Shown: in pieces, positions 1 through 64,000 of the stretch | How the letters are laid out: every line of letters begins with the position of its first letter | How positions within the stretch are numbered: position 1 is the stretch's first letter | Source: Blasia pusilla | Taxonomy: Eukaryota | Direction: 5' to 3' | DNA: 64,000 nt | NCBI GenBank assembly: GCA_050084515.1 | Contig: CM114271.1 | Span: forward strand, 3,100,001 to 3,164,000 | Notes under the pieces: model-generated | The model's database searches: none | What the model was told of the DNA's origin: nothing | What the model saw: the letters and a program-made list of their open reading frames with translations, nothing else | Made by a program: the position numbers and the translations under genes

Positions 1-1444
1 ATTTGTTGTCATCGAACACACACACAAACACGCACGATCCCATGCTAATTCATGGCATCCAGAAAACGAGACAAGAAGTACCAAAATATCTCCAATCGCC
101 CCCCTAGCTGGTAGTTACGTCCCTCTAACTCCAGATAGCCATCTATCCCTACCTACCATGACATACATCTCTCGGACACTAAGAGCAAGAAGGTTGGGTG
201 CTCATGTGGCCCCATCGTTAGTCACCTTCTTGTCATCCATGTCAAAGACACAAGTCAGAATGTAGAACTACCTACTCTATATACATTTGGGACATATCCA
301 TCGTCCCTGAGGAACCCTAGTGAGAGGTGGCGTCAAAATATGCCATATGCCATCCTCTCGAACACCCATCATAAACTAGCATAGTGGATGCACCACGGGC
401 GGAACCACACAACATACACCGCAAGCCTGCAAGAACTATTGCTAAGCTTGGATCAAATATACCGTCAATGTTCGGAAGATGACATGGCACACAGTTACGC
501 ACATGGTCCTTCCAAACCATACCATCGCCTCCCTCCAATAAGAGAACAACGAATAGTAAAACCTCACGCACTCTCAAGATGGTGCGCCCTGTAGTCACAT
601 CCAACGTCGTAGGTGCCGACGGCTGCAAGTAGATTAAGTCTTCTTGATGAAACCTCCGGATAGTAGGTCGATAACCACCTCCCCGAATAGTCACATACCT
701 CAACGTATCCCGATGTTGCGCAATCGCCAAGTTCTCAAAGGCCATGGGCATCACTCTCCAAAATAACTCATCCCTCTGAGAACATTCTCGCATCCATACA
801 TCAGGGTCATCAAGGTTCAACACCTCACCAACATCTCGACGAATGGCCGTAGGTAAATCTGGCTCTCGGTCATAAGGCAACAAGTACGGTGAGAAAGACG
901 CTAAGGATGCCTGCCTGCTGAATCTGTATCTCATCGCCAACCACGGAAACTAAAGGTCCCAATCTCCTAGGTGACCTCTTTGCAAGCCATACTTGCGTAG
1001 TCCTCTCTTCACCATCTGCACAACCCGCTGTGCTAGTCCATCCGCCTTAGGATGATTTCGGGAAGTAGTGCAGTGGTCGATCATTGCCTAATTACACAAG
1101 GCCTGAAACTCCCCGCGGAACTCTGTACCTTGGTCTGTCAACACCTCAACTAGTGCATCGTAATGATTGAGCACTCGATCTAGGAAGGCATATGCTACTC
1201 CTTCACTTGCTTTTTCAGGCAATGCAACCAACTCTATCCACTTCGAGAAGTGCTCGACCATCACCAACACATATCGACTATGGCGCTCCGTCAAAGGCAA
1301 AGGTCCTGGCAAATCCATACTCCATCTATAACCTAAACCCATGATCGGAAGTGGATGGAACTGTGGAGTCAGAGCATTGAGCGATGCTCGGACTCGATCA
1401 CACACCATGCATCTTGCAACAAATTGCTGAACGTCAGTCTGGAT
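1..1444 (-). mobile_element. G0: 3' part of a Gypsy-PHD retroelement (integrase, degenerate PHD, purine tract, start of B repeat); closely related to G3
   Basis: ORFs 1088-1588 and 317-940 match the G3 integrase closely (WSMDLPGPL, VMVEHFSKWIE, TDQGTEF, CMLCGSARG). Bases 1-105 are the reverse complement of G3 ~51590-51675. Interrupted at 1444 by G1. Confidence 0.9.
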
Positions 1445-4400
1445 TGTCACATGTGAGTAACCAGTAGACCAAGATCTATCGTGGATAGGACGTAGGAGCC
1501 AGCGGACTATCTGGAGTGTAACTTTGTCCCACGGTGTCGGATAAGGTTGAGGATAGGTCCATGGTGTCAGGAACGTCATTTCTGACAACTTTCACGTTGA
1601 GGACTTTCACAGCCGGATGACTTGTTGACCAGGTCACCCACCCTTGGTAACCTGTGCGCGCAAGTTACCAATGGGATGGCTATTTTTAGAGGAAGATCCT
1701 TTTGGCTCTTCCCAACCCTACATAAGAGAGGAAGATGGCTTTCCTAAGCCATCTTTCTCATGTTGGGCCGTTGGAGCACCTCTCTTGTATGTGTGTGAGA
1801 TAGGACTAGGGTGCTAGCGTCCGGATTCCTTGATAGCATAGGGTGGACTAGGCTCGATATGCCGATGTAGATTGAGGAGTGGACTTTTAGGCCGGGTGTG
1901 CCGTTTTTACTACTCTTTATTTTTATATGAGAGAGATGTTAGGGGGGCTGGTGGGAATTCATTGTTTGCAGGTAGGCAAGCGAGTTGCCTTGGTCAGGAG
2001 CCCCTGGAGTCGCGTGTGTTGCGGGTGTTGGTCATTTTTCTGTTCGGAAGGCCGTGGGCAGAAGCGTTGTCCGTTTTTCTCAGATTTTTGTTGGTGCGGA
2101 TAGACAAGGGACAACATCTGAGTGTTGCAGGAAGTGTGGCATTGGGTGTATGCGAGTGAGGGGTCGGGAAAGAACAGGAGGCGGCCGGGTCGCAGAGGCG
2201 GTTTAGGTCACAGAGGCGTCCGGAAATTAGGTCACGGACAGGCGAATGACGGGCCCCGACAGGCCTTCCCCCCCTCCCCTCCCTGCCCGAGGTGGGAGAC
2301 GCGCATCCCCCCCCATTTTAGGTAACGTGATAGCGGGTAGACTTCCGACAAGGTAAGCGACCTACATAGTTGGACAACCGATGTGGTTGATGTTGAACTA
2401 TGTGGTGAGACCCGACGCAGTTGGACGAGCGTGACAATTTGCGGGGGGAAATTGACAATGGAGCGTCAGTGCGCATGATGTCGACGGGTTGTCCGCATCT
2501 GTTGACGGGAGGATCGAGGTGTTGGTCGAGGAGAGTGTCGTGTTGCAGAGGTTGCCATGTCACATGGAGGAGTGCGTGTTGATGGTGCCTAGGTTGGAGG
2601 GCATGATCAGGTTACCCATTTGAGTCCCTTTTCCCGCACTTGTCGTGTGTGATTGAGAGTGCTGGGTATCGGGTAGTAGCTGGTGCTAGGTGGGTCCAGT
2701 GATGGTGACGAGTGTAGATTCTTTTCATGTGTAGCATGTTGGTGGATATACGGCGGTTTCTGAGTAGGGGTCGCGTGTATGACCCGAGAGAGTGTCGCTA
2801 GGTTAGGTGAGTCAATTGGGAGGCTCATGGTCAGCCTGAGTGTTGAGTGTGCGTGAGGCCGGGTATGTCATCACGGGATTGATGTTAGCATAGGTGAGCT
2901 AGTGAGGAGTGTGGGAGACTCTCGGTGAGTTTGAGTGCTTGAGCGGGTGAGATAGGGTTGTCATCACGGCGTTCTTCCAGGGTTCGGAAGAATGGGGTAG
3001 TGCGAGCAGTAGTAGTGGAGTGACACGGAGTGGAGTGAGATACCAAGGGGTTACGAGTGAGGAGCTACCTCGACATCCATCCGTGGCTAGATTGTCATCA
3101 ATTGACACTAAGTCTGGTGAGGAGATCGCAGACGGAGGCAGTATCACTGGGCAGGAGATGGACAACATGGACCATCGGGGCATGCGTCGTTTCTCGGGTG
3201 CAGTGGGCACCATTGACTTAGATGATTTTATCCAGGAGTTCGATACGTGGTGCAACTTCCAAGAGATACGGACCCCGACACGGTTCAACCCTTTTATGGC
3301 ATGGAAGGGGTTGTTCTAGCACTTGGAGGGTCCTCCGATGGATGATTACATGGAGTTTTGATCACTATATTCAATAGAGATCGATGCTTGGAGGATGTAT
3401 TGGGCTCCAGGGCATGTGTCCACTAGTGGTCGCGAGGCATCTGATGGGATTGTGAGAGGAGAGAGACCCACACCATCAACCCGGAGACTAGATGGAGAGG
3501 AGGGCAGTGAGACAGACGATGTGGCAGAGACCTCTGGTGGTAGAGGGCCACCTAGCTTCAACCCCACAGTGGAGTTCTTTCGACAGTTGGAGATGAGCTA
3601 CCACGACGTACGCACGGACAAGCTGAAGAGTCTCCAAGATTTTCAACAACGATCGGGTCAGAGTCTGAGAGAGGTATTCACACGCATGAGGAGGTTGATC
3701 ATTGCTACGTATGGAGTGACTGAGAAATAGTCAGTCTAGTATTGGTATGGGGTTCTGGATCGAGAACTACGGAGGAGAGTCGGAGATGCGATGCTGATTC
3801 ACACAGCGAAGCCCACATTGAAGGTGGTCTTTGAGTTGTCTGAGCGTATTGAGCTCAACATGAGTGAGGAGTAGGTAGTGACCACTGGATTTTCTCGAGA
3901 GTCAACGGGTCCATGAGCGACGGTGACCCCACAAGTGCCACAACGAGCACCAGTACCACGAGAGCAGGCCGGTATGCCCAGAGAGCAAGCCAGGTACCGT
4001 GAGCGTATGAGGCAACGACCCATACCTACATATGTTGCCCAACAGGCACTGATGTGGTCTTGTTGGGAATGTGGAGGGGCCCATAGGCAGAGAGACTGCC
4101 CACAGCATGGGAGAGGACCACGAGCGGCTCCAATTGCTCTGGAGCCACAGAGGATGGCCCCACCACAACACCAGTGTGACTATTGCCACAGATATGGTCA
4201 CACTAGGGATAGGTGTTTTGACCTTCGCCAAGAGGCACATCCAGAGGTAGGTCGAGGGCCTGGGGGCGGTCGTCCTAGAGGAGGTCGGGGAGTTCTTCTT
4301 GGACGTGGTGGTAGAGGACCACCACCAGCCAGAGGAGATGGAGCAGGAGCACCAAAGCCGACACTTCCCTCACGCATCAATCAGTTGGAGACGAGGATTA

Positions 4401-6494
4401 CTGCCATGACGATGATGTAACTCATGGAAGGCACGGAGCCGCGAGCAGCTAGTGTGGCTCCAACTTCTACCTCTTACCCTGACTCGGGTGAGGATCTCGC
4501 TAGTATGGGATTTATGTGTAGTGCAGCGGGGGCTGGTATTCTGGCAGGAGAGAGTAAGAGAGGAGAGGAAGAGAGGATGAGAGGAGAGTCTCTCTTAAAA
4601 AAAAAAGGGCCAAATCCGCCTCCTCTCTTCAAAACTTTTTGACATATTTGAATTTTTTTTTTGCTTTCAAATTCAAGAAATCTTTAGAAGAGAGTATTTA
4701 GTGGTCCACATTTGGCCCTAAAAAAACCTCCTCTTTCCTGGGGGCGAGAAAAAAGGAGACATCATAAGACCACCCTAAATATTTTTCCATCACTCTCCAT
4801 GTGAGCCTAAGTTTCTTAACATTCCTTGTCTCGGTCAACAAAAATCAGTGCCCTTGGTATTTTTGTTGGAGGACCACCCGGATGCCAACCTCTCTTTTTG
4901 CAGGGATTGTTGCCTGCATCATGGCCTCCCCTAAATTGCCCCATAACCAACTTTCTGTTGGTTATGAATGGTGTCTGCTCAAGACCAACTTTGTGAAATG
5001 TGAACACATCAGATCCTAAGGCTGAGAAACCGAGAAGCTGCACCCCTCCCAACCCGTAAGAAAGCTCACCATAAGAAAGGAAAGATTTTTAGAAGTGATT
5101 TTCTTCCACCCTGCACCCACGACGATCTAACAGGTTGGGAATCCGAAATGGCAATCCGACAAGTAGTAGGAATCCTGCACATCTTAGACAAGAAAAGAAG
5201 CCTACAACTGGTTTGACGAATATAGGGGAACGAGCCAAAAGTCAAGAAGCCCGCCACAATGTGTCAGAAGTTGGTCTCACCGGGATAGAGTCTGATCACT
5301 CAAGCAATCAACCTGTCGGAATCCGACAGGTTGATTGGAAATGGTAGAAAAGTTGCAGTGGGAAAAAGCAAAAAGTTGCAACCCGTCGGAATCATACGGG
5401 TTGCAGAATTGTAATTCTGAGTATCTAAAAGAACACAATCCACAAGTCCAAAAAAATATTCCATCAAACTTTTACAAACACCATTATGGGTTGAAAAAAT
5501 CTCGTCCTTTATTACCTCCGAAGGAACCTCGGAAATGTACATTTCACCTAGTCTATGATTTCTTCAGCCTCATCATCTAAAAATTTACTCCTAACTCTCC
5601 TTGGTGACAGTACCAAAGGAATGTCCTGGGATACAAGTGGCTCCTCTGGCCGATTGTAGACGGGGATCGAAAATGTTGGCGAATTCGAGAGCCTTGGCCC
5701 CCCCCTAGGTACACCATAACGGTCCCATATAACCTGTGTCGAGTCCCACCGCCTTCCTCGGCAGTATACCTTGTACGCTCTGCAATGTGACACCCATCCA
5801 GTATCAATAATTGCTCCGTCCCCGGTAATACCATTATGGCAATCGCACAGGTAGTAGGAATCCAACACGTCTGAGAGAAGAAAAGAAGCCTACGCTTTTT
5901 GCCTTTACGAGTTGAGGGAAGGTGCCAGGGAAGAATCCCGCCGGACTTCCTCTTAAGTTGGACCAACAGGAAAGAGTCAATCAGGCAACTGTCGGAATTA
6001 GACAGGTTGCCTGGAAGTGGTAAAAAGGGTGCAGTGGTCAAAAAGTGAAAAGATGCAAGCAAGAGAAATCCGACGGGTTGCAGTGGTCATAAAGTGAAAA
6101 GTTGCAAGCAGGAGAAATCCGACGGGTTGCAAAATAGAAGTCCATGAGTACATAGACGATCACATTGAAAAAGACAAAAATGTTCAAAGCAAACTTTTAC
6201 AAGCACCACCATCGTTGAAAAAATCTTCGCTTTATATCATCCGAAAAAAGCTCTGAATCAGTACATTTGATCTATTCTATGAAATTTTTGCCTCATCATC
6301 AAAAAACTCCCTACTCCAAACGCTGCAAATCAAGTGGGTCATTGAGTTCTTTGAACTCACTCGTCATCGTCGAGAGCTCTTGCAAAATTACTTTCGGCCT
6401 TGCCCTCCCGATTTTGGAATCGTTGGAAGTGACGATGGAGTCACTACCAAGGGTGGCTCTGGAACCGAGCTCTCGGCCGGTGGAGAGTTGTACG

Positions 6495-6755
6495 CTAACA
6501 ACGAGCCAGATTCGCCTTTGCCTCCTTGCAAAGGTCAAACAGTTCCTGCCTTCCCTCGAGGCAGAGAATGTTCCTGCCACTCTGCCAGGCGCCTTTGATA
6601 CTTGCCCCTGAAAGTCCCACTAAGTCGAACACCAAGTCACCCGGCCTTGAGCAGAGCTGGATGAGCATTTGCATCAAGGCTGGCGACTTTTCCCTTCCTC
6701 CCGAAGTCGGGTACTGTCTTGCATGTAAATTCCTGGGGGGAATTGTACAAACTAT
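6495..6755 (-). CDS. Beta-class N4/N6 DNA methyltransferase-like SAM-binding segment (motifs X-I-II, degenerate)
   Basis: Minus frame reads GREKSPALMQMLIQLCSRPGDLVFDLVGLSGASIKGAWQSGRNILCLE, cf. consensus KPxxLxxxLIxxxSxPGDxVLDPFxGSGTTxxAAxxxGRxxIGxE. No [DNS]PP[YF] catalytic motif found upstream. Confidence 0.6.
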   Translation of the reverse strand: MVCTIPPRNLHARQYPTSGGREKSPALMQMLIQLCSRPGDLVFDLVGLSGASIKGAWQSGRNILCLEGRQELFDLCKEAKANLARC

Positions 6756-6937
6756 CTAAGCTGTACCCATCTGAGCATGGATCCATAGGATCCTGGATCT
6801 TGAACACCAGGAAATTGTGCTCAGGCTGAACGAAGCAGTACATGTAGGAGTGGTCCATCTGTAAATCAACACGTTGGAAACAATGTCAGAAACTAAAGAA
6901 GTCGGCTTGACAACATTTTCAATAACTGACTTTGGAT

Positions 6938-7320
6938 CAACTTGTCGGAGTCCGATGGGTTGTTTTGTCCCGGACCAACCCGTCGCCTTCCGACGGGTTG
7001 GTCAGGGACTAGAAAAACCCGTCGGGCTCCGTTTTTTTTGTCCGTGAGCAACCCGTCGGAAGGCGATGGGTTGCTGGCCTAGAGCAGCCCATGCTCGCCT
7101 GAGAGCAACCCGTCGCTATCAGACGGGTTGAATCCGAAAACCAAAAGCAACTGTGAAAAACCAAAAGCAACTGCAACCCGTCGGGTTCTGACGGGTTGCA
7201 GGTACACCGCGGTTTTCCCTGTGTATCTGGGAAAGATGCAACCCGTCGAAAACCGACGGGTTGCTCTTAGCCGCATGGGCTGCTCTAAGCCAGCAACCCG
7301 TCGCCTTCCGACGGGTTGCT
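6938..7320. repeat. Cluster of GCAACCCGTCGG-N3-CCGACGGGTTGC palindromes in intron 6859-7435
   Basis: About 8 copies, at ~6938, 6976, 7016, 7048, 7105, 7174, 7238 and 7293. Confidence 0.9.
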
Positions 7321-9479
7321 CATGGAAAACAAAAACCCAGATTGACACTCATTATACTCACTCAACGGAGATGAACACTCATTATACACATCATTAAAAT
7401 ATAATTGAAATTATAGTACAGGAATTGAGCCTTACCCGAATCTGACTCGTCGCGGATCGGAGTGGGTACTCGTTTTTTATGATCCAAGATTGCGCCGTCC
7501 TCCACTTTAGCGACCTCTTGACGCACTGGAGGTTGAAGAGCTCGTCCTCGCTCCCTCCAGTCAACACCAAGAAGCAGCCCTGTCACTCGGATAGAGTCGC
7601 AAAGGAGAACAAAAGCGCACTGGTCATAAGAGAGCGGCACATTCCACTCGGTACCTCGTCCGACGGATTTCGCCCCAAAGTCGCAACCCCGAGGGCAGAT
7701 CGGCGATCAAGAGATCCACCGCAACCTCTTCGACCACTCCATTCACCGCCCAGGCAGCGTGCCCGCTTTCGTTGGAGCTTCCGCCCCAGCGTTGTCAATT
7801 TTTGATGGCTGGGTGTCGACGCTTGAGAATCGAAGCTCTTCACTCATCCAATAAAGGAGTGAATCAAGGAGGACGCTTGTCCGGTCGTTGTTTGTCTGTG
7901 TCTTCCCAAGGATGATGGATCAGTATTCTCCTTGGGACAACCCGGGCACCTCTCGCTTCCGCTTCTCCCTAGTCTGCGGACGGCTTGTCGGGTCTCTATG
8001 ACCTCGGACTGGTGGGGTTTTTTTCGCCGAGGACTGGTCCGACCCTCTCTCCCCCTTTCGTCCGAACGATTCCGCTGTGGCCTTGAATCTTCAGCCTCTC
8101 TTTGGGAAGACTCCGCCTCTGAATTTTTCCCTCCTGGCCTTGCCTTTGAGACCATTTGTGGATTTATCTTTGGTTGTGCGGACCTTGGAAGCCAACTCAC
8201 TGTGTCTCGTGGGCCTGCTCTTCTGCATCTCCTCGAAGAAGTCTTGATTTGGGCGAAATTGGGGTTGTCGACTTCACCTGAGGCCATTGCATCATGAAGC
8301 ACTCGTAAATCCTTATTGGTGATGTCTTCAGGGTCGTTGAAGTCGAGCCAAATGGGGCAATTCTCCACCTCCCAATCGGACATGTGCTGCCCCATCTCCA
8401 TGTCGCATACATGGAGAATGTCTCGCATCCGGCGAAGCCCACAATTTCAAGGCTACTGGTAATTTTCCCCACGTACCTGCATTCTTACATTGGACGAGGT
8501 ACTTGAAGACCATCCGTTGGGCAGCTTTTAGTCGAACAGAATCGGCCGTCTGCTCCTGTAGATCTCGCTTCTTCTTCGCTTGATCCCGTTTGTTCCCCTC
8601 TACTTCTTCGTCAAGCTCTGCCTGAGGGAGGACGCAAACCTTGAACATGGTCTTGAATCCTAGGTTTTTGGTTGGCTTGTCCCGGATGTCGTCGAGCCAA
8701 ACCTCGAAATCTCCAGAACTTTCAAGGTTTGCTTCATCCGGGATGGGCTCTAATCTTCTGAGCTCCGCTTGCAGACCGTCCAGCACGGACTTCCCGATAA
8801 CCCCGCAGCGGCCCCAGTAACGACCATTCGCCAGGTGCAAGATCATGGATCGGACACACCCGGAGGATGGTGTGCCGCCCTCTTCTGGGCCTCTGAGCCC
8901 TCGAGACTGATTTTCATCAGTCGGATCCTCCTAAACTCGCTTATGCCGGACAACGCAAACCGATGCACGCGATCCAGGGACACTTTCTCCCCAATCTGAC
9001 CATGCGGATCTTCATCCCTTTTCCGCCGGCGCTTGATAATCGCCTTCAGCTCCTTGTAGAACTCCGGACCAAGTTCGGGGTTGAGAATGCTGATGTATCG
9101 CTGCATCTTGCTCGCCGTGTATTTCGTTCTGCAGATCTGCAGCTTGATGAATTTCGCGCTCAGACGCAGATACCTTCTCCCTCCGCTCGGCTCGGTCGGC
9201 GCTTTTCTTGCGGCTTTGTATCTTCGACCAGCAAAGGATGGTTACGGCTGCATCTTGGGAAATAAACTTATTTGCCTAAGTTTTCTTTTTAATCTGAGCA
9301 CCCTCTGCAAGCATCTGATTGACAAGGGGATCGCCCAAGAACCCCCTGTACTCTCCCGGGTGTGTCGTAAGCACCTTCCTCACCCGATCATAGTCCTGGA
9401 TCCAGTGGTGGGTGACATTCCCCTCCGATACAATCTTGCACATCCAAACCCAACCCGTCAGGAAATTACATGGGTTCTT

Positions 9480-10020
9480 GCAACCCGTCGGACTCCGACG
9501 GGTCGTCACAGCTCAAGGTTGGATTCTAGCAACGAGCTAAATGATGCAACCCGTCGGAGTCCGACGGATTGCATTCAGATTTGCTAATGCCTGGTAAGCA
9601 AACCGTTGGAGTCCGACGGGTTGCTCGACTCGCCGCCTTATCAGGATGTTTTTTGAAGAATGCAACTCGTCGGAGTCCGACGAGTTGTTCGACTGACTGC
9701 AAGTTTAGAAGGTTTTTTCCCCAAAGCAACCCGTCAGACTCCGACGGGTTGATTTCGGCCAAAAATAGTTTCGAGGCAAGCAACTCGTCGGAGTCCGACA
9801 AGTTGCATTCTTCAAAAAACATCTTGACAAGGCGGCGAGTCGAACAACCCGTCGGACTCCGACGGTTTGCTTTGGGCCAAAAACTAATTAAATCCGTGGT
9901 CAATCAAACAACTCCAATCTGAAGTCGAGCAACCCGTCGGAGTCCGATGAGTTGCTTTCGGCAAAAACAAACCTAAACCATTCATCAATCAAGCACCTCG
10001 TCGGAGTCCGACGAGTTGCG
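9480..10020. repeat. Palindrome cluster, ~50-85 bp spacing, intronic
   Basis: Copies at ~9480, 9546, 9598, 9662, 9726, 9780, 9845, 9929 and 9993. Confidence 0.9.
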
Positions 10021-10040
10021 TAAGTGTTAAAGATACTCAC

Positions 10041-10495
10041 GTGCTCATGGCATGCATTGCCATCTCCACCGTCGCCATGTGATGAGGGAATGGGTGAAGG
10101 ACCACTGCCTCCAATGAGTTGGGCCGCTCCTCCGCAAACTTGGTCCACGCCATGAACCTATGATTTCCATCCCAGATGAAGAAATGCAGATTCCTCATCC
10201 AGCTGAATTCCGTGCCCTCAACTTGCCTTCTGAAATCCTGGTCTCGCATCCTCCAGAATGTGTCGAGCTTTTCCAAGTCCTCCTCCGTAACCAGAGCTTG
10301 GGTTCCATGCTCGTCGTAAGGCTGAACATAGAAGGGAGGAAAGTTGTCGACGTAGGATGCTGTCGCCGCCGATTGTTTAAGCTTCGCGATGTCCTCGTCG
10401 GACTGAATTTCGCGGATGTATTCCATTGTCCGCAATCGGCAGAGTGGAATCCTCGGGGCGTTGTGGCCCTCCATGAGTGCCATCTGCTTTACCAC
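10041..10495 (-). CDS. ParB/sulfiredoxin-like domain exon
   Basis: RIPLCRLR...IREIQSDEDIAKLKQS...FPPFYV...FFIWDGNHRFMAW follows the ParB-N/Srx pattern ending in hhhDGxHRhxA (~10145-10185). Confidence 0.65.
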
Positions 10496-11589
10496 CTGTA
10501 AGAACCGGGACAAGATGAATAAGCTACACTGAATTCCCAATGAATTGCAATTCACTGATCCTCTCTTACTCGCTCGAAAATGGGGTCGGTTTCTTGACCA
10601 ACTAACTTGTCTGAGATAGAAGCTGGAAAATCGACTGGGAACTCGTCGATCCGATAAAGGTTGATGTCCTCCGCCGGGCTTGGAGTCGAGAATGACCGCT
10701 CTCCGGCTTCTTCGGCCATGTCCACCATCTCCACGCTGGCGGTCCTCATGACCTCGTCGTCATCGATTTCAACTTCTGGCGTTTCCACTATGTTGATTGT
10801 GTCCCCGGACTTTGTGGGGGACATTTCCCGCATCTCAACACTTGCGGCTGGACGGGCTGGGCTATCGTCAATGGCTATCGCTTTTTCCCTCCTCGCTTTA
10901 GCCAATTCTGCCCTCCTCACCGACGCGTCCAGACGCTTCTTTTCTCTCTTTTCGTCGGCGATCCTTTTCTTCAAGGCCTGCGACGTCTCAGCCTCTGACG
11001 TTCTATTTATCTAGCGCCTCTTGAACACGTCTCACAAGAAGCACTTGGTTGTGCATCTCCGCTTCCCTTTCCCGCTCCTCGATTTCCTGCTGCCTAATTT
11101 CATTCGCCGAACAAGGCCCAGGAGAAGCTGACGCAGGAGTCCTAATGGACTTCGGAGTGAAGCTCCAAGACTTGTTGGCTTGTGATTTTTTCCTCGTCAT
11201 TTTTTCCGGAAATGCCTCCACCTATGTCCACGACGAATCCCTTGATCAGTCGCCTTGCTGATGTCGAGATGGGGAGCTCGAATCGCCTTGATGGGTAGCT
11301 CGAATCGTCCCGTGATCGCTCTGTCGAACCGTCTCGCTATCGTTCGGTCGAACCATCTCGCTCTCGTTCCCTCCTATCGACTCGGGATGTGTCGCCGTGT
11401 GAAATGCCCCTTCATATCTGATCAGCTGTTGCGCGGGAGTGTGAGGAATGAAGATCGCGAAATGAGAAACCGGAAATGAGCGATTTCTGCCCTATTTATA
11501 CTTTTCTAGCCGTTGGGCTGACCGTTGGGTCCCATCGTCCTTTCGACGGCGACGTGCCGGATGTTACGGAAGTCCGGACGTGAAAAATG

Positions 11590-12172
11590 GCAACCCGTCG
11601 GAGTACAACAGGTTGCGCGGCTACGCCATCCTGGGTACGTCGCCACATGCGCGAGCAACCCGTCGAAGACCGACGCGTTGAGCGCCTCCGTTGTCTTCGG
11701 AAAAGAACGCGAGGTACCCCCGCAACCCGTCGGAGACCGACATGTTGCGCGCCTCCGCCGTGTTTGGGACGGGAACGGGACGTATCTTGGGCAATCCGTC
11801 GGAGACCGTTGGGTTGCACGCTTCCCTCATCAAGGGTTAAGAACGAGGGCTTCCCGTGCAAGTCGTCGGAGTCCGGCTGGCTGCACCATAAGGCGAGGCC
11901 CTTGCGCAACCCGTTGGAGGGCGACGGGTTGCACGCCTCGCCGTCTTTGGGCAAAAAGGTGAGGCACCCGTGGAACTCGTCGGGAACAGACGGTTTGCAC
12001 GCCTCCGGCATCTTCGGGCAAGAAGGAGGGGTATCCGAGCAACTCGTCGGAGAGCGACGGGTTGCTCGCTTCAAAAATGTTTAGCAGAAGCGTGCAACCC
12101 GTCCGATGCCGACGGGTTGCAGGCTTCGGTTAGCTTCGGGTAATTTTTCAGTTAACAGGACTCCGACGGGTT
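11590..12172. repeat. Palindrome cluster, ~65 bp period, in the region between the divergent accessory and transposase genes
   Basis: Copies at ~11590, 11655, 11722, 11791, 11857, 11906, 11973, 12039 and 12094, plus a half site at ~12160. Confidence 0.9.
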
Positions 12173-12912
12173 CCAAGTGCGATGCGCAACCCTCTGCTTC
12201 CCAAATCCGGTAACATATTGCAACTGAATTGAATGTGTCCGCAGGTGGATCCATTGTGTCAGACAATGTCACCCACCGAATTCATCTTGTCAGTAAAAAT
12301 CTGTCAGGAGTATCTGTTTCCTATTCACTATAAATTAAAAATTCTCATTCTCAGTCTCCTTACGTTGGAATCTTCTTGGAATGGATAATTATGTTAAGCT
12401 CACTTGTGGCAGTCATCTGGCGGCCCTTTCTCAATCAGAAATCATTCGACCCCAAGCTCGTGAGTCTTTCATAGCAGTGGATGAAAATTTTTTCTGCATT
12501 CGATTTCTTCTCCAATTGGAACCATCTTTGTATCCAAAGATGTTAGGGTGGACAGTTTGGAAGACATAATAGGTGAGACAGTCCAGCCGGTGACCTCGAC
12601 TGACCGTAAAGTATGGAATCTCCTACCTCTAGCAAATGGTCAATATAGAGTTTACGGCCGCCCCGATCGTCTGTTTCCCAAGTAGACGGTCTAGAATTTC
12701 CTAGTGCTCCGAGCTCCACGTTTGCAACTCCAAGCTCTGCAGATCCGGCCGACCAACCATGACGCTCGAACAATGTTGTTCTTCTTGAAGAGATTCCGGA
12801 TGTTATCAACCTCGGCTGGATCCGCTTCGGACACCAATCGGGCCCTCTGTCCGCCTACTCGTTCCTCTTGCAAGTATCAGGCAATAGTTTGCTTTCGTCT
12901 CTGGCCTTGAAA

Positions 12913-15900
12913 ATGTTCAAGCACATTCTTGTCGACGAGCTGACGCCCATGTACGATGGTAATTGTATTTTTGAGTTGCCTCCACTTGCAGCTCCTGCTC
13001 AAAAGAAGGATGGAGGATGCCTGAAGGGTATGGACAGAAAGTTTGATTGTCATCGATGGTGCAGGCTTCAACGGACCAGTGCTTCAATTCCACATGGTCC
13101 TTGGATTGTCTCCCGCCACCAGTGCGTGGGAGCCTTGGAGTGTAGAAGTCCAGCATACCCGTATCTAGAGCACAACGGGCGAGTCAATACGTCGCAAAGC
13201 CCGGAGTGATCAAGCTTACAACGGCATCACAAATTTGTGAACAATTGCTTGGAATCCCTGGACAGGGCGAGATCACGGCGGTTGAGGAGAAACAACTCTG
13301 GGAGAATCTCTCATTTCTCGCTGATCCTGAATGCTTCCGGAATTTGCTGCGTCAAATACGAGTTCTGGATGGAAAGACGGCCGAAATGGATGCCATCGCC
13401 AGAATCAAGGCCAACTCCAGATTTCCATTCATTCAGAGATGGCAGTTCATGGGCCAAGGAGGCGAGGGATCCAGGGCCTATGTCTTCAAAATGTCAACCA
13501 CAGGTCCGTCGAGTGGCCTCGATCTTATAGATCGAATGAGGGAAGGGGAAGATCTTTACGGGAGTTGGGTAAGCTTTGATATTTGCAACAGAGTGTTGAA
13601 CGGATGGTTGACGATGGGTGCTCACGTTTATGACCATGTGGAGAAGGGACTCAAAACTATATTTGTCTGTGAAGTAAAGGCAGAAGACGTTGGCAATTTG
13701 AAGATGTGTTGGTTTCTCTTATTGGAGGTGGTGAAGGAAAACAAAAGGCCACCTCTGGAAATTTATGGGTTCATGGCGCACAATGCACAACCTGGGTGGA
13801 TTGCTATCCGGGAAGTGTTCTAGGGTGGAGAGGTTCAACCGGAGAGGGAAAGGTCGGATGCTTTCCATTGGCAACAGTCTGTGACCCGGTACACCAAATC
13901 TTGCATCAAGGAGAATAAGAGTACAGAGCATGTGACTCTACTCCAACGCTGCAAGGATAGCAAAACCTTGAAGCAGGCCATGGAATGCCAGGAATAACTT
14001 CATGGGTGGTGGAGGAAGCATGCGATTGAGGGGAAGTACAAAGAGTTGTGCTCTTGGTTGAGTTGGTGGACTGTACGTGTGAGACAATGTGGAAACTTCA
14101 TGCGGCAGGTGAGTTCACTATTTTGTCTTGTCAAGCTCACGCTGAGAATTGTTTGTAAAGTTGAAGCTCAGGGTGAGAAGCGTGGGAATTATATGGATTT
14201 CAAACCCAAGAAACCAAGCAAGCTGTCGGATGCAACGGGTTGCCCGAGTGTGCAACCCGACGGAAACCGACGGGTTGCCCGAGGGTGCAACCCGACAGAA
14301 ACCGACGGGTTGCCCGAGGATGCAACCCGACAGAAACTGACGGATTGCATCGAGATTTTTGGTGCAACCCAAGTGTGCAACCCGAGTGTGCAACCCATCG
14401 GGACCCGACGGGTCACAGAGTCGTTCATGGGATGCCTCGGCCTTGCAACCCGTCTGGTTCCGACGGGTTGCAGTAGGTGGGTTTAAGGTTACAACACGAC
14501 GGAAACCGACGGGTTGCATCCAGATTTTTGGTGCAACCCGAGTGTGCAACCCGAGTGTGCAACCCGTCGAGACCCGACGGGTCACAGAGTCGTTCATGGG
14601 ATGCCTCGGCCTTGCAACCCGTCCGGTTCCGACGGGTTGCAGTAGGTGGGTTTAAGGTTACAACACGTCGGGACCCGACGGGTCGCAGAGTCGTTCATGG
14701 GATATCTCGGCCTACAACCCATCCTGGTTCCGACAGTCGCTTATTTCTTTGACTCTGAGTTATTTTCGTTCCCTTCTAACATTGCCGTCATTGCAGGGAT
14801 TGAACGTTTATGAAAATGCCCTCTGCCCCAACACAAGTGGAGCAGAAAGTGTTCATTCCTCTTGGAGGTTGTCACAAGCATGCCAACGAATTTCACTTGT
14901 GGAGGCATGCCAACAAGACCAGACAAGAGCAATGCTACTGATCTGCAAACATCCCATATCTTCCTCACAAAAGGCATAACAAAAGGAAAGGGGCCGTCGA
15001 TCACGAGCTCTATGTCGTATGGTGTGAGATCCGGGTGATGAAAAATTGTATGTGGAAGCCTTCAACCGGTGCGTAGCTGGAACTCCACTCGAGCAAGACG
15101 TACACATTGGTGGGGATATTCGTGGGCGGGTTTCAAGACGTCTCATACAGATGGTGGTAGAGCAGTCTGAGCGAGACTCGTGGAGACCATATAAGTATCT
15201 TGACTTCAGGCAGGTGAAGAGGCAGCATTGAGGAACGAATCCGGTGATTGATTTGGATGAGGAAATTACGCTGCCCAGGTATTTGGGGACCCCGGACCCG
15301 TCCCAAATCCGTGATGGAGTTACTTCTCCAAAATCAGTGAATGTTTTATTTCAAAAGCCCTCCGTTGTTGGAAGTTCGCAACATCCTGTCATTGGGGTGG
15401 TTCAACAATATGGGATTCCGGTAATGGAGGTGGATTGCAACCTAAAACGGTGGCATATATCTCGGAGCAACCCAAGACGTGGACCCACCTGCAGGGCAGC
15501 ATCTGATGGCATTAGAAGAGCATGCGGCACTTTCCTAAATAAGAAGTGTACAAGGATTGGACGACCACTGCCTGGGTTTTGGGGACTCAAAACCTTTGAT
15601 CGTTTCACGAGGACCGGGGATCAATTGAAGTACTTCTTCTGCCCAAATGAATCTTGCGCTTTCCGGAACTCTTATCCGGCTGCCATTGGAGCTCAGGAAT
15701 ACCCCACGATTTGGCCCATCGCCGGTAGGAAGCGCACTCAAGACAAGTGGACAATCTTACAAGTGCGATTTCAAACTCGTAGAGATGGGGAAGTTCGGAG
15801 CATGTTTGCATTACAGAGACCCTCGCATTTCGTATTCATCCCAAGATTGATGTCAACATGTACCCGGAGAAGGTGGATGATCTCAATCCATTATTTCTGT

Positions 15901-16292
15901 TTGAGTCTAGAAATGGGGTGAAGAGAAACAGAATGTGCAAAGCCAACGGTGGAGAGCAAAGCGAATTGCGTGCGGCTCGGGAGGCAAAAATGGAGATCAT
16001 CGCCACGAAAGATGTCTTGAGTGGCAATGGAATAGGAAGGATGTATTGGGTCAGGAACAACACTGTAAATTCAAGTGTCACAGGGGTGTATGTGGTGCAC
16101 ATCTGTTGCTTTCCCACATGTTCATATGATGACTTTGTCCAAAGAGAGACAAGTGGCAAAAGGTATTTCCCTTGTAAGCACATGTACTATGTGTTGCAGG
16201 TAGTTTTAAGAGAGTCGGAGGTAGGAGTAGGAATCCACCAACCAATTCTGTCCCTCAAAGAAGTTCGAAGTATTTTAAACAAACCACTTTGA
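12913..16292 (+). pseudogene. MULE-type DDE transposase with N-terminal Cys-rich (GCM-like) region and C-terminal SWIM finger, spliced
   Basis: WVSFDICNRV (D1); GFMAHNAQPGWIAIREVF (D2 position reads H); DAFHWQQS (CxxH-equivalent); NTSGAESVHSSW (E) after an in-frame GT-AG intron 14109-14796 with CTAAC branch site; PTCSY...FPCKHMYYVL (SWIM) ~16115-16195. Contains stops and frameshifts. Confidence 0.8.
14230..14740. repeat. Palindrome/half-site cluster with a ~179-bp tandem duplication inside the transposase intron
   Basis: GCAACCCGACGGAAACCGACGGGTTGC variants; 14345-14520 is repeated at 14520-14700. Confidence 0.85.
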
Positions 16293-17699
16293 GGATGCAA
16301 AATGAGGTTTTAGATTGTACTTTTATTTTTTTCTCAACCTTCACTTTGAGCTTGAACTCTATTCAGCCCTGGGCAAATGATAGATTTTTCCCAGACCTTG
16401 GATGGAAAAAGTGATTGGTTCCACACTTATTATTCCACTGATTTTTCAATTTTCTAAATTTTGAGCAATTTGCAACTCGTCGGACTCAGAGGGGTTGCCA
16501 AAATGTGGAAGAGGAAAAAAAAACTGTGGGACTGCTTCATATATGAACAAAAAAGTGCAAAAAATTTCGAACAAAAATTTTCCTCTCTTCAACCTGACGG
16601 AAACTCTCTTCAAAAAAAAGTATTTATTTCGGTTGAAGGTAGTTTCCTCTCTCCTCTCTCCTCTCTTCCTCTCCTCTTACCGCACCTCTAGTGCAGCCCA
16701 GGTTGAGGTTGCTGCAGTGGCGACCCGGTGTGCTGCAAGAGGCACCAAGCCATTGAGAGGTGGAGTTGAGATTGACCCACCAAAGGGGACCGATGGGCGG
16801 CAGGCCAGGGTTCCACAGTCATTCACATTTTCGGAGGCACTACACACACCATCAATGGTGCCTCGACGACCAGCGGTGCCTATAGCTCAGGCAGGTACGT
16901 CAACGTCACAAGGAGTTGGAGTGACAACTCCTATGCGAGATCAAGTGGAGTCAGTGTTGGAGGTAGCCGCTAGAGTGAGTTGGCATCCGCTATTTTTCGC
17001 CATAGAGTTGGCAACATTGGGAGTTGGACAGCTGAGGTGTTCCGGCTGGCCGCCACGTTGTGTGAGAGTGGAGTGATGACTGCTTCTTGTTCAAAGGTAG
17101 TTGAGGAGGTGGTGGACTTGCCCTCAGAGCCCGTGCTCGGGACGTTCCCCACAGAGTCATGGCACGCGGCGGCGGCGGCAAAGTTGGTAGACATGCGAGC
17201 TCGACTGGCCATAGAGCGAGTAGTGGTGACACTTGGAGTAGTATTACTGGATAACCGAGCTGGAGTATTTCGCTTGGTTAGTCTCACGGGGACAGTATAC
17301 CACCCAAAGCGCGTCCTACTTGATTCGGGAGCGCAGCCCTTGATGTTAGGGAAGGTGCCGTGTTTAGCATTGGGGTTACAGAAGGCCGACATTGAGCCTT
17401 GTCCCTTCTAGATACATACCTCGATTGGGGGCATGTCACCCACGTAGTATATGACTTGACAGGAGATAATTGTCAGAGTCCAGCGAGAGCATGCGACGGA
17501 TAGTGCTATGATACGCACACGTGCGATTACGACACCAGTTGAGTCGTACGATGTGTTGGTGGGGAATGACGCGAGAGCTATAGAGGAGTGTGGACGACCT
17601 CGTGAGGCAAGCATGGAGTCATGCCTTTATCCCGGAGTAGTGAGAGTCTGGTGGCAATCGGGTCGTGGAGTGGAGACGTTGACCCCACTGGATACCACA

Positions 17700-18680
17700 C
17701 CCGTTGTGTGGCAGTGTCTAGAGGAGGGTGTTAAGATGTTACATCTCTTCGGAGGGATTAGCAGTGGATTGGCCGCAGTATTGCAAGCGGGCATACGAGT
17801 GCATCAGTACCTTTATGTGGAGAGAGATGAGATTGTGCGACAAGTATCACTATGTCACGTAGCGAGATTGGTCCAAAGGTATCCTGAATTGTTGTTGGTA
17901 TCTGCAGTACGGGGATATCAGCATACACTACCGCCGACATCTCTTTGGTGGGGGCGCAGGATCTGGATAGAGTTGGCACCATTCATTTGGTGATTGCTGG
18001 ATGGCCAGGTCAGGGTCATTCATCAGCTGGCTGAGGATTTGGATTGCAGGATCCGAGGTCAGGGATGTTTGGGAGATGCTAGGAGTAGTACGACACTTCC
18101 ACGAGAGTCAGACATGTTCTCAAGCGTACATTTTGGAGAACATGCCGTTGTTGGGAGACACTCGTGCACGTGTGATGACGAGGGTGCATCTGGTGAGGTC
18201 CTGGTTGGGACCTGCTGTGTTGCTAGATGCAGCGAGAGTTGGGTCACGTGCCCATCGTCCACGACTATGGTGGACGAACCTGATACCATCAGAGGTACTG
18301 AGTCGAGCATATGATGGAGTCCAGAGAGCACCACATCTCACAGTGGATGCTATTTTGGGGTCAGGGCGTCGATCTCAGGTGGTCACGCGGGATGATGGAC
18401 CACCGTTGGCGATGGCCAAAAGGGTGGGGGAGTTGAGGGCAACCTTATCTACGTTGGTGAGCTTCCCAACATCCCATGCCTTTCGTCAGGGAGGGCCATG
18501 CATGATTTGGGATGAGGTGACCAGACCATTGGAGGAGCCTATAGCAGATGAGCGCAAGTGCGCCATGGGGTTTGCTACCGTACTACGGCGGTGGCAGGGA
18601 TGACTGAGGCATCCCAAGACACGTGTTGGGGGAGGCAATGGACCTCAACTGTCTCACATGGATAGTCAGCCTAGGTATGG
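17700..18680 (+). pseudogene. DNMT3-like C5 DNA methyltransferase domain of G1 (frameshifted; catalytic PC reads PG)
   Basis: Motifs MLHLFGGISSGL (I), GWPGQG (IV, ~18000-18016), YILENMP (VI), SRAHRPRLWWTN (VIII), LGEAMDL (X). Confidence 0.85.
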
Positions 18681-19461
18681 CTGAGCAGAGATGGATGCGA
18701 GTATCATCCATGCCGTCACGTCCACAAGTTGGACCATTGCCTACAAGGTCTGTACAGGCATTGGCTAGGGGCGAGACAAGGAGAGATAGGCACCCATGGA
18801 TTTCTTGGGACGTCATTCGACTAGAGAGTGTGAAGGCAGCCAGAGTAGCACATGTTCATTTTTTGGATGTGGAGCATGGTGTAGGAGGTCAGGGTGGAGT
18901 GGCTGTTGCGTAGGTGGCTAAGGTTGCTACATAGCAACCAAAGCCGGAGGTTGCGCCCTCTCCAAGTGAGGTCACGATGGAGACTTGGGAGCGTGTGATA
19001 GGTCTCAAGTTGATAGGAGGAGAGCAACAGCAAATTCATAGTTTTTTTAGAGGGCATGTTACTTGTTTTGCCTTCATTATGAGAGACTTGGGTAGGCTGA
19101 AGGGTCCCGAGATACGGATTGAGTTGGCTAGTGATACGCCGATCTTTCGTCGACCCTACAGGTATTCCGATATGGAGCGAGCCTTGCTTCAGAGCAGGAG
19201 TCATGATTTGTTGGAGGGAGGACTTGTGGAGTTTCACATGGGGAGTATGCATCTGCCACAGTCATGCCGGAGAAGAAGGATATGTATGGCAATTGGACGG
19301 ATAGGCCGATGTGTGGAGATTACCATCCTATCAACCGACAGACGTGGTACGCCATGCCTACTCTTGAGGAGATCTTTGATGCGGTAGGGCATGCAAAGAT
19401 CTTTAGTACGTTAGATCTCCATGCTGGCTATCATTGGAGGACAGGGAGAAGACATCATTCT

Positions 19462-19710
19462 GGTTCTTGAACCGACCAGAAAGTTTGTCCCAAGTCTTTC
19501 GAGACTTGCCCGTATTGTAAACCGCGAAACTAGGAAGGGTGAGCTTGATGAGAGTCCGAGACGAGAACTCGGAAATTTAGCCTGCTAATTGATCCAAGAC
19601 CCGACTAACCAGAGTGCGTGTTTGGATGCAGATCAGCGATGAGAGCGTGATCTACTGAATGCATGCTTCCGCAACAACAAGATTAACGCAAGGAGAGTAG
19701 GCGCACAACA
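19462..19710 (+). repeat. Inverted fragment of the chromovirus 3' LTR
   Basis: Reverse complement of 37198-37448; ends ...GCGCACAACA next to the Copia integrase. Confidence 0.85.
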
Positions 19711-22062
19711 AATACCCATATACACGTAGAGAAGTCATCAATAAATGAAACAAAGTACTGGCAACCACTAAGGCTCTATTGTGATGCTGTGTATACATCA
19801 GTGTGGATCAACTCCAATATCTTGGATGCTCTTCTACCTTGCTTTGGAAAAGGAAATCTAACTTGTCTTCCAAATTGGCAAGGAGGACATACCTCTAACA
19901 TACCAGGACTCGCTAATTTAGGGAGTCCTATTACTATATTAGATGATGAAAGACTTCATAATCTTTGAAGATTCATATGTCCAATTCTTTTATGCCACAC
20001 ATTTAGATCTGTGACTTGTTGGCCGGTTTGACCATACATTGTTGTTTGAATCTCTGGCATAGAAACATCAAATTTGAACATTTTTCCTGATCTAGTTCCT
20101 TTGGCTATCGTAGTCTGATCATCCATTGTTTCAATGAAATAACCATCTGTGTTAAACTTCACTTAATAACCATGTTCTACTATCTATCCTATAGAGATTA
20201 GATTTCTTGCAATGGTAGGAACATAGAGAACATTTCCAAGAGCACAAAGACCATCCGATGCTATTAGAAATTTATCGGTATGCGTGATATGATGTTGAGT
20301 GTCATTTCCTGTGAGCACAATTGTAGGATCTTTCACTAGCTCCAAACTACTGACCCATTTCGCTTGTGAGGTCAAGTGATTTGATGCATCGGAGTCAATG
20401 TATTAATCTATTGTCGAGTCTTTCTTGACCATTGGTCTCATATGATGAGTCATGACCAAGAGATGCTCCGTTTGTGAATGTTGTTGTTCTTGGTACTGCT
20501 CTTGGTGTTGTTGCTCCACATAGTTTTGTTGTTGTAAGGCTCCTATTTTCATATCTGCCTTCTTCTTGAAGCAAAATTTTGCATAGTGACCCTTTATCCC
20601 ATAGTAATTGCAAGATCCAGGGAACCTCTACTGTTGACCTCAATCCCAACGGTTTCCATGATCACCACCATGTGATTGTGCGTGCTACTGGTTTGTACTT
20701 GATTGAGTGACGTTATATTGAGTGCCTCTTCCTCCATATGCTTGATATCCACCACAACCACGGAAGTTTCTGCCACGACCCCTGCCTTTGTTTGATCCAT
20801 AACTTGCAAATACCGCACTCTCTTGCAGACTAGACGAGCTACCGCTACCTACTAGGCGCATCTCTTCACTGATCAACAGAGGAACTAACTCTTGAAAGGT
20901 TGGATACTTCTCTCTCATAGAGATAGAGGTCTCAAAGGACTTGTTATCCTTTGGAAGACCTTAAAGAGTGAATAAGATCAGATCAACATCTTCTACTATC
21001 ACTCTAATGCTATTCAACTGATCAACAATATGTCTGATACTCAAAATATAATCATTCATGGTCTGCGATCCTTTCCTCACTTCTTTCAATTGCTGTTTCA
21101 ATTGAAGCTTTCCGGCCTTTGTAGATGTCTAGAACAACTTTTCCAATGCGTCCCAGGTCTCCTTCGGAGTATCAACATCTTGGATATGACCTATCATTGG
21201 CAAATTTATCGTTATTGAAATGTAGTGGATTACTTGCCTTGCATGCTTGTTCCAAGTGCGAACATTCAAGTCTGTTGAGTCACCTTCTGGCTTGGCCTCA
21301 TCACCTGTGACAAGCTCCCATAGTTCTTGACCTATGAGAAATTTTTTCATACGAAACTTCCATACATTATAATTGTGCTTGTCTAGCTTCTTGCCTGTGA
21401 TTGCTGTTGAGGAATACTCCATGATAAACGATTTCACTCACCAAAAATATAATTTCAGGCTTTCTATTACTCCAATTGAAGCATAGACCACTCCTACACA
21501 GAAATCAATCTGAAATTTTCCAAATTTGATCAACAGTATGAAAGAACTAGACGAAATTGGCTTGTAGAGAGCAAACTGCACAACTTTTCTTCACTAATTG
21601 CACTTTCCTACATTGAAATTGATGCCGCAAGAGCTCAGATTGTCAGAATCAAGCGATTTTGGATGCGTTGGAAAGCTCTCGATGAGCTCTAAAAATTAAG
21701 TAGTGTTGTTCTTGCCGAGACGGATCCTGACGGCCGAATCGACCGGGAAAGCCCTAAAATACGCCTCAAAAGTTTTATCACCATCAAAGCTCCATTTGAA
21801 ATTTGCACCCATAGAGCTCTGAATAAAATTTCATTCTCCCAAACTGAAAATTTTCTTTCTCTTGCCTCTCTTCTCTCTTCAAACACTAAGAATTTCAAGT
21901 GATGTTCTCCTCCCGCTCTGATACCATGTAGAAAACTGCTAAACAAGTATAACTGGTGGAAAACGGCTCTCACACACACACACCACCATAGAGAACGAAA
22001 TTTGCAATGAGAGAATGAGTGGAGGCTGGTCCTCTTCTTAATTTTATAGGGTATGTACAAGT
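19711..22062 (-). mobile_element. 5' half of a Ty1/Copia element (partial LTR, PBS, gag, protease, GAG-pre-integrase, integrase start), inverted relative to its 3' half
   Basis: LTR remnant 21927-22062 is the reverse complement of 40150-40282. PBS TGGTATCAGAGC at 21915-21926. Gag KLDKHNYNVWKFRMK; WHKRIGHMN; LELIHTDV; SFIDDFS. Confidence 0.9.
21915..21926 (-). promoter_or_regulatory. Primer-binding site (tRNA-Met type) of the Copia element
   Basis: TGGTATCAGAGC on minus, immediately after the LTR end ...TACA. Confidence 0.9.
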
Positions 22063-23539
22063 GCTTCGCACCTGGCGGTTCCAACTGTCCGATAGAAATC
22101 CAATGAGTTCCTCACCAAGACTCGCATGAAGTGAATCTCGGGTTGGAATCCAAGTGTGGCATACAAAGTCCACTCCCTTGGATCAGGTTTGGGTTTCGAG
22201 TTCCAACGCCAAACTCCCGTTCCATCCCGTGCCTTTGAAATGCCGTTTGGCGCCCAAAGTGGAGATTCGTGTTCCGAGACATCTCGGAGAGACTCCTCCC
22301 TTACTAGTACTTCTAGGGATCTCCGGGGGCCCCCTACGTTTAGGGAAAGATACCTGGGCCTCTCCAATTGGCCCTCAACCCGATTGCTCTCCCAGTAGTT
22401 TTCGGCCAATATCTCAGCTTGTACTTATGCGTTTGCTCAGATCTTTGGCGCGTTGGAAGCGTCTCAAGATAAGATTTCCAATGCGCCCTTAATTTTCCCA
22501 AATCCATCTTGGAGCTCAACGTTATGGTCCTAAACACAGTCAGATTCTCCCAAACGCTAGTCGTGTTCCAAACTGGTTCTCACCTCTTTGGCAATCAACC
22601 TCCCAAGACTCAACTCATCTCAAGTCTTGGCTTGCGTTTGGTCTAGGTTTCTTGGTCGCAACCACTAACACATGAAAAGCACAACTCTGTTCCGCGTTTC
22701 GTCTCTTAGAATTCTCCAAGAGACCTTTCCAAACGCCTCTCCAAAGCGCAAACCTCGCAGCGTGAGTTCACTTGAGTTCTAATGTTTTGCTTGGCGCCTA
22801 TTTGGTGTTGTTTGGTTATGAGGTCGCGACACTCACCCCTCCTTAGAAGGTTGATGTCCTCATCAACGCAAACCTTGTTGATGTTAAGTTTTGGGAAGCC
22901 AACCCCTTAACACTGAATCGCATTCTGGTAGCTAACCCGCAATTCCTCTTTTGGCTTAAGTCTTAGCTTGTTGCTTGCAGCACTTAGAATTATTAGCTTA
23001 TTCTCTTCGATGAGCCTGGACCAATTCTACATAACTAATCTAAACTATCAAAATAAGCTAACTAAGTCTGCAACCTAACACTCTACTCACTATCTGTAAA
23101 CAACCGCCTGTCTACCTAGCCAACTCGTATTACTTTTGGGTCACTCGTATTCCACTTAGGCGCGTCACTAAGTTCACTTATGCAACATGAATGAGATCAC
23201 CACAAACCCGAAGACAGACTAATCTGCCCCGCCGACGTTAGGGCGAGCCCAAATGCTAGTACTTCAACACTTGATCCTGATCTAGATGCCTTATCTGAAT
23301 ACAAGCTCTCACCTCAAATACTCATTGTTTGGCCTCCTTGACTTACATTCTAAGCATATGAAGAACTACTCATTGCCATGCACTACCAAACCCAAAATCA
23401 CAATCATAAACATTGAATCTCCAAATCCATGCCTTCTTTATTGCAACAACTAAACATTTCTAGTTACAACCGGTTATCGGCCCAAGCTTTCCGATCACAA
23501 GTTATGTCCTTTGCTTCACCGTGTACTAACTCACGTGCC

Positions 23540-23700
23540 TATCTTTGCGATGCTTCTTGCGCGTGTTCAAGATCTGCCTCCGCAATCCAAGTCGCCTCTT
23601 TCACATGGTAGCCTTTCCACTTGACCAAGTACTCGTACTTGGTGGCTCTACGTCTAGAACGCATAATGGTCTCAACCTCAAACTCTGGTTCCTCATTTCT
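23540..23700 (-). CDS. Chromodomain at the chromovirus integrase C-terminus
   Basis: EPEFEVETIMRSRRRATKYEYLVKWKGYHVKEATWIAEADL. Confidence 0.9.
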
Positions 23701-25425
23701 GATGATCGGTTGTGGTCTCAACATCATCCTTCGCTCTGGACGCACATCGTCTTGAAGACACTTCTTCAATAATGACACATGGAAAGTCGGGTGAATCTTG
23801 AACTCGTTTGGCAGCTCCAATGTGTACACATCCTCAAACGGCTTTGCCTTGATCACATACGGTCTAGCATACTTGGCTGACAATTTTGCGGACAATTCCT
23901 TCGGAAGAGTGAGATTCTTTACACTCAACCACACTTGTTCCCCAACTTGGAAACTCACTTGGCGCCGACTTTTGTTAGCATGCTTCACATACCTTAGTTG
24001 AGCCTTGGCAAGACTTTTCCTCGCTCGCTCTTGTTGTTCCTGCATTTCCACTAACAAACATTCCGCTGTTGCTTGACGAGTGTGTGCCGATGTAGCGCCC
24101 CTAAATAGAGCTAAGTCAAGAGGCCCTTCTGGTTCTCTTTGATACGCCAGAAGAAACGGAGATTCTCCGGTTGCAGAATGCTTAGTCGAGTTGTAACAAT
24201 ACTCAGCCATACTTAGCCACTTGGCCCAATCTCTTTGGTCTGCACTCACATAATTCCATTAGTATTGGTTTACGACCGAGTTTAATTTTTCCGTTTGCCC
24301 ATCCGTTTGAGGATGGAAGGCCGTACTAAAGTTGAGTTTGGTCCGGAACCTCCTGAATAGATGTTTCTAAAAGGCACTGGTAAACTTCGGATCTCTATCG
24401 GACACAATGCTCCTAGGCAATCCGTGAGCTCGCCACCAACCATCTAGGAACAGTCGGGAAGTCGTGTAGGCTATCGCAGACTCTCTCGTCGGCACAAACC
24501 TCCCCAACTTGCTTAACCGATCAACTATCACAAGTATAGCATTGTATCCCTCATATTCCAGAAGACTCGTAATGAAATCCATGCTAATGCTTTGCAATGG
24601 TCCCTCCGAGATTGGCAAAGAATGAAGTAAGTCTTGTTTCTTTGCATAAGAAACTCTGTTCACTTGACAGGTCACGCAGGTTTTCACATATTGAGCAACA
24701 TCTTCCTTCATGTTGGGCCAGAAGAACCTTTTGGCCAAAACAGCAAGAGTGGATTTCTCCCCTTTGTGTCCTGCCAAAGGTCCATCATGACATTCCACAA
24801 ACACCTTGGTCCGTAGCTTGCCTTGGCCTACATAGATCATGCTCTGCTTAAACCTTAGCAAGCCGTGCCTCAAACTCACATTGGCCACCTTCTCGCCCCG
24901 CTTTAACTTCCCAAGGTACTCCCTCGCTTGCGCATCCTTCATGTATCCTTCCCGAATCCTTCTTTCCAGGTCTGTTTCATTAGGGAACATTGCTCTCAAC
25001 ACTTGTGTCGTCGATGGCATATGCTCATCCCTACAACTTAACGCATCTGGAATGACATTGTCTTTCCCCGGCATGTGGATTAGCTCCACATTTGTCAACG
25101 CCAAGTTATCATGCCATCGAATTTGCTTTGGTGTTACGCGATCCTAGGTCTCAAAATACTTGAGCGATATGTTATCGGTGAATACTCGAGTCTTATGAAG
25201 TCCCTCATAGTGACGCCACTTCCTCAAGCAGTGAACCACCGTGAACAACTCTTTCTCATGAGTGGGCCATCTCCTTTCGGTGTCGCTAAGCTTCTTGCTC
25301 TCGTATGATACATGTCTTCCTTTTTGCACCAACATTCCTCCAATCGCGAAATCACTAGCATCCGTGTGCACCTTGAAGGGTTGGTCAAACTCCGGCAGCT
25401 TCAAAATTGGTTCCTGCGAAAGGAT

Positions 25426-25793
25426 TGTCATGACCATACGGATTATGTCATAGAGTATAGTGTGCTAGTAGAGGCCATACCTTATGTAGGGCCGTAGTGT
25501 CTAGATAGAGATGCGGTTTCATACATAGGGTTGGAGGTTACTCAATTGAGGGTGACTTTTCTAGTAGGGCCCGCTCTTAGGTTGGAGGATATAGTGTGGA
25601 GTGCACTCAAAGAACAGTTAGTTCTTTGACTAGAGCGTGTTGCGTTGGGAGTAGGCCTTGGTAGTGAGTAGAGCTCTTCGCTATGGTGGTTCCCGCAAGC
25701 TTCGACCTGGATTCTCCCATCTTGGAGTGGGTTTGGCTCGATTGTATGTGATTCTATATGTGTTTTATGACAGTAGGTCTTTCATGGATTTCA
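25426..25793 (+). repeat. G2 repeat A1 (368 bp)
   Basis: Direct repeat of 34685-35052. Confidence 0.95.
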
Positions 25794-27212
25794 CTCAAAG
25801 AACTAGAGTAGATCGATGGTAGCTTCGATTGGGGATCAGTAGGATCTGGTTAGGGCTGATTGTGTACTCAACCGTGGATATTCGTGGCTTGTGGCCTATG
25901 TTGGAGGTGGGAATCTGATGCGTATTTGGTTGGGAAAGAAGCACCTTGTTGAGAGATTTCCAACGCGCTTTAGATCGCCGGATTTCGTCAAGGGAGTTGG
26001 AAGTTATCAAGGATTGAAGATTCTAGTTCGTGTTCGACGGTTTTCTAATGTGGAGAGCTTGGAGTGCGGAAGCTCTGTTGAAGTTCATCCAAATTAGGTG
26101 AGAGGTTCTTGTTGCTACTTGTATTATGATCTCATGTGAAGCTATCTGCTTGAGTGTGTGGAGCGTTGCGGATTTCTGCGTGCATGAATCTAGGCGGAAG
26201 CGCTGTCGGATTTGCGATTCTGGAGGTGTATGGACAACAAGTTTGTCTGATTTTTAGCTCAGAGTACAGAGCTCGCTTGTAGCTGATTTTTTGTGGGGGA
26301 TAGCTATGGTGGGAAATTGAATTTTGGTCAAAAAAGATTCAATTTTGGTTGAGGATTTGTGGAGTAATTGCTGATCAAAATTTCGTGGACTTGCTCAAGG
26401 TCTGGCTATGGTGGACAGCACATGGGAGGGGCTGGTTGGTTGGTGACTTGTGTGTTGTTTTGAGGCTTCAAGGAAACTCGTGGTAGCTCGAGGCGAGTGG
26501 GCGTGAGAGGCAGAGTAAGGAGCAAGGAGCAAGCAAGCAAGCTTGCTTGCTTGGGCGTGAGGTTGTTTTTGCAGGATTTGTGATTTGAGTGTTGCATAAC
26601 TGGTCACCCATCTTTGGGCTATTCTGCCTGGAAGATGCTTAACTGCTGAGTTCTTAACTATGCCAGTGTACACACTGGTGTAGCTCATTTGGTGTTGTTC
26701 AGAGATGTGTTAGGCGCTTTATGCATCTCAGGTTTTTGGTTGATGGACCTCTAACGCATAATACGGCGTAGGCTCTCCATGCAGATGATATTTTCAGCTG
26801 CTACGAGTCCGACTAGCACGTCATCGACTCGCGGCGGAGTAGCTATTGCGTTAGAATTGTGTGGTGGGTTATGTGGATTCAGGGGGCGCCACCTTTGGTG
26901 GATTGTGTTACCTTGATTTCCATTTGCGATTGGAGGATTGTCGTTGGACTTCCTGTGTTTGGATCCCCTCCATCGTTGCTTCTTGCTTGCGCGCCCATTG
27001 TTAGGGTTGACGTTGATTTCCATAGTAGTGTTACTCCTGTGTGCTACGGGTAGTGAGGCTGGAGTGATGACCAATAGACCGTGGGAGGCTTCTTGTGGTG
27101 ATGACAGGTTAGGTTGCCTACACCCATAGCTAGTAGAGCTAGAATTGTACAGCGACATCGACGTCACTTGGTTACTTAGTGGTGGTAATTCGGTGGTGGT
27201 GCGGCATCAGCG

Positions 27213-30200
27213 TTGGTCATCACAGAGCTGTCTGGTGGTCTGGTTGGAGACCGTGGTGTGGACAGTGGTGGTTTCACACGGAATGGATTGAGGTATCGGC
27301 TACCTTTTCCACTTCCGACGGTTGATGAAGAGGAGGACGAGGGTGTTCCAAACACCGAGTCTTCCACGTTGTTATCAAGTGTTGCAACTCCATTGATTTG
27401 GGACATGGACGGGATATATGGGGCCATGAAGGTCCCACGATAATACTCGGGTGCATTGGGCACCATTGAGTTGGAGGACTTCATGCAGGAGTTTGATACG
27501 TGATGTGATATGCAGATGTTGTGGAACGCCACGTTGTTTACACCCTTCTTGGCTTGGAAGGGGTTGTTTCAGCATTTGGAGGGACCACCCATGGATGATT
27601 ACCATGAGTTTAGGAAGGACCATGTTGCTGAGATTGAGGCGTGGAGACAATATTGGTGTCCAGGCTATGTGTCTATCACCCATGGTGGTATTGGTAGTAG
27701 TGCTCCTACTATGCCAGCCAGCCCGACGTTGAGTGGTACGAGTACGAGCCGGAGTGGGGGTACCAGTGGAGGTACTCATGGAGGTACCAGTGGGGGTACT
27801 AGTGCCCCACCATCATTCACCCCGGTTGTAGAGTTCTTCAAGAGGTTGAAAAAGAACTATCAGGGAGTGAAGACAAAGAAGTTGACGAGTCTTCAGAAAT
27901 TTGAGCAAAAGACTGGTGAGAGTCTTCGTAAGGCATACACTCGTATGCGACGCTTGATTTCAGTTACCCATGGTGTGACTGAGGCTCAGGAAATCCAGTT
28001 TTGGTATGGGATCTTGGATAGAGAGTTGCCCCGCACGGTACGTGATGCTACTCTTATGAGTGATGATTCACCCACATTGACCCATGTGTTTGCTCTATCT
28101 GAGAAGATTGAGCTTAACATGGTGAAGGAGAGAGTGGTGACATCCACATTCAGTTGGGATATAACGACTACTTCTCGTGTTCAGCAGCCCACCTCACAGT
28201 CTTGTAGTAGTGGTGGTGGTAGTAGTAGTGGGAGTCGTGGGGGGTACACACGACCTCAGTCAGGTCCTAGAGGGACACTTGCGTAGAGACCATTGCCTTC
28301 ATTTGCTGCCCCGCAGCAAGGACAGTCATGTTGGAGATGTGGAGGTGATCATGTTAGGAGGTTTTGTCCCCAAGAGGATGGGAGACGGACTTTGGAGGAT
28401 GGGCCTCAGTCAGCCCCAACTCAATGTGATCATTGCGGGAGACCAGGTCATCCTCGAGAGCGTTGCTTTGATCTTCATCCAGAGTTGAGATCATGCCGCG
28501 GCCGTGGTGGAGTAGCTTCGAGAGGCCGAGGTGGTAGGGGTGGTAGAGGTGGATCTGTGGTTGGAGAGCCTACGGTGGCTACCCCTACCACTTCGACAGA
28601 GTCAGCTATGGCTGCCATGATTGAGCAGTTGGAGTAGAAGTTGGCTACTATGGCTGGTATCCAGCATAGATCAGGTTTGGGAGTAGGGGCTTCCACCTCT
28701 TATGGAGGGGATGATCTCTCTTATATGGCGAGTGCAGTACAGGTTGAGGCATCAGTTGGAGTTACGAGAGGAGTCACTCGAGCGTCAGAGCCACGTGGTG
28801 CTACTGTGGAGTTGGACCCACAGAGGAATGAGGTTGGGAGGCAAGCTAGGCTTCCCCAGTCATTCTTGTTGTCTGAGGTGCTTAGGACTCCATCCATGGT
28901 TCCTACACAGCCTATTGAGCCGACAGTGGGGAATGAGGCATCTACATCGCGTGTAGTAGACACGGATGCAGCATCCAGTGTAGTATTGCGGATGGCAACT
29001 TCAATGTTGGGATCCCCATTTTTTTCGGCCACGGAGCTGATGGCTTTAGGAGTTGACTTAGCTCCCGTATTTCAGCTAGCAGCCACGTTGTGTGAACGTG
29101 GGGATGTTACTGCTACACGTGATGAGGTGGATAAGGGTATTGCGGTGGAGCGACCCTCTATGTCAGGAGTAGCATGGAGTACCAGTGCTACTTGGCAGGA
29201 AGCAGCGGCGAAGATGGATGCATTACCAGCCCGGCCTACCATTGATCGTGAGAGGCTTACACCTGGTGTATGTATGTTGGACAACCGGAGTGGGATATTC
29301 TGATTGGTGAGTCCTACAGGACATGTGTATAGACCAGATAGAGTCTTGTTAGACTCTGGTGCCCAACCTTTGATGTTGGGAAAGGCGGCATGTATTGGTT
29401 TGGGTATTCGGAGGTTAGAGCTTGAGCCTTGCCCATTCCAAATTCAAACATCACTTGGAGGAGCCAATGATAGGTCTCAATTCATGACACCGGAGAAGTT
29501 TTCTGTGCCGTTAAGACTAGATCATGTGGCTGATAGCTCCCGGTTGGGAGTACCTGCAATGGTCACATCAGCCGAGTCGTATGATGTAGTAGTTGGAGGA
29601 GCAGTATTGTATCCAATGGGTTTTCAGATGGATTATTGGACTAAGATAGCGTCTTATAGACCTGGTTGGCAGTCCGGGGATGGACGTATGAGCCAAGTTC
29701 TTGTGAGATTTATTTATGGGGCTCGACCAGGAGGGTCTTCCCCAACGGTGTTAGCATCTGTGGCTGGTTTTAGTAGAGAAGTCACTTGGCCATGAGACTT
29801 TTTGGAGGGTATTGTTTCTACTATGGATTCTCCTATGCATGAGGAGGTAGAGGAGGTCCCTAGTTTTGCAGCAGTGGCATCCTCATTGTTTGATGTGCCA
29901 CTTGGGAGTTCAGGCGGTGCACTACGGCAGGAGGCTGATCGCCTAGTGCAGGAGGCTTGGTGTGAGGTTGTTATACCTCACGAGGAAGAGGACGCCCCAC
30001 ATCGGACTCCTACTTCTAATCCATTTGGGTTATCCCCTTTGGATACTACACCCATTGTATGGCAGTATTTGCCGGAGGGCATTTGTGTGTTAGATCTCTT
30101 TTGTGGGATTAGCACTGGTTTGGCTGCATTGTTGCAAACCGGTATTCGTGTGCGGAGATACGTGTATGTGGAGCAAGATGAGATGGCCCATAGAGTCTCA

Positions 30201-33200
30201 TCCCGACATATTGGTCAGTTGATGCGGAAATATCCTAAGTTGTTGCCGCCATCAGCTATTCGTGGGTACCAGCGTGCTTTGCCGTCACACATTGCATTGT
30301 TGGGGGCGCATGACCTTGAGAGGGTTAGTCTTGTGGATTTGGTGATTGTTGGATGGCCATGTCAGGGTTATACACGTGTTGGTTGTGGTGAGGGATTACA
30401 CAACCCTAGGTCTCAATTGTTTTGGGAGATGTTGCGGGTGTTACGACATCTTCAGGTTCATCAGGCACGTGCTCCAACTTACATTCTGGAGAATGTTCCA
30501 TTGTTGGGTGACACTCGGACCCGGATGATGGCGAGTGTTCATGAGGTGTGGTCTTGGATTGGACCAGCGGTGTTGTTGGATGCAACGCAAGTTGGCTCGC
30601 GTGCACATCGTCCACGCTTGTGGTGGACAAACTTGTTGCCTAGGGAGGTTCTAAGTTGAGCGTATGATGCAGTACAGCGGGATCCTTTCCTTACAGTGGA
30701 TAGTATCTTGGATACTCGGCGACTTTCTCAGGTGGTGAGGGTTATTGATCGGTCATCCATGGCAGTGGTGAACCGTGTGGGCCAGCCTAGGATGGCACTA
30801 CCCACATTTGTGAGTATTCCCTCGTCATATGCCTACAGGGAAGGTGGTCCCGGGCTTGTATGGGATTCTCATATGCGACAGTTGGTGGAGCCTAACGCTG
30901 ATGAGAGAGAGCGTATGATGGGATTTGCTACTGGTGTGACAGCGGTTGCACCCATTTCTGAGGCTTCACGACGTCATGTGTTGGGTCAGGCCATGGATCT
31001 GAATTGTTTGACTTGGATTTTGAGTCTTGGTATGGCCGAGCATCGTCGACTTCGGACTATGTCTGTGGGTCTTCCACCCCTTATAATGAGCCCTATGGCT
31101 ACCGGGACAGTAGAGGCATCGGCTGGGGGCGAGGAGAGTAGTATTTTGCATCCTTGAAGTAAATGGGATGTAATGGCTAGGCATGTGGAGTTGGTTGCTC
31201 ATGCTGGTGGAGGAGTTATTTGCTCACGTGATGGTGTAGCTAAGGGTGTACTATCTTGTGAGGGGATTGCGTAGCAGCCAATAGCATCATCCTCTCTCTC
31301 TAATGTGCCAGTGGAGGAGACTTGGGAGCCATTACTTGGGCCCAAGCTTACGGGAGGTGAGAAACGACGCTTGACAAAGTTCCTACGTGCTTATAGGAGT
31401 TGTTTTGCCTTTAGCATGAAGGAGTTGTGTGCTTTGGTTGGACCCGGTATACGGATTGATTTGGCTAGTGATACGCCAATCTTCCGTCATCCCTATCGAT
31501 ATAGTGATATGGAGAGGGACCTCATTCAGAGTAGGACATTGGACCTTTTGGAAGCTGGATTAGTGGAGTTGTTGCATGGAGAGTATGCATCAGCCACTGT
31601 CATGCTTGCTAAAAAGGATGTGCATGGCTACTACACGGATAGGCGGATGTGTGGAAATTACCGTCTTATCAATCCGCAGACCAAGGCTGATAGGTATGCC
31701 ATGCCTACACTTGAGGAGATCTTTGATGTGGTGGGACAGGCAAAGATTTTCAGTACTTTGGATCTTCGGGCGGGATACCATCAGTTGCCGATTCGAGAGA
31801 GTGACAAGGCCAAGACAACATTTTTGGGTGTCAACTCTCATGGCAAGGATTGTTTGTACCAATGGAAATTCTTACCCTTTGGGTTGAAGAATGCACCTGC
31901 CGAGTTTCATAGAGTGATGGACAGGATCCTAGCAGGGTTAGATTTTTTCGGTGTTACATTGATGATATCTTGGTGTTCAGTAACACGGTGGAGGAGCATT
32001 AGATACATTTGCAGATTGTGTTTGAGCGGTTGAAAGCTCATGGTCTACGTTTGCATCCAGGAAAGTGTAAGTTCTTCCATGAGGATGTTGAGTACTTGGG
32101 TCGTGTGATCTATCCAAGTGGTTTGGGAGTTCAGCAAGCAAAGATGGAAGCTATTGCACTTATTCCTCGTCCGGTAGATGTGAGTAGAGTTCGGGCATTC
32201 ATGGGATTGGCGAACTACTATCAGAGGTATGTGAAGGGATTTAGTGCTATGGCAAAGCCTTTGAACCAATTGTTGAAATCAGATCAGAAGTGGCACTAGG
32301 GAGATGATCAGGAGAGAGCTTTTGTGGAGCTCAAGGCCCAGTTGGTGGCGGCGCCTATCTTGAGGAGACCTATCAAAGGACGCCCATTTCAGTTACACAA
32401 TGATTGGAATAGGTTGGTACTTGGAGCGGTGTTGACACAACATGATGATGAGCACATGGAGTTTATGGTGGCCTATGCAAGTCGTTCGAATAATGCAGCG
32501 GAGTCGCGCTATAGTTCATATGAGGGAGAGTGCTTGGCAGTAGTGTGGGTTGTGGCACACCTTAGGTGTTACTTGTTTGGCACACAGTTTACCCTTGTTA
32601 CTGATCACCACCCGCTCAAGTGGTTGATGGAGTCTGACAAGCTTGCAGGGAAGCTTGCACGGTGGGCTCTTATTTTACAGGAGTATGACTTCCAGGTGGT
32701 ACATAAACTTGGAGTTGCCAACCTTGATGCTGATGGGTTGAGTAGGAACCCATGTACTAGCCAAGAGGATGCAACTTGGGCTAGATGGCATGGCGAGGTT
32801 GATGAGGAGATGGTGCCAGGTTGGCATGCATCCGCCTTTTTATGTTGGTTAGGGGTGGACTCTAGTATGGAGGACCACATGACATCTTACTCTAGCCAGA
32901 GGGTAGATGGCCAGCCTTCAGATCCTAAGGTTGGAGATGGTGGTATGGATCAGCGTGATATTCATGATGATGCGTTGATGTTGGAGTTCCTATGGACCAG
33001 TAGGGTGCCAGGCATAGTGAGTGCTAAGGAGCGAGACCGTATTCTTCAATGTGCTAAGAGGTATCACTCGGAGGGAACACATATTCTCCATGTGTGGGAG
33101 GATGGTAGAGTACGAGTAGTGCCCCATTTGGCTCAGAGAGAGCGCATTGTGCGACATGGCCATGAGGAGTTGGGACATTTTGGGGTGAAGCGTACGTATA

Positions 33201-34403
33201 ACTTACTCCTTGGTCAGTATTGGTGGCGTGGCATGCATACTCAGGTGCAGCAGTTGGTGTCACATTGTATGGTTTGTGACCGGGTGAGGGCATCATTCAA
33301 TGCCCCTACACCACAGTTACACCCCTTGCCTATTATGGGGTTGGATTACCGTTGGAGTGTGGACTTTGCGGGACCTTTATCGTTGACTGTACGACATCAT
33401 CGATATGTGTTGGTGATGGTGGAGCACTTCTCTAAGTGGATTGAGTTGGTGGCATTACTTGACAAGGCAAGTGAGGGAACGGCGTATGCGTTTCTTGATA
33501 GAGTGCTTAGTCATTTTGGTGCACCACCAAGTGAAGTCGATCGACGACCAGGGTCTGAGTTTGGGGGGTAAGTTTCAGGTCTTGTGTGACAAGGCGTTGA
33601 TTGATCATCGAACCATGTCTCAAGATCATCTAGAGGCGGATGGTTTGGTTGAGCATGTGATTCAGACGGTGAAGAGGGCATTGCGCAAGTATGGCCTACA
33701 AAAGGGGCATCTTGGAGACTGGAATATTCAGTTGTCATGGTTAGCCATGGGGTATAGGTTTAGTCGCCAAGCATCCTTGGCTTCCTTCTCACCTTATTTT
33801 CCGTTATACGGCCGAGATCCAGACTTGCCAGCATCAATTTATCGGGAGTCTAGTGAGGTGGTGAACCTTGATGACCCAGAGATGTGGATGAGAGTGTGTT
33901 CTCAGCGGGCAGAGTTCTTTCGGAGAGTTATGCCAACAGCCTTTGAGAATCTTGCCATTGCTCAACAGAGGGATACGTTACGGTATGCAACTATTCAGGG
34001 AAGAGGTTATCGACCATCGATTCGTAGGTTCCATGTGGGGGACTATGTCTATTTGTAACAGATTGCACCGACAATGTTGGATGTGACGGCAAGACGCACT
34101 ATTTTACGAGTGCGAGAGGTGTTAGCTTCTGGAGTTCTCATGTTGGAGGGTCGTGATGGAGTTGTTTGGAAGGACCATGTGCGTAATCGTGCGTCATGTC
34201 ATCTTCCAAATGTGGATGGTACTGTTGACCCAAGCTTAGCCATGATACGTGCTAGCTTGAGATGCATGTTGAGTGGGTCTGCTGGTAACGCAGCCCGTAT
34301 GTCGGTGTGTGATCGGTGTTCTAGGGGTTGGCACATGATGTGTTTGACTCCACATATGGATGTTGTTCCTACTGGAAGGTGGGTTTGTCCTCGATGTACT
34401 TAG
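27213..34403 (+). pseudogene. G2 gag-pol polyprotein with embedded methyltransferase
   Basis: Gag with two knuckles (28293-28637); protease VLLDSGAQPL (~29340); MTase (30060-31050); RT (FSTLDLRAGYHQL, LPFGLKNAP); RNase H (SSYEGECLAVVW); integrase (H-H-C-C, WSVDFAGPL); PHD. About 11 single stops and 2 frameshifts. Confidence 0.95.
30060..31050 (+). CDS. DNMT3-like C5 cytosine methyltransferase domain of G2 (catalytic PCQ intact; one internal TGA at 30657)
   Basis: VLDLFCGISTGL (I), YVYVEQD (II), DLVIVGWPCQG (IV, 30357-30365), YILENVP (VI), SRAHRPRLWWTNLLP (VIII), ERERMMGFATGVT (IX), RRHVLGQAMDL (X). Confidence 0.92.
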
Positions 34404-34576
34404 GAGAGGTAGATGAATTGATCTTTGCATTATATGGATTACGGATGTGCGAGTAACGATGGGGCAACCTAGCACCCGGCCTTCTGATTCGTGCACCCAC
34501 GAAGGTGTATAGCATGTAGTAGATGTATAGGGCTATCTAGGAGTTAGAGGGACCTAACCGCCAGTTAGGGGGACGA

Positions 34577-35158
34577 GTTGTGGTACACTTGTGTTTGTGT
34601 ATGCTCTCGTCTATGTTATGTATGTATGTGAATATGGTCTGTCAGCGATGTACGTTGTATGACGATGTGGATTCGCATGACAACTATCATGACCATACGG
34701 ATAATTTTGTAGAGTATAGTGTGCTAGTAGAGGCCATACCTTGTGTAGGGCCATAGTGTCTAGGTAGAGATGCGGTTTCATACATAGGGTTGGGAGTTAC
34801 TCAGTTGAGGGTGACTTTTCCAGTAGGGCCCGCTCTTAGGTTGGAGGATATAGTGTGGAGTGCACTCAAAGCACAGTTAATTCTTTGAGTTGAGCCTGTT
34901 GCGTTGGGAGTAAGCCTTGGTAGTGAGTAGAGCTCTTGGCTATGGTGGTTCCTACAAGCTTCGACCTGGATTCTCCCATCGTGGAGTGGGTTTGGCTCGA
35001 TTGTATATGATTCTATATGTATTTTATGACAATAGGTTTTTCACGGATTTCAGTTGTGGTACACTTGTGTTTGTGTATGCTCTCGTCTATGTTATGTATG
35101 TATGTGAGTATGGTATGTCAGCGATGTATGTTGTATGACGATGTGGATTCGCACGACA
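34577..35158 (+). repeat. G2 3' terminal block B1(34577-34682)-AC-A2(34685-35052)-B2(35053-35158)
   Basis: B1 and B2 are 106-bp direct repeats. A2 matches A1. Purine tract AGGGGGACGAG lies just before B1. Confidence 0.95.
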
Positions 35159-37487
35159 GGATCTCTTTGACTCAATTGAACGCTTTATCCACTTCCTCGG
35201 TCTATGTAGTGTTGGAAAACTTTGTGGTCCAATCCGTGAGAGGTTTCACTATTCCCGAAAATTTCTTCACGTATGTCCGCTAAAACTGGACCGCTCTGAT
35301 GAACCTCCCCATCCCCTTCATAGTGGAAGGCGGTTCCCATTCGGCAATTGTGCTTACCTTTTCCATCTCTGGACTCGTTCCATTTGCGCTAACCACATGC
35401 CCCAAGAACTTGATCTTCGTCAAACCAAACTCACTCTTATCCGCATTTGCATATAGCTTGTTCGCCCTGAGTTTCTCAAACACTGTCTTCAAATGTTGAG
35501 CGTGCTCCTCTAGTGTTTTCGAATAGATGATTATGTCATAAATATAGATGATCACAAACTCATCCGTTTCCTTATGAAAGATGGAGTTCATCAAAGTAGT
35601 GAACGTTGGAGGCGCATTACAAAGACCGAAAGGCATTATCACAAACTTGAACGAACCGTATCTCGTTCTACACGCATACTTCTCTACATCCGCTTCGGTA
35701 ATCCGAATCTGATAATATCCTGATTTCAGGTCAATCCGGCTGAAATACTTGGCACGTGCCAATCGATCAAAGAGTTCATCCATCCTTGGGAGAGGATAGT
35801 TGTTCCTTACCGTCACTTTATTCAGCGCCCGGTAATCAACACAGAGTCTCAACTTCCCATCCTTCTTCTTCACAAAGAGGACGGGCGCCCCACTAGGTGG
35901 CTTGCTAGTTCGGATGTAACCCCTCTCTAGGAGTTCACCCAACTTTTTCTTCAACTCAGCAGGTTCCTCTTGATTCAACTTATATGGTGCTTTTGAAGGT
36001 GGTTGAGATCCGGGTATCACCTCAATCTTATGATCAGCCGCCCTATGTGGTGGCAACTCAGTCGGAAACTCCTTAGTCAACACATCTCCAAATTCTTTCA
36101 CAACTCTCTTGAGTGTTTCAAGGATTCCCCTTGAAGCTGAGTTCTGATCTTTGCATCACGCTCACCCCCATTCCAAACCCTCTTGGATGTCCCTGTGTTT
36201 TTTGGTAACTTAGAAAAACTTTTTGGCTCAAAGGTTTTCTGATGTTGGACTTCATCGTCCCCAATCCGCTATGCTAGCTTCAGAAGATCCGCGCACGTCT
36301 CTAGGATGTGAGGCATACGAAAGAGGGACTTTTCGGCGCTCGGTTTGAGTCCACTTAAGAAGATCACCTTTTTCGTATGTTCATCCGTGGAAAGTGCACT
36401 CATGAGTGCACTAAACTCTCGCACATAAGCGCCAAGGGATCCGCTCTGGCGGAACCTCACAACCTCCATGCCATCGCGATACTCCTGATATTCTGGAGTG
36501 AATCGGTTCCCAATCAACTCCTTAAAATCTTCCCAGCTCAACATTTTCCCACGGCCTAGATCTTCTTTATGGTGAGCCTTCCACCAATTGAGAGCGTGAT
36601 CCTTCAGATCCACTACCGCTACAGTCACCTTGTCTTGTTCATCTCCCTTTTTTGCTTTGAAATAAAGTTCGAGTTCCGTTAGAAACTTGCTCACTTTCCG
36701 AGAACGCCCCATTCCTGTGAATGGCGTTGGAAAATTTCTTACAAAGCTTCTTGCCGGAACTAGAGGCTCCATTTGACTTGAATTCCATTATCACCTTGCT
36801 CTGTTCGGCCATCTGATCCGCCATCACCTTCATCAATCCCATCATTTGGATATAAAAGGCCGGATCGATTGAGTTTGGAACTGAAGGTCCCGCGGAAAGA
36901 TTTTCGGTTGAAACATCCTCATGTCTGGGACTCGGCACTTCGAGAGTCGCAATTTCCATCTCTGGCTCTCGGTCCGTCATTGATTCGTCTCTTGGCTTTT
37001 TTGCTTTGACTCGCGGTTTCCTCGGTTCTTCGCCCTTGGTCGCCATTCGCGAGTCTTCACTTTCTCATATCTCCTCCTCGCCTCTTGTGTTCCTCCTCAG
37101 ACGTCGCGATATTTTGGCTACCTTGAGTTCTCCCCAAACGTCCACATCTTCTACGACCCCAATTTCACGCTCATCAAGGATTAGCTCTGACACCACGTGT
37201 CGTGCGCCTACTCTCCTTGAACGCTAATCTTGTTGTTGCGGAAGCGTACGTTCAGTAGGTCACGCTCTCAACGCTGATCTGCATCCAAACACGCACTCTG
37301 GTTAGTCAGGTCTTGGATCAATCAGCCGGATAACTTTCCAAGTTCTCCTCTCGGACTCTCATCAAGCTCACCCTTCCTAGTTTCGCAGTTTACAACACGG
37401 GTAAGTCTCGAAAGACTTGGGACAAACTTTCTGGTCGGTTCAGGAACCTGAAATCGCGTTTCGCGCCTGGTTATGAGGGTCACGATA

Positions 37488-40282
37488 GGTATACTTTTTG
37501 AAAGCCAAGTCAGAGGTATTCTCAGTGTTCCAAACATTTAGAGTTCTAGTAGAGAAGCAGACTAGACAACACATTCTGAAATTACGTTGTGATGGAGGAG
37601 GAGAATATCTTTCAACAAAGTTTGATGACTATTTACATCAGAATGGCATCCAACGTCAAGTGACTTGCCGCTACACTTCACAACAAAATGGAGTGGTTGA
37701 GAGGAAAAATTGACATATTTCTGAAGCGGCACGAGCTATGTTGAATGAGAAGAACATGCCTAAGGTGTATTGGGCAGAGGATGTAGCATGTGCCGTCTTC
37801 TTAATCAACCGAACTCCAACATCAGGAGTTCATGATAAAACTCCATTCAAAGTCTTCACAGGAAGTAAACCTGATTTTCCTTCTTGAAAGTATTTGGCTG
37901 TATATGTTACGCTCGTGTTCCTTCTGAGAGACGTCAGAAATTATACCCCAAGTTTGAAAGATGTATCTTCATTGGCTATGCTGATGGAACTAAGGGATGT
38001 AAGTGCTACATTCCATCCTCTAGGCAGCTAATTATTAGTCGGGATGTTGTCTTTGATGAGCTAAAGTCATGGTATGCTCCATATGAGCCTATTCCACCTC
38101 TAAACTTGTCTGTTGAGGGGGAGAATATGACTATAAACCAACAGAAATTATCTTCAACTTCCCCAAGTACTAGTGCATGATTAGGAGAGGTCCTAGATTC
38201 ATCCATTAAATCTGTGAGTCCATGGACGAGAAGAGTACATATTCAGTCTGTTAACATTAGTTAGAGCTTGAGTCATAGGCATCTACCTCAGAACAACAAC
38301 TTTGTAGATCAAATAGAGTTACACATCCAGTTCATAGATTCATAAATGAAGGTTTCCTTACGACACATCATGCATATATGATGACTACCCTTCAAGAGCA
38401 GCAGCCAAGTTTTTTTAAAGAAGCTGCGAGTAAAGCCGAATGGATTGAAGCTATGGGGGAAGAGCTTGCTCCATTAAGACATCAACAAACATGAGAGCTG
38501 GTTGATATACTTTCCGATAAGGAAGCTATTGGTTGCAAATGGGTTTACAAAATCAAACGCAATCAAGATGGTACAATGAACAGATACAAAGCGAGATTAG
38601 TGACTAAGGGCTGTGCACAACAATATGGTATCGATTATGAGGAAACATTTAGCCATGTTGCAAAGATGGTGACTACGAGAATAGTGGTTGCAGTTGCAAT
38701 AAGTAAGAAGTGAAGATTACATCACATGGACCTCAAGAATGCCTTCTTGAATGGAGATCTATATGACGAGGTATATATGACTCAACCACCTGGATATGAG
38801 CATCCAAAATTTCCATTTCACGTATGCAAGTTGAAGAAAGCTCTATACGGGCTCAAACAAGCTCCAAGAGCTTGCTATGGCAAGATTACATACGTCCTAC
38901 AAGAGTTAGATTTTAGGGTATGTGATTCTGACTCCTCGTTATATGTCTTGAGAGGACAAGATTATATAGTTCTCATTTTGTTGTATGTTGATGATCTCTT
39001 GATTACTGGGAATATTGAAGAAATGGTACAACAAGTCAAGCTTAAATTACAAGCAGAATTTGATATGAAGGACTTGAGAGAACTCAAGTACTTCCTTGGT
39101 ATTGAGTTTATCAAGGTTGGAGAGAGCATGTGGTTACTACAACGACAATATGCTCTTTATATGCTTTCAAAATATTGTATGACAACTTGTAAGCCAATCT
39201 CTACACCGTTGAACCAGAGTGTGAAGCTAAGAGTGGATGAAGGAGAGTTGCTTGCAGATTCTAATATGTACAGACGCATGGTTTAAAGTTTGATCTATCT
39301 AACTATAACCAAACCAGATTTGAGCTATGTTGTTGGCCTAGTGAGTCAATTTATGCAAGCACCTCGAAAACCTCACCTTGATGTTGTGAGGAGGATTATG
39401 CGGTATGTGAAATTCTCTATTCAATTTGGGCTTCAATTTGAACCTTCTTTGAGTTTTCAATTACAGGGATTCACAGTTGCTGATTGGGCAGGAAGTGTCT
39501 CTGATCGACACTCCACATCTGGTTATTCATTTACTTTGGGAAGCGCAGCTATAAGTTGGGCTTCAAAGAACCAACCTACAATTGCTTTATCTTCAACAGA
39601 GGCTGAGTATAGAGGAGCAACCAATGCAGCATGTGAGGCGGTGTGGTTTCATCGATTACTTGTTGAGATTGATGTTAGTAACTTAGGACCTAGTGTAATA
39701 TATCTAGATAATATAAGTAGCATCAAGCTTGCTAATAACCCTGTGTTTCATGCTCGTACAAAGCATGTTGAGTTGCACTATCATTTTATCAGAGAGAAAG
39801 TGCTTGCAGGAGAAATTGATCTTGTGTATATAGGTACAGATCAGTAAATTGCTGGCATCTTTACAAAGGCATTGTAAAGATGTTTGAAATGTTTATAAAA
39901 GATGTTAGAGATAAGTTTTAAATGTTTATAAAAGATTTAGGCGTTAGAGATATCGATATGAGCTTGAGGGGGAGTATTGAAGATTGAGTTACAGTCAAGC
40001 TCATGAGACACCTAAATTGCTATATTTGGCACTCATACGAAGTAGGGAAGCTTAATCTTGGTTAGTCAGTTAAGCACGATTATCTTAACCATGGTTAGTT
40101 AATCACAGTTAGGCTAACTCGCGACTATGGTTAAGGATAGGGTTAGGGTTGCTTGTACATACCCTATATAATTGAGAAAAGGACCAGCCTCCACTCATTC
40201 TCTCATTGCAAATTTTGTTCTCCATGGTGGTGTGTGTGTGTGTGTGAGAGTCATTTTCCACCAGTTATGCTTGTTTTCCACA
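37488..40282 (+). mobile_element. 3' half of the Ty1/Copia element (integrase, RT, RNase H, PPT, 3' LTR 39975-40282)
   Basis: LRCDGGGEY, QQNGVVERKN, MDLKNAFLNG, LYGLKQAPR, LYVDDLLI, SSTEAEY, HARTKHVELHYHFIREKV; PPT TTGAGGGGGAG 39964-39974. Confidence 0.95.
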
Positions 40283-40452
40283 AAATGGACGTGGGCAGCT
40301 AGGGGTGTGGGTGGGGCCAAAGGCGGTGCCATTGATGCATTGTGGTGCAAGAATGGACGCGGGATGGGGTGTGTGATGGCATGTCTACAAAAGTCCGTTC
40401 TCTGTAACCTTGTATGAGAAGAACATCATGTCCTTAAGATATGGTTCTACTC

Positions 40453-42052
40453 TTAGAATTTATCTAGGGTCCCAAAGCTACACTTTTCTCCAGAAAGAGT
40501 AAGATTGACCTCTTCTAGTCTTGTTAGGATCATATCCACATCAAGAATATGATCAGACACAAACTTTCTATACCCATCTTTCACAACCCTCTCAACCCTA
40601 TCTTCTATTGCACATCCCTTTATATGAATATCATCTACAAAAGGAATGGTTTTCTCAAGAATGAACTCTCTCAAGATCTTATTCATTGCACTCTGCATAT
40701 GAGCGACAAAATTTTTTTCTCCTTGAGGTAATGTGCACATTCTTACAAGCCCAAGTGGGGTGCGCATAGTGGTAATATCTTTACTCTCCATAGCTAATTG
40801 GAATTGATCATATCCCGGGTGCAAACCTCCACACCCTAGTATGATGCTAATACTTTTAAAGTTGCCAGAGTCTTGATAAGCACGGCATAAAAGCAAGACC
40901 TTGTACGGCTCAAAAAGCAACATGATTTTACCAGTCTGCATCAGACATTTCTTTCATCAGAATCCAAAGAATCATAGAGAAATACAAAGGTGATGCAAGG
41001 TTGTAGGAGAAAATGAAACACACCCTGAAAATAGAAGTCCTCAACTCTCGCACTGGTAACATTACAATAACTACTACACCTCTCGTGTGTAGAAGGGATG
41101 CAAGGGAAAATGCTTACACTTCATATTACAATTGATAGAAGGTAGTCTTAGGGGAAAAAATGGGAACTGAAATTCCCTTTAAAATATGAATGAAAATGAC
41201 TGTCACTTCAAGCTCCCCTAGGTGCTAAAATCCAAAGATATAATTTTAGCACTCATTTTCCTAATGGTTTCCAAAGAGGTTCTATCCTCCATGCTCCACT
41301 TTATGGAACCACCACCCGCTAGTAATCTCAACTCTCTTTCGGAATTATCAAAGTCTGTGTGAAACCCCTGATAGTAAAGATGCCGATTGAGTCTTACCAA
41401 GGATAAGGTCCCCCGGTCGATGTTGGTCCCCGGGCCAGTACTATCTGGAGATGTTCCATGTGTTGGGGATGGGTTATTATGCTTCTTTTTCTTTGAAGGT
41501 TTCACATCTACAATTTTCGGAGAAGCGTCCAAACCGCTAGAGCCTCCAAGTGTTGTTGATACTGTTCTACGTGGGATTCGTTTCATCTTTTTTTTCTCGA
41601 TCCACATTTCCTAGAGAAGCCTTTGGCACGATGACTCTATGTCTTTTCTTTTCATTCATTTCTTTTGTCATTTGGAACCTACTAGTTCACGAAGAAAAAC
41701 ATAGAGAAAACCCACACCTCAACATATATGATTCTTCCCCCTCTTCTAGCGGAAGACTCTTTCTTTTATCTGCACCCCCATATTCCCGCTCTACAGGAGT
41801 GCTAACTTAGAATCTGAAAACTCCTCTCTACCTTCATAAGACCATCTCTCAACTTATCCCTATTCCTTTCATGACCTACTCGTGCAGTAAGGAATTGATG
41901 TGATCTTGTTCCATCCTGACTTCTAATACGTGCATGATGAGATTCATCATCCATTACTTTGGTCTCCATTCTTGATGCTCTGATGTAAGGTTGCCCAAAG
42001 ATCACAAGATAAGCAGCTCCATTATGAAGAAAGAAATTTTGCTCAATCAACA
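40453..42052 (-). mobile_element. Degenerate Gypsy-type element of another family (protease C-terminus, RT fragment); its upstream part resumes at 56549-56750
   Basis: RT-like TPLGLVRMCTLPQG...IPFVDDIHIKG (40453-40820); protease-like YLVIFGQPYI (41802-42052); SLREVLGKAKRDFHELIID at 56549-56625. The sequence at ~40820-41790 is unassigned. Confidence 0.65.
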
Positions 42053-45000
42053 CTTTTAGGATAGATCGGTGAGATCTAATAGAGCGCCTTCATGAGTAGT
42101 GGAGGACACGCTCAGTAGGTCACGGATGACCTGCTGAAGCCCCAAGAAACCTGAGAGAGCAAGTTTCCCCTTCGTTTCGGCTTATTTGGAGCCATATTGA
42201 GGAACTTACTATTTTAGGTAAGTGCCATTTTGAATATATGATCAACTTTCTATTTTTGGTAAGTGGCCCTTGACCTCCTACATCAGGTCAAGAGCCAAGG
42301 AGGTGACTTGGGAGAATAGGTTACCATGGAGAGAGCTTGGGAGAGGGGAGGGGTATACCTCAAGGAGAGAGAGCTTGAGCGCTCATTCTCTCTTTGTTGA
42401 ACCTCTTGGCATGAGGCGGCGGAGCTATGGTACCTCGCCTTGTGAGTGTAACCCAAGCCTCTCATTAGGAGAGTGGGTTTGGTTTGACATGAGAGAGAGA
42501 GAGTGCACACCTTTGAGAGCTATGTTGTGAGATGGTGGAGAGAGAGATTGGATCTTACTTTACAAAGAGAGAATGAGAGAATGAGAGAATGAGAGAATGA
42601 GAGAGTGAGAGAGCTTCATGGGGGAGCTCGCTGGTCACTCGCTGTTTTTGCAGGTTGGGGACCGTGTTCCCCGTTCAGCGGCTCATGGGAGTGCTCACCG
42701 GAGCAAGGGCTGCTTTCATTATTCTTTGCATTTGCCGATTTTTCGTGTGGAAGAGTGGCGCGCGGAAGCGCTGCCCAATTTTTGATAGGGATTGAGTATG
42801 GGGGCAGGTTGCCCCATGCTGGTGCTCTCGGGAGCACCATGTAGCTCGCTGACTTGTATTTTTACAGATGTTACATTTTCGTTGGGAGAAATCAGCGCGG
42901 GAGCGCTGCCGAATTTTGTGTAGGAGAAAGAGACATTGGGCTTTATGACAGTCCCTGTAAGTTTTTACTGAAATTTTTGATTCTAAATTTTTGTTGATGC
43001 TGGCGTAGATCGTGAAGGTGTGCACACTGTGCAACAAACAGTGCGCAATTTGGAGTTGCGAACAAAAAGTTATGGTCAATCTTGTAAAGCTGCCATTGCT
43101 AGGCGATTTTTAGGGTTAAATTGTGCAAACCCTAAATCAGCCGCCACACCGGCGGTGGCCGTCGCCATCATAGTCACCGTCAACGGTCAACCATCACCGT
43201 CGAAGGTCAACCATCACCGTCGACGGTCAATCGTCACCGTCACCGTCACCGTCATCGGTCGGCCATCACCATCAACGGTCAACCGTCACTGTCAACGGTC
43301 CACCATCCATTGTCCACCTTTTGGGTGCTATTTCCGTCATTACGGAGTGGAGGGTCTTCCACGACGTTCGTTGATTCCTTGACTTGCGTCGCCACCGCGT
43401 ACTTTGTTTTGGCCGCCACCGTCATCGCAGATTCTTCATCAACCAATGATGGCAGATGACCTCCGGTTATGGTGTTTGAGTTTCGATTTCATGCTGCTAT
43501 GTTGTGATTGGTAGCCGCTCGACGACGATCGAGTATTGTGCCGTGACGCCTGTAGCCGCAACGCGCCGTCGATTGCCGTGCCGTGCCGCTCGTGGCCGCA
43601 CCGCACCGTCTCGATCGCGGAGCCGCACCGTCATCATGGACCAGAGTGTGGGTTTATTGTTGATTGAGGAGGGTATGCCGCCGAGTGCCGCATCCCACCG
43701 TCGAGGGCCGTGCCATTCGTGAGCGTTCGCCTGTCGCCCCGCAACGCCGCACCGTTTACCGGGACCGCATTGTCTATCGAGGAGTTTTGAGCAAGATCGT
43801 GACGGGAGGAGTATGACTTGCTGATTGGAGGAGTTGTCTCCACGATCGAGTTGGGGTCTAGATTTGCGATTCCGAGGAGCGACATCGACATGTGTTCAAA
43901 GTTACCCATTCTCGGTCCTTTACCCCGCGTGTGAGGGATTCGGGATTTATTTGGGGATATTGGGTGTGTGGATGCTGAGAGCATCATTTATGTATGTGGT
44001 TTAGGGGACATAGACCTGTGTGGGATGTCCGGAGTTGAGGGTAGGTTGTCGATGAGATGATAGCCTGGTCGATTTGCCGCACCACGCCGCGTATTGTCGC
44101 ACGTTACACGTCTCGGGGAGAGAGAGTGTAGATCGAGTGCCGCATGTTTGGGATGAGTGATTGAGGGATTCCTCACGAGGTTCAGAGTGATCAGGTGAGA
44201 GGGGCACGAGGGTCATCACGGAGTCTGTTCGGGACTTTGAGAGGCGAGGTGGTGAACCCGAGAGTAGCTCTAGAGGTTTTACGCGGAGTGGCGCGAGGTT
44301 CCAAGGGTCTCCACGTGAGGGACCACTTTGACCTCCTTCTGTGTCATCGTCAGACGAGGGGGAGGGTGTAGAGGAGTTTGTGAGCACATCGCCACACATT
44401 GTGAGTGGTCCTACCAGTTGGGCGTACGAGATGGACGACGGGATAGAGGACGCGTGGGTTTTGGTGCGGTGAAGAGGCATTGATTGAGTTGCACGATTTT
44501 ATAGCAGAGTTTAGGAGTTGGTGCGACTCCTCATGGGCCAGGAACTCTAGAGAGTTCAACCGTTCTGACATGATGGAACGGTATGTTCCAGCATTTAGAG
44601 GGGGCGCCCATGGACGATTACCATGAGTTCTCTCAAAGATATGCATGTGAGATCGAGGCGTGGAGGCTCTACTATGACCCACATTATATGTCATGGACGG
44701 AGCCATTCCCAAATGAGGAGGAGGAGTCAGGAGAGGCTACTGCCTCTTCCACTAGTGACGTTTTAGGAGGGGTCACTCGCACGAGAGTAGTTGCACCGTC
44801 TAGTCGGGTTTGTCCCAGGTTCAACCCTATGGTTGAGTTCTTTGTTGAGTTGAGGATGAGCTACCAAGGGGTACGGACGGAGAAGTTGCGGAGCATCCAC
44901 GACTTCCAGAGGCGCCCGGGTGAGAGTTTGCGTGAGGCTTACACTCGCTTGCGCCAGTTGATCAACGTCACTCAGGGGGTGACAGAGGCTCAGGCTATCC

Positions 45001-47069
45001 AGTCATGGTACGCGATGCTGGACCGGACCCTACGGACACGGGTGAGGGAGGGGGTGCTTCTTATGAACACCTCCCCTACGTTGAGAGATGTTTTTAGGAC
45101 CGCCGAGAACATTGACCGCAACATGGCGGAGGAGAGCGTAGCCACCATGGGTTCTGGGCGAGAGCAGTCACGATTGTCTGCACAACCTGTGCAGCAACGT
45201 GGACTTCGAGATAGGTCGACTGTGGCACCACGAGCTCAAGGAGGATACCGGAAGGCCGTGCCACAAAGACTTGCGCCTTCATATGCGGCTCAGCAGCAGC
45301 CGCCTACTATTACTTGTTGATCATGTGGTGGAGCCCATCATCAGCGCGATTGCACTCGTCAAGGTCATGGATGTGTGCCTCGGCATGGAGGAGGAGATGG
45401 TGCTGTACCAGGAGGTTATCATTGTGACTATTGTCAGAGGTATGGTCATACAGGCGCCAGGTGTTTTAGTTTACATCCTGAGTTACGTTCGGACCGAGGG
45501 CCAGAGAGGGCACCAGAGCGAGTAGTCGGTCCGGGTGGGCCTAGAGATCGTGCACTAGGTGGTCCCGTTGGGGGACGAGGAGCTGGAGTTGCCCGACAAG
45601 GTGGTGGAGCTGCCCGTGGAGGAGGTAGAGTACCACCACCTAGACGCGCCGAGGGAGACACCGGACGTGAGGTCGGGATGGTCGCTTTCGATCTGGCAGC
45701 CTATAGGAGCAGATTGCCGCTATGGCATTGAGGTTACCCGATGCCGGATCCGTGGCATCGACATCATATGGAGCAGCCAGAGATCTGGAGGATCCTGGAT
45801 GGATGTGCGGGGTTGCCCAAATGGAGGCCGCCATATTTGTGACGCGCGTGGAGCAGCCGTGAGAGTTGGATCCACATGGCGGGAAGCCGTAAGACGACTA
45901 GGCTTCCTCGGTCTTTCACGTTGTCGAAGCGATGAGGACCCCATCGATGGGTCCTCATCAAAGTTCCCGGAGAGTTGGTGATGTTGTTGGTGTGCAGCAC
46001 AAAGGGCGATGGGAGAAGCGAAAGCGGCGACTCCTATTGTTGATGCTCGGGAGGGCATGTGTCGAGCACGTTGTTGGGGCGACCACCGTTGTGTACCGCA
46101 CTCCTTTATTTTCTGCTTCCGATGTTATGACGTTGGGGGGTACGCCCGCCGAGGCTTTTCGGCTGGCCGCTTCACTATGTGAGCGCAGAGTTGGAGTTCC
46201 TGCATCACGTTCAGAGGTGATTGCAGAGGAGGTGATGGACCTGCCCTTGGAGCGGATGCTCGGGCCATCCACATCAGATTTATGGCAGGCTGCGGCTGCT
46301 AGGATGGCGGAGATGCCCGCTAGACCCGCGATAGAGCGTGCCATGGCTTCTCCTGGTGTTGTGTTGTTGGATAACCGAGGAGAGGTCTTCCAGTTGGTGA
46401 GTCATGGAGGTAGAGCTTTTAGTCCGCAACGCAACCCTTGATGTTGGGGAAAGCGTCATTCAGAGGATTGGGCTTGACGAGAGCCGATGTGGAGCGTTGT
46501 CCATTCCGGATACAGACATCCTTGGGTGGAGCGAGTACCACACAGTATATCACCTGACAGGAGGTCGTGGTGAGGATTCGCCCGGGACATCCTACAAATG
46601 AGTCCGTGGTGCGTGCCAAGACGATAGTGACTAATGCAGAGTCCTATGACGGCTTGGTTGGTGGAGCAGTGTTATACCCGATGGGATTTTCCCTGGATTA
46701 TTGGGAGGAGTTAGCGTCCTACAAACTAGGATGGCAGTGAGGTGATGGGCGCCTTAGCTCATTACTCGTTCGATTCACAGATGCAGTGATCGAGCAACGG
46801 CCAGGAGAGATGGCGACCTTAGCAGCATTTAGCAGTGCCATCACTTGGCCTAGTGATTTGATTGAGGGACATGTCCATGCAGAGGATACTCCCGTTCCTG
46901 ACATTTCTATGGAGAGGAGTGTTATGGTAGCTGCGTCATTCCGTGGAGGAGAGGTGCCGTTGAGCATGTGCAGACCGCGTGGAGCGAGGCGTTTGCACCA
47001 GAGCGTGACGGGTCTGAGGAACCCGAGGCTTCAGGGAGTGCTACGATGACACCCTTGGATACCACACCC

Positions 47070-48040
47070 ATTGTGTGGTGTATCCCAGAGGAGGGTATTC
47101 GAGTGTTAGATCTCTTTGGAGGGATTAGCATCGGGTTAGTTGCTATTTTGCAGGCAAGAGTGCGAGTACATCAGTACCTGTATGTGGAGAGTGATGATGT
47201 TACGAGGCGCGTCTCACTATGACATGTGGCGCAATTACACCTACGTTTTCCCGACTTATTGTCTGCGTCCGCAGTACAGGGGTACTAGAGTTCCTTACCG
47301 AGGTATATTTTGTTGTTGGGGGCGCAGGACTTAGAGCGGGTAGGGACCATTGATTTGGTCATTGGCGGTTGGCCATGTTAGGGCCAATCAAGTGATGGAC
47401 GAGGCAGCGGGTTGGCTCACACTCGGTCCAGGTTATTTTGGGAGATGTTGAGGGTCTTACGGCAGTTGCAGGAGCACCAGTCTCGTTCTCCAGCCTACAT
47501 TCTGGAGAATGTGCCGATCTTAGGAGACTCCAGGTCACGGGTGGTGACGAGTGCTCATCAGGTGCGTGTCTGGATCGGCCCAGCAGTGTTCTTGGATGCG
47601 GCGAGTGTAGGTTCTAGAGCCCATCGCCCGCGTCTATGGTGGACCAACTTGGTGCCCGATGCGGTGTTATGGAGGGCGTATGCGAGAGTGGAGCGCCCCT
47701 CCCATTTGTTAGTGGATTCCATTCTAGATCTAGGTTGTCGATCACAGGCAGTGAGGCATGATGATCGACCACCGCCGGCGTGGTGGTCAGTCGGGGTAAA
47801 GCGGCGCCTTGCCCACGTTGTGAGTTTTCCGCTTCCTATGCATACAAGGAGGCCGGTCCTGGCTTGGTTTGGGATGACCAGGTTCAGCGGTTGGTGGAGC
47901 CCAACGCCGACGAGAGAGAGCGAGCGATGGGATTTCCCATAGGAGTGACGGCAGTACCATCAGTGTCAGAGGCATCACAACGCCATGTCTTGGGTCAGGC
48001 GATGGACCTGAACTGCTTGACATGGATCCTCAGCTTGGGA
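47070..48040 (+). pseudogene. DNMT3-like C5 methyltransferase domain of G3
   Basis: VLDLFGGISIGL, DLVIGGWPC*G (~47350-47383), YILENVP, SRAHRPRLWWTN, ERERAMGFPIGVT, VLGQAMDL. Confidence 0.88.
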
Positions 48041-51000
48041 GTGGCTGAGCAGCGTCGTATGAGATCGCGATGATCACAATGTTGCGTTGGCAGGAGCCCC
48101 ATGCCTACCGAGACGGTGGAGGCAATGGTTGGGGGCGAGACCCGAGGAGATCTACGCACCAGGGGAGATCGAGAGCGACACCCTTGGACTTCTTGGGATG
48201 TTTTGCAGCTACGCAAGGAGAAGATAGCCACAGCATCGAGTGTGGTTTTGGGCACTGCACGTGGAGGAGATCAGAGTTTGCAGTTGGTTGCAGGAGAGCG
48301 GTCGAGTGTTGTTGTTCGAGACGGGGTTGCACCATAGCAACCACCGATACCCGCGCCGGAGAGTCCTACCGTAGTCACGATGGAGACTTAGGAGCCGATA
48401 TGGGCCCTAAGTTGACAGGGAGGAGAGCGGCGCCGAATACATCGTTCCTCGGGAGTTATAGGAGCGCTGCGTTTAGCATGGAGGATTTGGGTACGTTGAA
48501 GGGACCGGGATCCGCATTGAGTTTTCGAGTGATATGCCGATCTTCCGGCGACCCTACAGTCAATGATATGGAGAGGGCTCGATTGAGTAGGAGCGAGGAC
48601 TTGGTCGGAGCAGACTAGTGGAGATGTCGCATGGGGAGTATGCACCGCCTTTGTCATGCCATGCCCGCCAAGAAGGATGTGCATGGCAACCGACGGATAG
48701 GTGGATGTGTGGGGATTACCGACCTATCAATCGTGATTTAAGTCCGATAGGTATGCCATGCCCACCCCGAGGAGATCTTTAATGCGATTGGTCACGCAAA
48801 GGTCTTCAGTTCATTGGATTTGCAAGCCGAATACCATCAACTGCCTATCAGATTGGAGGACATGCAGAAGACGGCATTTTGGGGCATCGATCCTCATGGG
48901 AAGGATTGTTTGTACCAGTGGCGGTTCTTACCATTTGGGTTAAAGAACGCCCCGGCTAAGTTTCAGAGGGTCATGGATAGGATCTTGGCTGGTCTGGATT
49001 TTGCTAGGTGTTATATTGATGACATCATAGTCTTTAGCGCCACGGTTGAGGAGCATGAGCAACATCTAGAGGAGGTGTTCCGACGATTGCAATTACATGG
49101 GCTGAAGCTACATCCAGGCAAGTGCAAGTTCTTCTACGACCAGATTGAGTACTTGGGTCATACAATATACCCAGGGGGCCTTGGTGTTTAGCAAACGAAG
49201 GTAGAGGCTATCTCACGCATTCCACGCCCTAAAGATGTGAGCCGTGTTTGCGCATTCATGGGATTGGCGAACTTCTATCGGCGATATGTCAAGGGATTGA
49301 TTTGATTATGGCCGTTGACCTTCGACCAAGGTGGATCACGAGTGGCACTGGGGGGATGAGCAGGAGCGAGCATTTTAGTTTTTCAAGGATAGGTTGACGT
49401 CCGCACCCATCTTGAGGAGACCGATCAAGGGCGTCCTTTCCTGTTGCACACAGATTGGAGCATGTTGGGGCTTGGAGCGGTGCTCACCCAGCATGATGAT
49501 GAGGGTAGAGAGTTCGTGGTGGCTTACGCTAGCCGCCCGAACAACGCCGCAGAAATACTGGCTCGTATGAGGGTGAGTGCTTGGTCGGTGTGGGTGTCGC
49601 ACATTTCAAGTGTTACTTATTCGGCAACCCCTTTACCATCATCGATCATCAACCACCAAGTGGTTGATGGAGTCCGGCAAGCTTCAGGAAGCTTGCGAGA
49701 TGGGCTCTGTTGTTGCAGGAGTATGATTTTCAGGTGGTACATAGACCTGGGACGCTCAACCAGGATGCAAATGGGTTGAGTCGTAACCCATGCCCGAGTC
49801 AGCGAGATGCGACTGGAGCTCGATGGCATGGAGAGAGTGATGAGGAGTCGGTGACACGATGGCACGCGTCAGCCTATTTAGGCATGTTGGCTATGGAGAG
49901 AGCGAGTGTGGAGACCGATGGCGAGGTCTAGTGGAGAGTCCTGGATCCCGAGGCGGTGAGGACACGACAAGTGGCCGAGATATTCATGATGATGGAGTAG
50001 TCTTGGAGTACCTTCAGATCGGGCGGCGTTAGAGCACCATGGATGCTAGAGAGCGGGATCGGATCCTACAGCGGGCCAGACGGTTTCGTTGGGAAGAGAC
50101 ACATGTTTTGAGGGTTTGGGAGGATGGTAGAGTACGCGTAGTGCCGCATCCTTTATAGAGAGCACGACTAGTGCAGCATGCCCACGAGGAGTTGGATCAC
50201 TTTGGGGTGAAGCGGACGCATGACTTGCTCGATTCAAAGATTGGTGGCGAGGCATGCAGATCGACATCCGCCAGCTTTGTTGCCAGGTGCATGGTGTGTG
50301 ATCGGGTCCGAGCATCGTTCAATGCTCCAACTCCACAGTTGCATCCCTTACCAATCATAGGCTTAGGGTATAGATGGAGTTTGGATTTTGCAGGACCTTT
50401 GCCCTTGACAAAGCGTCACGATCGTTATGTGTTGGTGATGGTGAGCACTTCTCAAAGTGGATTGAGTTGGTTGCATTGCCTGACAAAGCGAGTGAGGGAG
50501 TAGCTTATGCCTTCCTTGACAGAGTGATGAGTCATTATGGCACACCGGCTGAGGTGTTGACAAACCAGGGTACCGAGTTTCGCGGTGAGTTCCAGGCCTT
50601 GTGTGATCGGTGATTGACCACCACCGCGACGCGAGATCATCCCGAGGCGGATGGATTAGAGGAGAGAGTTGTGCAGACGGTGAAGAGGGGTTTACGCAAG
50701 TATGGCTTGCAGAGAGTTCACCTAGGAGATTGGGACCTCCAGTTGCCATGGTTGGCGATGGGACACAGATTCAGCAGGCAGGCATCCTTAGCGTCTTTTT
50801 CACCGTACTTGCTACTTTATGGCCGAGAGCCAGATTTACGTGCGGCCATTCGTCGAGATGCTAGTGAGGTGCTGAACCTTGATGACCCAGATGTATGGGT
50901 GCTCGCATGTTCTCAGAGGGCTGAGTTATTTCGGAGAGTGATGCCCATGGCGTTCGAGAACTTGGCGATTGCACAGCATCGGGATACGTTGAGGTATGCG

Positions 51001-51269
51001 ACTATTCGGGGTGGTGGTTATCGACCAACTATCCGGAGGTTTCATGAGGGAGATTATGTCTACTTGCAGTAGACGGCACCGACGATGTTGGATGTGACTG
51101 CAGGGCGCACTATCCTAAGAGTGCGTGACATTTTGCCATCGGGTGTTCTCTTGTTGGAGGGACGCGATGGTATGGTATGGAAGGACCATGTGCGTAATTG
51201 TGCGCCATGTCACCTTCCTAACATTGATGGTACAGTAGATCCGAGCTTAGAAGTAGTTCCTGCAGGCTT

Positions 51270-51412
51270 GCGTTGTATGTTGTGTGGTTCTGCCCGTGGT
51301 GCAGCCACGATGCTAGTCTGTGATGGGTGTTCGAGAGGATGGCATATGGCATGTTTGACGCCACCTCTCACTAGGGTTCCTCAGGGACGATGGATGTGTC
51401 CCAGATGTACAT
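51270..51412 (+). CDS. PHD finger (C4HC3) at the G3 integrase C-terminus
   Basis: CMLCGSARGAATMLVCDGCSRGWHMACLTPPLTRVPQGRWMCPRC. Homologous, partly mutated copies at 34262-34400 (G2) and 290-420 (G0). Confidence 0.93.
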
Positions 51413-52600
51413 TGAGTAGGTAGTTCTACATTCCGACTTGTGTCTGTGACATGGATGACAAGGAGGCGACTAACGATGGGGCCACATGAGCACCCGGCCT
51501 TCTTGCTCTTAGCGTCCTAGAGATGTATGTCATGGTAGGTAGGAATAGATGGCTATCTGGAGTTAGAGAGACCTAACCACCAGCAAGGGGGGCGATTGGA
51601 GATATTTTGGTACTTCTTGTCTCGTTGTTTGGATGCCATGAGTTAGCATGGGATCATTTGTGTGTGTTCGGTGACAGCGATGTATGTTGTGTAGCGATGT
51701 GTATGCGCACGACAGCTGTCACATCTTTTAGGATAGATCGGTGAGATCTAATAGAGCGCCTTCATGAGTAGTGGAGGACACGCTCAATAGGTCACGGATG
51801 ACCTGCTGAAGCCCCAGGAAACCTGAGAGAGCAAGTTTCCCCTTCGTTTCGGCTCATTTGGAGCCATATTGAGGAACTTACTATTTTAGGTAAGTGCCAT
51901 TTTGAATATATGATCAACTTTCTATTTTTGGTAAGTGGCCCTTGACCTCCTACATCAGGTCAAGAGCCAAGGAGGTGACTTGGGAGAATAGGTTACCATG
52001 GAGAGAGCTTGGGAGAGGGGAGGGGTATACCTCAAGGAGAGAGAGCTTGAGCGCTCATTCTCTCTTTGTTGAACCTCTTGGCATGAGGCGGCGGAGCTAT
52101 GGTACCTCGCCTTGTGAGTGTAACCCAAGCCTCTCATTAGGAGAGTGGGTTTGGTTTGACATGAGAGAGAGAGAGTGCACACCTTTGAGAGCTATGTTGT
52201 GAGATGGTGGAGAGAGAGATTGGATCTTACTTTACAAAGAGAGAATGCGAGAATGATAGAATGAGAGAATGAGAGAATGAGAGAGTGAGAGAGTGAGAGA
52301 GCTTCATGGGGGAGCTCGCTGGTCACTCGCTGTTTTTGCAGGTTGGGGACCGTGTTCCCCGTTCAGCGGCTCATGGGAGTGCTCACCGGAGCAAGGGCTG
52401 CTTTCATTATTCTTTGCATTTGCCGATTTTTCGTGTGGAAGAGTGGCGCGCGGAAGCGCTGCCCAATTTTTTATAGGGATTGAGTATGGGGGCAGGTTGC
52501 CCCATGCTGGTGCTCTCGGGAGCACCATGTAGCTCGCTGACTTGTATTTTTACAGATGTTACATTTTCGTTGGGAGAAATCAGCTGAGCCGCCGAATTTT

Positions 52601-55600
52601 GTGTAGGAGAAAGAGACATTGGGCTTTATGACAGTCCCTGTAAGTTTTTACTGAAATTTTCGATTCTAAATTTTTGTTGATGCTGGCGTAGATCGTGAAG
52701 GTGTGCACGTTGCAACAACAAACGATCGCAATTTGGAGTTGCGAACAAAAAGTTATGGTCAATCTTGTAAAGCTGCCATTGCTAGGCGATTTTTAGGGTT
52801 AAATTGTGCAAACCCTAAATCAGCCGCCACACCGGCGGCGGCCGTCGCCATCACAGTCATTGTCAACGGTCAACCATCACCGTCGAAGGTCAACCATCAC
52901 CGTCGACGGTCAACCGTCACCGTCACCGTCATCGGTCGGCCGTCACCGTCATCGATCAACCGTCACTGTCAACGGTCCACCATCCATTGTCCACCCTTTG
53001 GGTGCTATTTCCGTCATTACGGAGTGGAGGGTCTTCCACGACGTTCGTTGATTCCTTGACTTGCGTCGCCACCGCAGCATTTTTTTGTTTTGGCCGCCAC
53101 CGTCATCGCAGATTCTTCATCAACCAGTGATGGCAGATGACCTCCGGTTATGGTGTAGGAGAAAGAGACATTGGGCTTTATGACAGTCCCTGTAAGTTTT
53201 TACTGAAATTTTCGATTCTAAATTTTTGTTGATGCTGGCGTAGATCGTGAAGGTGTGCACGCTGTGCAACAAACAGTGCGCAATTTGGAGTTGCGAACAA
53301 AAAGTTATGGTCAATCTTGTAAAGCTGCCATTGCTAGGCGATTTTTAGGGTTAAATTGTGCAAACCCTAAATCAGCCGCCACACCCGCGGGCGCGCCGCT
53401 TCATCATCACAAATCACTATCAACGGTCAACCATCACCGTCGAAGGTCAACCATCACCGTCGACGGTCAACCGTCACCGTCACCGTCATCGGTCGGCCGT
53501 CACCGTCATCGATCAACCGTCACTGTCAACGGTCCACCATCCATAGTCCACCCTTTGGGTGCTATTTCCGTCATTACGGAGTGGAGGGTTTTCCACGACG
53601 TTCGTTGATTCCTTGACTTGCGTCGCCACCGCGTACTTTATTTTGGCCGCCACCGTCATCGCAGATTCTTCATCAACCAGTGATGGCAGATGACCTCCGG
53701 TTATGGTGTAGGAGAAAGAGACATTGGGCTTTACGACAGTCCCTGTAAGTTTTTACTGAAATTTTCGATTCTAAATTTTTGTTGATGCTGGCGTAGATCG
53801 TGAAGGTGTGCACGCTATGCAACAAACAGTGCGCAATTTGGAGTTGCGAACAAAAAGTTATGGTCAATCTTGTAAAGCTGCCATTGCTAGGCGATTTTTA
53901 GGTTAAATTGTGCAAACCTAAATCAGCCGCCACACCGCGGCGGCCGCCGCCATCACATCATTGTCAACGGTCAACCATCACCGCCGAAGGTCAACCATCA
54001 CCGCCGACGGTCAACCGTCACCGCTCACCGTCTATCGGTCGGCCGTCACGCTCATCGATCAATCGCCATCACGCTAACGGTCCACCATCCATTGTCCACC
54101 CTTTGGGTGCTATTTCCGCTATTACGAGTGGAGGGTCTTCCACGACGTTCGTTGATTCCTTGACTTGCGCCGCCACCACAGAGACTTTGTTTTGGCCGCC
54201 ACCGTCATCGCAGATTCTTCATCAACCCTGATGGCAGATGACCTCCGTTATGGTGTAGGAGAAAGAGACATTGGGCTTTATGACAGTCCCCGTAAGTTTT
54301 ACTGAAATTTTCGATTCTAAATTTTTGTTGATGCTGGCGTAGATCGTGAAGGTGTGCACGCCAGTGCAACAAAAATCGCAATTTGGAGTTGCGAACAAAA
54401 AGTTATGGTCAATCTTGTAAAGCTGCCATTGCTAGGCGATTTTTAGGGTTAAATTGTGCAAACCCTAAATCAGCCGCCACACCGGCGGCGGCCGTCGCCA
54501 TCACAGTCACTATCAACGGTCAACCATCACCGTCGAAGGTCAACCATCACCGCCGACGGTCAACCGTCACCGTCACCGTCATCGGTCGGCCGTCACCGTC
54601 ATCGATCAACCGTCATCGCATCAACGGTCCACCATCCATAGTCCACCCTTTGGGTGCTATTTCGCGTCATTACGAGTGGAGGGTTTTCCACGACGTTCGT
54701 TGATTCCTTGACTTGCGTCGCCACCGCGTACTTTATTTTGGCCGCCACCGTCATCGCAGATTCTTCATCAACCGTGATGGCGAGATGACCTCCGGTTATG
54801 GTGTAGAGAAAGAGACATTGGGCTTTACGACAGTCCTCGTAAGTTTTTACTGAAATTTTCGATTCTAAATTTTTGTTGATCTTTGGCGTGAGATCGTGAA
54901 GGTGTGCACGTTTGGCAACAAACAAAGGCGCGCAATTTGGAGTTGCGAACAAAAAGTTATGGTCAATCTTGTAAAGTCGCCATTGCTAGGCGATTTTAGG
55001 GTTAAATTGTGCAAACCTAAATCAGCCGCCACACCGGCGGGCGGCCGCCGCCATCAAATCACTATCAACGGTCAACCATCACCGCCGAAGGTCAACCATC
55101 ACCGTCGACGGTCAACCGTCACCGTCATCGCTATCGGTCGGCCGTCACCGTCATCGGTCGGGCGTCACCGCTCATCGATCAAATCCATCGCTAACGGTCC
55201 ACCATCCATAGTCCACCCTTTGGGTGCTATTTCCGCGTCATTACGGAGTGGAGGGTCTTCCACGACGTTCGTTGATTCCTTGACTTGCGCCGCCACCGCT
55301 GCACTTTATTTTGGCCGCCACCGTCATCGCAGATTCTTCATCAACCTTGTGATGGCGAGATGACCTCCGGTTATGGTGTAGGAGAAAGAGACATTGGGCT
55401 TTCTGACGGTCCCGTAAGTTTTTACTGAAATTTTGTTTCTAAATTTTTGTTGATCTTTGGCGTAGATCGTGAAGGTGTGCACGTTGTGCAACAAGCGATC
55501 TTAATTTGGAGTTGCGAACAAAAAGTTATGGTCAATCTTGTAAAGCTGCCATTGCTAGGCGATTTTTAGGGTTAAATTGTGCAAACCCTAAATCAGCCGC

Positions 55601-56428
55601 CACACCGGCGGCGGCCGTCGCCATCACAGTCATTGTCAACGGTCAACCATCACCGTCGAAGGTCAACCATCACCGTCGACGGTCAACCGTCACCGTCACC
55701 GTCATCGGTCGGCCGTCACCGTCATCGATCAACCGTCACTGTCAACGGTCCACCATCCATTGTCCACCCTTTGGGTGCTATTTCCGTCATTACGGAGTGG
55801 AGGGTCTTCCACGACGTTCGTTGATTCCTTGACTTGCGTCGCCACCGCGTACTTTGTTTTGGCCGCCACCGTCATCGCAGATTCTTCATCAACCAGTGAT
55901 GGCAGATGACCTCCGGTTATGGTGTAGGAGAAAGAGACATTGGGCTTTATGACAGTCCCCGTAAGTTTTTACTGAAATTTTCGATTCTAAATTTTTGTTG
56001 ATGCTGGCGTAGATCGTGAAGGTGTGCACGCTGTGCAACAAACAGTGCGCAATTTGGAGTTGCGAACAAAAAGTTATGGTCAATCTTGTAAAGCTGCCAT
56101 TGCTAGGCGATTTTTAGGGTTAAATTGTGCAAACCCTAAATCAGCCGCCACACCGGCGGCGGCCTTCGCCATCTTAGTCACCGTCAATGGTCAACAGTCA
56201 ACCGTCACCGTCGATAGTCAACCATCACCGTCAACAGTCAACCGTCATCGTCATTGATTGGCCGTCACCATCAGCGGTCAACCGTCACTGTCAACGGTCC
56301 ACCGTCCATTGTGCACCCTTTGGGTGCCATTGCCGCCATTACGGAGTGGAGGATCTACCACGACGTTCATTGATTCCTTGACTTGCGTCGCCACCACGTA
56401 CTTTGTTTTGGCCGCCACCGTCATCGCA
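52601..56428 (+). repeat. Tandem array of a ~550-bp unit (six full copies plus one shortened) inside G3 repeat A2
   Basis: Units begin GTGTAGGAGAAAGAGACATTGGG at 52601, 53153, 53706, 54253, 54801, 55376 and 55922. A single copy is present in A1 (42918-43475). Confidence 0.95.
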
Positions 56429-58449
56429 TATTTTGGTACTTCTTGTCTCGTTGTTTGGATGCCATGAGTTAGCATGGGATCATGCGTGTTTGTATGTGTG
56501 TTCGGTGACAGCGATGTATGTTGTGTAGCGATGTGTATGCGCACGACATCTATGATCAACTCATGAAAGTCACGTTTGGCTTTGCCCAAGACTTCCCTCA
56601 GAGAAAACTTTATTTTCGCATCCAAAATCCTCTCCTCAAGAATCTCCTTGAATCTTCGTGCTTGTCTCTATATCAGACTAAAACTTGTATGTAGGAGTCT
56701 TACCCTTGGTCTTCTGAGAAGACCTCCCACCTAAACTGTCAAGCTTGTTGTAGGATCTAATTTTATTTTCTTGAAGAAAAAATAATAATTTTCCGTGTTA
56801 TATTCGTACAATTAAAAATATTTAAAGGAAATATTAAGATGATTTTTATAACTCATTGGGATTTTTTATTAAGTGCGGTCTTGAAAGATAACAACATGGG
56901 AAAATTCACGTATAATAATAATATGGAATAATATCTCATAAACTATAAGCATAATAGTCTAAAAGTTTAAAATCACTTACTCTGAACCCCCTTTTCACAC
57001 ATGATGATTTTGCATATATAGCATACTAAATAGATCTTTCTCAATAAAAGGTGATTAGTGAAGGCATCTCCCTCTTCCCTCATCTAAGATTTTGGTGCAA
57101 AAAATTATGCTTGATAGTTGTATATGACAAAAAAATTTATTCATCTTAAGTAAGGTTGCGCACGGACAAAGTTCATATCCATCTGCACTGACTTATGTCC
57201 ATCCTAGAGACGACCATGTTTGTGCTAGAATTTGTTTCCGCACCTAGTCCCACCCAGTTCCCACAAACTTATCCCCAAGCCCTAAACCACGGCCTTTCCT
57301 TGTATTCTGCCATGTGGGGCTTTTGACGGACTTTTGATGAGGGGCGAGGCCTCCCCCCTCTCCCCCAAAAAAAACCAACCAACCAAAAAAAAATTGTCCC
57401 ACCACAACCCTCCTCGTAGTCAGAGCCTTCCTATGCCCCGCCATGCCCATACATGGGCAACCCATATCATAAATAAACTATTTTAGAGATAAAATTTTAA
57501 TTTCTTAGAGGAAAAATAAAAACCCTTATCTTCCCACCAAAGGACCTAGTTTTCTTGGTCCCTTGTTCATTACTTAAATAACCCCAATGTACAAGTAATG
57601 AGATTGCCTTCCACTTGTTAATACACCTTCAACTTTAAATATAGGTGCAACTCTTGAATCATAGCTATCCTTATTAGTGTGTCCCCCTTCATCCATCATG
57701 TCATGCTTTCCATTTTCTTTGTTGTTTTAATACACCAAGTATGGTTGTAATGATGGAACACTTATCTCTCAGACTAAGCCATTAACCTTTTTATCGAAAG
57801 AAGGCGAATCCATGACTTTGGGTCTAATCCACAATGAGGTCTAATCCATAATGCAAAGTCTACAAAATATAAGAAAAAATATAATTAGGAAATTGAGTTG
57901 TAGCAAAAAACAACTAGGATTATGATTACAATGGTTTAATCATTTTCTGTGATTAGATGAACCTATTCTAGTCATATAGTTATGACACAATTAGGAACCA
58001 AATAAGTCTATAGGAAGAACCTATAGACTTATTTGGTTGGTATAGTCATACTTGATTACTAGAGACTAACCGTTAAAGGTTCATAAGTATTTTTGTCTCT
58101 ACTATCACAATTTTTAGGCTATAAATTATTGATATTAAACTAGGATAATAAATAATAATAAGACAAATATATAATTATATGTTTTATTCTTTTATTATCA
58201 TATAGCCAATGTTTTATAAATATAATATTACTAAAATTTATGAAACTTTTCCACAACATATTTAACCATGCGATAGATATGCATATTTTAGTTTAGATCT
58301 ATATTCAAGAACATGTATATAAGTATATTTACAATTTTAAAATATATTATAAAGGAATTTAAACTAATTATAATTGGATCTTTCAATTCCAATAAGATGA
58401 AACAAATTAGAATAATATATTAAATTTTTTTCTTGGTCATCTTCGAGAG

Positions 58450-61400
58450 ATATATTGAAACACAACCCATAATCAAACCCATAGTCATATTCTAGCCCAT
58501 GTGGCTATGGTTAGAGGAGGAATAAATAGTTTCAATGTCATTCAATTTCTTTGTGTGAATTAAAAAAAAAAACTTGGAATTTTGACCCTCATTTATTATT
58601 TCAAGTGCCTATTTTGAGAGAACATTTAAACCATTAATGAAGACCTTCCAGGTAATTTTTTCTCCACTACGCTCAATTTTAGGATCATCCAACGATTAAG
58701 TTAAAAGCATAGCCAAAACTAATATTCAATATCACAACATGGTGTCAAGACCTATAATAAAATTTGATCATTTTGTCATTATGAGGATATCTCTTATTTA
58801 TACTTCAGCTCCCCACTACTCAGCCAAAATACTCAACCTTTTCCACGTATGGCATATTTATGCATTGGATGATTTTCGTTTTTTTCCTCTAATTTTAGAG
58901 TCAGCACATGTCTCCAATTGGAAGTGAAATTGGTCATCATAATTTTGGTATTTCATTTAAAGATTCCAATAAAATAATGTGAGTCGTTCAATAGTCCTTT
59001 ATTTCTCAAATTTTCAAGGCTATCCAATATGTAGAGTTGGCATGTCTAAAAGAGAATCTTGAATATTTCTATGTTCAAAGATCAGAACGAATATAATTTA
59101 TGACTATCTCTAAATCCTAAATCTTTGTGAGAGCATGTATGACCATAAGGAGGGATTTTATAAATATTTGTATGGACATTCTATTTCTTAACATGGAATT
59201 AAAAATCGGATTTGAAATTAAAACTCTCGTAGTTCAATGTGAGTTTTGTTTCACATAGAGCTTTGTTTTCTTATACATCTATTCTTTATCCATTCATAGT
59301 GGCCAATCTTGTTTTTTTCCAGAATTTAAAACAAGAAATAAAAAAATATCCACTAAAATCAGTACAACTAAACTTCTATCATTTTCATATAAATTTCCAT
59401 TATTAAAATATAAAAATGGAATAATAGGATTTTCCAAAAATTTTATGGATTATTCAGCTTTTCTTTTCATCCAAAAATATTTTCTTGGACACGTTAAGTA
59501 ATTGATATATTATCAAAAAAAATCTCACATTAAAAAAGGCATAAATTCACAAATTGAATTGGACGTGGAGTTCTGTTTCATTTAGGAAAAACCATATATT
59601 TTACCTATGTGAATCCTCATTTATTTTAAACAAATTTATAAAAATATAAATAAAACTACTTGTCTTTACACTTTTATTAAATTTATTTTATCAATTGCTG
59701 CAAGATGGAATTTTTAAGTCAAATTTTTAATGATTAAATTTTGTAATAATTAGATGAATTTTGAAATTTAGGGGATAAAATCTAATATTATATGAGATTA
59801 ATTGAATGATTTAGATAGCATAAAATCTTATTTTTTAATAATTTTTTTCCTTAATATAAATTTCTAGAGAGATCCTCAAAGACTTAAAAATGAAAAATAT
59901 TAATGTAGGAATTACTTATTAAAAAATGATACATATGGGAGTTTGAATTTGTTAGATTTGTACCTGTGATACTATATGGATTAGTGGTAGAAGACAAGTG
60001 GTTAATGGTACTGTTTTGAGTCTCCCCCAACATATGTTTGGCGGACCAAGTTTAGAGATGGAATTGTTGGATGGACATACAGGGTTAGTGGGGGGAATGT
60101 GGATGGTGATAGAATTGATGGACGAAATCCGATGGATGGAGGATGGGTGCATGGACAACACAATTGATGAATGGAAGGATGGGATTATAAACAAAGTCGA
60201 TAGATGGATGGAAGGTGAGAGGGATTTTGATAGAGGATGCAACACATAGACAAAGATATTGTGTGGACGAACATATCATAACTTAATCATTGTATTCTAT
60301 CATGCAACGTATGTCCTCAATACATATGTAAGAGTGATTTCCACAAGAGCCACCAATAGAGAGATTCTTTTCACACTAACTCCTTCTAATAACTTACCTT
60401 CCATCCCACACTCTAGTTTAAAGAACATTCAATATCAAAGCTCTATTGTATTCCATAACAAAGCCCAAGGCTTCATTCATTATATATCCTTCAACCATGT
60501 AGCCTTTAGGATAAGCATGAGATATCATATATCCTTTGAGGATTCCAAAGTAGAGCTCAATTGGATATATCCAACACATCAATGATTGACAAATATCAAT
60601 CTCTTTAAGTAAAGGCTCATAAATTGAGTCAATACATCAAAGAAAGAAAGGGAAGGTGGATTCCATTAGGCATAGGAAGTTTAGGACATCATGTCGTAAT
60701 CTTTAAGCATATCATATTCTAACAAGTCTTAATATATATCTTACAAAATATACTCTAGATATGCATGATTTTCATTCTAATTGGTAGCTTTGTGGACAAA
60801 ACATGGGCAATTATTGCATGAAAATTTGAAAGTCATGAGATTTCAAACCTCCAACCTTGTTGCTTAATAAATGATATACTCTAACTTGCATATTCTATCA
60901 TAAAGCCATCATGTCTTTCTTCTTGAATGAGAAGCTTTGACATTGTCTATCCCATCTAACTTACAAGGATTTTCCTCATCATGTCCATTGTAATGCATCA
61001 CTAACTACCAAATTCATTATCTCATTCGCTTAGAATCTAGTCTATTCCCCAAGAGGATTGAATTATCACTCAACTATTCTAGCTGAAACAGCAACAAGAA
61101 TTCTCTCGTTGTTTCTTCGAGAATAAGGGTCTCAGACTCTAACAATCTATATTCTCACAACAAGTCTTCCTTATAGAGTTTCTAAATACTACTCTAAACA
61201 CTCTCTAAATTGAGGATAGTGCCTTTATCAAGCTAGTAAATCATGTATCTATGAAGAAAATGAGGTCTACACATGATCTCAAGACTTCAAGAAAGGATCG
61301 ATCTTCTACATCTAGAACTTAAAACATCTTCGCAAGATATACACTATTTAGCATAGTGCAATCATTCATCTATGAATCCTTGTATTCCTCTCCACCAAGC

Positions 61401-62200
61401 CTCTTACTAGGATTAAATTTTCACATCTCCAATCACAACAAGATCTTCAATCCAAATACAAAGTATAAAAACTATAGAAACTTTATTGCCTCATCAAGAG
61501 GTTGAGAGGTTATTGAATGTACATAACTTTTCCTAACCATGGTTCAGTCATTAGAGCCTCCTCCCCTACATAGATTGTTTGAAATATTATCTTTTCCTTC
61601 TTATACTTTGTGTTTATACTCCTCCTAAATCATCTTCCTCTCTGGATATGGAAAGACTCTAATCAACTTCCTACCAATCCTACTACTAAAGATTTGGACG
61701 ATCGTGCACCTCTAATTACTTGAGCTAATCTACTTTGCTATGTAAATTTATTTTTCAAAATATTTTTTTACAAAAATTCCTACACTCATTGTAGTTTGCA
61801 CAATCCTTGCAAAGAAACTTAGCAAACTACTCCCAACTTTGTCTTTCCCTACAATCCTCTCGAAAGATTTCAATAAAATATGTATTTTTCTTCATTCCTG
61901 GTCTTTACAAAGTACTTTCATTCAATCTTCAAGGAAGTAATTTGTACTCGCAAAGATTATACAAAGTCCTCATATTTTCCTCCTATCTTTGTGAAGAGTC
62001 CTTGTTTGGATATACCCTATGTCTAATTCCTTGTAGTACGGGTCCTTTTTCCTCACAATGTCTTAAAAAGACTTAAGTTTGTCTTTGTTCTTATGTTGTC
62101 TTCTTAGGGCCTCAACTATAAATGGTCTTTACAAGGATTTCCTTTCATAAAGGCTCTTTAATAAACACTTCTTCCTAAACAACTTTCCTACTTTCTAAAC
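58450..62200 (-). mobile_element. Probable highly eroded Copia remnant(s)
   Basis: Faint RNase H-like (AE.WGA ~58805-58825, REKI ~58660) and RT-like (~60450-60580) traces in AT-rich sequence; no open frames. Confidence 0.3.
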
Positions 62201-63779
62201 ATGGTTTCGCAGAAATGGACTTATCCTAAACATGGCCAATAGGTCCCCTATGCTAATACATTTGGTACCCCGATTGTCCACGCAGGCTCGGGACACAAGA
62301 ACAGGTATGGCCTCATATTTTAGGAAGGCATGCAAGGATTGAATGGATGTGTGAGCTTCGAGACCACACACGCTCTATGCGGGCCTCTATGAGTGAGGCA
62401 TGGGCTTGATGTGGGCTACAAAATGGGTGGCAAGAACGGATGACAGGTCTTTGGACTGGGTGCAAGTTGACAAATCCTAGCTCTACCTTGCAAGTATGGC
62501 AGACCGCGAGAATCTGGGTCTACACGGACATGTTCGTTCGAAGGACAAGCATAAGTCCACATACATAGACTTGTCCATGTGCATATGCAACCTTGTCTTT
62601 AAAGTACATCTTACTAAGGTACTCTCCTACACTACTTTTGACTAACAATAGATGTTTCTTCTCTTATGTATAGACCAAAATGCAACTTCTCGATGCCATA
62701 CGTCCATTATTATATTATAATATCTGATTAACAAATGAAAAGGCACCTTGGGTATTTTTCAATCGTGATTTTTAGAAAATTTGGAAGAAAATTTAAGGGA
62801 GTGGTGGATAGAAGTACACAAAAATATCTCACCAAGTTTCAACCCTCATAGATTAATAATTTTATTATGAAAAATCAAAGAGTCTATTTTTATAATAAAA
62901 GATCTCATAACCAAGGGGTCAAAACTTGAATTGGAAGAAATACATAGGATAGAGAAATAAATGAATAATAAGGATATAAATGAATAAAATTTTAGTTAGG
63001 CAGAAAGTAAGAGGATAAAATATGTCATATATTTGAGTAAAACATATCTATTCAAGATACTCTTTAAAAGAACTTGCAGTTTAATAGGTCAATAAGATCA
63101 AATGGATAGAAATAATATAAAACCATATGGACCAATAAAGGGAGACCTCATGGTTTCTTGAAGGAGATTTTCTCCAACTTGAGCTCATAAAGGGGTAGTG
63201 GTTTCTTGAAGCCTATCTCACATTCTTGAAGCAATTTTATTGTATATGTAAGATAGTTTCAATCTATATTTTTAAGGGAGGAGCGCCTCTCATGACAATA
63301 TCTCGCTTACTGACACATGGTTGTAATGATATCCTCACAATATGTAAATCTCTAAAATATAAAAAAATTTATCCTGCAAAATGAAAAAAGGAAAGGAAAG
63401 TTTTTAATTTAAAGGAGGGATTATGCATAGCACAAGCCTTTATGGGCAACTTATTAGTAATTGCAAGAGAAAATTTTTTTACAAGTATATGCTACTTCAA
63501 AGAGGATGGATTTTCTCTCTTTAGAAATATTCTCAGATTTCCTTATATGAAGATGAATTTATCTATTTTTCGAGGGATGCAATAAGATATCTTAGCTTGC
63601 GACATACGTTTTCCATCTTTCGCTAAAAAAGAAAGATACAAAATTTTCATACAAGACCTTATTAATTCTAATTAAGTAAAAGATGAATATGAGGATTAAA
63701 CATGATTGATGGATAGAAGATGATTTTCACCACTTTCTTGCATTGAATTTGTTAATACAAGCATGATAAATCATTAGAT

Positions 63780-64000
63780 GTATAGCTATTAGATGTTACT
63801 CTATCATTTTGGGGTATAGTTCATGGGTGTACTAGAGGAAAGAATAAATCCTTAACATCGATAAAGATGGATACAAGGAAAGACTTCTGGAAAAGGCATA
63901 TGTTGAAAGGGAAGGCATTCACTTCGAGGATATTTTCTCACTAGTGATAGAGATTACATCCATTTTCATATTTCTAGGCACAATAGCTCTCTATGACCCA
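63780..64000 (+). mobile_element. Eroded Copia RT N-terminal fragment
   Basis: Translates GYKERLLEKAYVEREGIHFEDIFSLVIEITSI, cf. Copia RYKARLVAKGYxQxEGIDFxEIFSPV. Confidence 0.6.

Follow-up and report, generated by a model that had tools for sequence, protein, structure and literature searches.

The 64,000-nucleotide stretch of Blasia pusilla DNA analysed here (the window; contig CM114271.1, positions 3,100,001 to 3,164,000) contains a decayed DNA transposon that carries a transposase gene, a divergent accessory gene and five arrays of one palindrome. We give an even chance to the reading that these palindromes are the cognate sites of a dimeric DNA-binding protein that the element itself encodes, most likely the accessory protein, which would serve regulation or epigenetic marking of its own element; that the palindrome is bound by a protein, that this protein is the accessory protein, and what follows from binding are the steps that we infer. 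The borders of the element were placed as follows.

4519–4527, no strand: left target-site duplication TAGTGCAGC, part of a host retroelement reading frame
4528–16688, no strand: decayed DNA transposon copy, 12,161 bp (flank colinearity, RNA-read divergence, copy number)
4528–4588, plus strand: left terminal inverted repeat, weak and GA-rich, whose match to the right end lies at 4559–4588
16649–16688, minus strand: right terminal inverted repeat, weak and GA-rich, an inverted match to the left end
16689–16697, no strand: right target-site duplication TAGTGCAGC, identical to the left copy

The two duplications agree at nine of nine positions, and removing the element together with one TAGTGCAGC in silico left the host retrotransposon frame intact (...MGFMCSA joined to AQVEVAAV...). 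A retroelement paralogue at 28731 reads without interruption at the equivalent site (SAVQVEAS), and a further retroelement copy matches the flanks colinearly, with a gap of 1,112 bp there, against 1,098 bp here minus the insert. The left boundary is marked by RNA reads of other copies, which part from the sequence precisely at 4528 (7 and 10 reads). The terminal inverted repeats share a GA-rich match of 29/30, with the ends offset by 20 bp, and score 53 (300 shuffles: 16.2 ± 2.4, maximum 27); the outermost 11 bases of the two ends agree at seven positions. The 12.2-kb element with weak terminal repeats and a target-site duplication that the earlier note had proposed is thereby borne out.

In DNA run X1, 139,986 contig pieces align to the element at ≥90% identity, and the family is transcribed, with RNA from both strands; the copy in the window is broken by in-frame stops and a frameshift. 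We class the element as a DNA transposon of the cut-and-paste kind, present in many copies and decayed in this one, with a 9-bp target duplication by which it counts as Mutator-like. Assignment to the Mutator-like elements was upheld by the perfect 9-bp TAGTGCAGC, which agrees with the duplication of about 9 bp (8–11) of that group, and by the repeated genomic family, but not by protein domains: a Pfam search of seven plus-strand ORFs (E ≤ 0.1) gave no match, including to the MULE domain PF10551 and the SWIM finger PF04434. The genes and exons of the element are these.

12383–16292, plus strand: transposase gene, DDE-type by layout, with homologous pieces in eight related loci; ATG at 12383 read by eye
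14109–14796, plus strand: RNA-supported GT..AG intron of the transposase gene, containing palindrome array 5
6311–11200, minus strand: accessory gene, spliced and broken in this copy (colinear tblastn matches, splice and stop sites, strandedness); ATG at 11200 and stop at 6311 read by eye
10043–10495, minus strand: DGNHR-domain exon, possibly ParB/Srx-like by motif order (122 phmmer relatives; DUF1015 sub-threshold)
7666–7746, minus strand: methyltransferase motif IV exon, A-D-L-P-S-G (tblastn with P0013 residues 931–960, E 0.042)
6498–6755, minus strand: methyltransferase motif I exon (SAM-binding, DLVGLSGAS; PF01555 E 2.3e-5, 24.9 bits)

The transposase intron is spanned by seven RNA reads at the joint 14104->14793 (cut +4), six of them in X21 and one in X19. 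In-frame stops stand at 13821 and 13995, and position 13995, a T here, is G in almost every other copy and RNA read. Read by eye, the protein has the order D...D...C/DxxH...AES, resembling MULE or hAT-type enzymes, and a C-terminal Cx3C...CxH finger; Pfam returned no transposase match among 31 ORFs of related loci (E ≤ 0.01), and a word-based search found no transposase homologues. On the opposite strand, first mates map mostly to plus over 5572–11500, fitting RNA from the minus strand. Read strandedness thus fits divergent transcription of the two genes and, with the intron seen in RNA, confirms the earlier view of a transposase on the plus strand and a divergent spliced gene on the minus strand.

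In tblastn, the 1,207-aa Riccia protein P0126 aligns colinearly with the exons of the accessory gene, as does P0013, and the layout comprises a possibly ParB/Srx-like N-terminus, a helical middle and a methyltransferase-like C-terminus. Its lesions are an in-frame TAG at 9276–9278, a frameshift near 9175 and a frame break near 11010. The C-terminal portion also has a diverged paralogue that is expressed; its reads share only 6348–6415 and depart on both sides.

Proteins of this family are about 1,200 aa long and occur in one liverwort, in one fern and in moss-like metagenome contigs. The DGNHR domain has 122 phmmer relatives at E ≤ 1e-3; the 20 that we looked up came from Riccia sorocarpa (13), Adiantum (3), JGI metagenomes (2) and Logan assemblies (2), and 26 Riccia paralogues contain the methyltransferase domain. 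From 166 relatives in metagenome contigs we kept 80 loci, 17 of which have a unique, stop-free domain match, most copies being decayed as transposon copies are. Loci of at least 5 kb numbered 34 and fell into 19 sequence groups; in six of these groups, pieces of this same transposase lie upstream of the accessory gene on the opposite strand, and the pairing of gene and transposase recurs in relatives only 26–30% identical in the domain.

Such recurrence bears on whether the gene on the minus strand was acquired from the host, in the style of a Pack-MULE, and is functionless for the element. In plants, Mutator-like elements commonly capture genes, according to the accessible text of PMC6431247, and the paralogue sharing reads over 6348–6415 would suit this origin; however, the gene is whole, has its own introns and is divergently paired with the transposase, the pairing persists across that domain divergence, the family is multi-copy in Riccia, and the metagenome copies have mostly decayed as transposons do. 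We regard capture as most improbable; these comparisons indicate that the gene represents a conserved family and not a stray acquisition.

Assignment of the C-terminal domain as beta-class N4/N6 methyltransferase-like is supported. A SAM-binding motif I (FxGxG) lies near the C-terminus, and its exon matches PF01555 at a score under the Pfam cut-off of 26.7 bits and an HMM built from Riccia domains at E 3.7e-4. Riccia homologues match PF01555 at E 9e-6 to 5e-5 (precomputed matches exist for 4/26 paralogues), hhalign against a phage adenine methyltransferase gave a probability of 92% (E 5e-7, 54 columns), and P0130 matched PHROG 3008 at E 4e-9; CcrM and DpnA appeared in a PDB profile search at E 1.2–1.8 only. 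Likeness to phage PF01555-type enzymes lies in the motif I region, to which the matches are confined. With the PF01555 enzymes of phages and plasmids (CcrM, DpnA) the protein also shares a permuted order, the motif IV exon lying upstream of the motif I exon (6701–6510 in the tblastn comparison) on the minus strand, as in Riccia alignment A2. Motif IV itself departs from the canonical (D/N/S)PP(Y/F/W), for example DPPY. Both the window and Riccia have D-L-P-S/T-G instead, the ADLPSG of the window being equivalent to LDLP[ST]G in A2, where most of 13 rows read LDLP[ST]G or LDMP[ST]G, and Adiantum P0071 reads DVPFG. Because motif IV has neither the second proline nor an aromatic residue, it is doubtful that the domain transfers methyl groups to a base. 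The initial description of an N4/N6-methyltransferase-like segment therefore stands for motif I but not for a canonical catalytic motif IV.

The DGNHR domain, by comparison of motif order and through weak, sub-threshold, statistically unsupported matches, is possibly ParB/Srx-like. A 74-nt GT..AG intron (10496–10569, read by eye) lies upstream of its exon. The family consensus, P.IPLCRL..VR...L..F..GY...F.VS...F.VWDGNHRL.AW, follows the ParB/Srx order (strand, conserved Arg, helix, strand, strand with DGxHR, helix) with an insertion of about 45 residues. Among 60 family members, Pfam gave sub-threshold matches to DUF1015 in two (window E 0.0097, P0003 E 0.0056) and to DndB in one, both of which we take to be ParB-clan families, and one of 15 members matched phrog_1033, 'ParB-like partition protein', at E 0.044. 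No ParB-clan family matched any of the 17 metagenome members, PDB profile searches did not find ParB, and hhalign gave no significant match to P1 ParB (probability 0.03%) or to E. coli YbdM (0.25%); alignment against alignment, the DGFHR of YbdM fell opposite DGNHR, in a match of just 17 columns (P 0.056). The canonical ParB CTP-binding box is GERRxRA; a box of this type is absent from the window and the family consensus, which have DGNHR(L/F)xAW instead, and we detected no helix-turn-helix in the accessory protein. A ParB fold for the domain called ParB/Srx-like at the outset is thus not established, and nothing directly supports the suggested prokaryotic origin: prokaryote and viral collections, scanned by motif, gave no relative.

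The palindromes occupy the non-coding parts of the element.

5309–5403, no strand: array 1, two copies, downstream of the accessory gene
6952–7318, no strand: array 2, six full copies and half-sites, lying between the exon of motif IV and that of motif I
9452–10018, no strand: array 3, nine copies spaced about 64 bp apart, in the intron predicted to follow the DGNHR exon
11590–12172, no strand: array 4, eight aligned copies, spaced about 66 bp apart, and half-sites, between the 5' ends of transposase and accessory gene
14235–14685, no strand: array 5, nine copies, inside the transposase intron
16474–16498, no strand: one degenerate palindrome on its own, roughly 190 bp from the right end

Allowing one mismatch, the half-site AACCCGTCGG has 64 matches in the window, 63 of them within the element between 5310 and 16483, where 100 shuffles gave 2.1 ± 1.5 (maximum 6); further half-sites near array 1 lie at 6070–6128. 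All 29 full palindromes (11-nt arms, 3-nt spacer, at most two arm mismatches) are inside the element. With six degenerate copies added by hand, the aligned set comprises 35 palindromes of 25–29 bp with the consensus GCAACCCGTCGG-AnT-CCGACGGGTTGC, distributed over the five arrays (in introns, in the intergenic region and downstream of the accessory gene) and the single degenerate copy. The roughly 40 element-specific copies or half-copies first noticed are confirmed by these counts. Chimeric RNA-read joints between arrays were observed at 6781/9807, 9725/14320 and 9583->9481.

The palindromes are conserved between arrays and the linkers are not: identity of the 25-mer is 0.83 within and 0.80 between arrays, that of the linkers 0.50 and 0.43, and shuffled linkers also reach 0.43. 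An origin as selfish or neutral hairpin-prone minisatellites, spread by slippage or template switching in non-coding parts and with no protein partner, would account for the tandem organisation into larger units (2.2 copies of a 169-bp unit; also an 85-bp unit), for the chimeric read joints and for the non-palindromic tandem arrays of many relatives. Paired changes on both arms (17 cells against 7.8 ± 2.2 in shuffles, reached in 0/500) also fit a hairpin-driven origin. Against it, the contrast of 0.80 for palindromes with the shuffled level for linkers across five arrays points to constraint, or to repeated seeding by the same motif, and relatives hold other palindromes at the same place relative to the accessory gene. 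On this evidence we judge neutral spread to be quite unlikely.

The arrays could alternatively act as RNA, with intronic or untranslated hairpins affecting splicing or stability, or feeding small-RNA pathways as decoy or trigger. Three arrays lie in introns, one of them RNA-proven, the GC-rich stems are 11–13 bp long, and the paired changes fit selection on pairing; array 4, however, is intergenic, between two gene starts, and stems of this length are short for Dicer-type processing. A role at the RNA level appears very unlikely.

The position of array 4, exactly between the two divergent gene starts, would suit binding or regulatory sites that serve the transposase or some factor of the host, as a bidirectional promoter or enhancer or for internal transposase loading, with the accessory protein acting elsewhere or on another substrate. 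The transposases of Ac and En/Spm bind subterminal repeated motifs, transposase and tandem arrays co-occur in relatives (in L035, a 51-bp array with seven units lies between transposase and accessory gene), and palindrome-carrying relatives are found in which no methyltransferase domain was detected. The dense arrays nevertheless lie at least 0.8 kb from the ends, with one degenerate copy only within 200 bp, a poor fit to a role at the termini; since the arrays are internal, the end synapsis that had been suggested is also unlikely.

Among the relatives, clear palindrome arrays adjoin the accessory gene in three of the 19 groups, each with a different palindrome: L010 has 15 paired copies of TGAGGTGCC-N6-GGCACCTCA, the L023 group has TTCAACTTTC-N4-6-GAAAGTTGAA, and L064/65 has an array of its own. 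The remaining groups include others with direct or unclear tandem arrays, many of them non-palindromic. L010 and the L023 group yielded no piece of the transposase, and the only one in L065 is convergent and 8 kb off, on contigs that are short or decayed; in all three groups it is the ParB-like gene that adjoins the arrays, which argues against transposase sites, a reading that we hold to be unlikely. An HMM built from Riccia domains found the methyltransferase domain in none of the 80 metagenome loci; the palindromes therefore do not track that domain. Co-occurrence of gene and palindrome is thus partly upheld, in that different palindromes stand beside the same gene in three groups, but only these three of 19 are clear. 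Protein and palindrome, as far as these loci indicate, co-diverge, as common descent alone would give.

Under the preferred reading, in which the palindromes are sites for the accessory protein, the element would encode both the divergent transposase and the accessory protein of about 1,200 aa, whose DGNHR domain is probably of ParB/Srx type and whose other domain would have kept the SAM-binding motif beside a catalytic motif D-L-P-S/T-G. This protein would load at the palindromes of its own element, putative sites that stand between the two promoters and in introns of both genes, and, once loaded, would regulate the element or mark it epigenetically, as self-marking or protection from silencing. 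The self-recognition module of protein and operator array proposed in the earlier note accordingly gains from the conserved gene, the constrained palindrome and the lineage-specific palindromes of three relatives, which fit it, but not from the ParB fold. A more far-reaching version, possible although we hold it tentatively, is an active eukaryotic, transposon-borne analogue of ParB-parS that would span plants from streptophytes through to ferns, in which a ParB/Srx-derived protein fused to a remodelled amino-methyltransferase domain would load on lineage-specific palindrome arrays of its element, mark or shield the element and co-evolve with the arrays for self-only recognition.

In bacterial ParB-parS and KorB-operator systems, a protein of the ParB family recognises palindromes carried by its own replicon, in some cases at promoters. 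The element resembles these in its putative ParB-like protein and in palindromic sites on its own DNA, some at promoters, and differs in having DGNHR in place of the GERRxRA box, in the missing helix-turn-helix and in the number and spacing of sites. In the Arabidopsis VANDAL Mutator-like elements, the anti-silencing protein VANC recognises short, lineage-specific repeated motifs in the non-coding parts of its own element, and its activity, loss of methylation, has been shown by experiment. The element described here is likewise Mutator-like, with an extra gene and repeated lineage-specific motifs; however, VANC belongs to an unrelated family, and the motifs that it recognises are short, not long palindromes. 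To our knowledge, apart from VANDAL/VANC, sequence-specific self-recognition in transposons is essentially only a proposal for algal elements.

That proposal, like the layout itself, is already published for algal transposons, in the accessible text of two sources (PMC12477816; bioRxiv 10.1101/2025.02.11.637652). The 21.5-kb Ectocarpus transposon Sola1-1_Ec32 is described there as encoding an accessory protein of about 1,100 aa with ParB-like and N4/N6 DNA methyltransferase domains, which its authors propose to bind and modify its own transposon (PMC12477816). By description only, the likeness is a large DNA transposon with an accessory gene opposite in strand to the transposase and both domains (PMC12477816), and the Blasia element shows the combination that characterises the algal ParB-methyltransferase transposons (large DNA transposon, gene opposite to the transposase, ParB-like and PF01555-type domains), at weak strength for ParB. 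Sola1-1_Ec32 belongs to the Sola1 superfamily in a brown alga, whereas ours is a Mutator-like element with a 9-bp duplication in the green plant lineage; the portion of the description available mentions no palindrome arrays (PMC12477816). In the giant Plavaka (EnSpm) transposons of Bostrychia and other red algae, the accessible text describes PAG2 as a PF01555 methylase with SET, and PAG3 as a ParB-like N-terminus, weakly assigned (HHpred E 0.29), with a 2OG oxygenase; tandem inverted-repeat arrays adjoin the ParB-like gene, the authors suggest self-binding as well as self-modification, and VANDAL/VANC is cited (bioRxiv 10.1101/2025.02.11.637652). The likeness, again by description, lies in ParB-like and PF01555 accessory genes with arrays beside the ParB-like gene, whereas the domains are there divided between two proteins with SET and 2OG oxygenase partners and here fused in one; arrays also occur here in introns and between genes, and superfamily and duplication length differ.

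With the same idea in print (2025) for brown and red algal transposons, the Blasia element is not a new category. It brings the algal-type architecture to the green plant lineage, where relatives occur in one liverwort, in one fern and in moss-like contigs, and adds computational evidence beyond the printed algal descriptions, as far as their accessible text goes: a palindrome constrained amid drifting surroundings, and distant relatives with other palindromes at the same place. The non-canonical motif IV raises the question whether the domain still methylates DNA or has turned into a binding module. Together with the full-length Riccia proteins, the element offers a testable pair, the N-terminal and middle part of the accessory protein and the 27-bp palindrome.

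In the eukaryotic, retroelement-rich window, the element is an insertion of 12,161 bp (4528..16688) with the 9-bp target duplication TAGTGCAGC on both flanks (4519-4527 and 16689-16697). Excising the insert together with one duplicate restores the reading frame of a host retrotransposon (...MGFMCSA/AQVEVAAV...), a paralogous retroelement carries an uninterrupted SAVQVEAS at the equivalent place (28731), and a third retroelement copy matches the flanks, with a gap of 1,112 bp there versus 1,098 bp here minus the insert. Position 4528 is also the exact point at which RNA reads from other copies diverge (7 in RNA run X19, 10 in RNA run X21). The terminal inverted repeats are weak and GA-rich, matching at 29/30 positions with their ends offset by 20 bp (score 53, compared to 16.2 ± 2.4 and a maximum of 27 in 300 shuffles), and the outermost 11 bases of the two ends agree at 7/11 positions. 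These data bear out the 12.2-kb, duplication-bounded insertion with weak terminal repeats described in an earlier note. The family is highly repeated, with 139,986 matching contig pieces (identity at least 90%) in DNA run X1.

The host retroelement family has a gag-like CCHC part and occurs as three diverged copies (65-75% identical; 3193-4527 with 16698-19710, 27446-31800 and 44574-48900). Its ORFs past the insertion site, 16974-19384, matched no Pfam family; a cytosine methyltransferase (DNMT) motif I, picked out by eye at about 17700 in the host ORF 17460-17990, was rejected, as Pfam gives nothing there. Over 58000-64000, GC falls sharply to 25-35%, compared to about 50% in the repeat-rich part before.

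The element carries a transposase gene and an accessory gene; the two proteins used as guides for the latter, the Riccia protein P0126 (1,207 aa) and P0013, are homologues.

Features of the two genes of the element
about 12383-16292, + strand: transposase gene, with one RNA-supported intron and two in-frame stops
14109-14796, + strand: GT..AG intron of the transposase gene (6 reads in X21, 1 read in X19)
10569-10496, - strand: predicted 74-nt GT..AG intron between the domain exon and the acidic exon upstream of it (by eye)
10504-10043, - strand: DGNHR domain piece, colinear with P0126/P0013
10040, - strand: predicted GTGAGT donor, start of the long intron containing array 3 (by eye)
9434-9183, - strand: accessory gene piece, colinear with P0126/P0013
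9139-8864, - strand: accessory gene piece, colinear with P0126/P0013
8383-8333, - strand: accessory gene piece, colinear with P0126/P0013
7746-7666, - strand: motif IV piece, VAVDLLIADLPSG, colinear with P0126/P0013
6701-6510, - strand: motif I piece, colinear with P0126/P0013

First mates of the RNA reads lie mostly on the plus strand over 5572-11500 and mostly on the minus strand over 12356-16600, at low depth, which fits divergent transcription of the two genes. Together with the RNA-supported intron 14109-14796 and the colinear Riccia proteins, this upholds the arrangement read earlier from the sequence, a transposase on the plus strand and a divergent spliced gene on the minus strand. The expression evidence consists of raw RNA reads only, most of which are 90-95% alike to the element and thus derive from other copies of it. 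Over the methyltransferase-like C-terminus, reads match only two short, conserved cores (6348-6415 and 6526-6640; 9-23 reads per run and place) and diverge on both sides into one consistent other sequence, indicating an expressed, diverged paralogue of the C-terminal part in the organism.

The central frame of the transposase (13146-14108) is a single frame with two in-frame stops; since position 13995 reads G instead of T in nearly all other copies and in all RNA reads listed there, this stop is private to the copy in the window. No Pfam family matched the transposase ORFs at E≤0.1, and a word-based homologue search with the transposase ORF was empty. Among 34 related metagenome loci of at least 5 kb, transposase pieces were found in 6 (tblastn, E≤1e-3), with L058 and L060 added at E≤0.05. 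Conserved blocks (YxFKMST.G, W..FD, HVYD, FMADxAQ, C/DxFHW.QS and a C-terminal ...PCKH...) follow an order that, judged by eye, would suit MULE or hAT-type DDE enzymes. Because the transposase has no Pfam match and its block order was read by eye, we call the element Mutator-like on its 9-bp duplication only.

With the DGNHR ORF of the window (P0001; 10040-10498, minus strand) as query, exhaustive phmmer searching returned 122 proteins (E≤1e-3), among which 32 reached E≤1e-10 (best E 1e-21, 36% identity), and a word-based homologue search with this ORF was empty. The sources of 20 of the 122 were looked up: 13 are hypothetical proteins of Riccia sorocarpa, 3 are from Adiantum nelumboides, 2 from JGI metagenomes and 2 from Logan assemblies. 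The accessory gene is broken in the window copy by an in-frame TAG in a conserved stretch (9276-9278), a frameshift at about 9175 and a frame break at about 11010. Downstream of it lies a diverged direct duplication (5148-5598 and 5836-6324; 66% identical, about 450-490 bp), both copies of which end in palindromes or half-sites.

These palindromes form arrays in the non-coding parts of the element. With at most one mismatch, the half-site AACCCGTCGG occurs 64 times in the window, compared to 2.1 ± 1.5 expected, and 63/64 occurrences fall inside the element, which confirms that the palindromes are element-specific. Alignment of 29 strict palindromes and 6 degenerate copies added from the half-site matches gave the consensus nGCAACCCGTCGGAnTCCGACGGGTTGCn.

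Palindrome arrays of the element
5309-5403, with half-sites at 6070-6128: array 1, downstream of the accessory gene
6952-7318: array 2, between the motif IV exon and the motif I exon
9452-10018: array 3, in the predicted intron past the DGNHR exon
11590-12172: array 4, between the starts of the two genes
14235-14685: array 5, in the RNA-proven transposase intron
16474: lone degenerate palindrome

Within arrays, palindromes are spaced by about 35-85 bp. Identity of the palindrome 25-mers is 0.83 inside an array and 0.80 across arrays, whereas that of the linkers is 0.50 within arrays and 0.43 between, the value also obtained with shuffled linkers, indicating that the palindrome has been kept, or re-seeded, amid unrelated surroundings. 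This constraint is the key result of our analysis. The arms are paired at 85.5% of positions, compared to 21-40% when the partner is slid, and changes affecting both arms were found in 17 cells versus 7.8 ± 2.2 in shuffles, with 0/500 shuffles reaching the observed number. Such an excess may reflect selection for symmetry, but copying of units that had changed beforehand predicts the same outcome. A GANTC centre, GANTC being the target site of CcrM, was rejected as a general feature of the palindrome, as it is present in only 12/35 copies (those of arrays 1 and 3 plus the single copy at 16472-16500), the other arrays having other spacers. Some RNA reads link one array to another on the opposite strand or jump backwards inside a single array (6781/9807, 9725/14320 and 9583 to 9481), reflecting either other copies rearranged at palindromes or template switching at hairpins in library preparation.

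The N-terminal domain of the accessory protein had been described as ParB/Srx-like. Its family consensus, P.IPLCRL..VR...L..F..GY...F.VS...(insertion)...F.VWDGNHRL.AW, follows, apart from the insertion, the motif order of a ParB/Srx domain. Matches were found to DUF1015 (E 0.0097 for the window and 0.0056 for homologue P0003; 2/60 members), to DndB (1/60 members) and to phrog_1033, 'ParB-like partition protein' (E 0.044, 1/15), none of them significant; DUF1015 and DndB are, we presume, members of the ParB clan, and these weak matches would all point to the ParB/Srx superfamily. In an hhalign comparison of alignments with 73 YbdM-type ParB-like proteins, DGNHR pairs with DGFHR, over 17 columns only (P 0.056). 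ParB-clan families matched 0/17 stop-free metagenome members, hhalign gave probabilities of 0.03% for P1 ParB and 0.25% for single-sequence YbdM, and sequence and profile searches of the PDB with the DGNHR domain and the full-length alignment returned no ParB and nothing relevant. The canonical ParB CTP box is GERRxRA, and a box of this type is absent from the domain. The designation 'ParB/Srx-like' is likely but unproven.

Motif I of the proposed N4/N6-methyltransferase-like segment was recovered at the C-terminus. The window exon of this METHYLTRANSFERASE-like domain (6495-6755) matches PF01555 at E 2.3e-5, scoring 24.9 bits (cut-off 26.7) over positions 165-220 of the 221 in the profile, Riccia homologues match at E 9e-6 to 5e-5, and a precomputed PF01555 hit is present in 4/26 Riccia paralogues found with P0127, another homologue. 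A profile of 13 Riccia domains matched a Streptococcus phage adenine methyltransferase (probability 92%, E 5e-7) over 54 columns only, around motif I, and PHROG 3008, 'DNA methyltransferase', was matched down to E 4e-9; a PDB profile search with the domain gave only DpnA (E 1.2) and CcrM (E 1.8). Motif IV precedes motif I, the beta-class order. In the window and Riccia, motif IV is D-L-P-S/T-G or D-M-P-S/T-G, and one Adiantum protein has D-V-P-F-G; the form (D/N/S)PP(Y/F/W) is found in none of these. With motif I matched and motif IV altered, SAM binding by the domain is plausible and classical amino-methyl transfer doubtful. Marchantia N4-cytosine methyltransferases, in the part of the literature consulted, belong to the host's own genes, carry the canonical motif TSPPY and are a separate matter from the accessory protein.

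No direct evidence emerged for the possible prokaryotic origin suggested earlier. Motif scans of one genome from each of 185,579 prokaryote species and of IMG/VR viral contigs yielded no relative; tblastn against phages gave one chance hit with the DGNHR domain (E 4) and, with P0126, no more than 15 weak matches (E 0.03-1), every one of them at motif I. The phage and plasmid methyltransferases examined are stand-alone proteins of about 230-250 aa without a ParB fusion. The class of the methyltransferase domain makes a remote ancestry in phages or bacteria plausible for it; a recent transfer is not supported.

JGI metagenome contigs, searched by motif with an alignment of six proteins, yielded 166 relatives, from which 80 loci were kept; an earlier scan with one protein only had found no relative. 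The loci are AT-rich (GC 29-38%; L010, 44%), plant-like, with Copia RT and SURNod19 present, and mostly decayed, 17/80 having a unique, stop-free domain match of at least 90 aa, a count that also drops duplicates. The 34 loci of at least 5 kb fall into 19 sequence groups. Under a strict test (one 7-mer found at least 4 times with its reverse complement no more than 12 bp away), palindrome arrays lie beside the gene in 3/19 groups; other groups have gene-near tandem arrays of direct or unclear type.

Arrays at related metagenome loci
L010: 15 paired palindromes TGAGGTGCC-N6-GGCACCTCA, 13 upstream and 2 downstream of the gene, spacing about 138 bp
L023/24/26/27: TTCAACTTTC-N4-6-GAAAGTTGAA, 4 copies upstream (spacing about 130 bp) and 6 downstream (51 bp)
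L064/65: same motif as the L023 group, TTCAACTTTC-N4-6-GAAAGTTGAA, spacing 51 bp
L043/44: non-palindromic 25-bp direct tandem repeat, about 35 units (L043:5206-6197, L044:4513-5479), about 2 kb downstream of the DGNHR gene
L035: 51-bp tandem array, 7 units, between the two genes
L045/46: 106-bp tandem array near the gene

As a control, 1/5 window chunks outside the element scores at least 4, via an unrelated 553-bp satellite. This tandem satellite (52581-56432, also 42918-43475; about 7 units, 88-94% alike) carries in each unit two plant-telomere-like motifs inverted relative to each other, TTTAGGGTT...AACCCTAAA, and adjoins 1.4-kb repeats at 42053-43475 and 51725-53156. With direct repeats such as those of L043/44, the DGNHR family may employ other kinds of repeat array too.

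DGNHR domains of L023 and L065 are 73% identical and their palindrome is the same; identity is 41% between L010 and L023 and 26-30% between the window and the others, and there the palindromes differ. This pattern is compatible with protein-palindrome co-evolution, but descent alone gives the same. Opposite-strand transposase pieces lie upstream of the gene in 6/19 groups (L031, L035, L054, L058, L060 and L067/68), and L065 has a convergent piece downstream. A Riccia methyltransferase-domain profile matched 0/80 loci and found only the window exon (E 3.7e-4); the palindromes of the relatives therefore accompany the DGNHR gene, not a detectable methyltransferase domain.

The earlier note's observation is confirmed, and its idea of self-recognition, a protein with a putative cognate operator array, is reasonable. 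The idea is already in print for algae. In the portions of the two sources consulted, the Ectocarpus paper describes an accessory gene on the other strand from the transposase, within a 21.5-kb Sola1 element and cites a 2011 review for green algae (PMC12477816), and the Bostrychia preprint describes Plavaka elements in which PAG2 combines PF01555 with SET and PAG3 a ParB-like domain (HHpred E 0.29) with a 2OG oxygenase, infers likewise and gives VANDAL as the sole known parallel (bioRxiv 10.1101/2025.02.11.637652). Within the library searched, the combination of ParB-like, transposon, methyltransferase and bryophyte returned no paper, and that of ParB, Mutator-like and methyltransferase only the Bostrychia preprint. 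New here are the host lineage, a single protein that unites ParB-like and methyltransferase-like domains and whose motif IV is remodelled, the position of the arrays within introns and between the promoters, and the evidence of constraint on the palindrome together with lineage-specific palindromes in relatives.

Follow-up and report, generated by a model that had tools for sequence, protein, structure and literature searches.

The window, a 64,000-nucleotide stretch of DNA, contains two divergent genes within a segment studded with palindromes. As judged from homologous sequences, an exon encoding a ParB/sulfiredoxin (ParB/Srx)-type domain forms the N-terminal part of a multi-exon gene on the minus strand, which runs over about 4.5 kb, from approximately 11.0 to 6.5 kb, and has a methyltransferase-like end. 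The neighbouring gene on the plus strand may encode a transposase. The features of the locus are listed by position:

5308–16498, no strand: segment to which the window's 34 copies of a perfect-type 27-bp palindrome, GCAACCCGTCGG-NNN-CCGACGGGTTGC, are confined, from a palindrome scan; proposed extent of the element, about 11 kb
6498–6755, minus strand: last exon, candidate motif-I region of a beta-class amino-methyltransferase (...PGDLVFDLVGLSGAS...), from PF01555 and PDB matches and colinearity with loci L001–L004
6975–7319, no strand: palindrome array (6 copies) separating the methyltransferase-like exons
7666–7746, minus strand: methyltransferase motif-IV-like stretch VAVDLLIADLPSGL, a degenerate DPPY, aligned to residues 931–960 of homologue P0064
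8264–8732, minus strand: exons of the middle region (AAQRMVFKYLV...; MSDWEVENCPIWLD), from tblastn, E 3e-5 to 4e-5
8864–9139, minus strand: exon ...YISILNPELGPEF...VSLDRVHRFA... in a different frame, from tblastn
9279–9434, minus strand: next homologous exon after the ParB exon (VSEGNVTHHWIQDYDR...), ending at the in-frame TAG 9278–9276, from tblastn and sequence
9479–10021, no strand: palindrome array (9 copies, period about 64) within the intron that directly follows the ParB exon
10041–10495, minus strand: ParB/Srx-fold domain exon (IPLCR ... [DE]GNHR), from sequence, splice signals, homologues, fold and conservation
10496–10569, minus strand: GT..AG intron of 74 nt, inferred from the sequence (no RNA joint seen), joining the upstream exon in frame in phase 0
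10570–11010, minus strand: upstream exon, low-complexity and charged, start not fixed, an open frame with no Pfam match
11655–12120, no strand: array of 7 palindrome copies (9 with looser matching) between the divergent genes
13146–14104, plus strand: neighbour gene, first long exon, interrupted in this copy by two in-frame stops (TAG 13821–13823, TAA 13995–13997), from sequence and RNA reads
14105–14792, plus strand: GT..AG intron of the neighbour gene, with a palindrome array at 14218–14686, from spliced reads

Read on the minus strand, the acceptor of the ParB exon (...ttcttacAG) is located at 10497–10496, the first exon base is 10495 (GTG GTA AAG...), the last is 10041, and the donor GTgagt starts at 10040–10039. 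These boundaries match exactly those proposed by an earlier sequence-only reading of the DNA, and all strings which it quoted (IPLCRLR, REIQSDEDIAKLKQS, PPFYV and FFIWDGNHRFMAW) are present in the translation, which includes IPLCR...FFIWDGNHR. Its open reading frame of 10037–10555 requires a small correction, to 10037–10759 from stop to stop. The exon is 455 nt long, and therefore its donor is in phase 2. The upstream exon, in the frame of 11010–10555, ends with ...PIFER at 10570, followed by GTaaga; the N-terminal regions of the long homologues are likewise of low complexity. The ParB exon matched P0001 (E 6.9e-13), P0002 (2.4e-7) and P0003 (1.5e-11) in a word index of 5.8 billion proteins, a sequence homology that is far beyond chance. 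A profile constructed from the exon and these three proteins retrieved 758 cluster representatives at E≤1e-3, the clusters being defined at 50% identity and consisting mostly of fragments; 337 representatives were at ≤1e-10 and 55 at ≤1e-30. The end of the domain profile was reached by 88 stored homologues, 57 of which stop at most three residues beyond it. This fits a common exon boundary in many relatives, or the profile could merely end there.

With homologues of 864–1191 residues as queries, tblastn placed a series of exons in colinear order between 10504 and 7666. These long homologues contain a middle region of about 600 residues that has no Pfam match. The last exon matched the Pfam profile PF01555 (N6_N4_Mtase) over positions 165–220 of 221 with an E-value of 2.3e-5 and 24.9 bits, which is 1.8 bits below the cut-off of 26.7, and the PDB sequences of M.RsrI (E 0.0017) and DpnA (0.0077). 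The GxSG of motif I is partly kept in the window copy and eroded or lost in L001. Canonical motif IV of beta-class enzymes is (D/N/S)PP(Y/F/W). The corresponding stretch reads DLPSG in the window, DMPSG in P0064, DVPFG in P0102 and DILDG in L001–L004, and PP(Y/F) is lacking in all four versions. The order of a ParB-like domain followed about 3.4 kb later by motif I recurs in the metagenome loci L001–L004; related loci of this kind were found with a four-sequence alignment, and the 57-sequence alignment gave no conserved stretch. A word search for longer proteins containing the last exon returned none, and the C-terminal portions of homologues P0064 and P0102 had no Pfam match. The matches of the last exon suggest that the C-terminal module was derived from a beta-class (N6/N4) DNA amino-methyltransferase, and this origin is combined with the ParB-like domain in the explanation that we favour. 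The sequence-only reading had missed both the 4.5-kb gene with its methyltransferase-like end and the decay of the window copy described below.

The AlphaFold2 model of the ParB-like domain, which was built on the alignment of 57 sequences, has a pLDDT of 87.2 and a pTM of 0.80. An unbiased scan of 48,161 PDB chains, independent of Foldseek, identified just 15 chains with a Z of at least 2, the top 13 of which, by their titles, we assign to the ParB/Srx type. KorB superimposes on the model with an rmsd of 2.4 over 91 residues (Z 7.5), followed by At-Srx (6.5), PadC (6.3), pNOB8 ParB-N (6.3) and human Srx (6.0). The fold scores are middling, since the top Z of 7.5 falls in a range that the scan tool warns is common. 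The best 50 rows of the Foldseek search of the PDB contain Noc, sulfiredoxin, ParB, KorB, PadC, SbnI, Atu1540, Pfu-392566-001 and free serine kinase, all of them presumably of the ParB/Srx type; the best E-value was 2.5e-3, and none was below 1e-3 among the matches listed. The Foldseek list of viral proteins (BFVD) agrees with this fold and is dominated, like the PDB list, by ParB, Srx, Noc and KorB. According to the model, the exon encodes a genuine ParB/sulfiredoxin-type domain, as the sequence-only reading had predicted.

The same reading had set the conservation of DGNHR as a test, and [DE]GNHR is nearly invariant across the 57 aligned sequences (D/E in 55, G in 53, N in 57, H in 54 and R in 52). 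The IPLCR motif is conserved to a similar degree, with I/V in 57, P in 55, L in 57, C in 56 and R in 49 of the 57. In the model, a phosphate-binding element of the G-x-x-R type is kept, composed of strand 105–109, GNHR at 110–113 and helix 111–120. The proposed insertion of about 45 residues was also recovered: model residues 12–152 (141 residues) align to KorB 52–147 (96 residues), with an extra hairpin and helices between strand 55–58 and strand 105–109. Pfam ParBc (PF02195) gave no match at E≤1 among the best 25 of 28 families for the 57 members. The sole Pfam match of the ParB exon was to DUF1015 (E 0.0095), under the cut-off, and the weak matches over the 57 members were to DUF1015 (3/57) and DndB (3/57, best E 0.066), both of which we take to be families of the ParB clan, so that weak matches go to this clan only. 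A profile search of PDB sequences with the ParB-like alignment yielded nothing real, only a spurious match to eL24, and an NCBIfam search yielded nothing useful. The homodimer prediction for the domain scored 0.00, which is evidence neither way. Box II reads GNHR instead of the GERR of canonical partition ParB; searches of the window and the long homologues revealed no helix-turn-helix (HTH), C-terminal dimerisation domain or ParA. The domain may act as an NTP-dependent clamp or nuclease, as the sequence-only reading proposed.

All 34 window matches of the 27-bp palindrome are located within 5308–16498, and none occurred in 50 block shuffles. An open reading frame of an LTR retroelement begins at about 16465, and the stretch 16465–17076 resembles 28638–29303. 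The rest of the window is a pile of retroelements. Neither terminal inverted repeats nor target-site duplications were found around the element, and a search for long inverted or direct repeats as its ends returned only retroelement matches and short palindromes. The loci L011 and L012 carry arrays of 23–24 copies of an unrelated 15-bp palindrome directly upstream of the ParB exon, compared with a mean of 0.3–0.6 and a maximum of 4 in the shuffled loci; since the two are about 92% identical, they represent one independent case. Palindrome arrays are absent from L001–L004 and L009, which span only 0.7–3 kb upstream. Based on its context and on published analogues, it is plausible that the ParB gene is transposon cargo.

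The neighbour gene is transcribed, spliced and positioned back-to-back (head-to-head) with the ParB gene. In the RNA reads both stops are replaced by sense codons, through 13822 A>G and 13995 T>G, and reads spliced from 14104 to 14793 were found in X3 (one read) and X5 (three reads). Pfam searches of 36 open reading frames of the window and loci, and then of seven from the neighbour gene at E≤10, identified no transposase family. A single-sequence AlphaFold2 model of its product, with the two stops entered as X, has a pLDDT of 42. By eye, the gene shows a D...E pattern like that of MULE transposases and a Cys/His cluster of SWIM-like appearance (15783–16289). A MULE transposase was considered on these grounds, and the assignment was set aside as having no tool support.

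The RNA data are raw reads from three runs, all labelled with the same species, and their cover is sparse. Of the mapped reads, 141 of 143 are 95–99% identical to the window and two are at least 99% identical; related copies that are 95–99% identical are transcribed. The reads reach no more than about 1x over the ParB exon and come from non-identical copies, and no splice joint of the ParB gene was seen in the reads from the three runs. Relative to the window, the reads contain one-nucleotide insertions at 7649, 7669 and 7882. The TAG at 9278–9276 lies inside the stretch that aligns to the homologues. No in-frame GT-AG intron could join the ParB exon to the next exon; the ParB exon donor is in phase 2 and the sole acceptor of the next exon that preserves the homology has phase 0. 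The window copy is probably decayed and non-coding.

We consider it fairly probable that the gene encoded an accessory protein of the giant-algal-transposon type, which combined a ParB/Srx fold with a module derived from a beta-class methylase, in a palindrome-studded segment of about 11 kb beside a possible transposase, and that the copy in the window has probably decayed. A mode of action, NTP-dependent binding to the palindromes, can be proposed. By analogy with ParB, KorB and Noc, the pocket formed by IPLCR and [DE]GNHR would bind a nucleoside triphosphate. The palindrome arrays of the element itself would be recognised in the way that ParB recognises parS, and the protein would then act in cis on the DNA or chromatin of the element. 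Since motif IV is degenerate throughout the family, the role of the methyltransferase-derived module may be to bind DNA or SAM and not to methylate. We speculate further, and with considerable doubt, that the 27-bp arrays are parS-like loading sites of a eukaryotic transposon-borne ParB/parS system, with NTP-dependent loading and spreading, in which the methyltransferase-derived module marks or shields the element, the palindrome co-evolved in each lineage (the 27-mer here, the 15-mer in L011 and L012), and the domain is perhaps the core of the DUF3723 proteins of Starships. If so, ParB-like 'self-recognition' proteins would be shared by giant eukaryotic transposons.

The domain could instead belong to an NTPase like DndB or DUF262 proteins (GmrSD, SspE, BrxU), which senses or nicks (modified) DNA and is a nuclease or sensor, not a sliding clamp loaded at parS. 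The superfamily is the same, and the IPLCR ... DGNHR pair resembles the QR ... DGQHR/DGQQR pair, which we take to be characteristic of the NTPase domains of this branch. Furthermore, repeated Pfam matches were limited to DndB, below threshold, and one other family, the structure scan lists SspE (Z 3.1), BrxU (2.9) and a Dnd protein (2.1), and 'sulfur modification' and 'DNA-sulfur modification-associated' proteins occur in the viral structure list. However, the compact cores of ParB, KorB and Srx reach a Z of 6–7.5, much above the 2–3 of DUF262 and Dnd proteins, the long homologues gave no match to a nuclease domain (HNH, DUF1524), and the palindrome arrays better fit site-specific loading. We therefore regard a sensor or nuclease of this kind as unlikely. 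A redox enzyme similar to sulfiredoxin is hardly credible, even though the fold is classically represented in eukaryotes by sulfiredoxin and sulfiredoxins rank near the top of the structural matches (Z 6.5 and 6.0; Foldseek ranks 2–11). The catalytic cysteine of sulfiredoxin is positioned in a GCHR motif. The equivalent residue is Asn in 57 of 57 sequences, the domain is fused into a protein of about 1000 residues with a methyltransferase-like end, and the family is multi-copy and decaying.

Two other origins of the gene have to be weighed. It could be a domesticated host gene, with the palindromes belonging to an unrelated intronic satellite or MITE. The ordinary GT-AG introns of the gene model, the arrays in introns and intergenic DNA, similar to introner- or MITE-type repeats, and the failure to find a transposase family, terminal inverted repeats or target-site duplications are consistent with this. 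We nevertheless hold it improbable, because the stop and frame breaks here and the transcription of near-identical copies resemble the state of a family with many copies, most of what the 758 clusters (50% identity) contain is fragmentary, each of the 34 palindromes lies inside the two-gene segment of a window that is otherwise a retroelement pile, and published relatives in passages of PMC12477816 are transposon-borne. More improbable still is an endogenous viral fragment, left by a large DNA virus or a virus-like element that bore a phage-type ParB-methylase gene. The best viral structural match is a protein of Cafeteria roenbergensis virus (E 6.1e-4), proteins of Bodo saltans virus, Gaeavirus, Orpheovirus and Marseillevirus are also in the viral list, and ParB-linked methylases are described as typical of phage packaging loci in parts of PMC4738411. 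These structural matches, however, reflect the fold in general (TM 0.4–0.5), the gene has spliceosomal introns, and no capsid, polymerase or packaging gene was present among the open reading frames scanned.

The accessory-protein interpretation bears on how giant DNA transposons treat their own DNA. On bacterial chromosomes and plasmids, proteins of the ParB type are CTP switches that load at specific sites. Outside sulfiredoxin, hardly any role of the ParB/Srx fold is known to have been characterised in eukaryotes. A large eukaryotic family that is invisible to Pfam (758 clusters), and that joins the domain to a methyltransferase-derived module amid palindrome arrays particular to each lineage, could show how such transposons recognise and treat their own DNA, an idea so far merely suggested in published work. 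The gain for annotation is a structural assignment, the diagnostic motifs IPLCR and [DE]GNHR, and a warning about the degenerate methyltransferase motif IV. The value of this particular locus is modest because the window copy looks dead.

The domain shares its fold and the strand-GxxR-helix phosphate-binding element with the CTP-dependent clamps KorB (8qa8), ParB (6sdk, 7bnr) and Noc (7ol9). As in bacterial and plasmid systems, where ParB has its parS or OB sites, an array of palindromic repeats lies beside the gene. The window domain differs from bacterial and plasmid ParB in its GNHR in place of GERR, in the insertion of about 45 residues and in its eukaryotic, intron-containing gene, and the HTH, C-terminal dimerisation domain and ParA partner of those systems were not identified for it.

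Phage and prokaryotic ParB-linked methyltransferases keep DPPY or SPPY in motif IV, from which the window protein differs by its degenerate motif and also by its middle region of about 600 residues. The association of ParB with a beta-class amino-methyltransferase is nevertheless the same, as ParB is linked to N6_N4 methyltransferases at prokaryotic and phage ParB-terminase loci in passages of PMC4738411, and by this analogy such enzymes are the likely ultimate source of the fusion. The architecture of the window gene is absent among the eukaryotic clades in section 8 and passages of that paper. In fungi, DUF3723 (PF12520) is a conserved accessory gene of Starships, of unknown function according to passages of PMC9156397, and thus, like the window gene in the favoured explanation, an accessory gene of giant eukaryotic transposons. 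In language-model features, the ParB-like region of P0064 and P0093 lies near DUF3723 clusters (score 0.96, 16 of 30 named matches). The PF12520 profile matched none of 152 stored homologues (HMMER, E limits 1, 10 and 0.01), and a literature search found no paper joining DUF3723 with ParB; we treat the link as a lead only.

The sequence-only reading had called the domain rare in eukaryotes apart from sulfiredoxin, which is too strong, since ParB-like accessory proteins of green- and red-algal transposons are in print (passages of PMC12477816 and bioRxiv 10.1101/2025.02.11.637652). Passages of the latter describe PAG3 of red-algal Plavaka elements as a ParB-like protein with a 2OG oxygenase, and PAG2 as a PF01555 methylase with SET; tandem inverted-repeat arrays beside the PAG3 gene are proposed there as binding sites. 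PAG3 resembles the window protein in that its ParB-like N-terminus is detectable by remote or structural methods only and inverted-repeat arrays adjoin its gene; its best HHpred match, 7BNR (bioRxiv 10.1101/2025.02.11.637652), is also in the Foldseek list of the window domain as 7bnr_A. A PF01555-type methylase is likewise among the functions of the Plavaka accessory genes, although there the ParB-like domain and the methylase are on separate proteins with other partners, whereas in the window gene they are fused. Such a fusion is published for Ectocarpus Sola1, whose accessory proteins are ParB-like plus DNA methylase (passages of PMC12477816). In contrast to Ectocarpus Sola1-1, the window gene has a degenerate motif IV, its copy is probably decayed, and its neighbour was not recognised as a Sola1 transposase. 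Both have an N-terminal ParB-like domain and a C-terminal module of methyltransferase type, N4C/N6A in Sola1-1, in one protein of about 1000 residues (1104 in Sola1-1_Ec32; PMC12477816, in part), encoded opposite in strand to its neighbour inside a giant, retroelement-invaded DNA element, which for the window gene is a proposed one. The colinear exons of the window and L001–L004 contain this ParB-like N-terminus and methylase-like C-terminus. By its match to the published description, the window gene is probably a further member of this poorly understood class of ParB-like and DNA-methylase accessory proteins.

The ParB exon (positions 10495–10041, minus strand) is the 5′ module of the ParB-methylase gene, which extends from about 11.0 to 6.5 kb. 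The exon boundaries proposed in the sequence-only reading hold, with an AG at 10497–10496 and GTGAGT from 10040, and every peptide string quoted there is found in the translation. The donor falls in phase 2, and once the next base completes the split codon, TGA follows immediately. An upstream open frame ends with PIFER at 10570, followed by GTAAGA on the minus strand, and, as read from the sequence, could be joined to the acceptor of the ParB exon in phase 0 across a 74-nt intron. Three database proteins match the exon (E 6.9e-13, 2.4e-7 and 1.5e-11) and have IPLCR and FFIWDGNH in common with it. A profile of these four sequences identified 758 cluster representatives with E≤1e-3, of which 55 had E≤1e-30. 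The ends of the matches are clustered, since 57 of the 88 stored matches reaching the end of the domain profile stop at most three residues from it, as expected if many are single-exon calls stopping at the same intron. Because of the database matches, the common motifs, the profile relatives and the clustered ends, the ParB exon is not a chance open frame.

The structure of the ParB-like domain was predicted with AlphaFold2 from an alignment of the exon and 56 homologues (pLDDT 87.2, pTM 0.80). A Foldseek search of the PDB with the model returned nothing under E 1e-3; the best 50 matches, all of which we take to be of the ParB/Srx type, were to Noc, sulfiredoxin, ParB, KorB, PadC, SbnI, Atu1540, Pfu-392566-001 and the free serine kinase. 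The VIA scan of 48,161 chains, which is independent of Foldseek, gave Z≥2 for 15 chains only, and the top 13 are presumably also ParB/Srx-type. The best chain was KorB (Z 7.5, rmsd 2.4 over 91 residues), and other values were 6.5 for Arabidopsis Srx, 6.3 for PadC and pNOB8 ParB-N, 6.0 for human Srx, 5.8 for the serine kinase, 5.6 for Atu1540, 4.8 for SbnI, 3.1 for SspE, 3.0 for Spo0J, 2.9 for BrxU, 2.5 for Osa and 2.1 for a Dnd protein. In a viral structure library, the best match was a CroV protein (E 6.1e-4), and many phage proteins named "ParB/Sulfiredoxin" came next. The absolute scores of the predicted fold are middling; despite this, we accept the ParB/Srx fold because no other fold comes up.

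The signature element of the model consists of strand 105–109, GNHR 110–113 and helix 111–120. The pocket motifs are conserved among the 57 aligned sequences: IPLCR (I/V 57, P 55, L 57, C 56, R 49) and [DE]GNHR (D/E 55, G 53, N 57, H 54, R 52), and W117 is kept in 56 of them. The insertion of about 45 residues previously noted before the DGNHR strand is real: 141 residues of the model span 96 residues of KorB, and the additional segment forms a hairpin and two helices between strands 55–58 and 105–109. The family is invisible to sequence profiles. The exon has a single Pfam match (DUF1015, E 0.0095), the only families matched more than twice over the 57 members are DUF1015 and DndB (three each), which we regard as members of the ParB clan, and a profile search of PDB sequences with the domain gave no genuine match. 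The model, the Foldseek and VIA matches and the conserved GNHR thus bear out the original assignment, and the domain, taken alone, almost certainly has the predicted ParB/Srx fold.

Four long homologues (570–1191 aa) contain no Pfam families. Their tblastn matches to the window are colinear with the gene order:

10504–10043, minus strand: ParB-like domain
9434–9180, minus strand: downstream homologous stretch
9217–8864, minus strand: downstream homologous stretch
8732–8406, minus strand: downstream homologous stretch
8383–8264, minus strand: downstream homologous stretch
7746–7666, minus strand: stretch at the motif IV position, VAVDLLIADLPSGL versus VAVDCLFLDMPSGL in the homologue P0064

A tblastx comparison with twelve metagenome loci retrieved with the domain added a colinear match at 6746–6621, whose counterpart in loci L001–L004 is also found some 3.4 kb 3′ of the ParB exon. 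The last exon (6755–6498) matches positions 165–220 of the 221 in the Pfam profile N6_N4_Mtase (E 2.3e-5; 24.9 bits, cut-off 26.7), and among PDB sequences it scores best against the beta-class adenine methyltransferases M.RsrI (E 0.0017), DpnA (0.0077) and CcrM (1.6). From the colinear homologue, locus, Pfam and PDB matches, therefore, the fusion protein is predicted to have a ParB-like N-terminus, a middle of about 600 residues and a C-terminus resembling beta-class amino-methyltransferases. The canonical motif IV of these enzymes is (D/N/S)PP(Y/F/W). The position is occupied by DLPSG in the window, DMPSG in P0064, DVPFG in the homologue P0102 and DILDG in L001–L004, none of which is canonical. 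The window keeps part of motif I, and L001 has lost it. Because motif IV is degenerate and motif I eroded, we claim no methylation for the C-terminal module.

The window copy contains an in-frame TAG at 9278–9276, within sequence that aligns to homologues on either side. No in-phase AG was found between the phase 2 donor of the ParB exon and the next homologous exon, and repeated frame changes occur further down the gene, some of which may be short introns. Raw RNA reads of three sequencing runs labelled as the same species were placed on positions 7000–16000 (33, 47 and 63 reads); 141 of the 143 were in the 95–99% identity class. Depth over the bins of the ParB exon was 0.4–1.0, with the first mate on the plus strand throughout, and no splice joints inside the ParB-methylase gene were present in the reads placed from the three runs. 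Compared with the window, reads have one extra base at each of 7649 (3/3), 7882 (3/3) and 7669 (2/4 and 3/4). The reads may alternatively derive from a divergent strain. In our interpretation, transcription is low and comes from related copies, and the window copy of the ParB-methylase gene is decayed.

The proposed 11-kb element includes a second gene:

13146–16289, plus strand: neighbour gene, divergent from the ParB-methylase gene, with spliced RNA reads

Its first long exon (13146–14104) contains the stops TAG 13821–13823 and TAA 13995–13997. Both become sense codons in the RNA, because the reads carry G at 13822 (6/6) and at 13995 (13/13). Four reads contain the GT–AG splice from 14104 to 14793. 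The neighbour is therefore a genuine gene that undergoes splicing, and its copy in the window is broken too. No Pfam family was found for its open reading frames, and the single-sequence structure model was unusable (pLDDT 42). On visual inspection, the protein has a possible D...E pattern of the MULE type and a Cys/His cluster that may resemble SWIM.

The element contains arrays of a 27-bp palindrome, GCAACCCGTCGG-NNN-CCGACGGGTTGC, with a period of about 64 bp:

5308–5404: palindrome array
6975–7319: palindrome array
9480–10019: palindrome array
11655–12120: palindrome array
14218–14686: palindrome array
16472–16498: palindrome array

The palindromes are confined to the element: all 34 copies in the window (at most two mismatches per arm) lie within 5308–16498, and 50 block shuffles yielded 0. 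Most copies lie in two introns of the ParB-methylase gene, the gap between the two genes and the confirmed intron of the neighbour. Within that intron, a 169-bp unit made of palindrome units is repeated 2.2 times (93% identical) at 14317–14654. The distant relatives L011 (2505–3609) and L012 (7062–8416) have 23–24 copies of a different 15-bp palindrome, TGGTTAATTTAACCA, directly upstream of the ParB exon (at most three mismatches, period about 30 bp, shuffle mean 0.3–0.6). L011 and L012 are one independent case because they are 92% identical. L012 also contains a 25-bp tandem array of 61.8 copies at 792–2325. No comparable palindrome arrays were found in L001, L003 and L009, which hold little upstream sequence.

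We propose that the GNHR of the ParB-like domain binds an NTP, and that the protein may recognise the palindromes of its element and act in cis. The gene would be carried by a transposon. We consider it reasonably probable that the gene encodes a transposon accessory protein derived from a ParB fold and a methyltransferase, and that the window copy is decayed. A full ParB/parS-like reading of the protein and palindromes is unlikely.

The rest of the window is crowded with retroelements. In a Ty3/gypsy-type LTR retroelement at 27504–34058 (plus strand), a domain of the C-5 cytosine DNA methylases (PF00145, E 1.2e-9, 29796–30659) precedes reverse transcriptase, RNase H and integrase, and all lie on one strand. 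Similar open reading frames occur in two further partial copies (16465–18603 and 44574–48618). A few algal lineages are known to have retrotransposons with a methylase. Further pieces encode gypsy-type integrase and reverse transcriptase and copia-type RVT_2:

1–1591, minus strand: retroelement piece
23539–25143, minus strand: retroelement piece
35280–36155, minus strand: retroelement piece
38714–39847, plus strand: retroelement piece

Positions 36–1423 match 51655–50276 in inverted orientation (87% identity), and G+C falls sharply to 0.26–0.35 over 58000–64000, versus about 0.5 elsewhere in the window.

By language-model features, the ParB-like parts of P0064 and of a second homologue, P0093, fall next to clusters of fungal DUF3723 (score 0.96, 16 of 30 named matches) and, less closely, next to ParB_N (0.90). 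DUF3723 is described in PMC9156397 as a conserved accessory gene of Starships whose function is unknown. HMMER found no PF12520 match among the 152 homologues scanned, and a literature search pairing DUF3723 with ParB found no paper. Kinship with DUF3723 is an unconfirmed lead. In the consulted text of the BioEssays review by Iyer et al., beta-class methylases are associated with the ParB-terminase loci of phages, and the layouts listed there do not include the ParB-like and methyltransferase-like combination of this gene (PMC4738411). As described in the consulted parts of the respective reports, the 21.5-kb Sola1-1_Ec32 of Ectocarpus has an accessory gene, for a protein with ParB-like and DNA-methylase domains, on the strand opposite the transposase (PMC12477816), and in Bostrychia PAG3 combines a ParB-like domain, identified by HHpred, with a 2OG oxygenase, and PAG2 combines PF01555 with SET (10.1101/2025.02.11.637652). 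From the Ectocarpus and Bostrychia reports, therefore, the ParB-methylase gene adds one member to an uncharacterised class already in print, and the class itself is not new.

Follow-up and report, generated by a model that had tools for sequence, protein, structure and literature searches.

How can a retrotransposon with a Gypsy-type DDE integrase end in one repeat (A) on its 5′ side and in the series B-A-B on its 3′ side, and how would such ends be made? The question is raised by the element G2 (25426-35158) in a 64,000-nt stretch of Blasia pusilla DNA (GCA_050084515.1, contig CM114271.1, positions 3,100,001 to 3,164,000 of the forward strand), hereafter the window, to which all positions refer. 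An earlier note had described these ends and proposed that a two-LTR circle is opened at an att site located inside the LTR. The productive role of retroviral two-LTR circles has long been debated.

Layout and coding content of G2 and its neighbors

Repeat search and self-blast recover both repeat pairs of G2, A (25428-25793 and 34687-35052; 366 bp, 92.9% identity) and B (34576-34682 and 35052-35158; 107 bp, 96.3%), in the order A1–ORFs–B1–ac–A2–B2 (Table 1). Direct reading gives TGTCATG…CACGACA at the ends and TTTCA/GTTGTGG at the A2/B2 joint (slash at the joint). G2 is inserted within the RNase H frame (minus strand) of another element, and its ends are exact, because excision of G2 with one GGAT leaves that host frame uninterrupted (…afn*vke/ilsqepilklpefdqpfkvhtdasdfaigg…; tblastn and translation). 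The split ends, the head-to-tail junction CATGACA-AC-TATCATG at B1/A2, and a true start and end that fall at the A start and the B end with a 4-bp duplication are all as the earlier note had read them.

Table 1. Positions of repeats, signals and flanking duplications of the split-repeat elements in the window
Feature	Position	Strand	Basis
Left GGAT (4-bp target-site duplication)	25422..25425	+	direct reading; host RNase H frame continuity
A1 of G2, 368 bp, TGTCATG at start	25426..25793	+	repeat search, self-blast, reading
TATA-like motif in A1	25590-25596	+	
Self-primer sequence TAGTTCTTTGA in A1	25619-25629	+	
Candidate self-primer binding site CTCAAAGAACTA, immediately 3′ of A1	25794..25805	+	11 nt exact complement of 25619-25629
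Decayed polyprotein of G2, many stops and a frameshift	27504..34403	+	translation, Pfam
Polypurine tract AGGGGGACGA, adjoins B1 start	34567..34576	+	reading; kept in G3, G0, metagenome loci
B1 of G2, CATGACA at end	34577..34682	+	repeat search, self-blast, reading
Decayed palindrome CATGACA-AC-TATCATG at B1/A2 joint	34676..34691	+	internal copy of both putative integrase ends
A2 of G2, 93% identical to A1	34685..35052	+	repeat search, self-blast
B2 of G2, 96% identical to B1, CACGACA at end	35053..35158	+	repeat search, self-blast, reading
Right GGAT (target-site duplication)	35159..35162	+	reading; host frame continuity
A1 of G3, first bases decayed	42050..43475	+	self-blast
Polypurine tract of G3 AAGGGGGGCGA, then B1 (TTGGAGATATTTTGG…GCGCACGACA)	51585..51714	+	self-blast, reading
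A2 of G3, TGTCACATC start after GC spacer; last ~555 bp are 7 tandem units	51717..56432	+	repeats, self-blast
B2 of G3, 93% identical to B1, without first ~7 nt of B	56428..56548	+	self-blast, reading
G0, 3′ part of a G3-like copy, clipped by window edge	7..1444	-	self-blast, tblastn

The G2 polyprotein encodes, in order, gag, zinc knuckles, a protease region, a C5-DNA methyltransferase, RT, RNase H, an H2C2+rve integrase and a PHD finger. Pfam matches follow the Ty3/Gypsy order gag–RT–RNase H–integrase: a weak match to Retrotrans_gag, RVT_1, RT_RNaseH (1e-32) and Integrase_H2C2 (3e-15), with rve at 2e-5, below the Pfam cut-off of 32.6 bits. The integrase is real. No protease family was matched in G2 by Pfam, and the protease label comes only from position between gag and the methyltransferase. 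The methyltransferase domain (PF00145, 7e-9, between the protease region and RT; a second domain look-up agrees) has homologous regions in G3 and G1 (tblastn), and the G2 translation contains FCGISTG, PCQ and ENV, which we take to be C5-methyltransferase motifs. Phage_integrase, the tyrosine recombinase, has no match in the six main frames or in eight further ORFs (84-151 aa, both strands), so the earlier assignment to rve-type rather than tyrosine-recombinase elements holds. With A alone at the 5′ end and B-A-B at the 3′ end, G2 lacks the Ty3/Gypsy hallmark of twin LTRs.

G3 (42050-56548) has the same layout and is only 70-74% identical to G2; self-blast places its A repeats at 42050-43475 and 51721-53156 and its B repeats at 51602-51714 and 56428-56548. 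No target duplication is recognizable in the G3 flanks, and its A/B joint is imprecise, because B2 has lost the first bases of B. The clipped copy G0 holds the integrase C-terminus, PHD finger, polypurine tract and B1 start. Every copy examined is decayed. From their domains, G2 and G3 are Ty3/Gypsy-type retrotransposons of the KnitGypsy-Dnmt3 kind, a likeness to the published copies by description.

Relatives, joints and reverse-transcription signals

Relatives were drawn from metagenome contigs and counted over independent 3′ ends (n = 33) and independent 5′ ends (n = 12). B-A-B stands at 13 of the 33 3′ ends and B alone (A–int–B) at 16, whereas neither B nor A-B precedes A at any of the 12 5′ ends or in G2 and G3; the permutation A-B-A-int-B has no case in this set. 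The alternative named in the earlier note, that most members carry ordinary LTRs, thus fails at the 5′ ends. The layout also occurs in a family merely 54% identical in protein (L065-67), whose element is truncated in RT and so has no 5′ end. Element ends across the family read TGTCATG…CA(C/T)GACA. Target duplications match at four of four positions in G2, L013, L022, L040, L006, L007 and L056 and at three of four in L017 and L075, so that a duplication is present in 9 of the 11 elements for which both ends are available; the other two are L039, where the match is ambiguous, and G3, where none is seen. Within an element the A1/A2 and B1/B2 identities are alike (92.9/96.3% in G2, 96.0/93.4% in G3, 92.1/93.8% in L022), and therefore both pairs seem to have been made at insertion. 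These data support the A–B-A-B layout as a family trait and not an accident. LTR finders would mis-bound or miss such a family, whose A–int–B derivatives are entirely free of repeats.

At the B/A boundary the family consensus is a 16-bp palindrome, CATGACA-GC-TGTCATG, of which the G2-like, G3, L042 and L066 families all retain ACA-NN-TGT, including the spacer length of 2 nt. RNA reads (from raw-read runs that carry the same species label, aligned to the window) span this palindrome, with ACA-GC-TGT in 43 and 66 reads and GT and AT variants too; 0 and 2 reads are at least 99% alike to G2, and the RNA evidence thus comes from other family copies. The internal B/A joint is invariant. The A/B joint is usually precise, the A end being placed directly on the B start in most copies; exceptions are L013/L018, where 20 nt of filler intervene, and G3, where bases are missing on either side, as expected of a joint formed anew in each cycle. 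The sequence CA-gt-TG, which the earlier note took as characteristic of the A2/B2 joint, proves peculiar to the subfamily of G2, other families having …GATTG/TTGGAG and …CTTGG/TTTGG. The conserved motifs suggest that each integrase end corresponds to one half of the palindrome inside a B+A LTR and that integrase may cut there.

A polypurine tract lies directly 5′ of B in G2, G3, G0, L042 and G2-like loci, and a site beginning CTCAAAGAACT, part of a block conserved in relatives, lies immediately 3′ of the A end. An exact complement of this site, 9-16 nt long and reaching 16 nt in L022/L049, occurs within A in 10 of 13 rows, representing 8 of 11 independent elements, at ~26-30 nt downstream of TATAAAG. 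G3 has no exact complement of at least 9 nt; RNAduplex, tried for a G3 primer, returned GC-rich noise only and placed other pairings above the site of G2 itself. In the L022 leader the 5′ end pairs with the primer site in both the minimum-energy and centroid structures, and the whole leader fold is not unusually stable (z = -1.42). Two independent snap-back insertions (L002; L011/L015) run from the A2 end through the primer site into the reverse complement of A[1..~171] and on to …GTCATGACA and flank. These insertions read as a strand switch made precisely where primer and site pair, with cleavage then at the next integrase end.

Two candidate tRNA primer sites, TGGTAGC 22 nt past the end of A1 in G2 and TGGTAGCC ~36 nt after 43475 in G3, were rejected because they do not adjoin the repeat and occur in neither the L040 nor the L022 leader. 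ARAGORN found no tRNA genes in the window. The earlier note had likewise seen no tRNA site after A1, as would follow from a self-primer binding site adjoining the A end. With the polypurine tract adjoining B and this site adjoining the terminus of A, the LTRs produced by reverse transcription should be B+A. The positions of these two signals support the note's suggestion that B+A, preceded by a purine tract, behaves as the reverse-transcription LTR.

Possible routes to the permuted copy

The account toward which we lean has two parts: a cDNA with B+A LTRs is joined from its A end to its B start, and the joined molecule is opened at the palindrome. The primer site and TATA position imply an RNA that would run from mid-A1 through B1 into A2, with ends that we infer from these signals. 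Minus-strand synthesis would be self-primed in the manner of Tf1 at the candidate site next to the A end, which pairs with sequence ~30 nt downstream of the TATA box in mid-A, and plus-strand synthesis would start at the polypurine tract next to B, giving a full cDNA of BA–int–BA. The DDE integrase would ignore the tips of this cDNA and use instead the palindrome halves at the B/A boundary within the LTR. For the U5 end (A end) to be joined to the U3 start (B start), host end-joining could form a two-LTR circle, or the finishing plus strand could jump from one end to the other. The joined molecule would then be opened at the palindrome adjoining the primer site, and its insertion would leave a 4-bp duplication. 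What results, A–int–B–A–B, would be the sole form transcribable into replicable RNA.

A circle-type A/B joint opened at the palindrome would fit the data, and the ends and signals are in keeping with the circle proposed in the earlier note. However, two identical palindromes would be present in a covalent two-LTR circle, and cutting the other one would give A-B-A-int-B; since that form is never seen, the model in its simple form calls for a directional step, or for quick loss of A-B-A-int-B by A×A deletion. Three further observations weigh against the favored route: B-only 3′ ends would be expected if both palindromes were cut in a linear cDNA, or the single one in a one-LTR circle; G3 is without a self-primer complement; and RNA fragment starts cluster at 25587, ~30 nt 5′ of where the TATA box would place the start. 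This cluster could be either a true RNA start or an alignment boundary. More tentatively, we propose that in this Gypsy lineage the integrase sites may have shifted away from the tips of the LTR to a palindrome templated inside it, and that every productive insertion would then pass through a circle-type cDNA-tip joint and be opened elsewhere.

It is unlikely, in our estimate, that A–int–B is instead the primary product, cut at the palindrome in both LTRs of linear cDNA or at the single palindrome of an open-circle intermediate, with B-A-B the rarer but only propagating form. Such a scheme makes the joining step unnecessary and would account for the many B-only 3′ ends, among which L006, L007 and L056 have matching 4-bp duplications. 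But A–int–B has no 3′ A, and its RNA would offer neither a 3′ R nor any part of the promoter for copying, so that this form could not sustain the family; B-A-B would still require joining. Both forms occur at L034 (B-A-B) and L056 (B only), which have one flank in common and interiors only 91% identical; this is consistent with the B repeats (107-117 bp) having mediated a secondary deletion, and A–int–B copies may be later B1×B2 deletions, though these two contigs may also be chimeric.

We consider replication in the style of DIRS, PAT and Ngaro elements more doubtful still: a partial cDNA would be completed on a B1-A2 splint, and the DDE integrase, in the place of the tyrosine recombinase, would trim the ends at CA. 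This would produce A–int–B–A–B directly and in one orientation only, and the repeat layout equal to that of DIRS-order elements (PMC5890265), the single permutation, the invariant B/A joint and the usually precise A/B joint all agree with it. Yet the polypurine tract and primer site are positioned where a scheme with B+A as the LTR requires them, and by our reasoning B2 could not, with those signals, be copied from RNA by homologous strand transfer; moreover, RT, RNase H and integrase are Gypsy-type, the tyrosine recombinase is absent, and the snap-back variants indicate a primer site in use. That an ordinary LTR element (LTR = A+B or B+A) was rearranged here or misassembled is refuted by the collected copies, for although artefacts have a general frequency and metagenome contigs can be chimeric, the layout is found in G2, G3, 13 independent metagenome loci and the 54%-identity protein family, its joints appear in DNA contigs and in RNA reads from independent runs, and the published description agrees.

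Comparison with known systems

The layout itself is already known. It has been stated since 2018 for KnitGypsy-Dnmt3 of Klebsormidium nitens, whose repeats are "the same as that of a DIRS retrotransposon" (de Mendoza et al. 2018, Nat Commun 9:1341, PMC5890265, Fig. 4c legend), contrary to the earlier note, which had held it foreign to rve-integrase Gypsy elements. Like G2, KnitGypsy-Dnmt3 has a Gypsy-type pol and a Dnmt3-like C5-methyltransferase in its polyprotein; the passages that describe it give no mechanism, ends, target duplication, polypurine tract, primer site or palindrome (PMC5890265). Searches of the open literature on split repeats, the family name, permuted circles and Klebsormidium DNMT, with subscription journals outside their range, found no printed mechanism for the layout. 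New relative to the published layout are the position of the polypurine tract, the self-primer site and the palindromic ends inside the LTR, and these mapped signals, together with the 4-bp duplication and the snap-back variants, give a testable model for an arrangement that had stood unexplained in a figure legend.

Elements of the DIRS order (PAT, Ngaro; TOC1 of Chlamydomonas is a non-autonomous DIRS, PMC9940879) share the repeat order A1–int–B1–A2–B2. G2 and G3 differ from them in having no tyrosine recombinase but an H2C2+rve integrase, TG…CA-type inverted ends and, in G2, a 4-bp duplication. To our knowledge, DIRS elements make no target-site duplication. Tf1/Sushi (Tcn1) elements of Ty3/Gypsy offer a possible parallel to the candidate self-primer site, as their primer site by the LTR end is described as pairing with their own RNA leader with no tRNA site (Neumann et al. 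2019, PMC6317226), but they have ordinary twin LTRs, which G2 and G3 lack. A parallel to the proposed integrase substrate is the retroviral two-LTR circle junction, where a palindromic …CA-NN-TG… joint of integrase ends serves as an internal cleavage substrate: foamy-virus (PFV) integrase is reported to cleave palindromic LTR-LTR junctions (PMC1180852), and HIV-1 integrase is cited for the same cleavage (PMC1905944). In retroviruses this palindrome arises only after LTR-tip ligation and the provirus is not permuted, whereas in the G2 family it is templated in every LTR and the A/B tip joint is kept in the integrated copy. If the favored route is true, a DDE integrase could work routinely on an internal palindromic site with the cDNA-tip joint as a productive intermediate. 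On the more tentative reading of a shifted integrase site, the old circle-junction model, framed for retroviral integration, would have a naturally occurring and obligatory counterpart in the G2 family, a DDE-integrase element converging on the DIRS layout.

Repeat order in G2 and its relatives

G2, the element under study, had been described in the earlier note as ending in split direct repeats rather than twin LTRs, and a repeat search, a self-BLAST of the window and direct reading of the joints bear out this A–int–B–A–B layout (int, internal coding part). The element opens with TGTCATG at 25426, closes with CACGACA at 35158 and has GGAT on either flank; its B1-A2 junction reads CATGACA-AC-TATCATG, its A2-B2 junction reads TTTCA/GTTGTGG, and the purine run AGGGGGACGA lies just upstream of B1. 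A tblastn search places the insertion within RNase H of another Ty3/Gypsy element, unrelated to G2 and on the minus strand, in the usual RNase H …PILxxPDFxxPFxxxTDAS… motif. Removing G2 and one GGAT leaves the host RNase H frame unbroken, and therefore the ends of G2 and the 4-bp duplication are exact.

Repeats, elements and other features of the window
Feature	Coordinates	Strand	Details
G2 A1 / A2	25428-25793 / 34687-35052	+	366 bp, 92.9% identity; repeat search and window self-BLAST
G2 B1 / B2	34576-34682 / 35052-35158	+	107 bp, 96.3% identity; repeat search and self-BLAST
G2 self-complement	25795-25805 vs 25619-25629		11 nt
Stretch between G2 primer site and gag	25794-27503		~1.7 kb; no Pfam-recognisable ORF
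Host element of G2	23539-25425 and 35159-36155	-	RT, RNase H and integrase ~30% identical to those of G2 in protein
G3 (second such copy) repeats	A 42050-43475; B 51602-51714; A from 51721; B 56428-56548		self-BLAST
Tandem units in G3 A2	52601-56432		7 units, last ~555 bp of A2; one in A1
G1	3251-4249 and 16723-19434	+	third methyltransferase-bearing copy
Tandem duplication inside sequence interrupting G1	14317-14687		169 bp, 93%
Low-G+C stretch	58001-64000		G+C 0.25-0.35 vs ~0.5 elsewhere in window

By self-BLAST, G3 is internally just 70-74% identical to G2, yet has the same repeat order, and B-A-B also occurs in a family just 54% identical (L065-67). Scanning metagenome contigs with an integrase-PHD alignment matched 361 stretches, of which 270 were confirmed; the best 80, relatives with 53-80% protein identity, were kept, annotated with A, B and leader references and de-duplicated by flank. 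A usable 3' end was present in 49 of these 80, giving 33 independent flank groups; the other 31 run off a contig end or belong to families unrecognised by the references. Thirteen of the 33 groups end in B-A-B and 16 in B only, while in two B-A leads into an inverted piece of A, one has an internal deletion and one is interrupted by another element. The 5' end, visible in 15 loci (12 independent) whose contigs extend 528 bp or more beyond it, always passes from flank to A and leader, and none of the 12 among these best 80 loci has B or A-B upstream of A. The earlier note held that its reading would fail if most members carried ordinary identical LTRs; no twin-LTR copy occurs among those collected. 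Eleven elements, including G2 and G3, retain both ends: the 4-bp duplication matches at 4/4 positions in G2, L013, L022, L040, L006, L007 and L056 and at 3/4 in L017 and L075, is ambiguous in L039 (A start damaged), and is not recognisable in G3.

Several copies carry further rearrangements. G1 is interrupted by ~12.5 kb of other sequence after its zinc-knuckle region, and near 19440 its RT is broken off by a repeat that has an inverted counterpart at 37198-37452; neither end of G1 was recovered. L017 and L060 are internal-deletion derivatives in which the A end and 14 nt of the primer site are fused to the RT end (locus positions 8293-8650), with ~6.1 kb lost and the breakpoint immediately after the primer site. 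A small unrelated element starting (G)TCGC(A/G)(A/C)CCCC lies within B2 of L076/78 (~640-1464 nt past the ORF end), and a similar sequence follows A2 position 172 in L043/44.

Candidate reverse-transcription signals and family transcripts

The proposal that B+A acts as the LTR gains support from the polypurine tract, which adjoins the B start in G2, G3, G0 (the 3' part of a G3-like copy at the window edge), L042 and G2-like loci, and is extended here by a candidate self-primer site at the A end. Immediately 3' of the A1 end stands CTCAAAGAACT…, the sole conserved block at the leader start when G2 is compared with metagenome copies, and this block is the exact complement of mid-A sequence (16 nt in L022/L049; 9-11 nt in L006, L007/8, L044, L048, L057 and L075). 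Such a complement occurs within A in 10 of 13 rows (8 of 11 independent elements) and lies ~26-30 nt past a TATAAAG motif; none was found in G3 or in the A1 repeats of L013, L039 and L040. RNA starting at the mid-A complement would pair through its first bases with the site adjoining the repeat end. In the L022 leader, the 5' complement and the primer site are paired in both the minimum-energy and the centroid structure, and the fold is overall unexceptional (z = -1.42). Two independent insertions (L002; L011/L015) run from the A2 end through the primer site into the reverse complement of A positions 1 to ~171 and terminate at …GTCATGACA/flank. Judged by their sequence, these snap-back variants are a strand switch exactly at the primer/site duplex, stopping at the next integrase-type end, and we take them as a fossil of primer/site pairing in use. 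Given a plus-strand origin before B and a minus-strand origin after A, the LTR would be B+A, and a full cDNA of the form BA–int–BA is expected.

Two raw RNA-seq runs with the same species label were aligned to G2 at a likeness of at least 88%. Family transcripts cover the whole element, predominantly in one direction, which is the sense direction provided that the libraries are of a standard type. Reads joining the B end to the A start carry ACA-GC-TGT (43 and 66 in the two runs) or the spacers GT (35 and 50) and AT (9 and 9); the two runs cover position 25 of A at depths of 143 and 199. RNA therefore passes through B1 and the palindrome (the B1-A2 joint) into A2, as the model requires. A pile-up of fragment starts at 25587 (23 and 16 molecules), ~30 nt upstream of the TATA-expected start, may mark either genuine RNA 5' ends or the edge of an alignment. 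Reads at least 99% like G2 number only 0 and 2, so this RNA evidence belongs to the family and not to the G2 copy. Two joints inside the element also turn up in the reads: 32918→33931, separated by 9 extra letters (16 and 31 reads), and 27490→34012 (6 and 6 reads). They stem from transcribed deletion derivatives, or possibly from a spliced or subgenomic RNA that links the leader to the PHD-finger end.

Proposed formation of the A/B joint and opening at the palindrome

A–int–B–A–B is a circular permutation of BA–int–BA, with the A end joined to the B start and the molecule opened at the palindrome nearer the primer site. By reasoning, we could devise no route of homologous strand transfers by which B2 would be copied from RNA, and therefore the A/B joint, where A2 meets B2, must form afresh in each cycle. 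Most B-A-B loci have an exact joint that differs by transitions at most, among them L076/78 (with a later insertion in B2) and L027 (with a duplication nearby); L013/18 carry a 20-nt filler, and in G3 both sides are shortened, B by ~7 nt and A by 42 nt. Every full tandem unit of G3 contains the 42 nt after A1 position 43433, so that A in G3 probably extends to 43475 and the final unit is cut short where it meets B2. Such a spectrum fits a joint made anew per cycle, in contrast to the palindrome, whose length is invariant across copies. Divergence between A1 and A2 and between B1 and B2 is about equal within each element, as would be expected if both pairs arise at insertion.

The A start and B end are 7-bp inverted repeats whose head-to-tail consensus, CATGACA-GC-TGTCATG, is a perfect palindrome of 16 bp; its 2-nt spacer varies by transitions only (GC, AC, GT, AT), and ACA-NN-TGT is retained in four of four families examined. 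The presumed cDNA tips are not conserved as TG…CA, and the earlier reading of the A2/B2 joint as CA-gt-TG proves to be a subfamily accident, since the joint reads …GATTG/TTGGAG in L042 and …CTTGG/TTTGG in L066. In this model, integrase would cleave after CA on both strands of CATGACAGCTGTCATG and would process the B start and A end little or not at all; a staggered cut after each palindrome CA would yield 3'-recessed CA ends and leave 5' overhangs of 2 nt.

The idea put forward in the earlier note, a circle-type intermediate that is opened at an integrase site within the LTR, fits this anatomy best; we infer it, and it leaves one asymmetry unexplained. A free two-LTR circle would contain two identical palindromes, and a cut at the other would give A-B-A-int-B, a form seen at 0 of 12 independent 5' ends and absent in G2 and G3. 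Joining may be directional, for example if the last-finishing plus strand jumps from the A end to the complete left end; the left palindrome may integrate first and the cDNA tips be sealed later; or the form may be quickly lost by deletion between its two 340-bp A copies. The 16 groups with B-only ends carry true target duplications and could be primary products, arising when both palindromes are cut or when a one-LTR circle is opened, or could reflect later deletion between B1 and B2. L034 (B-A-B) and L056 (B only) have a common flank with 99% identity over 7.6 kb but interiors just 91% identical, and at least one of these contigs may therefore be chimeric. A–int–B copies without a 3' A should not be replication-competent.

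Coding content and comparison with known systems

The long plus-strand frame of G2 is decayed, with many stops and one frameshift, and stops are abundant in all metagenome copies, every one of which is decayed. Pfam domains in order are a weak gag, DNA_methylase PF00145 (7e-9), RVT_1, RT_RNaseH (1e-32), Integrase_H2C2 (3e-15), rve (2e-5, under Pfam's cut-off) and a C-terminal PHD finger (1e-7). Eight further G2 ORFs (84-151 aa, both strands) contain no tyrosine recombinase or other family. The stretch between primer site and gag has a strong excess of G over C on the sense strand, with a GC skew of +0.27 for the bin 26001-28000. Transitions (A>G, G>A, C>T, T>C) dominate the differences of G2 from family reads and contigs (25300-35290), consistent with decay of methylated copies.

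This domain make-up is that of KnitGypsy-Dnmt3 of Klebsormidium nitens, which also has the repeat layout in common with G2 (PMC5890265). The layout observation is correct and family-wide, and it is not new: it had already appeared in print as a remark by De Mendoza et al. (2018, PMC5890265), which the text of that paper available to us leaves without explanation, and we found no printed mechanism in the literature searched. Pairing of the mid-A complement with the site after A would correspond to Tf1-type self-priming, a mechanism predicted in mosses for the Tcn1 clade (PMC6317226). The end proposed to result from cutting the palindrome would have the same form as a processed retroviral end, and in foamy virus (PMC1180852) and HIV-1 (PMC1905944) integrase is reported to cleave palindromic LTR-LTR junctions.

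Follow-up and report, generated by a model that had tools for sequence, protein, structure and literature searches.

DNMT3-like enzymes in retrotransposons

The closest described system is KnitGypsy-Dnmt3 from Klebsormidium nitens, which, according to the accessible text of de Mendoza 2018 (PMC5890265), combines a Gypsy domain set with an intron-less, non-permuted DNMT3-like domain in its polyprotein, DIRS-like A-coding-B-A-B repeats and Ka/Ks values below 0.2. The Klebsormidium element methyltransferases (MTases) are placed inside DNMT3 by a tree in the same text. SymbioDIRS-Dnmt3 from Symbiodinium is likewise a retrotransposon with a DNMT3-like domain and A-coding-B-A-B repeats, and its enzyme performs de novo CG methylation in yeast. 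The KnitGypsy-Dnmt3 domain gave no methylation in yeast, an outcome that the authors deem inconclusive and that is, as far as this text extends, the sole published assay of a Klebsormidium relative (PMC5890265).

The window analyzed here is a 64 kb stretch of DNA from Blasia pusilla, and all coordinates count from its first letter. Three of its elements, G1, G2, and G3, are very probably decayed copies of a bryophyte Ty3/Gypsy family of the KnitGypsy-Dnmt3 kind, a statement that covers identity and anatomy, not mechanism. The kind itself is already known and matched by its published description; the Blasia family is a new member. The sequence-only reading of this DNA had cited de Mendoza 2018 as a precedent, and the precedent is real and concerns the same kind of element. 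The domain set, the intron-less, non-permuted domain in the polyprotein, the repeat arrangement, and the strength of selection (0.18–0.20 here) are shared with KnitGypsy-Dnmt3, whereas the land-plant host (bryophyte clade) and the high copy numbers are not. New relative to the accessible text on KnitGypsy-Dnmt3 are a conserved stop codon between MTase and reverse transcriptase (RT), a PHD finger following the integrase, target duplications of 4 bp, TG…CA termini, and a candidate self-priming site. SymbioDIRS-Dnmt3 is described there as a DIRS element and uses a tyrosine recombinase, while the Blasia family has an integrase of the DDE type, equipped with an H2C2 zinc finger, and duplicates its target.

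Architecture of the Blasia family

The window holds five fragments of the family, all of them dead: G1, G2, G3, and two shorter ones. The MTase region is present in the first three and absent from the other two, which consist of an integrase and PHD tail on the minus strand (96–1444; 71% identical to G2 33233–34576 by blastn and also found by tblastn) and a plus-strand piece with gag only (3193–4249, recognized by sequence comparison). G1 (16723–19434, plus strand) is truncated and runs from the linker through protease (PR) and MTase (17679–18796) to the start of RT. G3 is a whole element (42053–56549, plus strand) with gag at 44574–45500, PR at 46423–46851, MTase at 46947–48139, RT, RNase H (RH), and integrase (IN) at 48400–51066, and PHD at 51076–51411. 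The three lineages are only ~67% identical in DNA. With the G2 pieces as tblastn queries, the MTase lies between the protease-like piece and RT in each of them, as the earlier reading had claimed for three copies; their extents are somewhat wider than it gave (29796–31157 in G2).

G2, also on the plus strand, has two open reading frames. ORF1 (27405–31271), interrupted by in-frame stops, encodes gag with two CCHC knuckles, a linker, an aspartic protease (LLDSGAQ), and the DNMT3-like MTase. ORF2 (31275–34403) encodes RT (31638–31943), RNase H (32303–32686), integrase (33131–34058), and a PHD finger (34263–34397), which Pfam recognizes as RVT_1, RT_RNaseH, Integrase_H2C2, rve, and PHD; the rve match is below the Pfam cut-off in G2 and full in relatives. 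The order PR-RT-RH-IN with a DDE integrase is that of Ty3/Gypsy elements, in line with the family originally proposed from the sequence. For a DIRS element a phage-integrase (tyrosine recombinase) domain was looked for, and in G2 and its relatives Pfam returned Integrase_H2C2 and rve and no such domain. The fusion of a chromatin reader to the integrase C-terminus is shared with chromoviruses, in which the reader is a chromodomain rather than a PHD finger.

A single frame had been proposed for gag, PR, MTase, and RT of G2. It indeed extends from 27504 to 32033, which includes the initial part of RT, and is broken by seven stops (28284, 28635, 29301, 29793, 30657, 31155, and 31272); frameshifts follow later, within RT near 32003 and at 33417–33571.

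The methyltransferase domain

The MTase region of G2 (29796–31157, core 30030–31049) carries all motifs in the order I-IV-VI-VIII-IX-X: LDLFCGISTGL (30090–30122), GWPCQG (30351–30368), ENVP (30489–30500), SRAHRPRLWWTNL (30597–30635), ERERMMGF (30903–30926), and LGQAMDLN (30981–31004). The profile search suggested beforehand returned PF00145 for 29796–30659 with an E-value of 1.2e-9 (38.5 bits vs a cut-off of 22), and relatives match too; the C-terminal half (30660–31157) searched alone gave no Pfam match. The internal TGA (30657–30659), which had been singled out for repair, is genuine, and the aligned residue is an arginine in G1 and G3. These two copies are damaged elsewhere: G1 reads GWPGQG, has thereby lost the catalytic cysteine, and contains frameshifts, and G3 reads GWPC*G, with a stop just past the cysteine, and has additional stops and frameshifts.

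The best matches by sequence, profile, and fold are the cellular enzymes DNMT3A/3B/3C and plant DRM2. A phmmer search of the PDB returned 36 distinct sequences, of which the top 29 are DNMT3A/B/C (best 5e-11), followed by six DRM chains and M.HaeIII. The family profile A1 scores DNMT3A at 99 bits (1.7e-27), DNMT3B/C at ~91, DRM at 62–69, M.HhaI at 38, and DNMT2 at 36; DNMT1 and chromomethylase entries are not among its matches listed at E ≤ 1. An AlphaFold model (pTM 0.76) was compared by Foldseek, and all PDB matches listed (ranks 1–50) are DNMT3A/B/C, with TM scores of 0.74–0.82 on separately solved DNMT3 catalytic-domain chains. DRM chains, whose motif order is permuted, align solely through their C-terminal I-V half, onto query residues 72–203. 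In its motif order the domain follows DNMT3, with which it also shares LF-G-I-x-T-G in motif I and AHR-R-x-W-x-NL in motif VIII. Differences are a PCQ in motif IV where DNMT3A has PCN and a stretch of ~90 residues between motifs VIII and IX that is partly of low confidence in the model; ADD and PWWP domains were not found by Pfam alongside the MTase. The domain is thus a predicted non-permuted DNMT3-like C5-cytosine methyltransferase, nearest to DNMT3 among solved enzymes, and both parts of the earlier assignment, DNMT3-like and not permuted as in DRM, are upheld by these rankings and by the motif order.

The conserved stop codon

An in-frame stop with the context TAG CAG CCA separates MTase and RT in G2 (31272–31280, plus strand). 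Its equivalents are TAG CAA CCA at 18932 in G1 and at 48335 in G3, and locus L042 has it likewise. A stop followed by CAA CCN stands at the MTase/RT boundary in 52 of 59 loci, with agreeing frames on both flanks; the context is CAA CCC in 49 of these, CAA CCA in two, and CAA CCT in one. Gene models from Marchantia and Calypogeia terminate at the conserved stop, and those from Marchantia (1159–1278 aa, start MDGMYGA…) have the same end as ORF1. This places the MTase at the C-terminal end of a gag-PR-DNMT ORF1, a product at Gag level. The sequence-only reading had placed it inside Pol; it does lie within the coding region, but at the ORF1 C-terminus, with RT-RH-IN-PHD behind the TAG.

In gammaretroviruses a UAG between gag and pol stands in frame ahead of the polymerase. 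The leaky stop of the tobamovirus type (Type I, consensus UAG CAR YYA, PMC3542737) also precedes a polymerase in frame, and its six-base context is matched exactly by all three window copies, whereas in the metagenome relatives the second codon is mostly CCC, which departs from CAR-YYA in the final base. Synthesis of Pol probably needs readthrough of the stop. The predicted system would differ from these leaky-stop systems in that the upstream product contains protease and MTase besides gag.

Terminal repeats and insertion site

G2 starts with repeat A1 (25426–25793, left terminus TGTCATGACC), which is 92.9% identical to A2, and ends with B1 (34576–34682), 4 nt, A2 (34687–35052), and B2 (35053–35159, ending …GCACGACA), all on the plus strand; B1 and B2 are 96% identical. 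In G3 the corresponding repeats are A1 42053–43475, B1 ~51601–51714, A2 51725–53156, and B2 ~56429–56549, and 53153–56432 is filled by six additional tandem repeats of the 3′-most ~555 bp of A. Integrated copies are either A-coding-B-A-B, as in the whole elements G2, G3, and L057 and in the 3′-terminal parts of L005, L046, and L080, or A-coding-B. Plain twin long terminal repeats (LTRs) were not found: the left end is A only (25 loci and G2), and on the right stands B-A-B or B.

Straight after A1 lies the candidate primer-binding site CTCAAAGAAC… (25794–25808, plus strand), which is complementary to 25619–25629 within A. This motif is kept in most of 24 elements (23 loci and G2), and its reverse complement (10–14 nt) occurs inside A in 12 of the 24. 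It lacks the TGG start looked for in a tRNA primer site. Immediately 5′ of B1 is a G-rich polypurine tract (34566–34575 in G2, plus strand; likewise in G3, L057, and L041).

The termini are TG…CA. Of six elements inspected at both ends, four (G2, L029, L040, and L058) are flanked by perfect 4-bp duplications, L027 matches at three of four bases, and L057 is decayed on the left. The duplication of G2, read directly, is GGAT (25422–25425 and 35160–35163). A chromovirus occupies 23539–25422 on the minus strand, and chromovirus pol pieces flank G2 on both sides; G2 is inserted inside another retrotransposon. The internal B-A junction is a palindromic CA-N(1–2)-TG, which looks like a circle junction.

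Transcription and relatives

In three stranded RNA runs with the same species label, all of G2 is covered at a depth of 7–190 by reads 90–99% alike to it, almost all in one orientation. Reads at least 99% alike number 0 of 4371, 2 of 4286, and 3 of 4700 in the three runs, so what the runs show is transcription of close relatives rather than of this very G2 copy. Close relatives of G2 are transcribed in sense. RNA molecules begin at 25587, within A1, in all three runs. The complement of the candidate primer site begins 32 nt downstream of this start, an offset by which self-priming of the Tf1 type would need an internal cut.

The named sources, Marchantia, Calypogeia, Riccia, and Sphagnum, hold many relatives. 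One protein search found 129, and another found 49 longer proteins; cluster representatives number 2577 at E ≤ 1e-3, of which 221 reach E ≤ 1e-30, and of 459 metagenome stretches, 422 proved to encode relatives. An ORF of at least 500 aa is present in just 1 of 80 loci examined. Klebsormidium-named proteins were not among the relatives returned by the protein searches. A separate type, represented by the Scenedesmus sp. PABB004 pol (KAF8056149.1), has a homologous MTase (36–37% identity) and the same PHD tail, but places the MTase after RNase H, in the order RT-RH-MTase-IN-PHD. It forms a separate clade in the MTase tree (99% SH-aLRT on the separating branch).

Proposed function of the enzyme

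On balance, it is expected that leaky readthrough makes Pol and that the MTase is consequently produced in Gag amounts, entering the particle as a Gag-PR-DNMT fusion. The enzyme could there methylate the element's newly made double-stranded cDNA, so that new copies would arrive premarked, a serious possibility held at a little under even confidence. Comparable reserve applies to the PHD finger, which could tether integration to chromatin whose H3 tails are unmodified. More tentatively, reverse transcription might yield an LTR of B-A composition, at whose palindromic CA-N(1–2)-TG junction the integrase might cut circular cDNA, a model built on the anatomy of ~10 copies and in which circle junctions would be used as in IS3-type bacterial elements. 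The A-coding-B copies are equally accounted for by recombination between B1 and B2. The circle route would, in its fullest and more doubtful form, describe a green plant and algal lineage that unites LTR and DIRS features: a B-A repeat would be made by reverse transcription (perhaps self-primed), the DDE integrase would open and insert one- and two-repeat circular cDNA at CA-N(1–2)-TG, and the Gag-linked DNMT3-like enzyme would act on the free circle.

DNA at the insertion site may be a further substrate of the enzyme, or its substrate in place of the cDNA. An unlikely stricter version has it act on host DNA near the insertion or on chromatin at large and not on free cDNA, guided by integrase-PHD, which would create a silent, safe neighborhood. 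The resemblance of the PHD finger to those of CHD4, DPF2/3, ATXR5, KDM5, and UHRF1 and the position of G2 inside another retrotransposon speak for this; however, MTase and PHD would be separate translation products unless readthrough occurred without a protease cut.

Distinctly less probable is that the target is RNA or the RNA:DNA hybrid of reverse transcription rather than double-stranded DNA, possibly as a mark on genomic RNA. The MTase is within the Gag-side ORF1, which handles RNA, RNA methylation is considered in the accessible part of de Mendoza 2018 for another, DNA-inactive retrotransposon DNMT, and the negative yeast assay of the Klebsormidium domain also fits (PMC5890265). Against an RNA target stand the profile scores, which favor DNMT3 (99 bits) over the RNA enzyme DNMT2 (36 bits), and the fold matches, which are DNMT3 chains and include structures determined with DNA.

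Slightly lower still is the chance that the domain is retained without catalysis, to bind DNA or chromatin in the manner of DNMT3L, as might be read from published Gypsy-DNMT3 domains for which the accessible text demonstrates no activity (PMC5890265). In an alignment of 18 sequences from diverse members, the catalytic cysteine of motif IV, the glutamate of ENV, the arginine of motif VIII, and the residues of motif I are each at least 90% conserved, which is unexpected for a pseudo-enzyme.

Purifying selection on the MTase is as strong as on RT. Pairwise comparison of the three window copies, as had been proposed from the sequence, gives dN/dS values of 0.18, 0.18, and 0.20 in the MTase core, not near 1. 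Between G2 and G3, values are 0.13 for PR, 0.185 for MTase, 0.20–0.23 for RT, 0.115 for RH-IN, 0.15 for PHD, and 0.37–0.65 for the linkers, while wrong reading frames, used as a control, gave 0.70 and 2.1. A host DNMT3 gene or pseudogene captured by chance, or merely adjoining one element without a role there, would fit the DNMT3 genes that bryophytes possess (accessible text of PMC5890265) and the breakage of every window copy, but is contradicted, to the point of carrying hardly any weight, by a dN/dS of ~0.18 equal to that of RT, by the domain's constant position and frame across three such diverged lineages, and by an identical architecture common to hundreds of relatives. As had first been suspected, the MTase is a fixed, selected part of the coding region and not a random capture.

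Should the fullest form of the circle route hold, the enzyme of this abundant and expressed family may also add de novo methylation to bryophyte genomes.

Copies of the family in the window

The eukaryotic window is rich in retrotransposons. One family of bryophyte Ty3/Gypsy elements is present in five fragments, which are recovered by tblastn with translated pieces of the reference copy G2. Two of them are short: an integrase with a PHD tail on the minus strand (344-1444, DNA match 96-1444) and a gag-only piece on the plus strand (3251-4249). The other three are diverged copies with a DNMT3-like methyltransferase (MTase). G1 (16723-19434) comprises the linker, the protease (PR), the MTase and the start of the reverse transcriptase (RT); G2 (25426-35159) and G3 (42053-56549) are full length. 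The three MTase stretches flagged in the sequence-only reading are real and are located at 17679-18796 (G1), 29796-31157 (G2) and 46947-48139 (G3), with protease and RT on either side.

A Pfam search run on nine G2 pieces yields matches to RVT_1 (1e-12), RT_RNaseH (9e-33), Integrase_H2C2 (2.3e-15) and PHD (4.4e-8), as well as to rve (1.8e-5) and, weakly, to gag (0.0024), both under their cut-offs. No Pfam match is obtained for the protease and zinc-knuckle pieces of G2, for the C-terminal MTase half or for the integrase continuation (33417-34058). The G2 translation shows a DSG protease motif and two CCHC knuckles, and PF13650 and PF00098 are present in relatives.

Other features accompany the family. 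A Copia-type RT (RVT_2, E 1.2e-46) and ORFs that resemble Copia gag by eye are noted for 38714-39286 (plus) and 20685-21437 (minus). Two tandem 169-bp units, 93% identical, occupy 14317-14654 as part of a larger repetitive region (13998-14750) with open frames in both orientations. After the retrotransposon cluster, 58001-60000 is very AT-rich (GC 0.255), and CpG observed/expected is 0.36 over 57000-64000.

Identity of the methyltransferase

The C5-MTase assignment, previously made from motifs, agrees with the Pfam profile PF00145 (DNA_methylase), which matches G2 at E 1.2e-9 (38.5 bits, cut-off 22). The motif order in G2 is I, IV, VI, VIII, IX, X and thus unpermuted. A phmmer search of PDB sequences returns 36 distinct chains, the best 29 of which are DNMT3A, 3B or 3C (top 5e-11), followed by six DRM chains and then M.HaeIII. 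Profile A1, built from an alignment of 18 diverse family members, scores 99 bits with DNMT3A (1.7e-27), ~91 with DNMT3B/C, 62-69 with DRM, 38 with M.HhaI and 36 with DNMT2; DNMT1 and chromomethylase are absent among the 58 entries listed at E≤1. The AlphaFold model from the same alignment (pTM 0.76, mean pLDDT 71.8) has a confident core and is poor in the first 40 residues, in 319-344 and in the tail. DNMT3A/B/C make up all matches listed (ranks 1-50) by Foldseek against the PDB, with TM-scores of 0.74-0.82 for separately solved DNMT3 catalytic-domain chains. On similarity and motif order, the MTase is predicted to be a DNMT3 member. It differs from DNMT3A in motif IV, which is PCQ instead of PCN in the phmmer alignment, and in the greater length of the segment that separates motifs VIII and IX.

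Relatives and domain architectures

A word-indexed search retrieves 129 proteins, the best of which are 60-78% identical; the named sources are Calypogeia fissa, Sphagnum species, Marchantia polymorpha and Riccia sorocarpa. Among longer proteins there are 49 matches, including Marchantia gene models of 943-1333 aa (59-70% identity). In an exhaustive search, 2577 cluster representatives pass E≤1e-3; the number falls to 744 for E≤1e-10 and to 221 for E≤1e-30. Neither Klebsormidium nor a canonical DNMT3 appears in the three protein searches and one cluster look-up, and one distant cluster is named as the pol of Scenedesmus sp. PABB004, a green alga. In metagenome contigs, 459 stretches are matched, of which 422 encode a relative. 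From these confirmed loci, 80 were kept as the set for locus analyses, and a plus-strand ORF of at least 500 aa is found in one of them only, L042, whose single frame (321-6809) contains two stops only.

The MTase occurs in two domain orders: PR-MTase-(RT-RH-IN-PHD), the window type, versus RT-RH-MTase-IN-PHD, the Scenedesmus type (328 proteins), where RH is RNase H and IN integrase. A quick IQ-TREE without outgroup was calculated for 78 MTase domains out of 192 near-full-length ones, with every named domain and random samples per architecture type as rows. One branch (99% SH-aLRT) separates the two domain orders, and the 22 rows of bryophyte type together make up a single clade (100%). G2 clusters with rows from Marchantia and Sphagnum (98%); outside this group are G1 and G3, along with L042 and one row from Calypogeia. 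At least two old lineages are therefore present in the window. A sister group (the relative proteins P0157, P0321 and ~80 others) has a homologous MTase between RNase H and integrase and a PHD tail too, with one member annotated as pol of Scenedesmus sp.

Selection and decay

The dN/dS check across the three copies (Nei-Gojobori, MTase region, 355-368 codons) gives 0.184 for G1-G2, 0.176 for G2-G3 and 0.199 for G1-G3, all well under 1, with dS saturated at 1.4-1.7. Third codon positions hold most of the MTase differences in these comparisons. Between G2 and G3, dN/dS is 0.13 for PR, 0.185 for the MTase core, 0.20 and 0.23 for RT, 0.115 for RNase H-integrase, 0.08 for the C-part of the integrase and 0.15 for the PHD region. 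The linkers and the N-terminal extension of the MTase reach 0.37-0.65, and the MTase core read in wrong frames 0.70 and 2.1. From these domain-wise values, the MTase was therefore constrained like RT during the divergence of the three lineages. The values agree with the Ka/Ks of <0.2 reported for Klebsormidium elements (PMC5890265).

Every window copy is now dead. G1 has lost the catalytic Cys (GWPGQG) and carries frameshifts; in G2, a TGA (30657) takes the place of the Arg found in G1 and G3, and there are other stops; G3 reads GWPC*G and contains several more stops and frameshifts. The frames of L042, which is nearly intact, have a CpG observed/expected of 0.27, versus 0.55-0.84 in the window copies. 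An excess of G on the sense strand was considered as a sign of deamination or editing and rejected, as the skew (+0.16 to +0.25) is present in all family members, nearly intact L042 included, and equally in unrelated window elements.

A conserved stop and the ORF layout

The sequence-only reading had located the MTase inside Pol. Its place between protease and RT is confirmed, but a conserved stop separates it from Pol and puts it in ORF1 with gag and PR. The boundary between MTase and RT reads TAG CAG CCA in G2 (31272) and TAG CAA CCA in G1 (18932) and G3 (48335, frameshifted now). L042, with an MTase ~57% identical to that of G2, has TAG CAA CCA at the corresponding codon, flanked by Ala on the 5' side and Gln-Pro on the 3' side. 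A stop followed by CAA CCN is found in 52 of the 59 loci covering the boundary (33 TAG, 19 TAA; 49 CCC, 2 CCA, 1 CCT), and the reading frames agree on both sides. The seven exceptions are L024 (TAG CAA CTC), L074 (GAG), L068 (TAG TAG CCA), L062 and L063, which differ, and L021 and L073, where the search landed elsewhere than the boundary. Gene models of Marchantia and Calypogeia run from the gag Met (MDGMYGA...) precisely to this stop, and distant complete ORFs (1228-1451 aa) likewise end just past the MTase. In a basal group (e.g. P0129) the stop is absent and reading is open through to the integrase. Lineages in which dN/dS is far below 1 both before and after the stop have it in common; it was therefore already there when these lineages were active. 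The other six stops in the G2 frame are not conserved and represent damage. Stops at the PR/MTase boundary were also considered as conserved and rejected, since those at G2 29793 and L042 3192 differ in place and are mutations.

The leaky-stop consensus of tobamoviruses, given as UAG_CAR_YYA (PMC3542737), is matched exactly in the three window copies, and the last base is off in most loci. ORF1 (gag-PR-DNMT, G2 27405-31271) would be the main product, and Pol-PHD (ORF2) would be made by readthrough.

The PHD finger corresponds to residues 69-113 of 34059-34403, which match PF00628. Closest in a PDB sequence search are CHD4 (2.4e-12), MLL3, DPF2/3, ATXR5, KDM5A/B, PHF21A, AIRE and UHRF1. The finger is kept in G3, in the minus-strand fragment and in distant relatives. 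Many such PHD fingers read the unmodified H3 tail; by analogy, H3-tail reading by the family's finger is a lead.

Terminal repeats and integration

Family copies are without plain LTRs and instead carry two terminal repeats, A and B. The order in G2 is A1 (25428-25793), coding region, a G-rich purine tract, B1 (34576-34682), 4 nt, A2 (34687-35052, 92.9% identical to A1) and B2 (to 35159, 96% identical to B1). G3 has the same layout (A1/A2 95.8% identical). Between its A2 and B2 (53153-56432), six extra head-to-tail copies of the last ~555 bp of A are inserted, 88-95% identical to the end of A1, as a small satellite derived from the element's repeat. In 25 loci, A alone lies 3.1-4.9 kb 5' of the MTase. 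The right end is B-A-B in L005, L046, L057 and L080, B-A in L011, where the contig ends, and B alone in ten loci, with variants in L058, L061, L062 and L063.

The termini are conserved (left TGTCATGAC, right ...GCACGACA). Perfect 4-bp target duplications flank four of the six elements with both ends examined (G2 GGAT, L029 TTCA, L040 TACA, L058 CACA); in L027, 3/4 bases match, and L057 has a decayed left end. In G3, the left terminus is decayed and a target duplication is not recognisable. G2 is inserted in the pol of a minus-strand chromovirus, with RT at 36017-35238, RNase H resuming at 25422 and the chromodomain at 23539-24258. This chromovirus (23539-25422 and 35238-36155, minus) comprises RT, RNase H, Integrase_H2C2, a Tf2-1 SH3 and the chromodomain, and its RT/RNase H gap agrees with the G2 insertion site to about one codon.

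Right after A, 10-14 nt are conserved (CTCAAAGAAC...). The reverse complement of the CTCAAAGAAC region is found inside A over at least 10 nt in 12 of 24 elements (23 loci and G2), and variants (GAAT) change on both sides, in the motif after A and in its complement within A. The motif recalls the self-priming of Tf1-type elements and is, as a lead, a candidate primer site; the fit is imperfect because the RNA start measured on the G2 sequence lies 32 nt upstream of the complementary stretch in A. TGGTAGC, which follows A by 25-38 nt in G2 and G3, was considered as a canonical tRNA primer site and dropped in favor of CTCAAAGAAC, as 7 nt only are shared.

At the B1/A2 junction the two termini are abutted (...ACA-NN-TGT...), and at the A2/B2 junction the base adjacent to the candidate primer site is joined directly to the base adjacent to the purine tract. 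The A-coding-B-A-B layout is described for DIRS elements and stated for KnitGypsy-Dnmt3 of Klebsormidium nitens (de Mendoza et al., PMC5890265). The family has this layout in common with DIRS elements; no tyrosine recombinase is found in the element, and its integrase is of the DDE type (Pfam). A circle model, based on retroviral circles and IS3-type circle junctions, may account for both integrated forms. Reverse transcription would produce a B-A repeat, circles of one or two repeats would then form, and the integrase would cut the palindromic junction, yielding A-coding-B or A-coding-B-A-B. The shorter form would also result from the longer one if B1 and B2 recombined.

Expression

RNA raw reads from three runs labelled with the same species were aligned at 90% likeness to 25300-35300, giving 4371, 4286 and 4700 reads. 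The depth is 7-190 across all 30 bins and 36-89 in the MTase bins. The first mate maps to the minus strand in almost all reads, which in most stranded libraries denotes plus-strand, sense RNA. Reads at least 99% alike to G2 number only 0, 2 and 3; the transcripts therefore derive from relatives and not from the G2 copy. The very high summed depth of a DNA run over this stretch shows a highly repeated family. Each of the three RNA runs has molecules beginning at 25587, which is position 160 of A (21, 11 and 13, respectively). In many RNA reads, the end of B is followed, after a single letter, by the start of A; such joins are expected from the B1/A2 junction of relatives and do not tell linear from circular templates.

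Two skips are visible in the reads. At 32918-33931, 1012 bases are skipped and replaced by 9 other letters in 16, 31 and 47 reads (local depth ~80-130), which suggests that a relative is expressed whose integrase core has been replaced or has an internal deletion. In the long leader of G2, 652 bases (26557-27210) are skipped in 4, 1 and 11 reads. The distance from A1 to the MTase is ~600 bp longer in G2 than in L057, and the G2 leader probably carries an insertion at 26557-27210.

Comparison with known elements and significance

Each defining trait of KnitGypsy-Dnmt3 that was checked is found in the family: Gypsy domains with a DNMT3-like domain in the same reading frame, the A-coding-B-A-B layout and purifying selection on the MTase. 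In a full-text literature search, Gypsy-DNMT3 is described for one charophyte alga only, plus a passing mention of "streptophytes (Gypsy-DNMT3)" in the list of a 2026 preprint (10.64898/2026.05.21.726589). The bryophyte family, its stop, its PHD finger and its target duplications were not found described in this search, and supplements may hold more. The family belongs to a known kind and has several features not found described in the literature searched. We infer a function of the MTase in the element; the one published test of a Gypsy-DNMT3 domain, in yeast, reports no methylation, a result that its authors do not regard as decisive (PMC5890265).

Transposon-borne DNA methyltransferases invert the usual scheme, in which the host methylates transposons for silencing. 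The Gypsy-DNMT3 kind is large, diverse and transcribed in land plants, and its presence in the model liverwort Marchantia makes it genetically testable. The permuted repeats together with target duplications raise a testable question on the integration route. The ORF layout bears on when and how the enzyme could act, as it is predicted to be made with Gag, before the putative leaky stop, with the PHD finger on the integrase.
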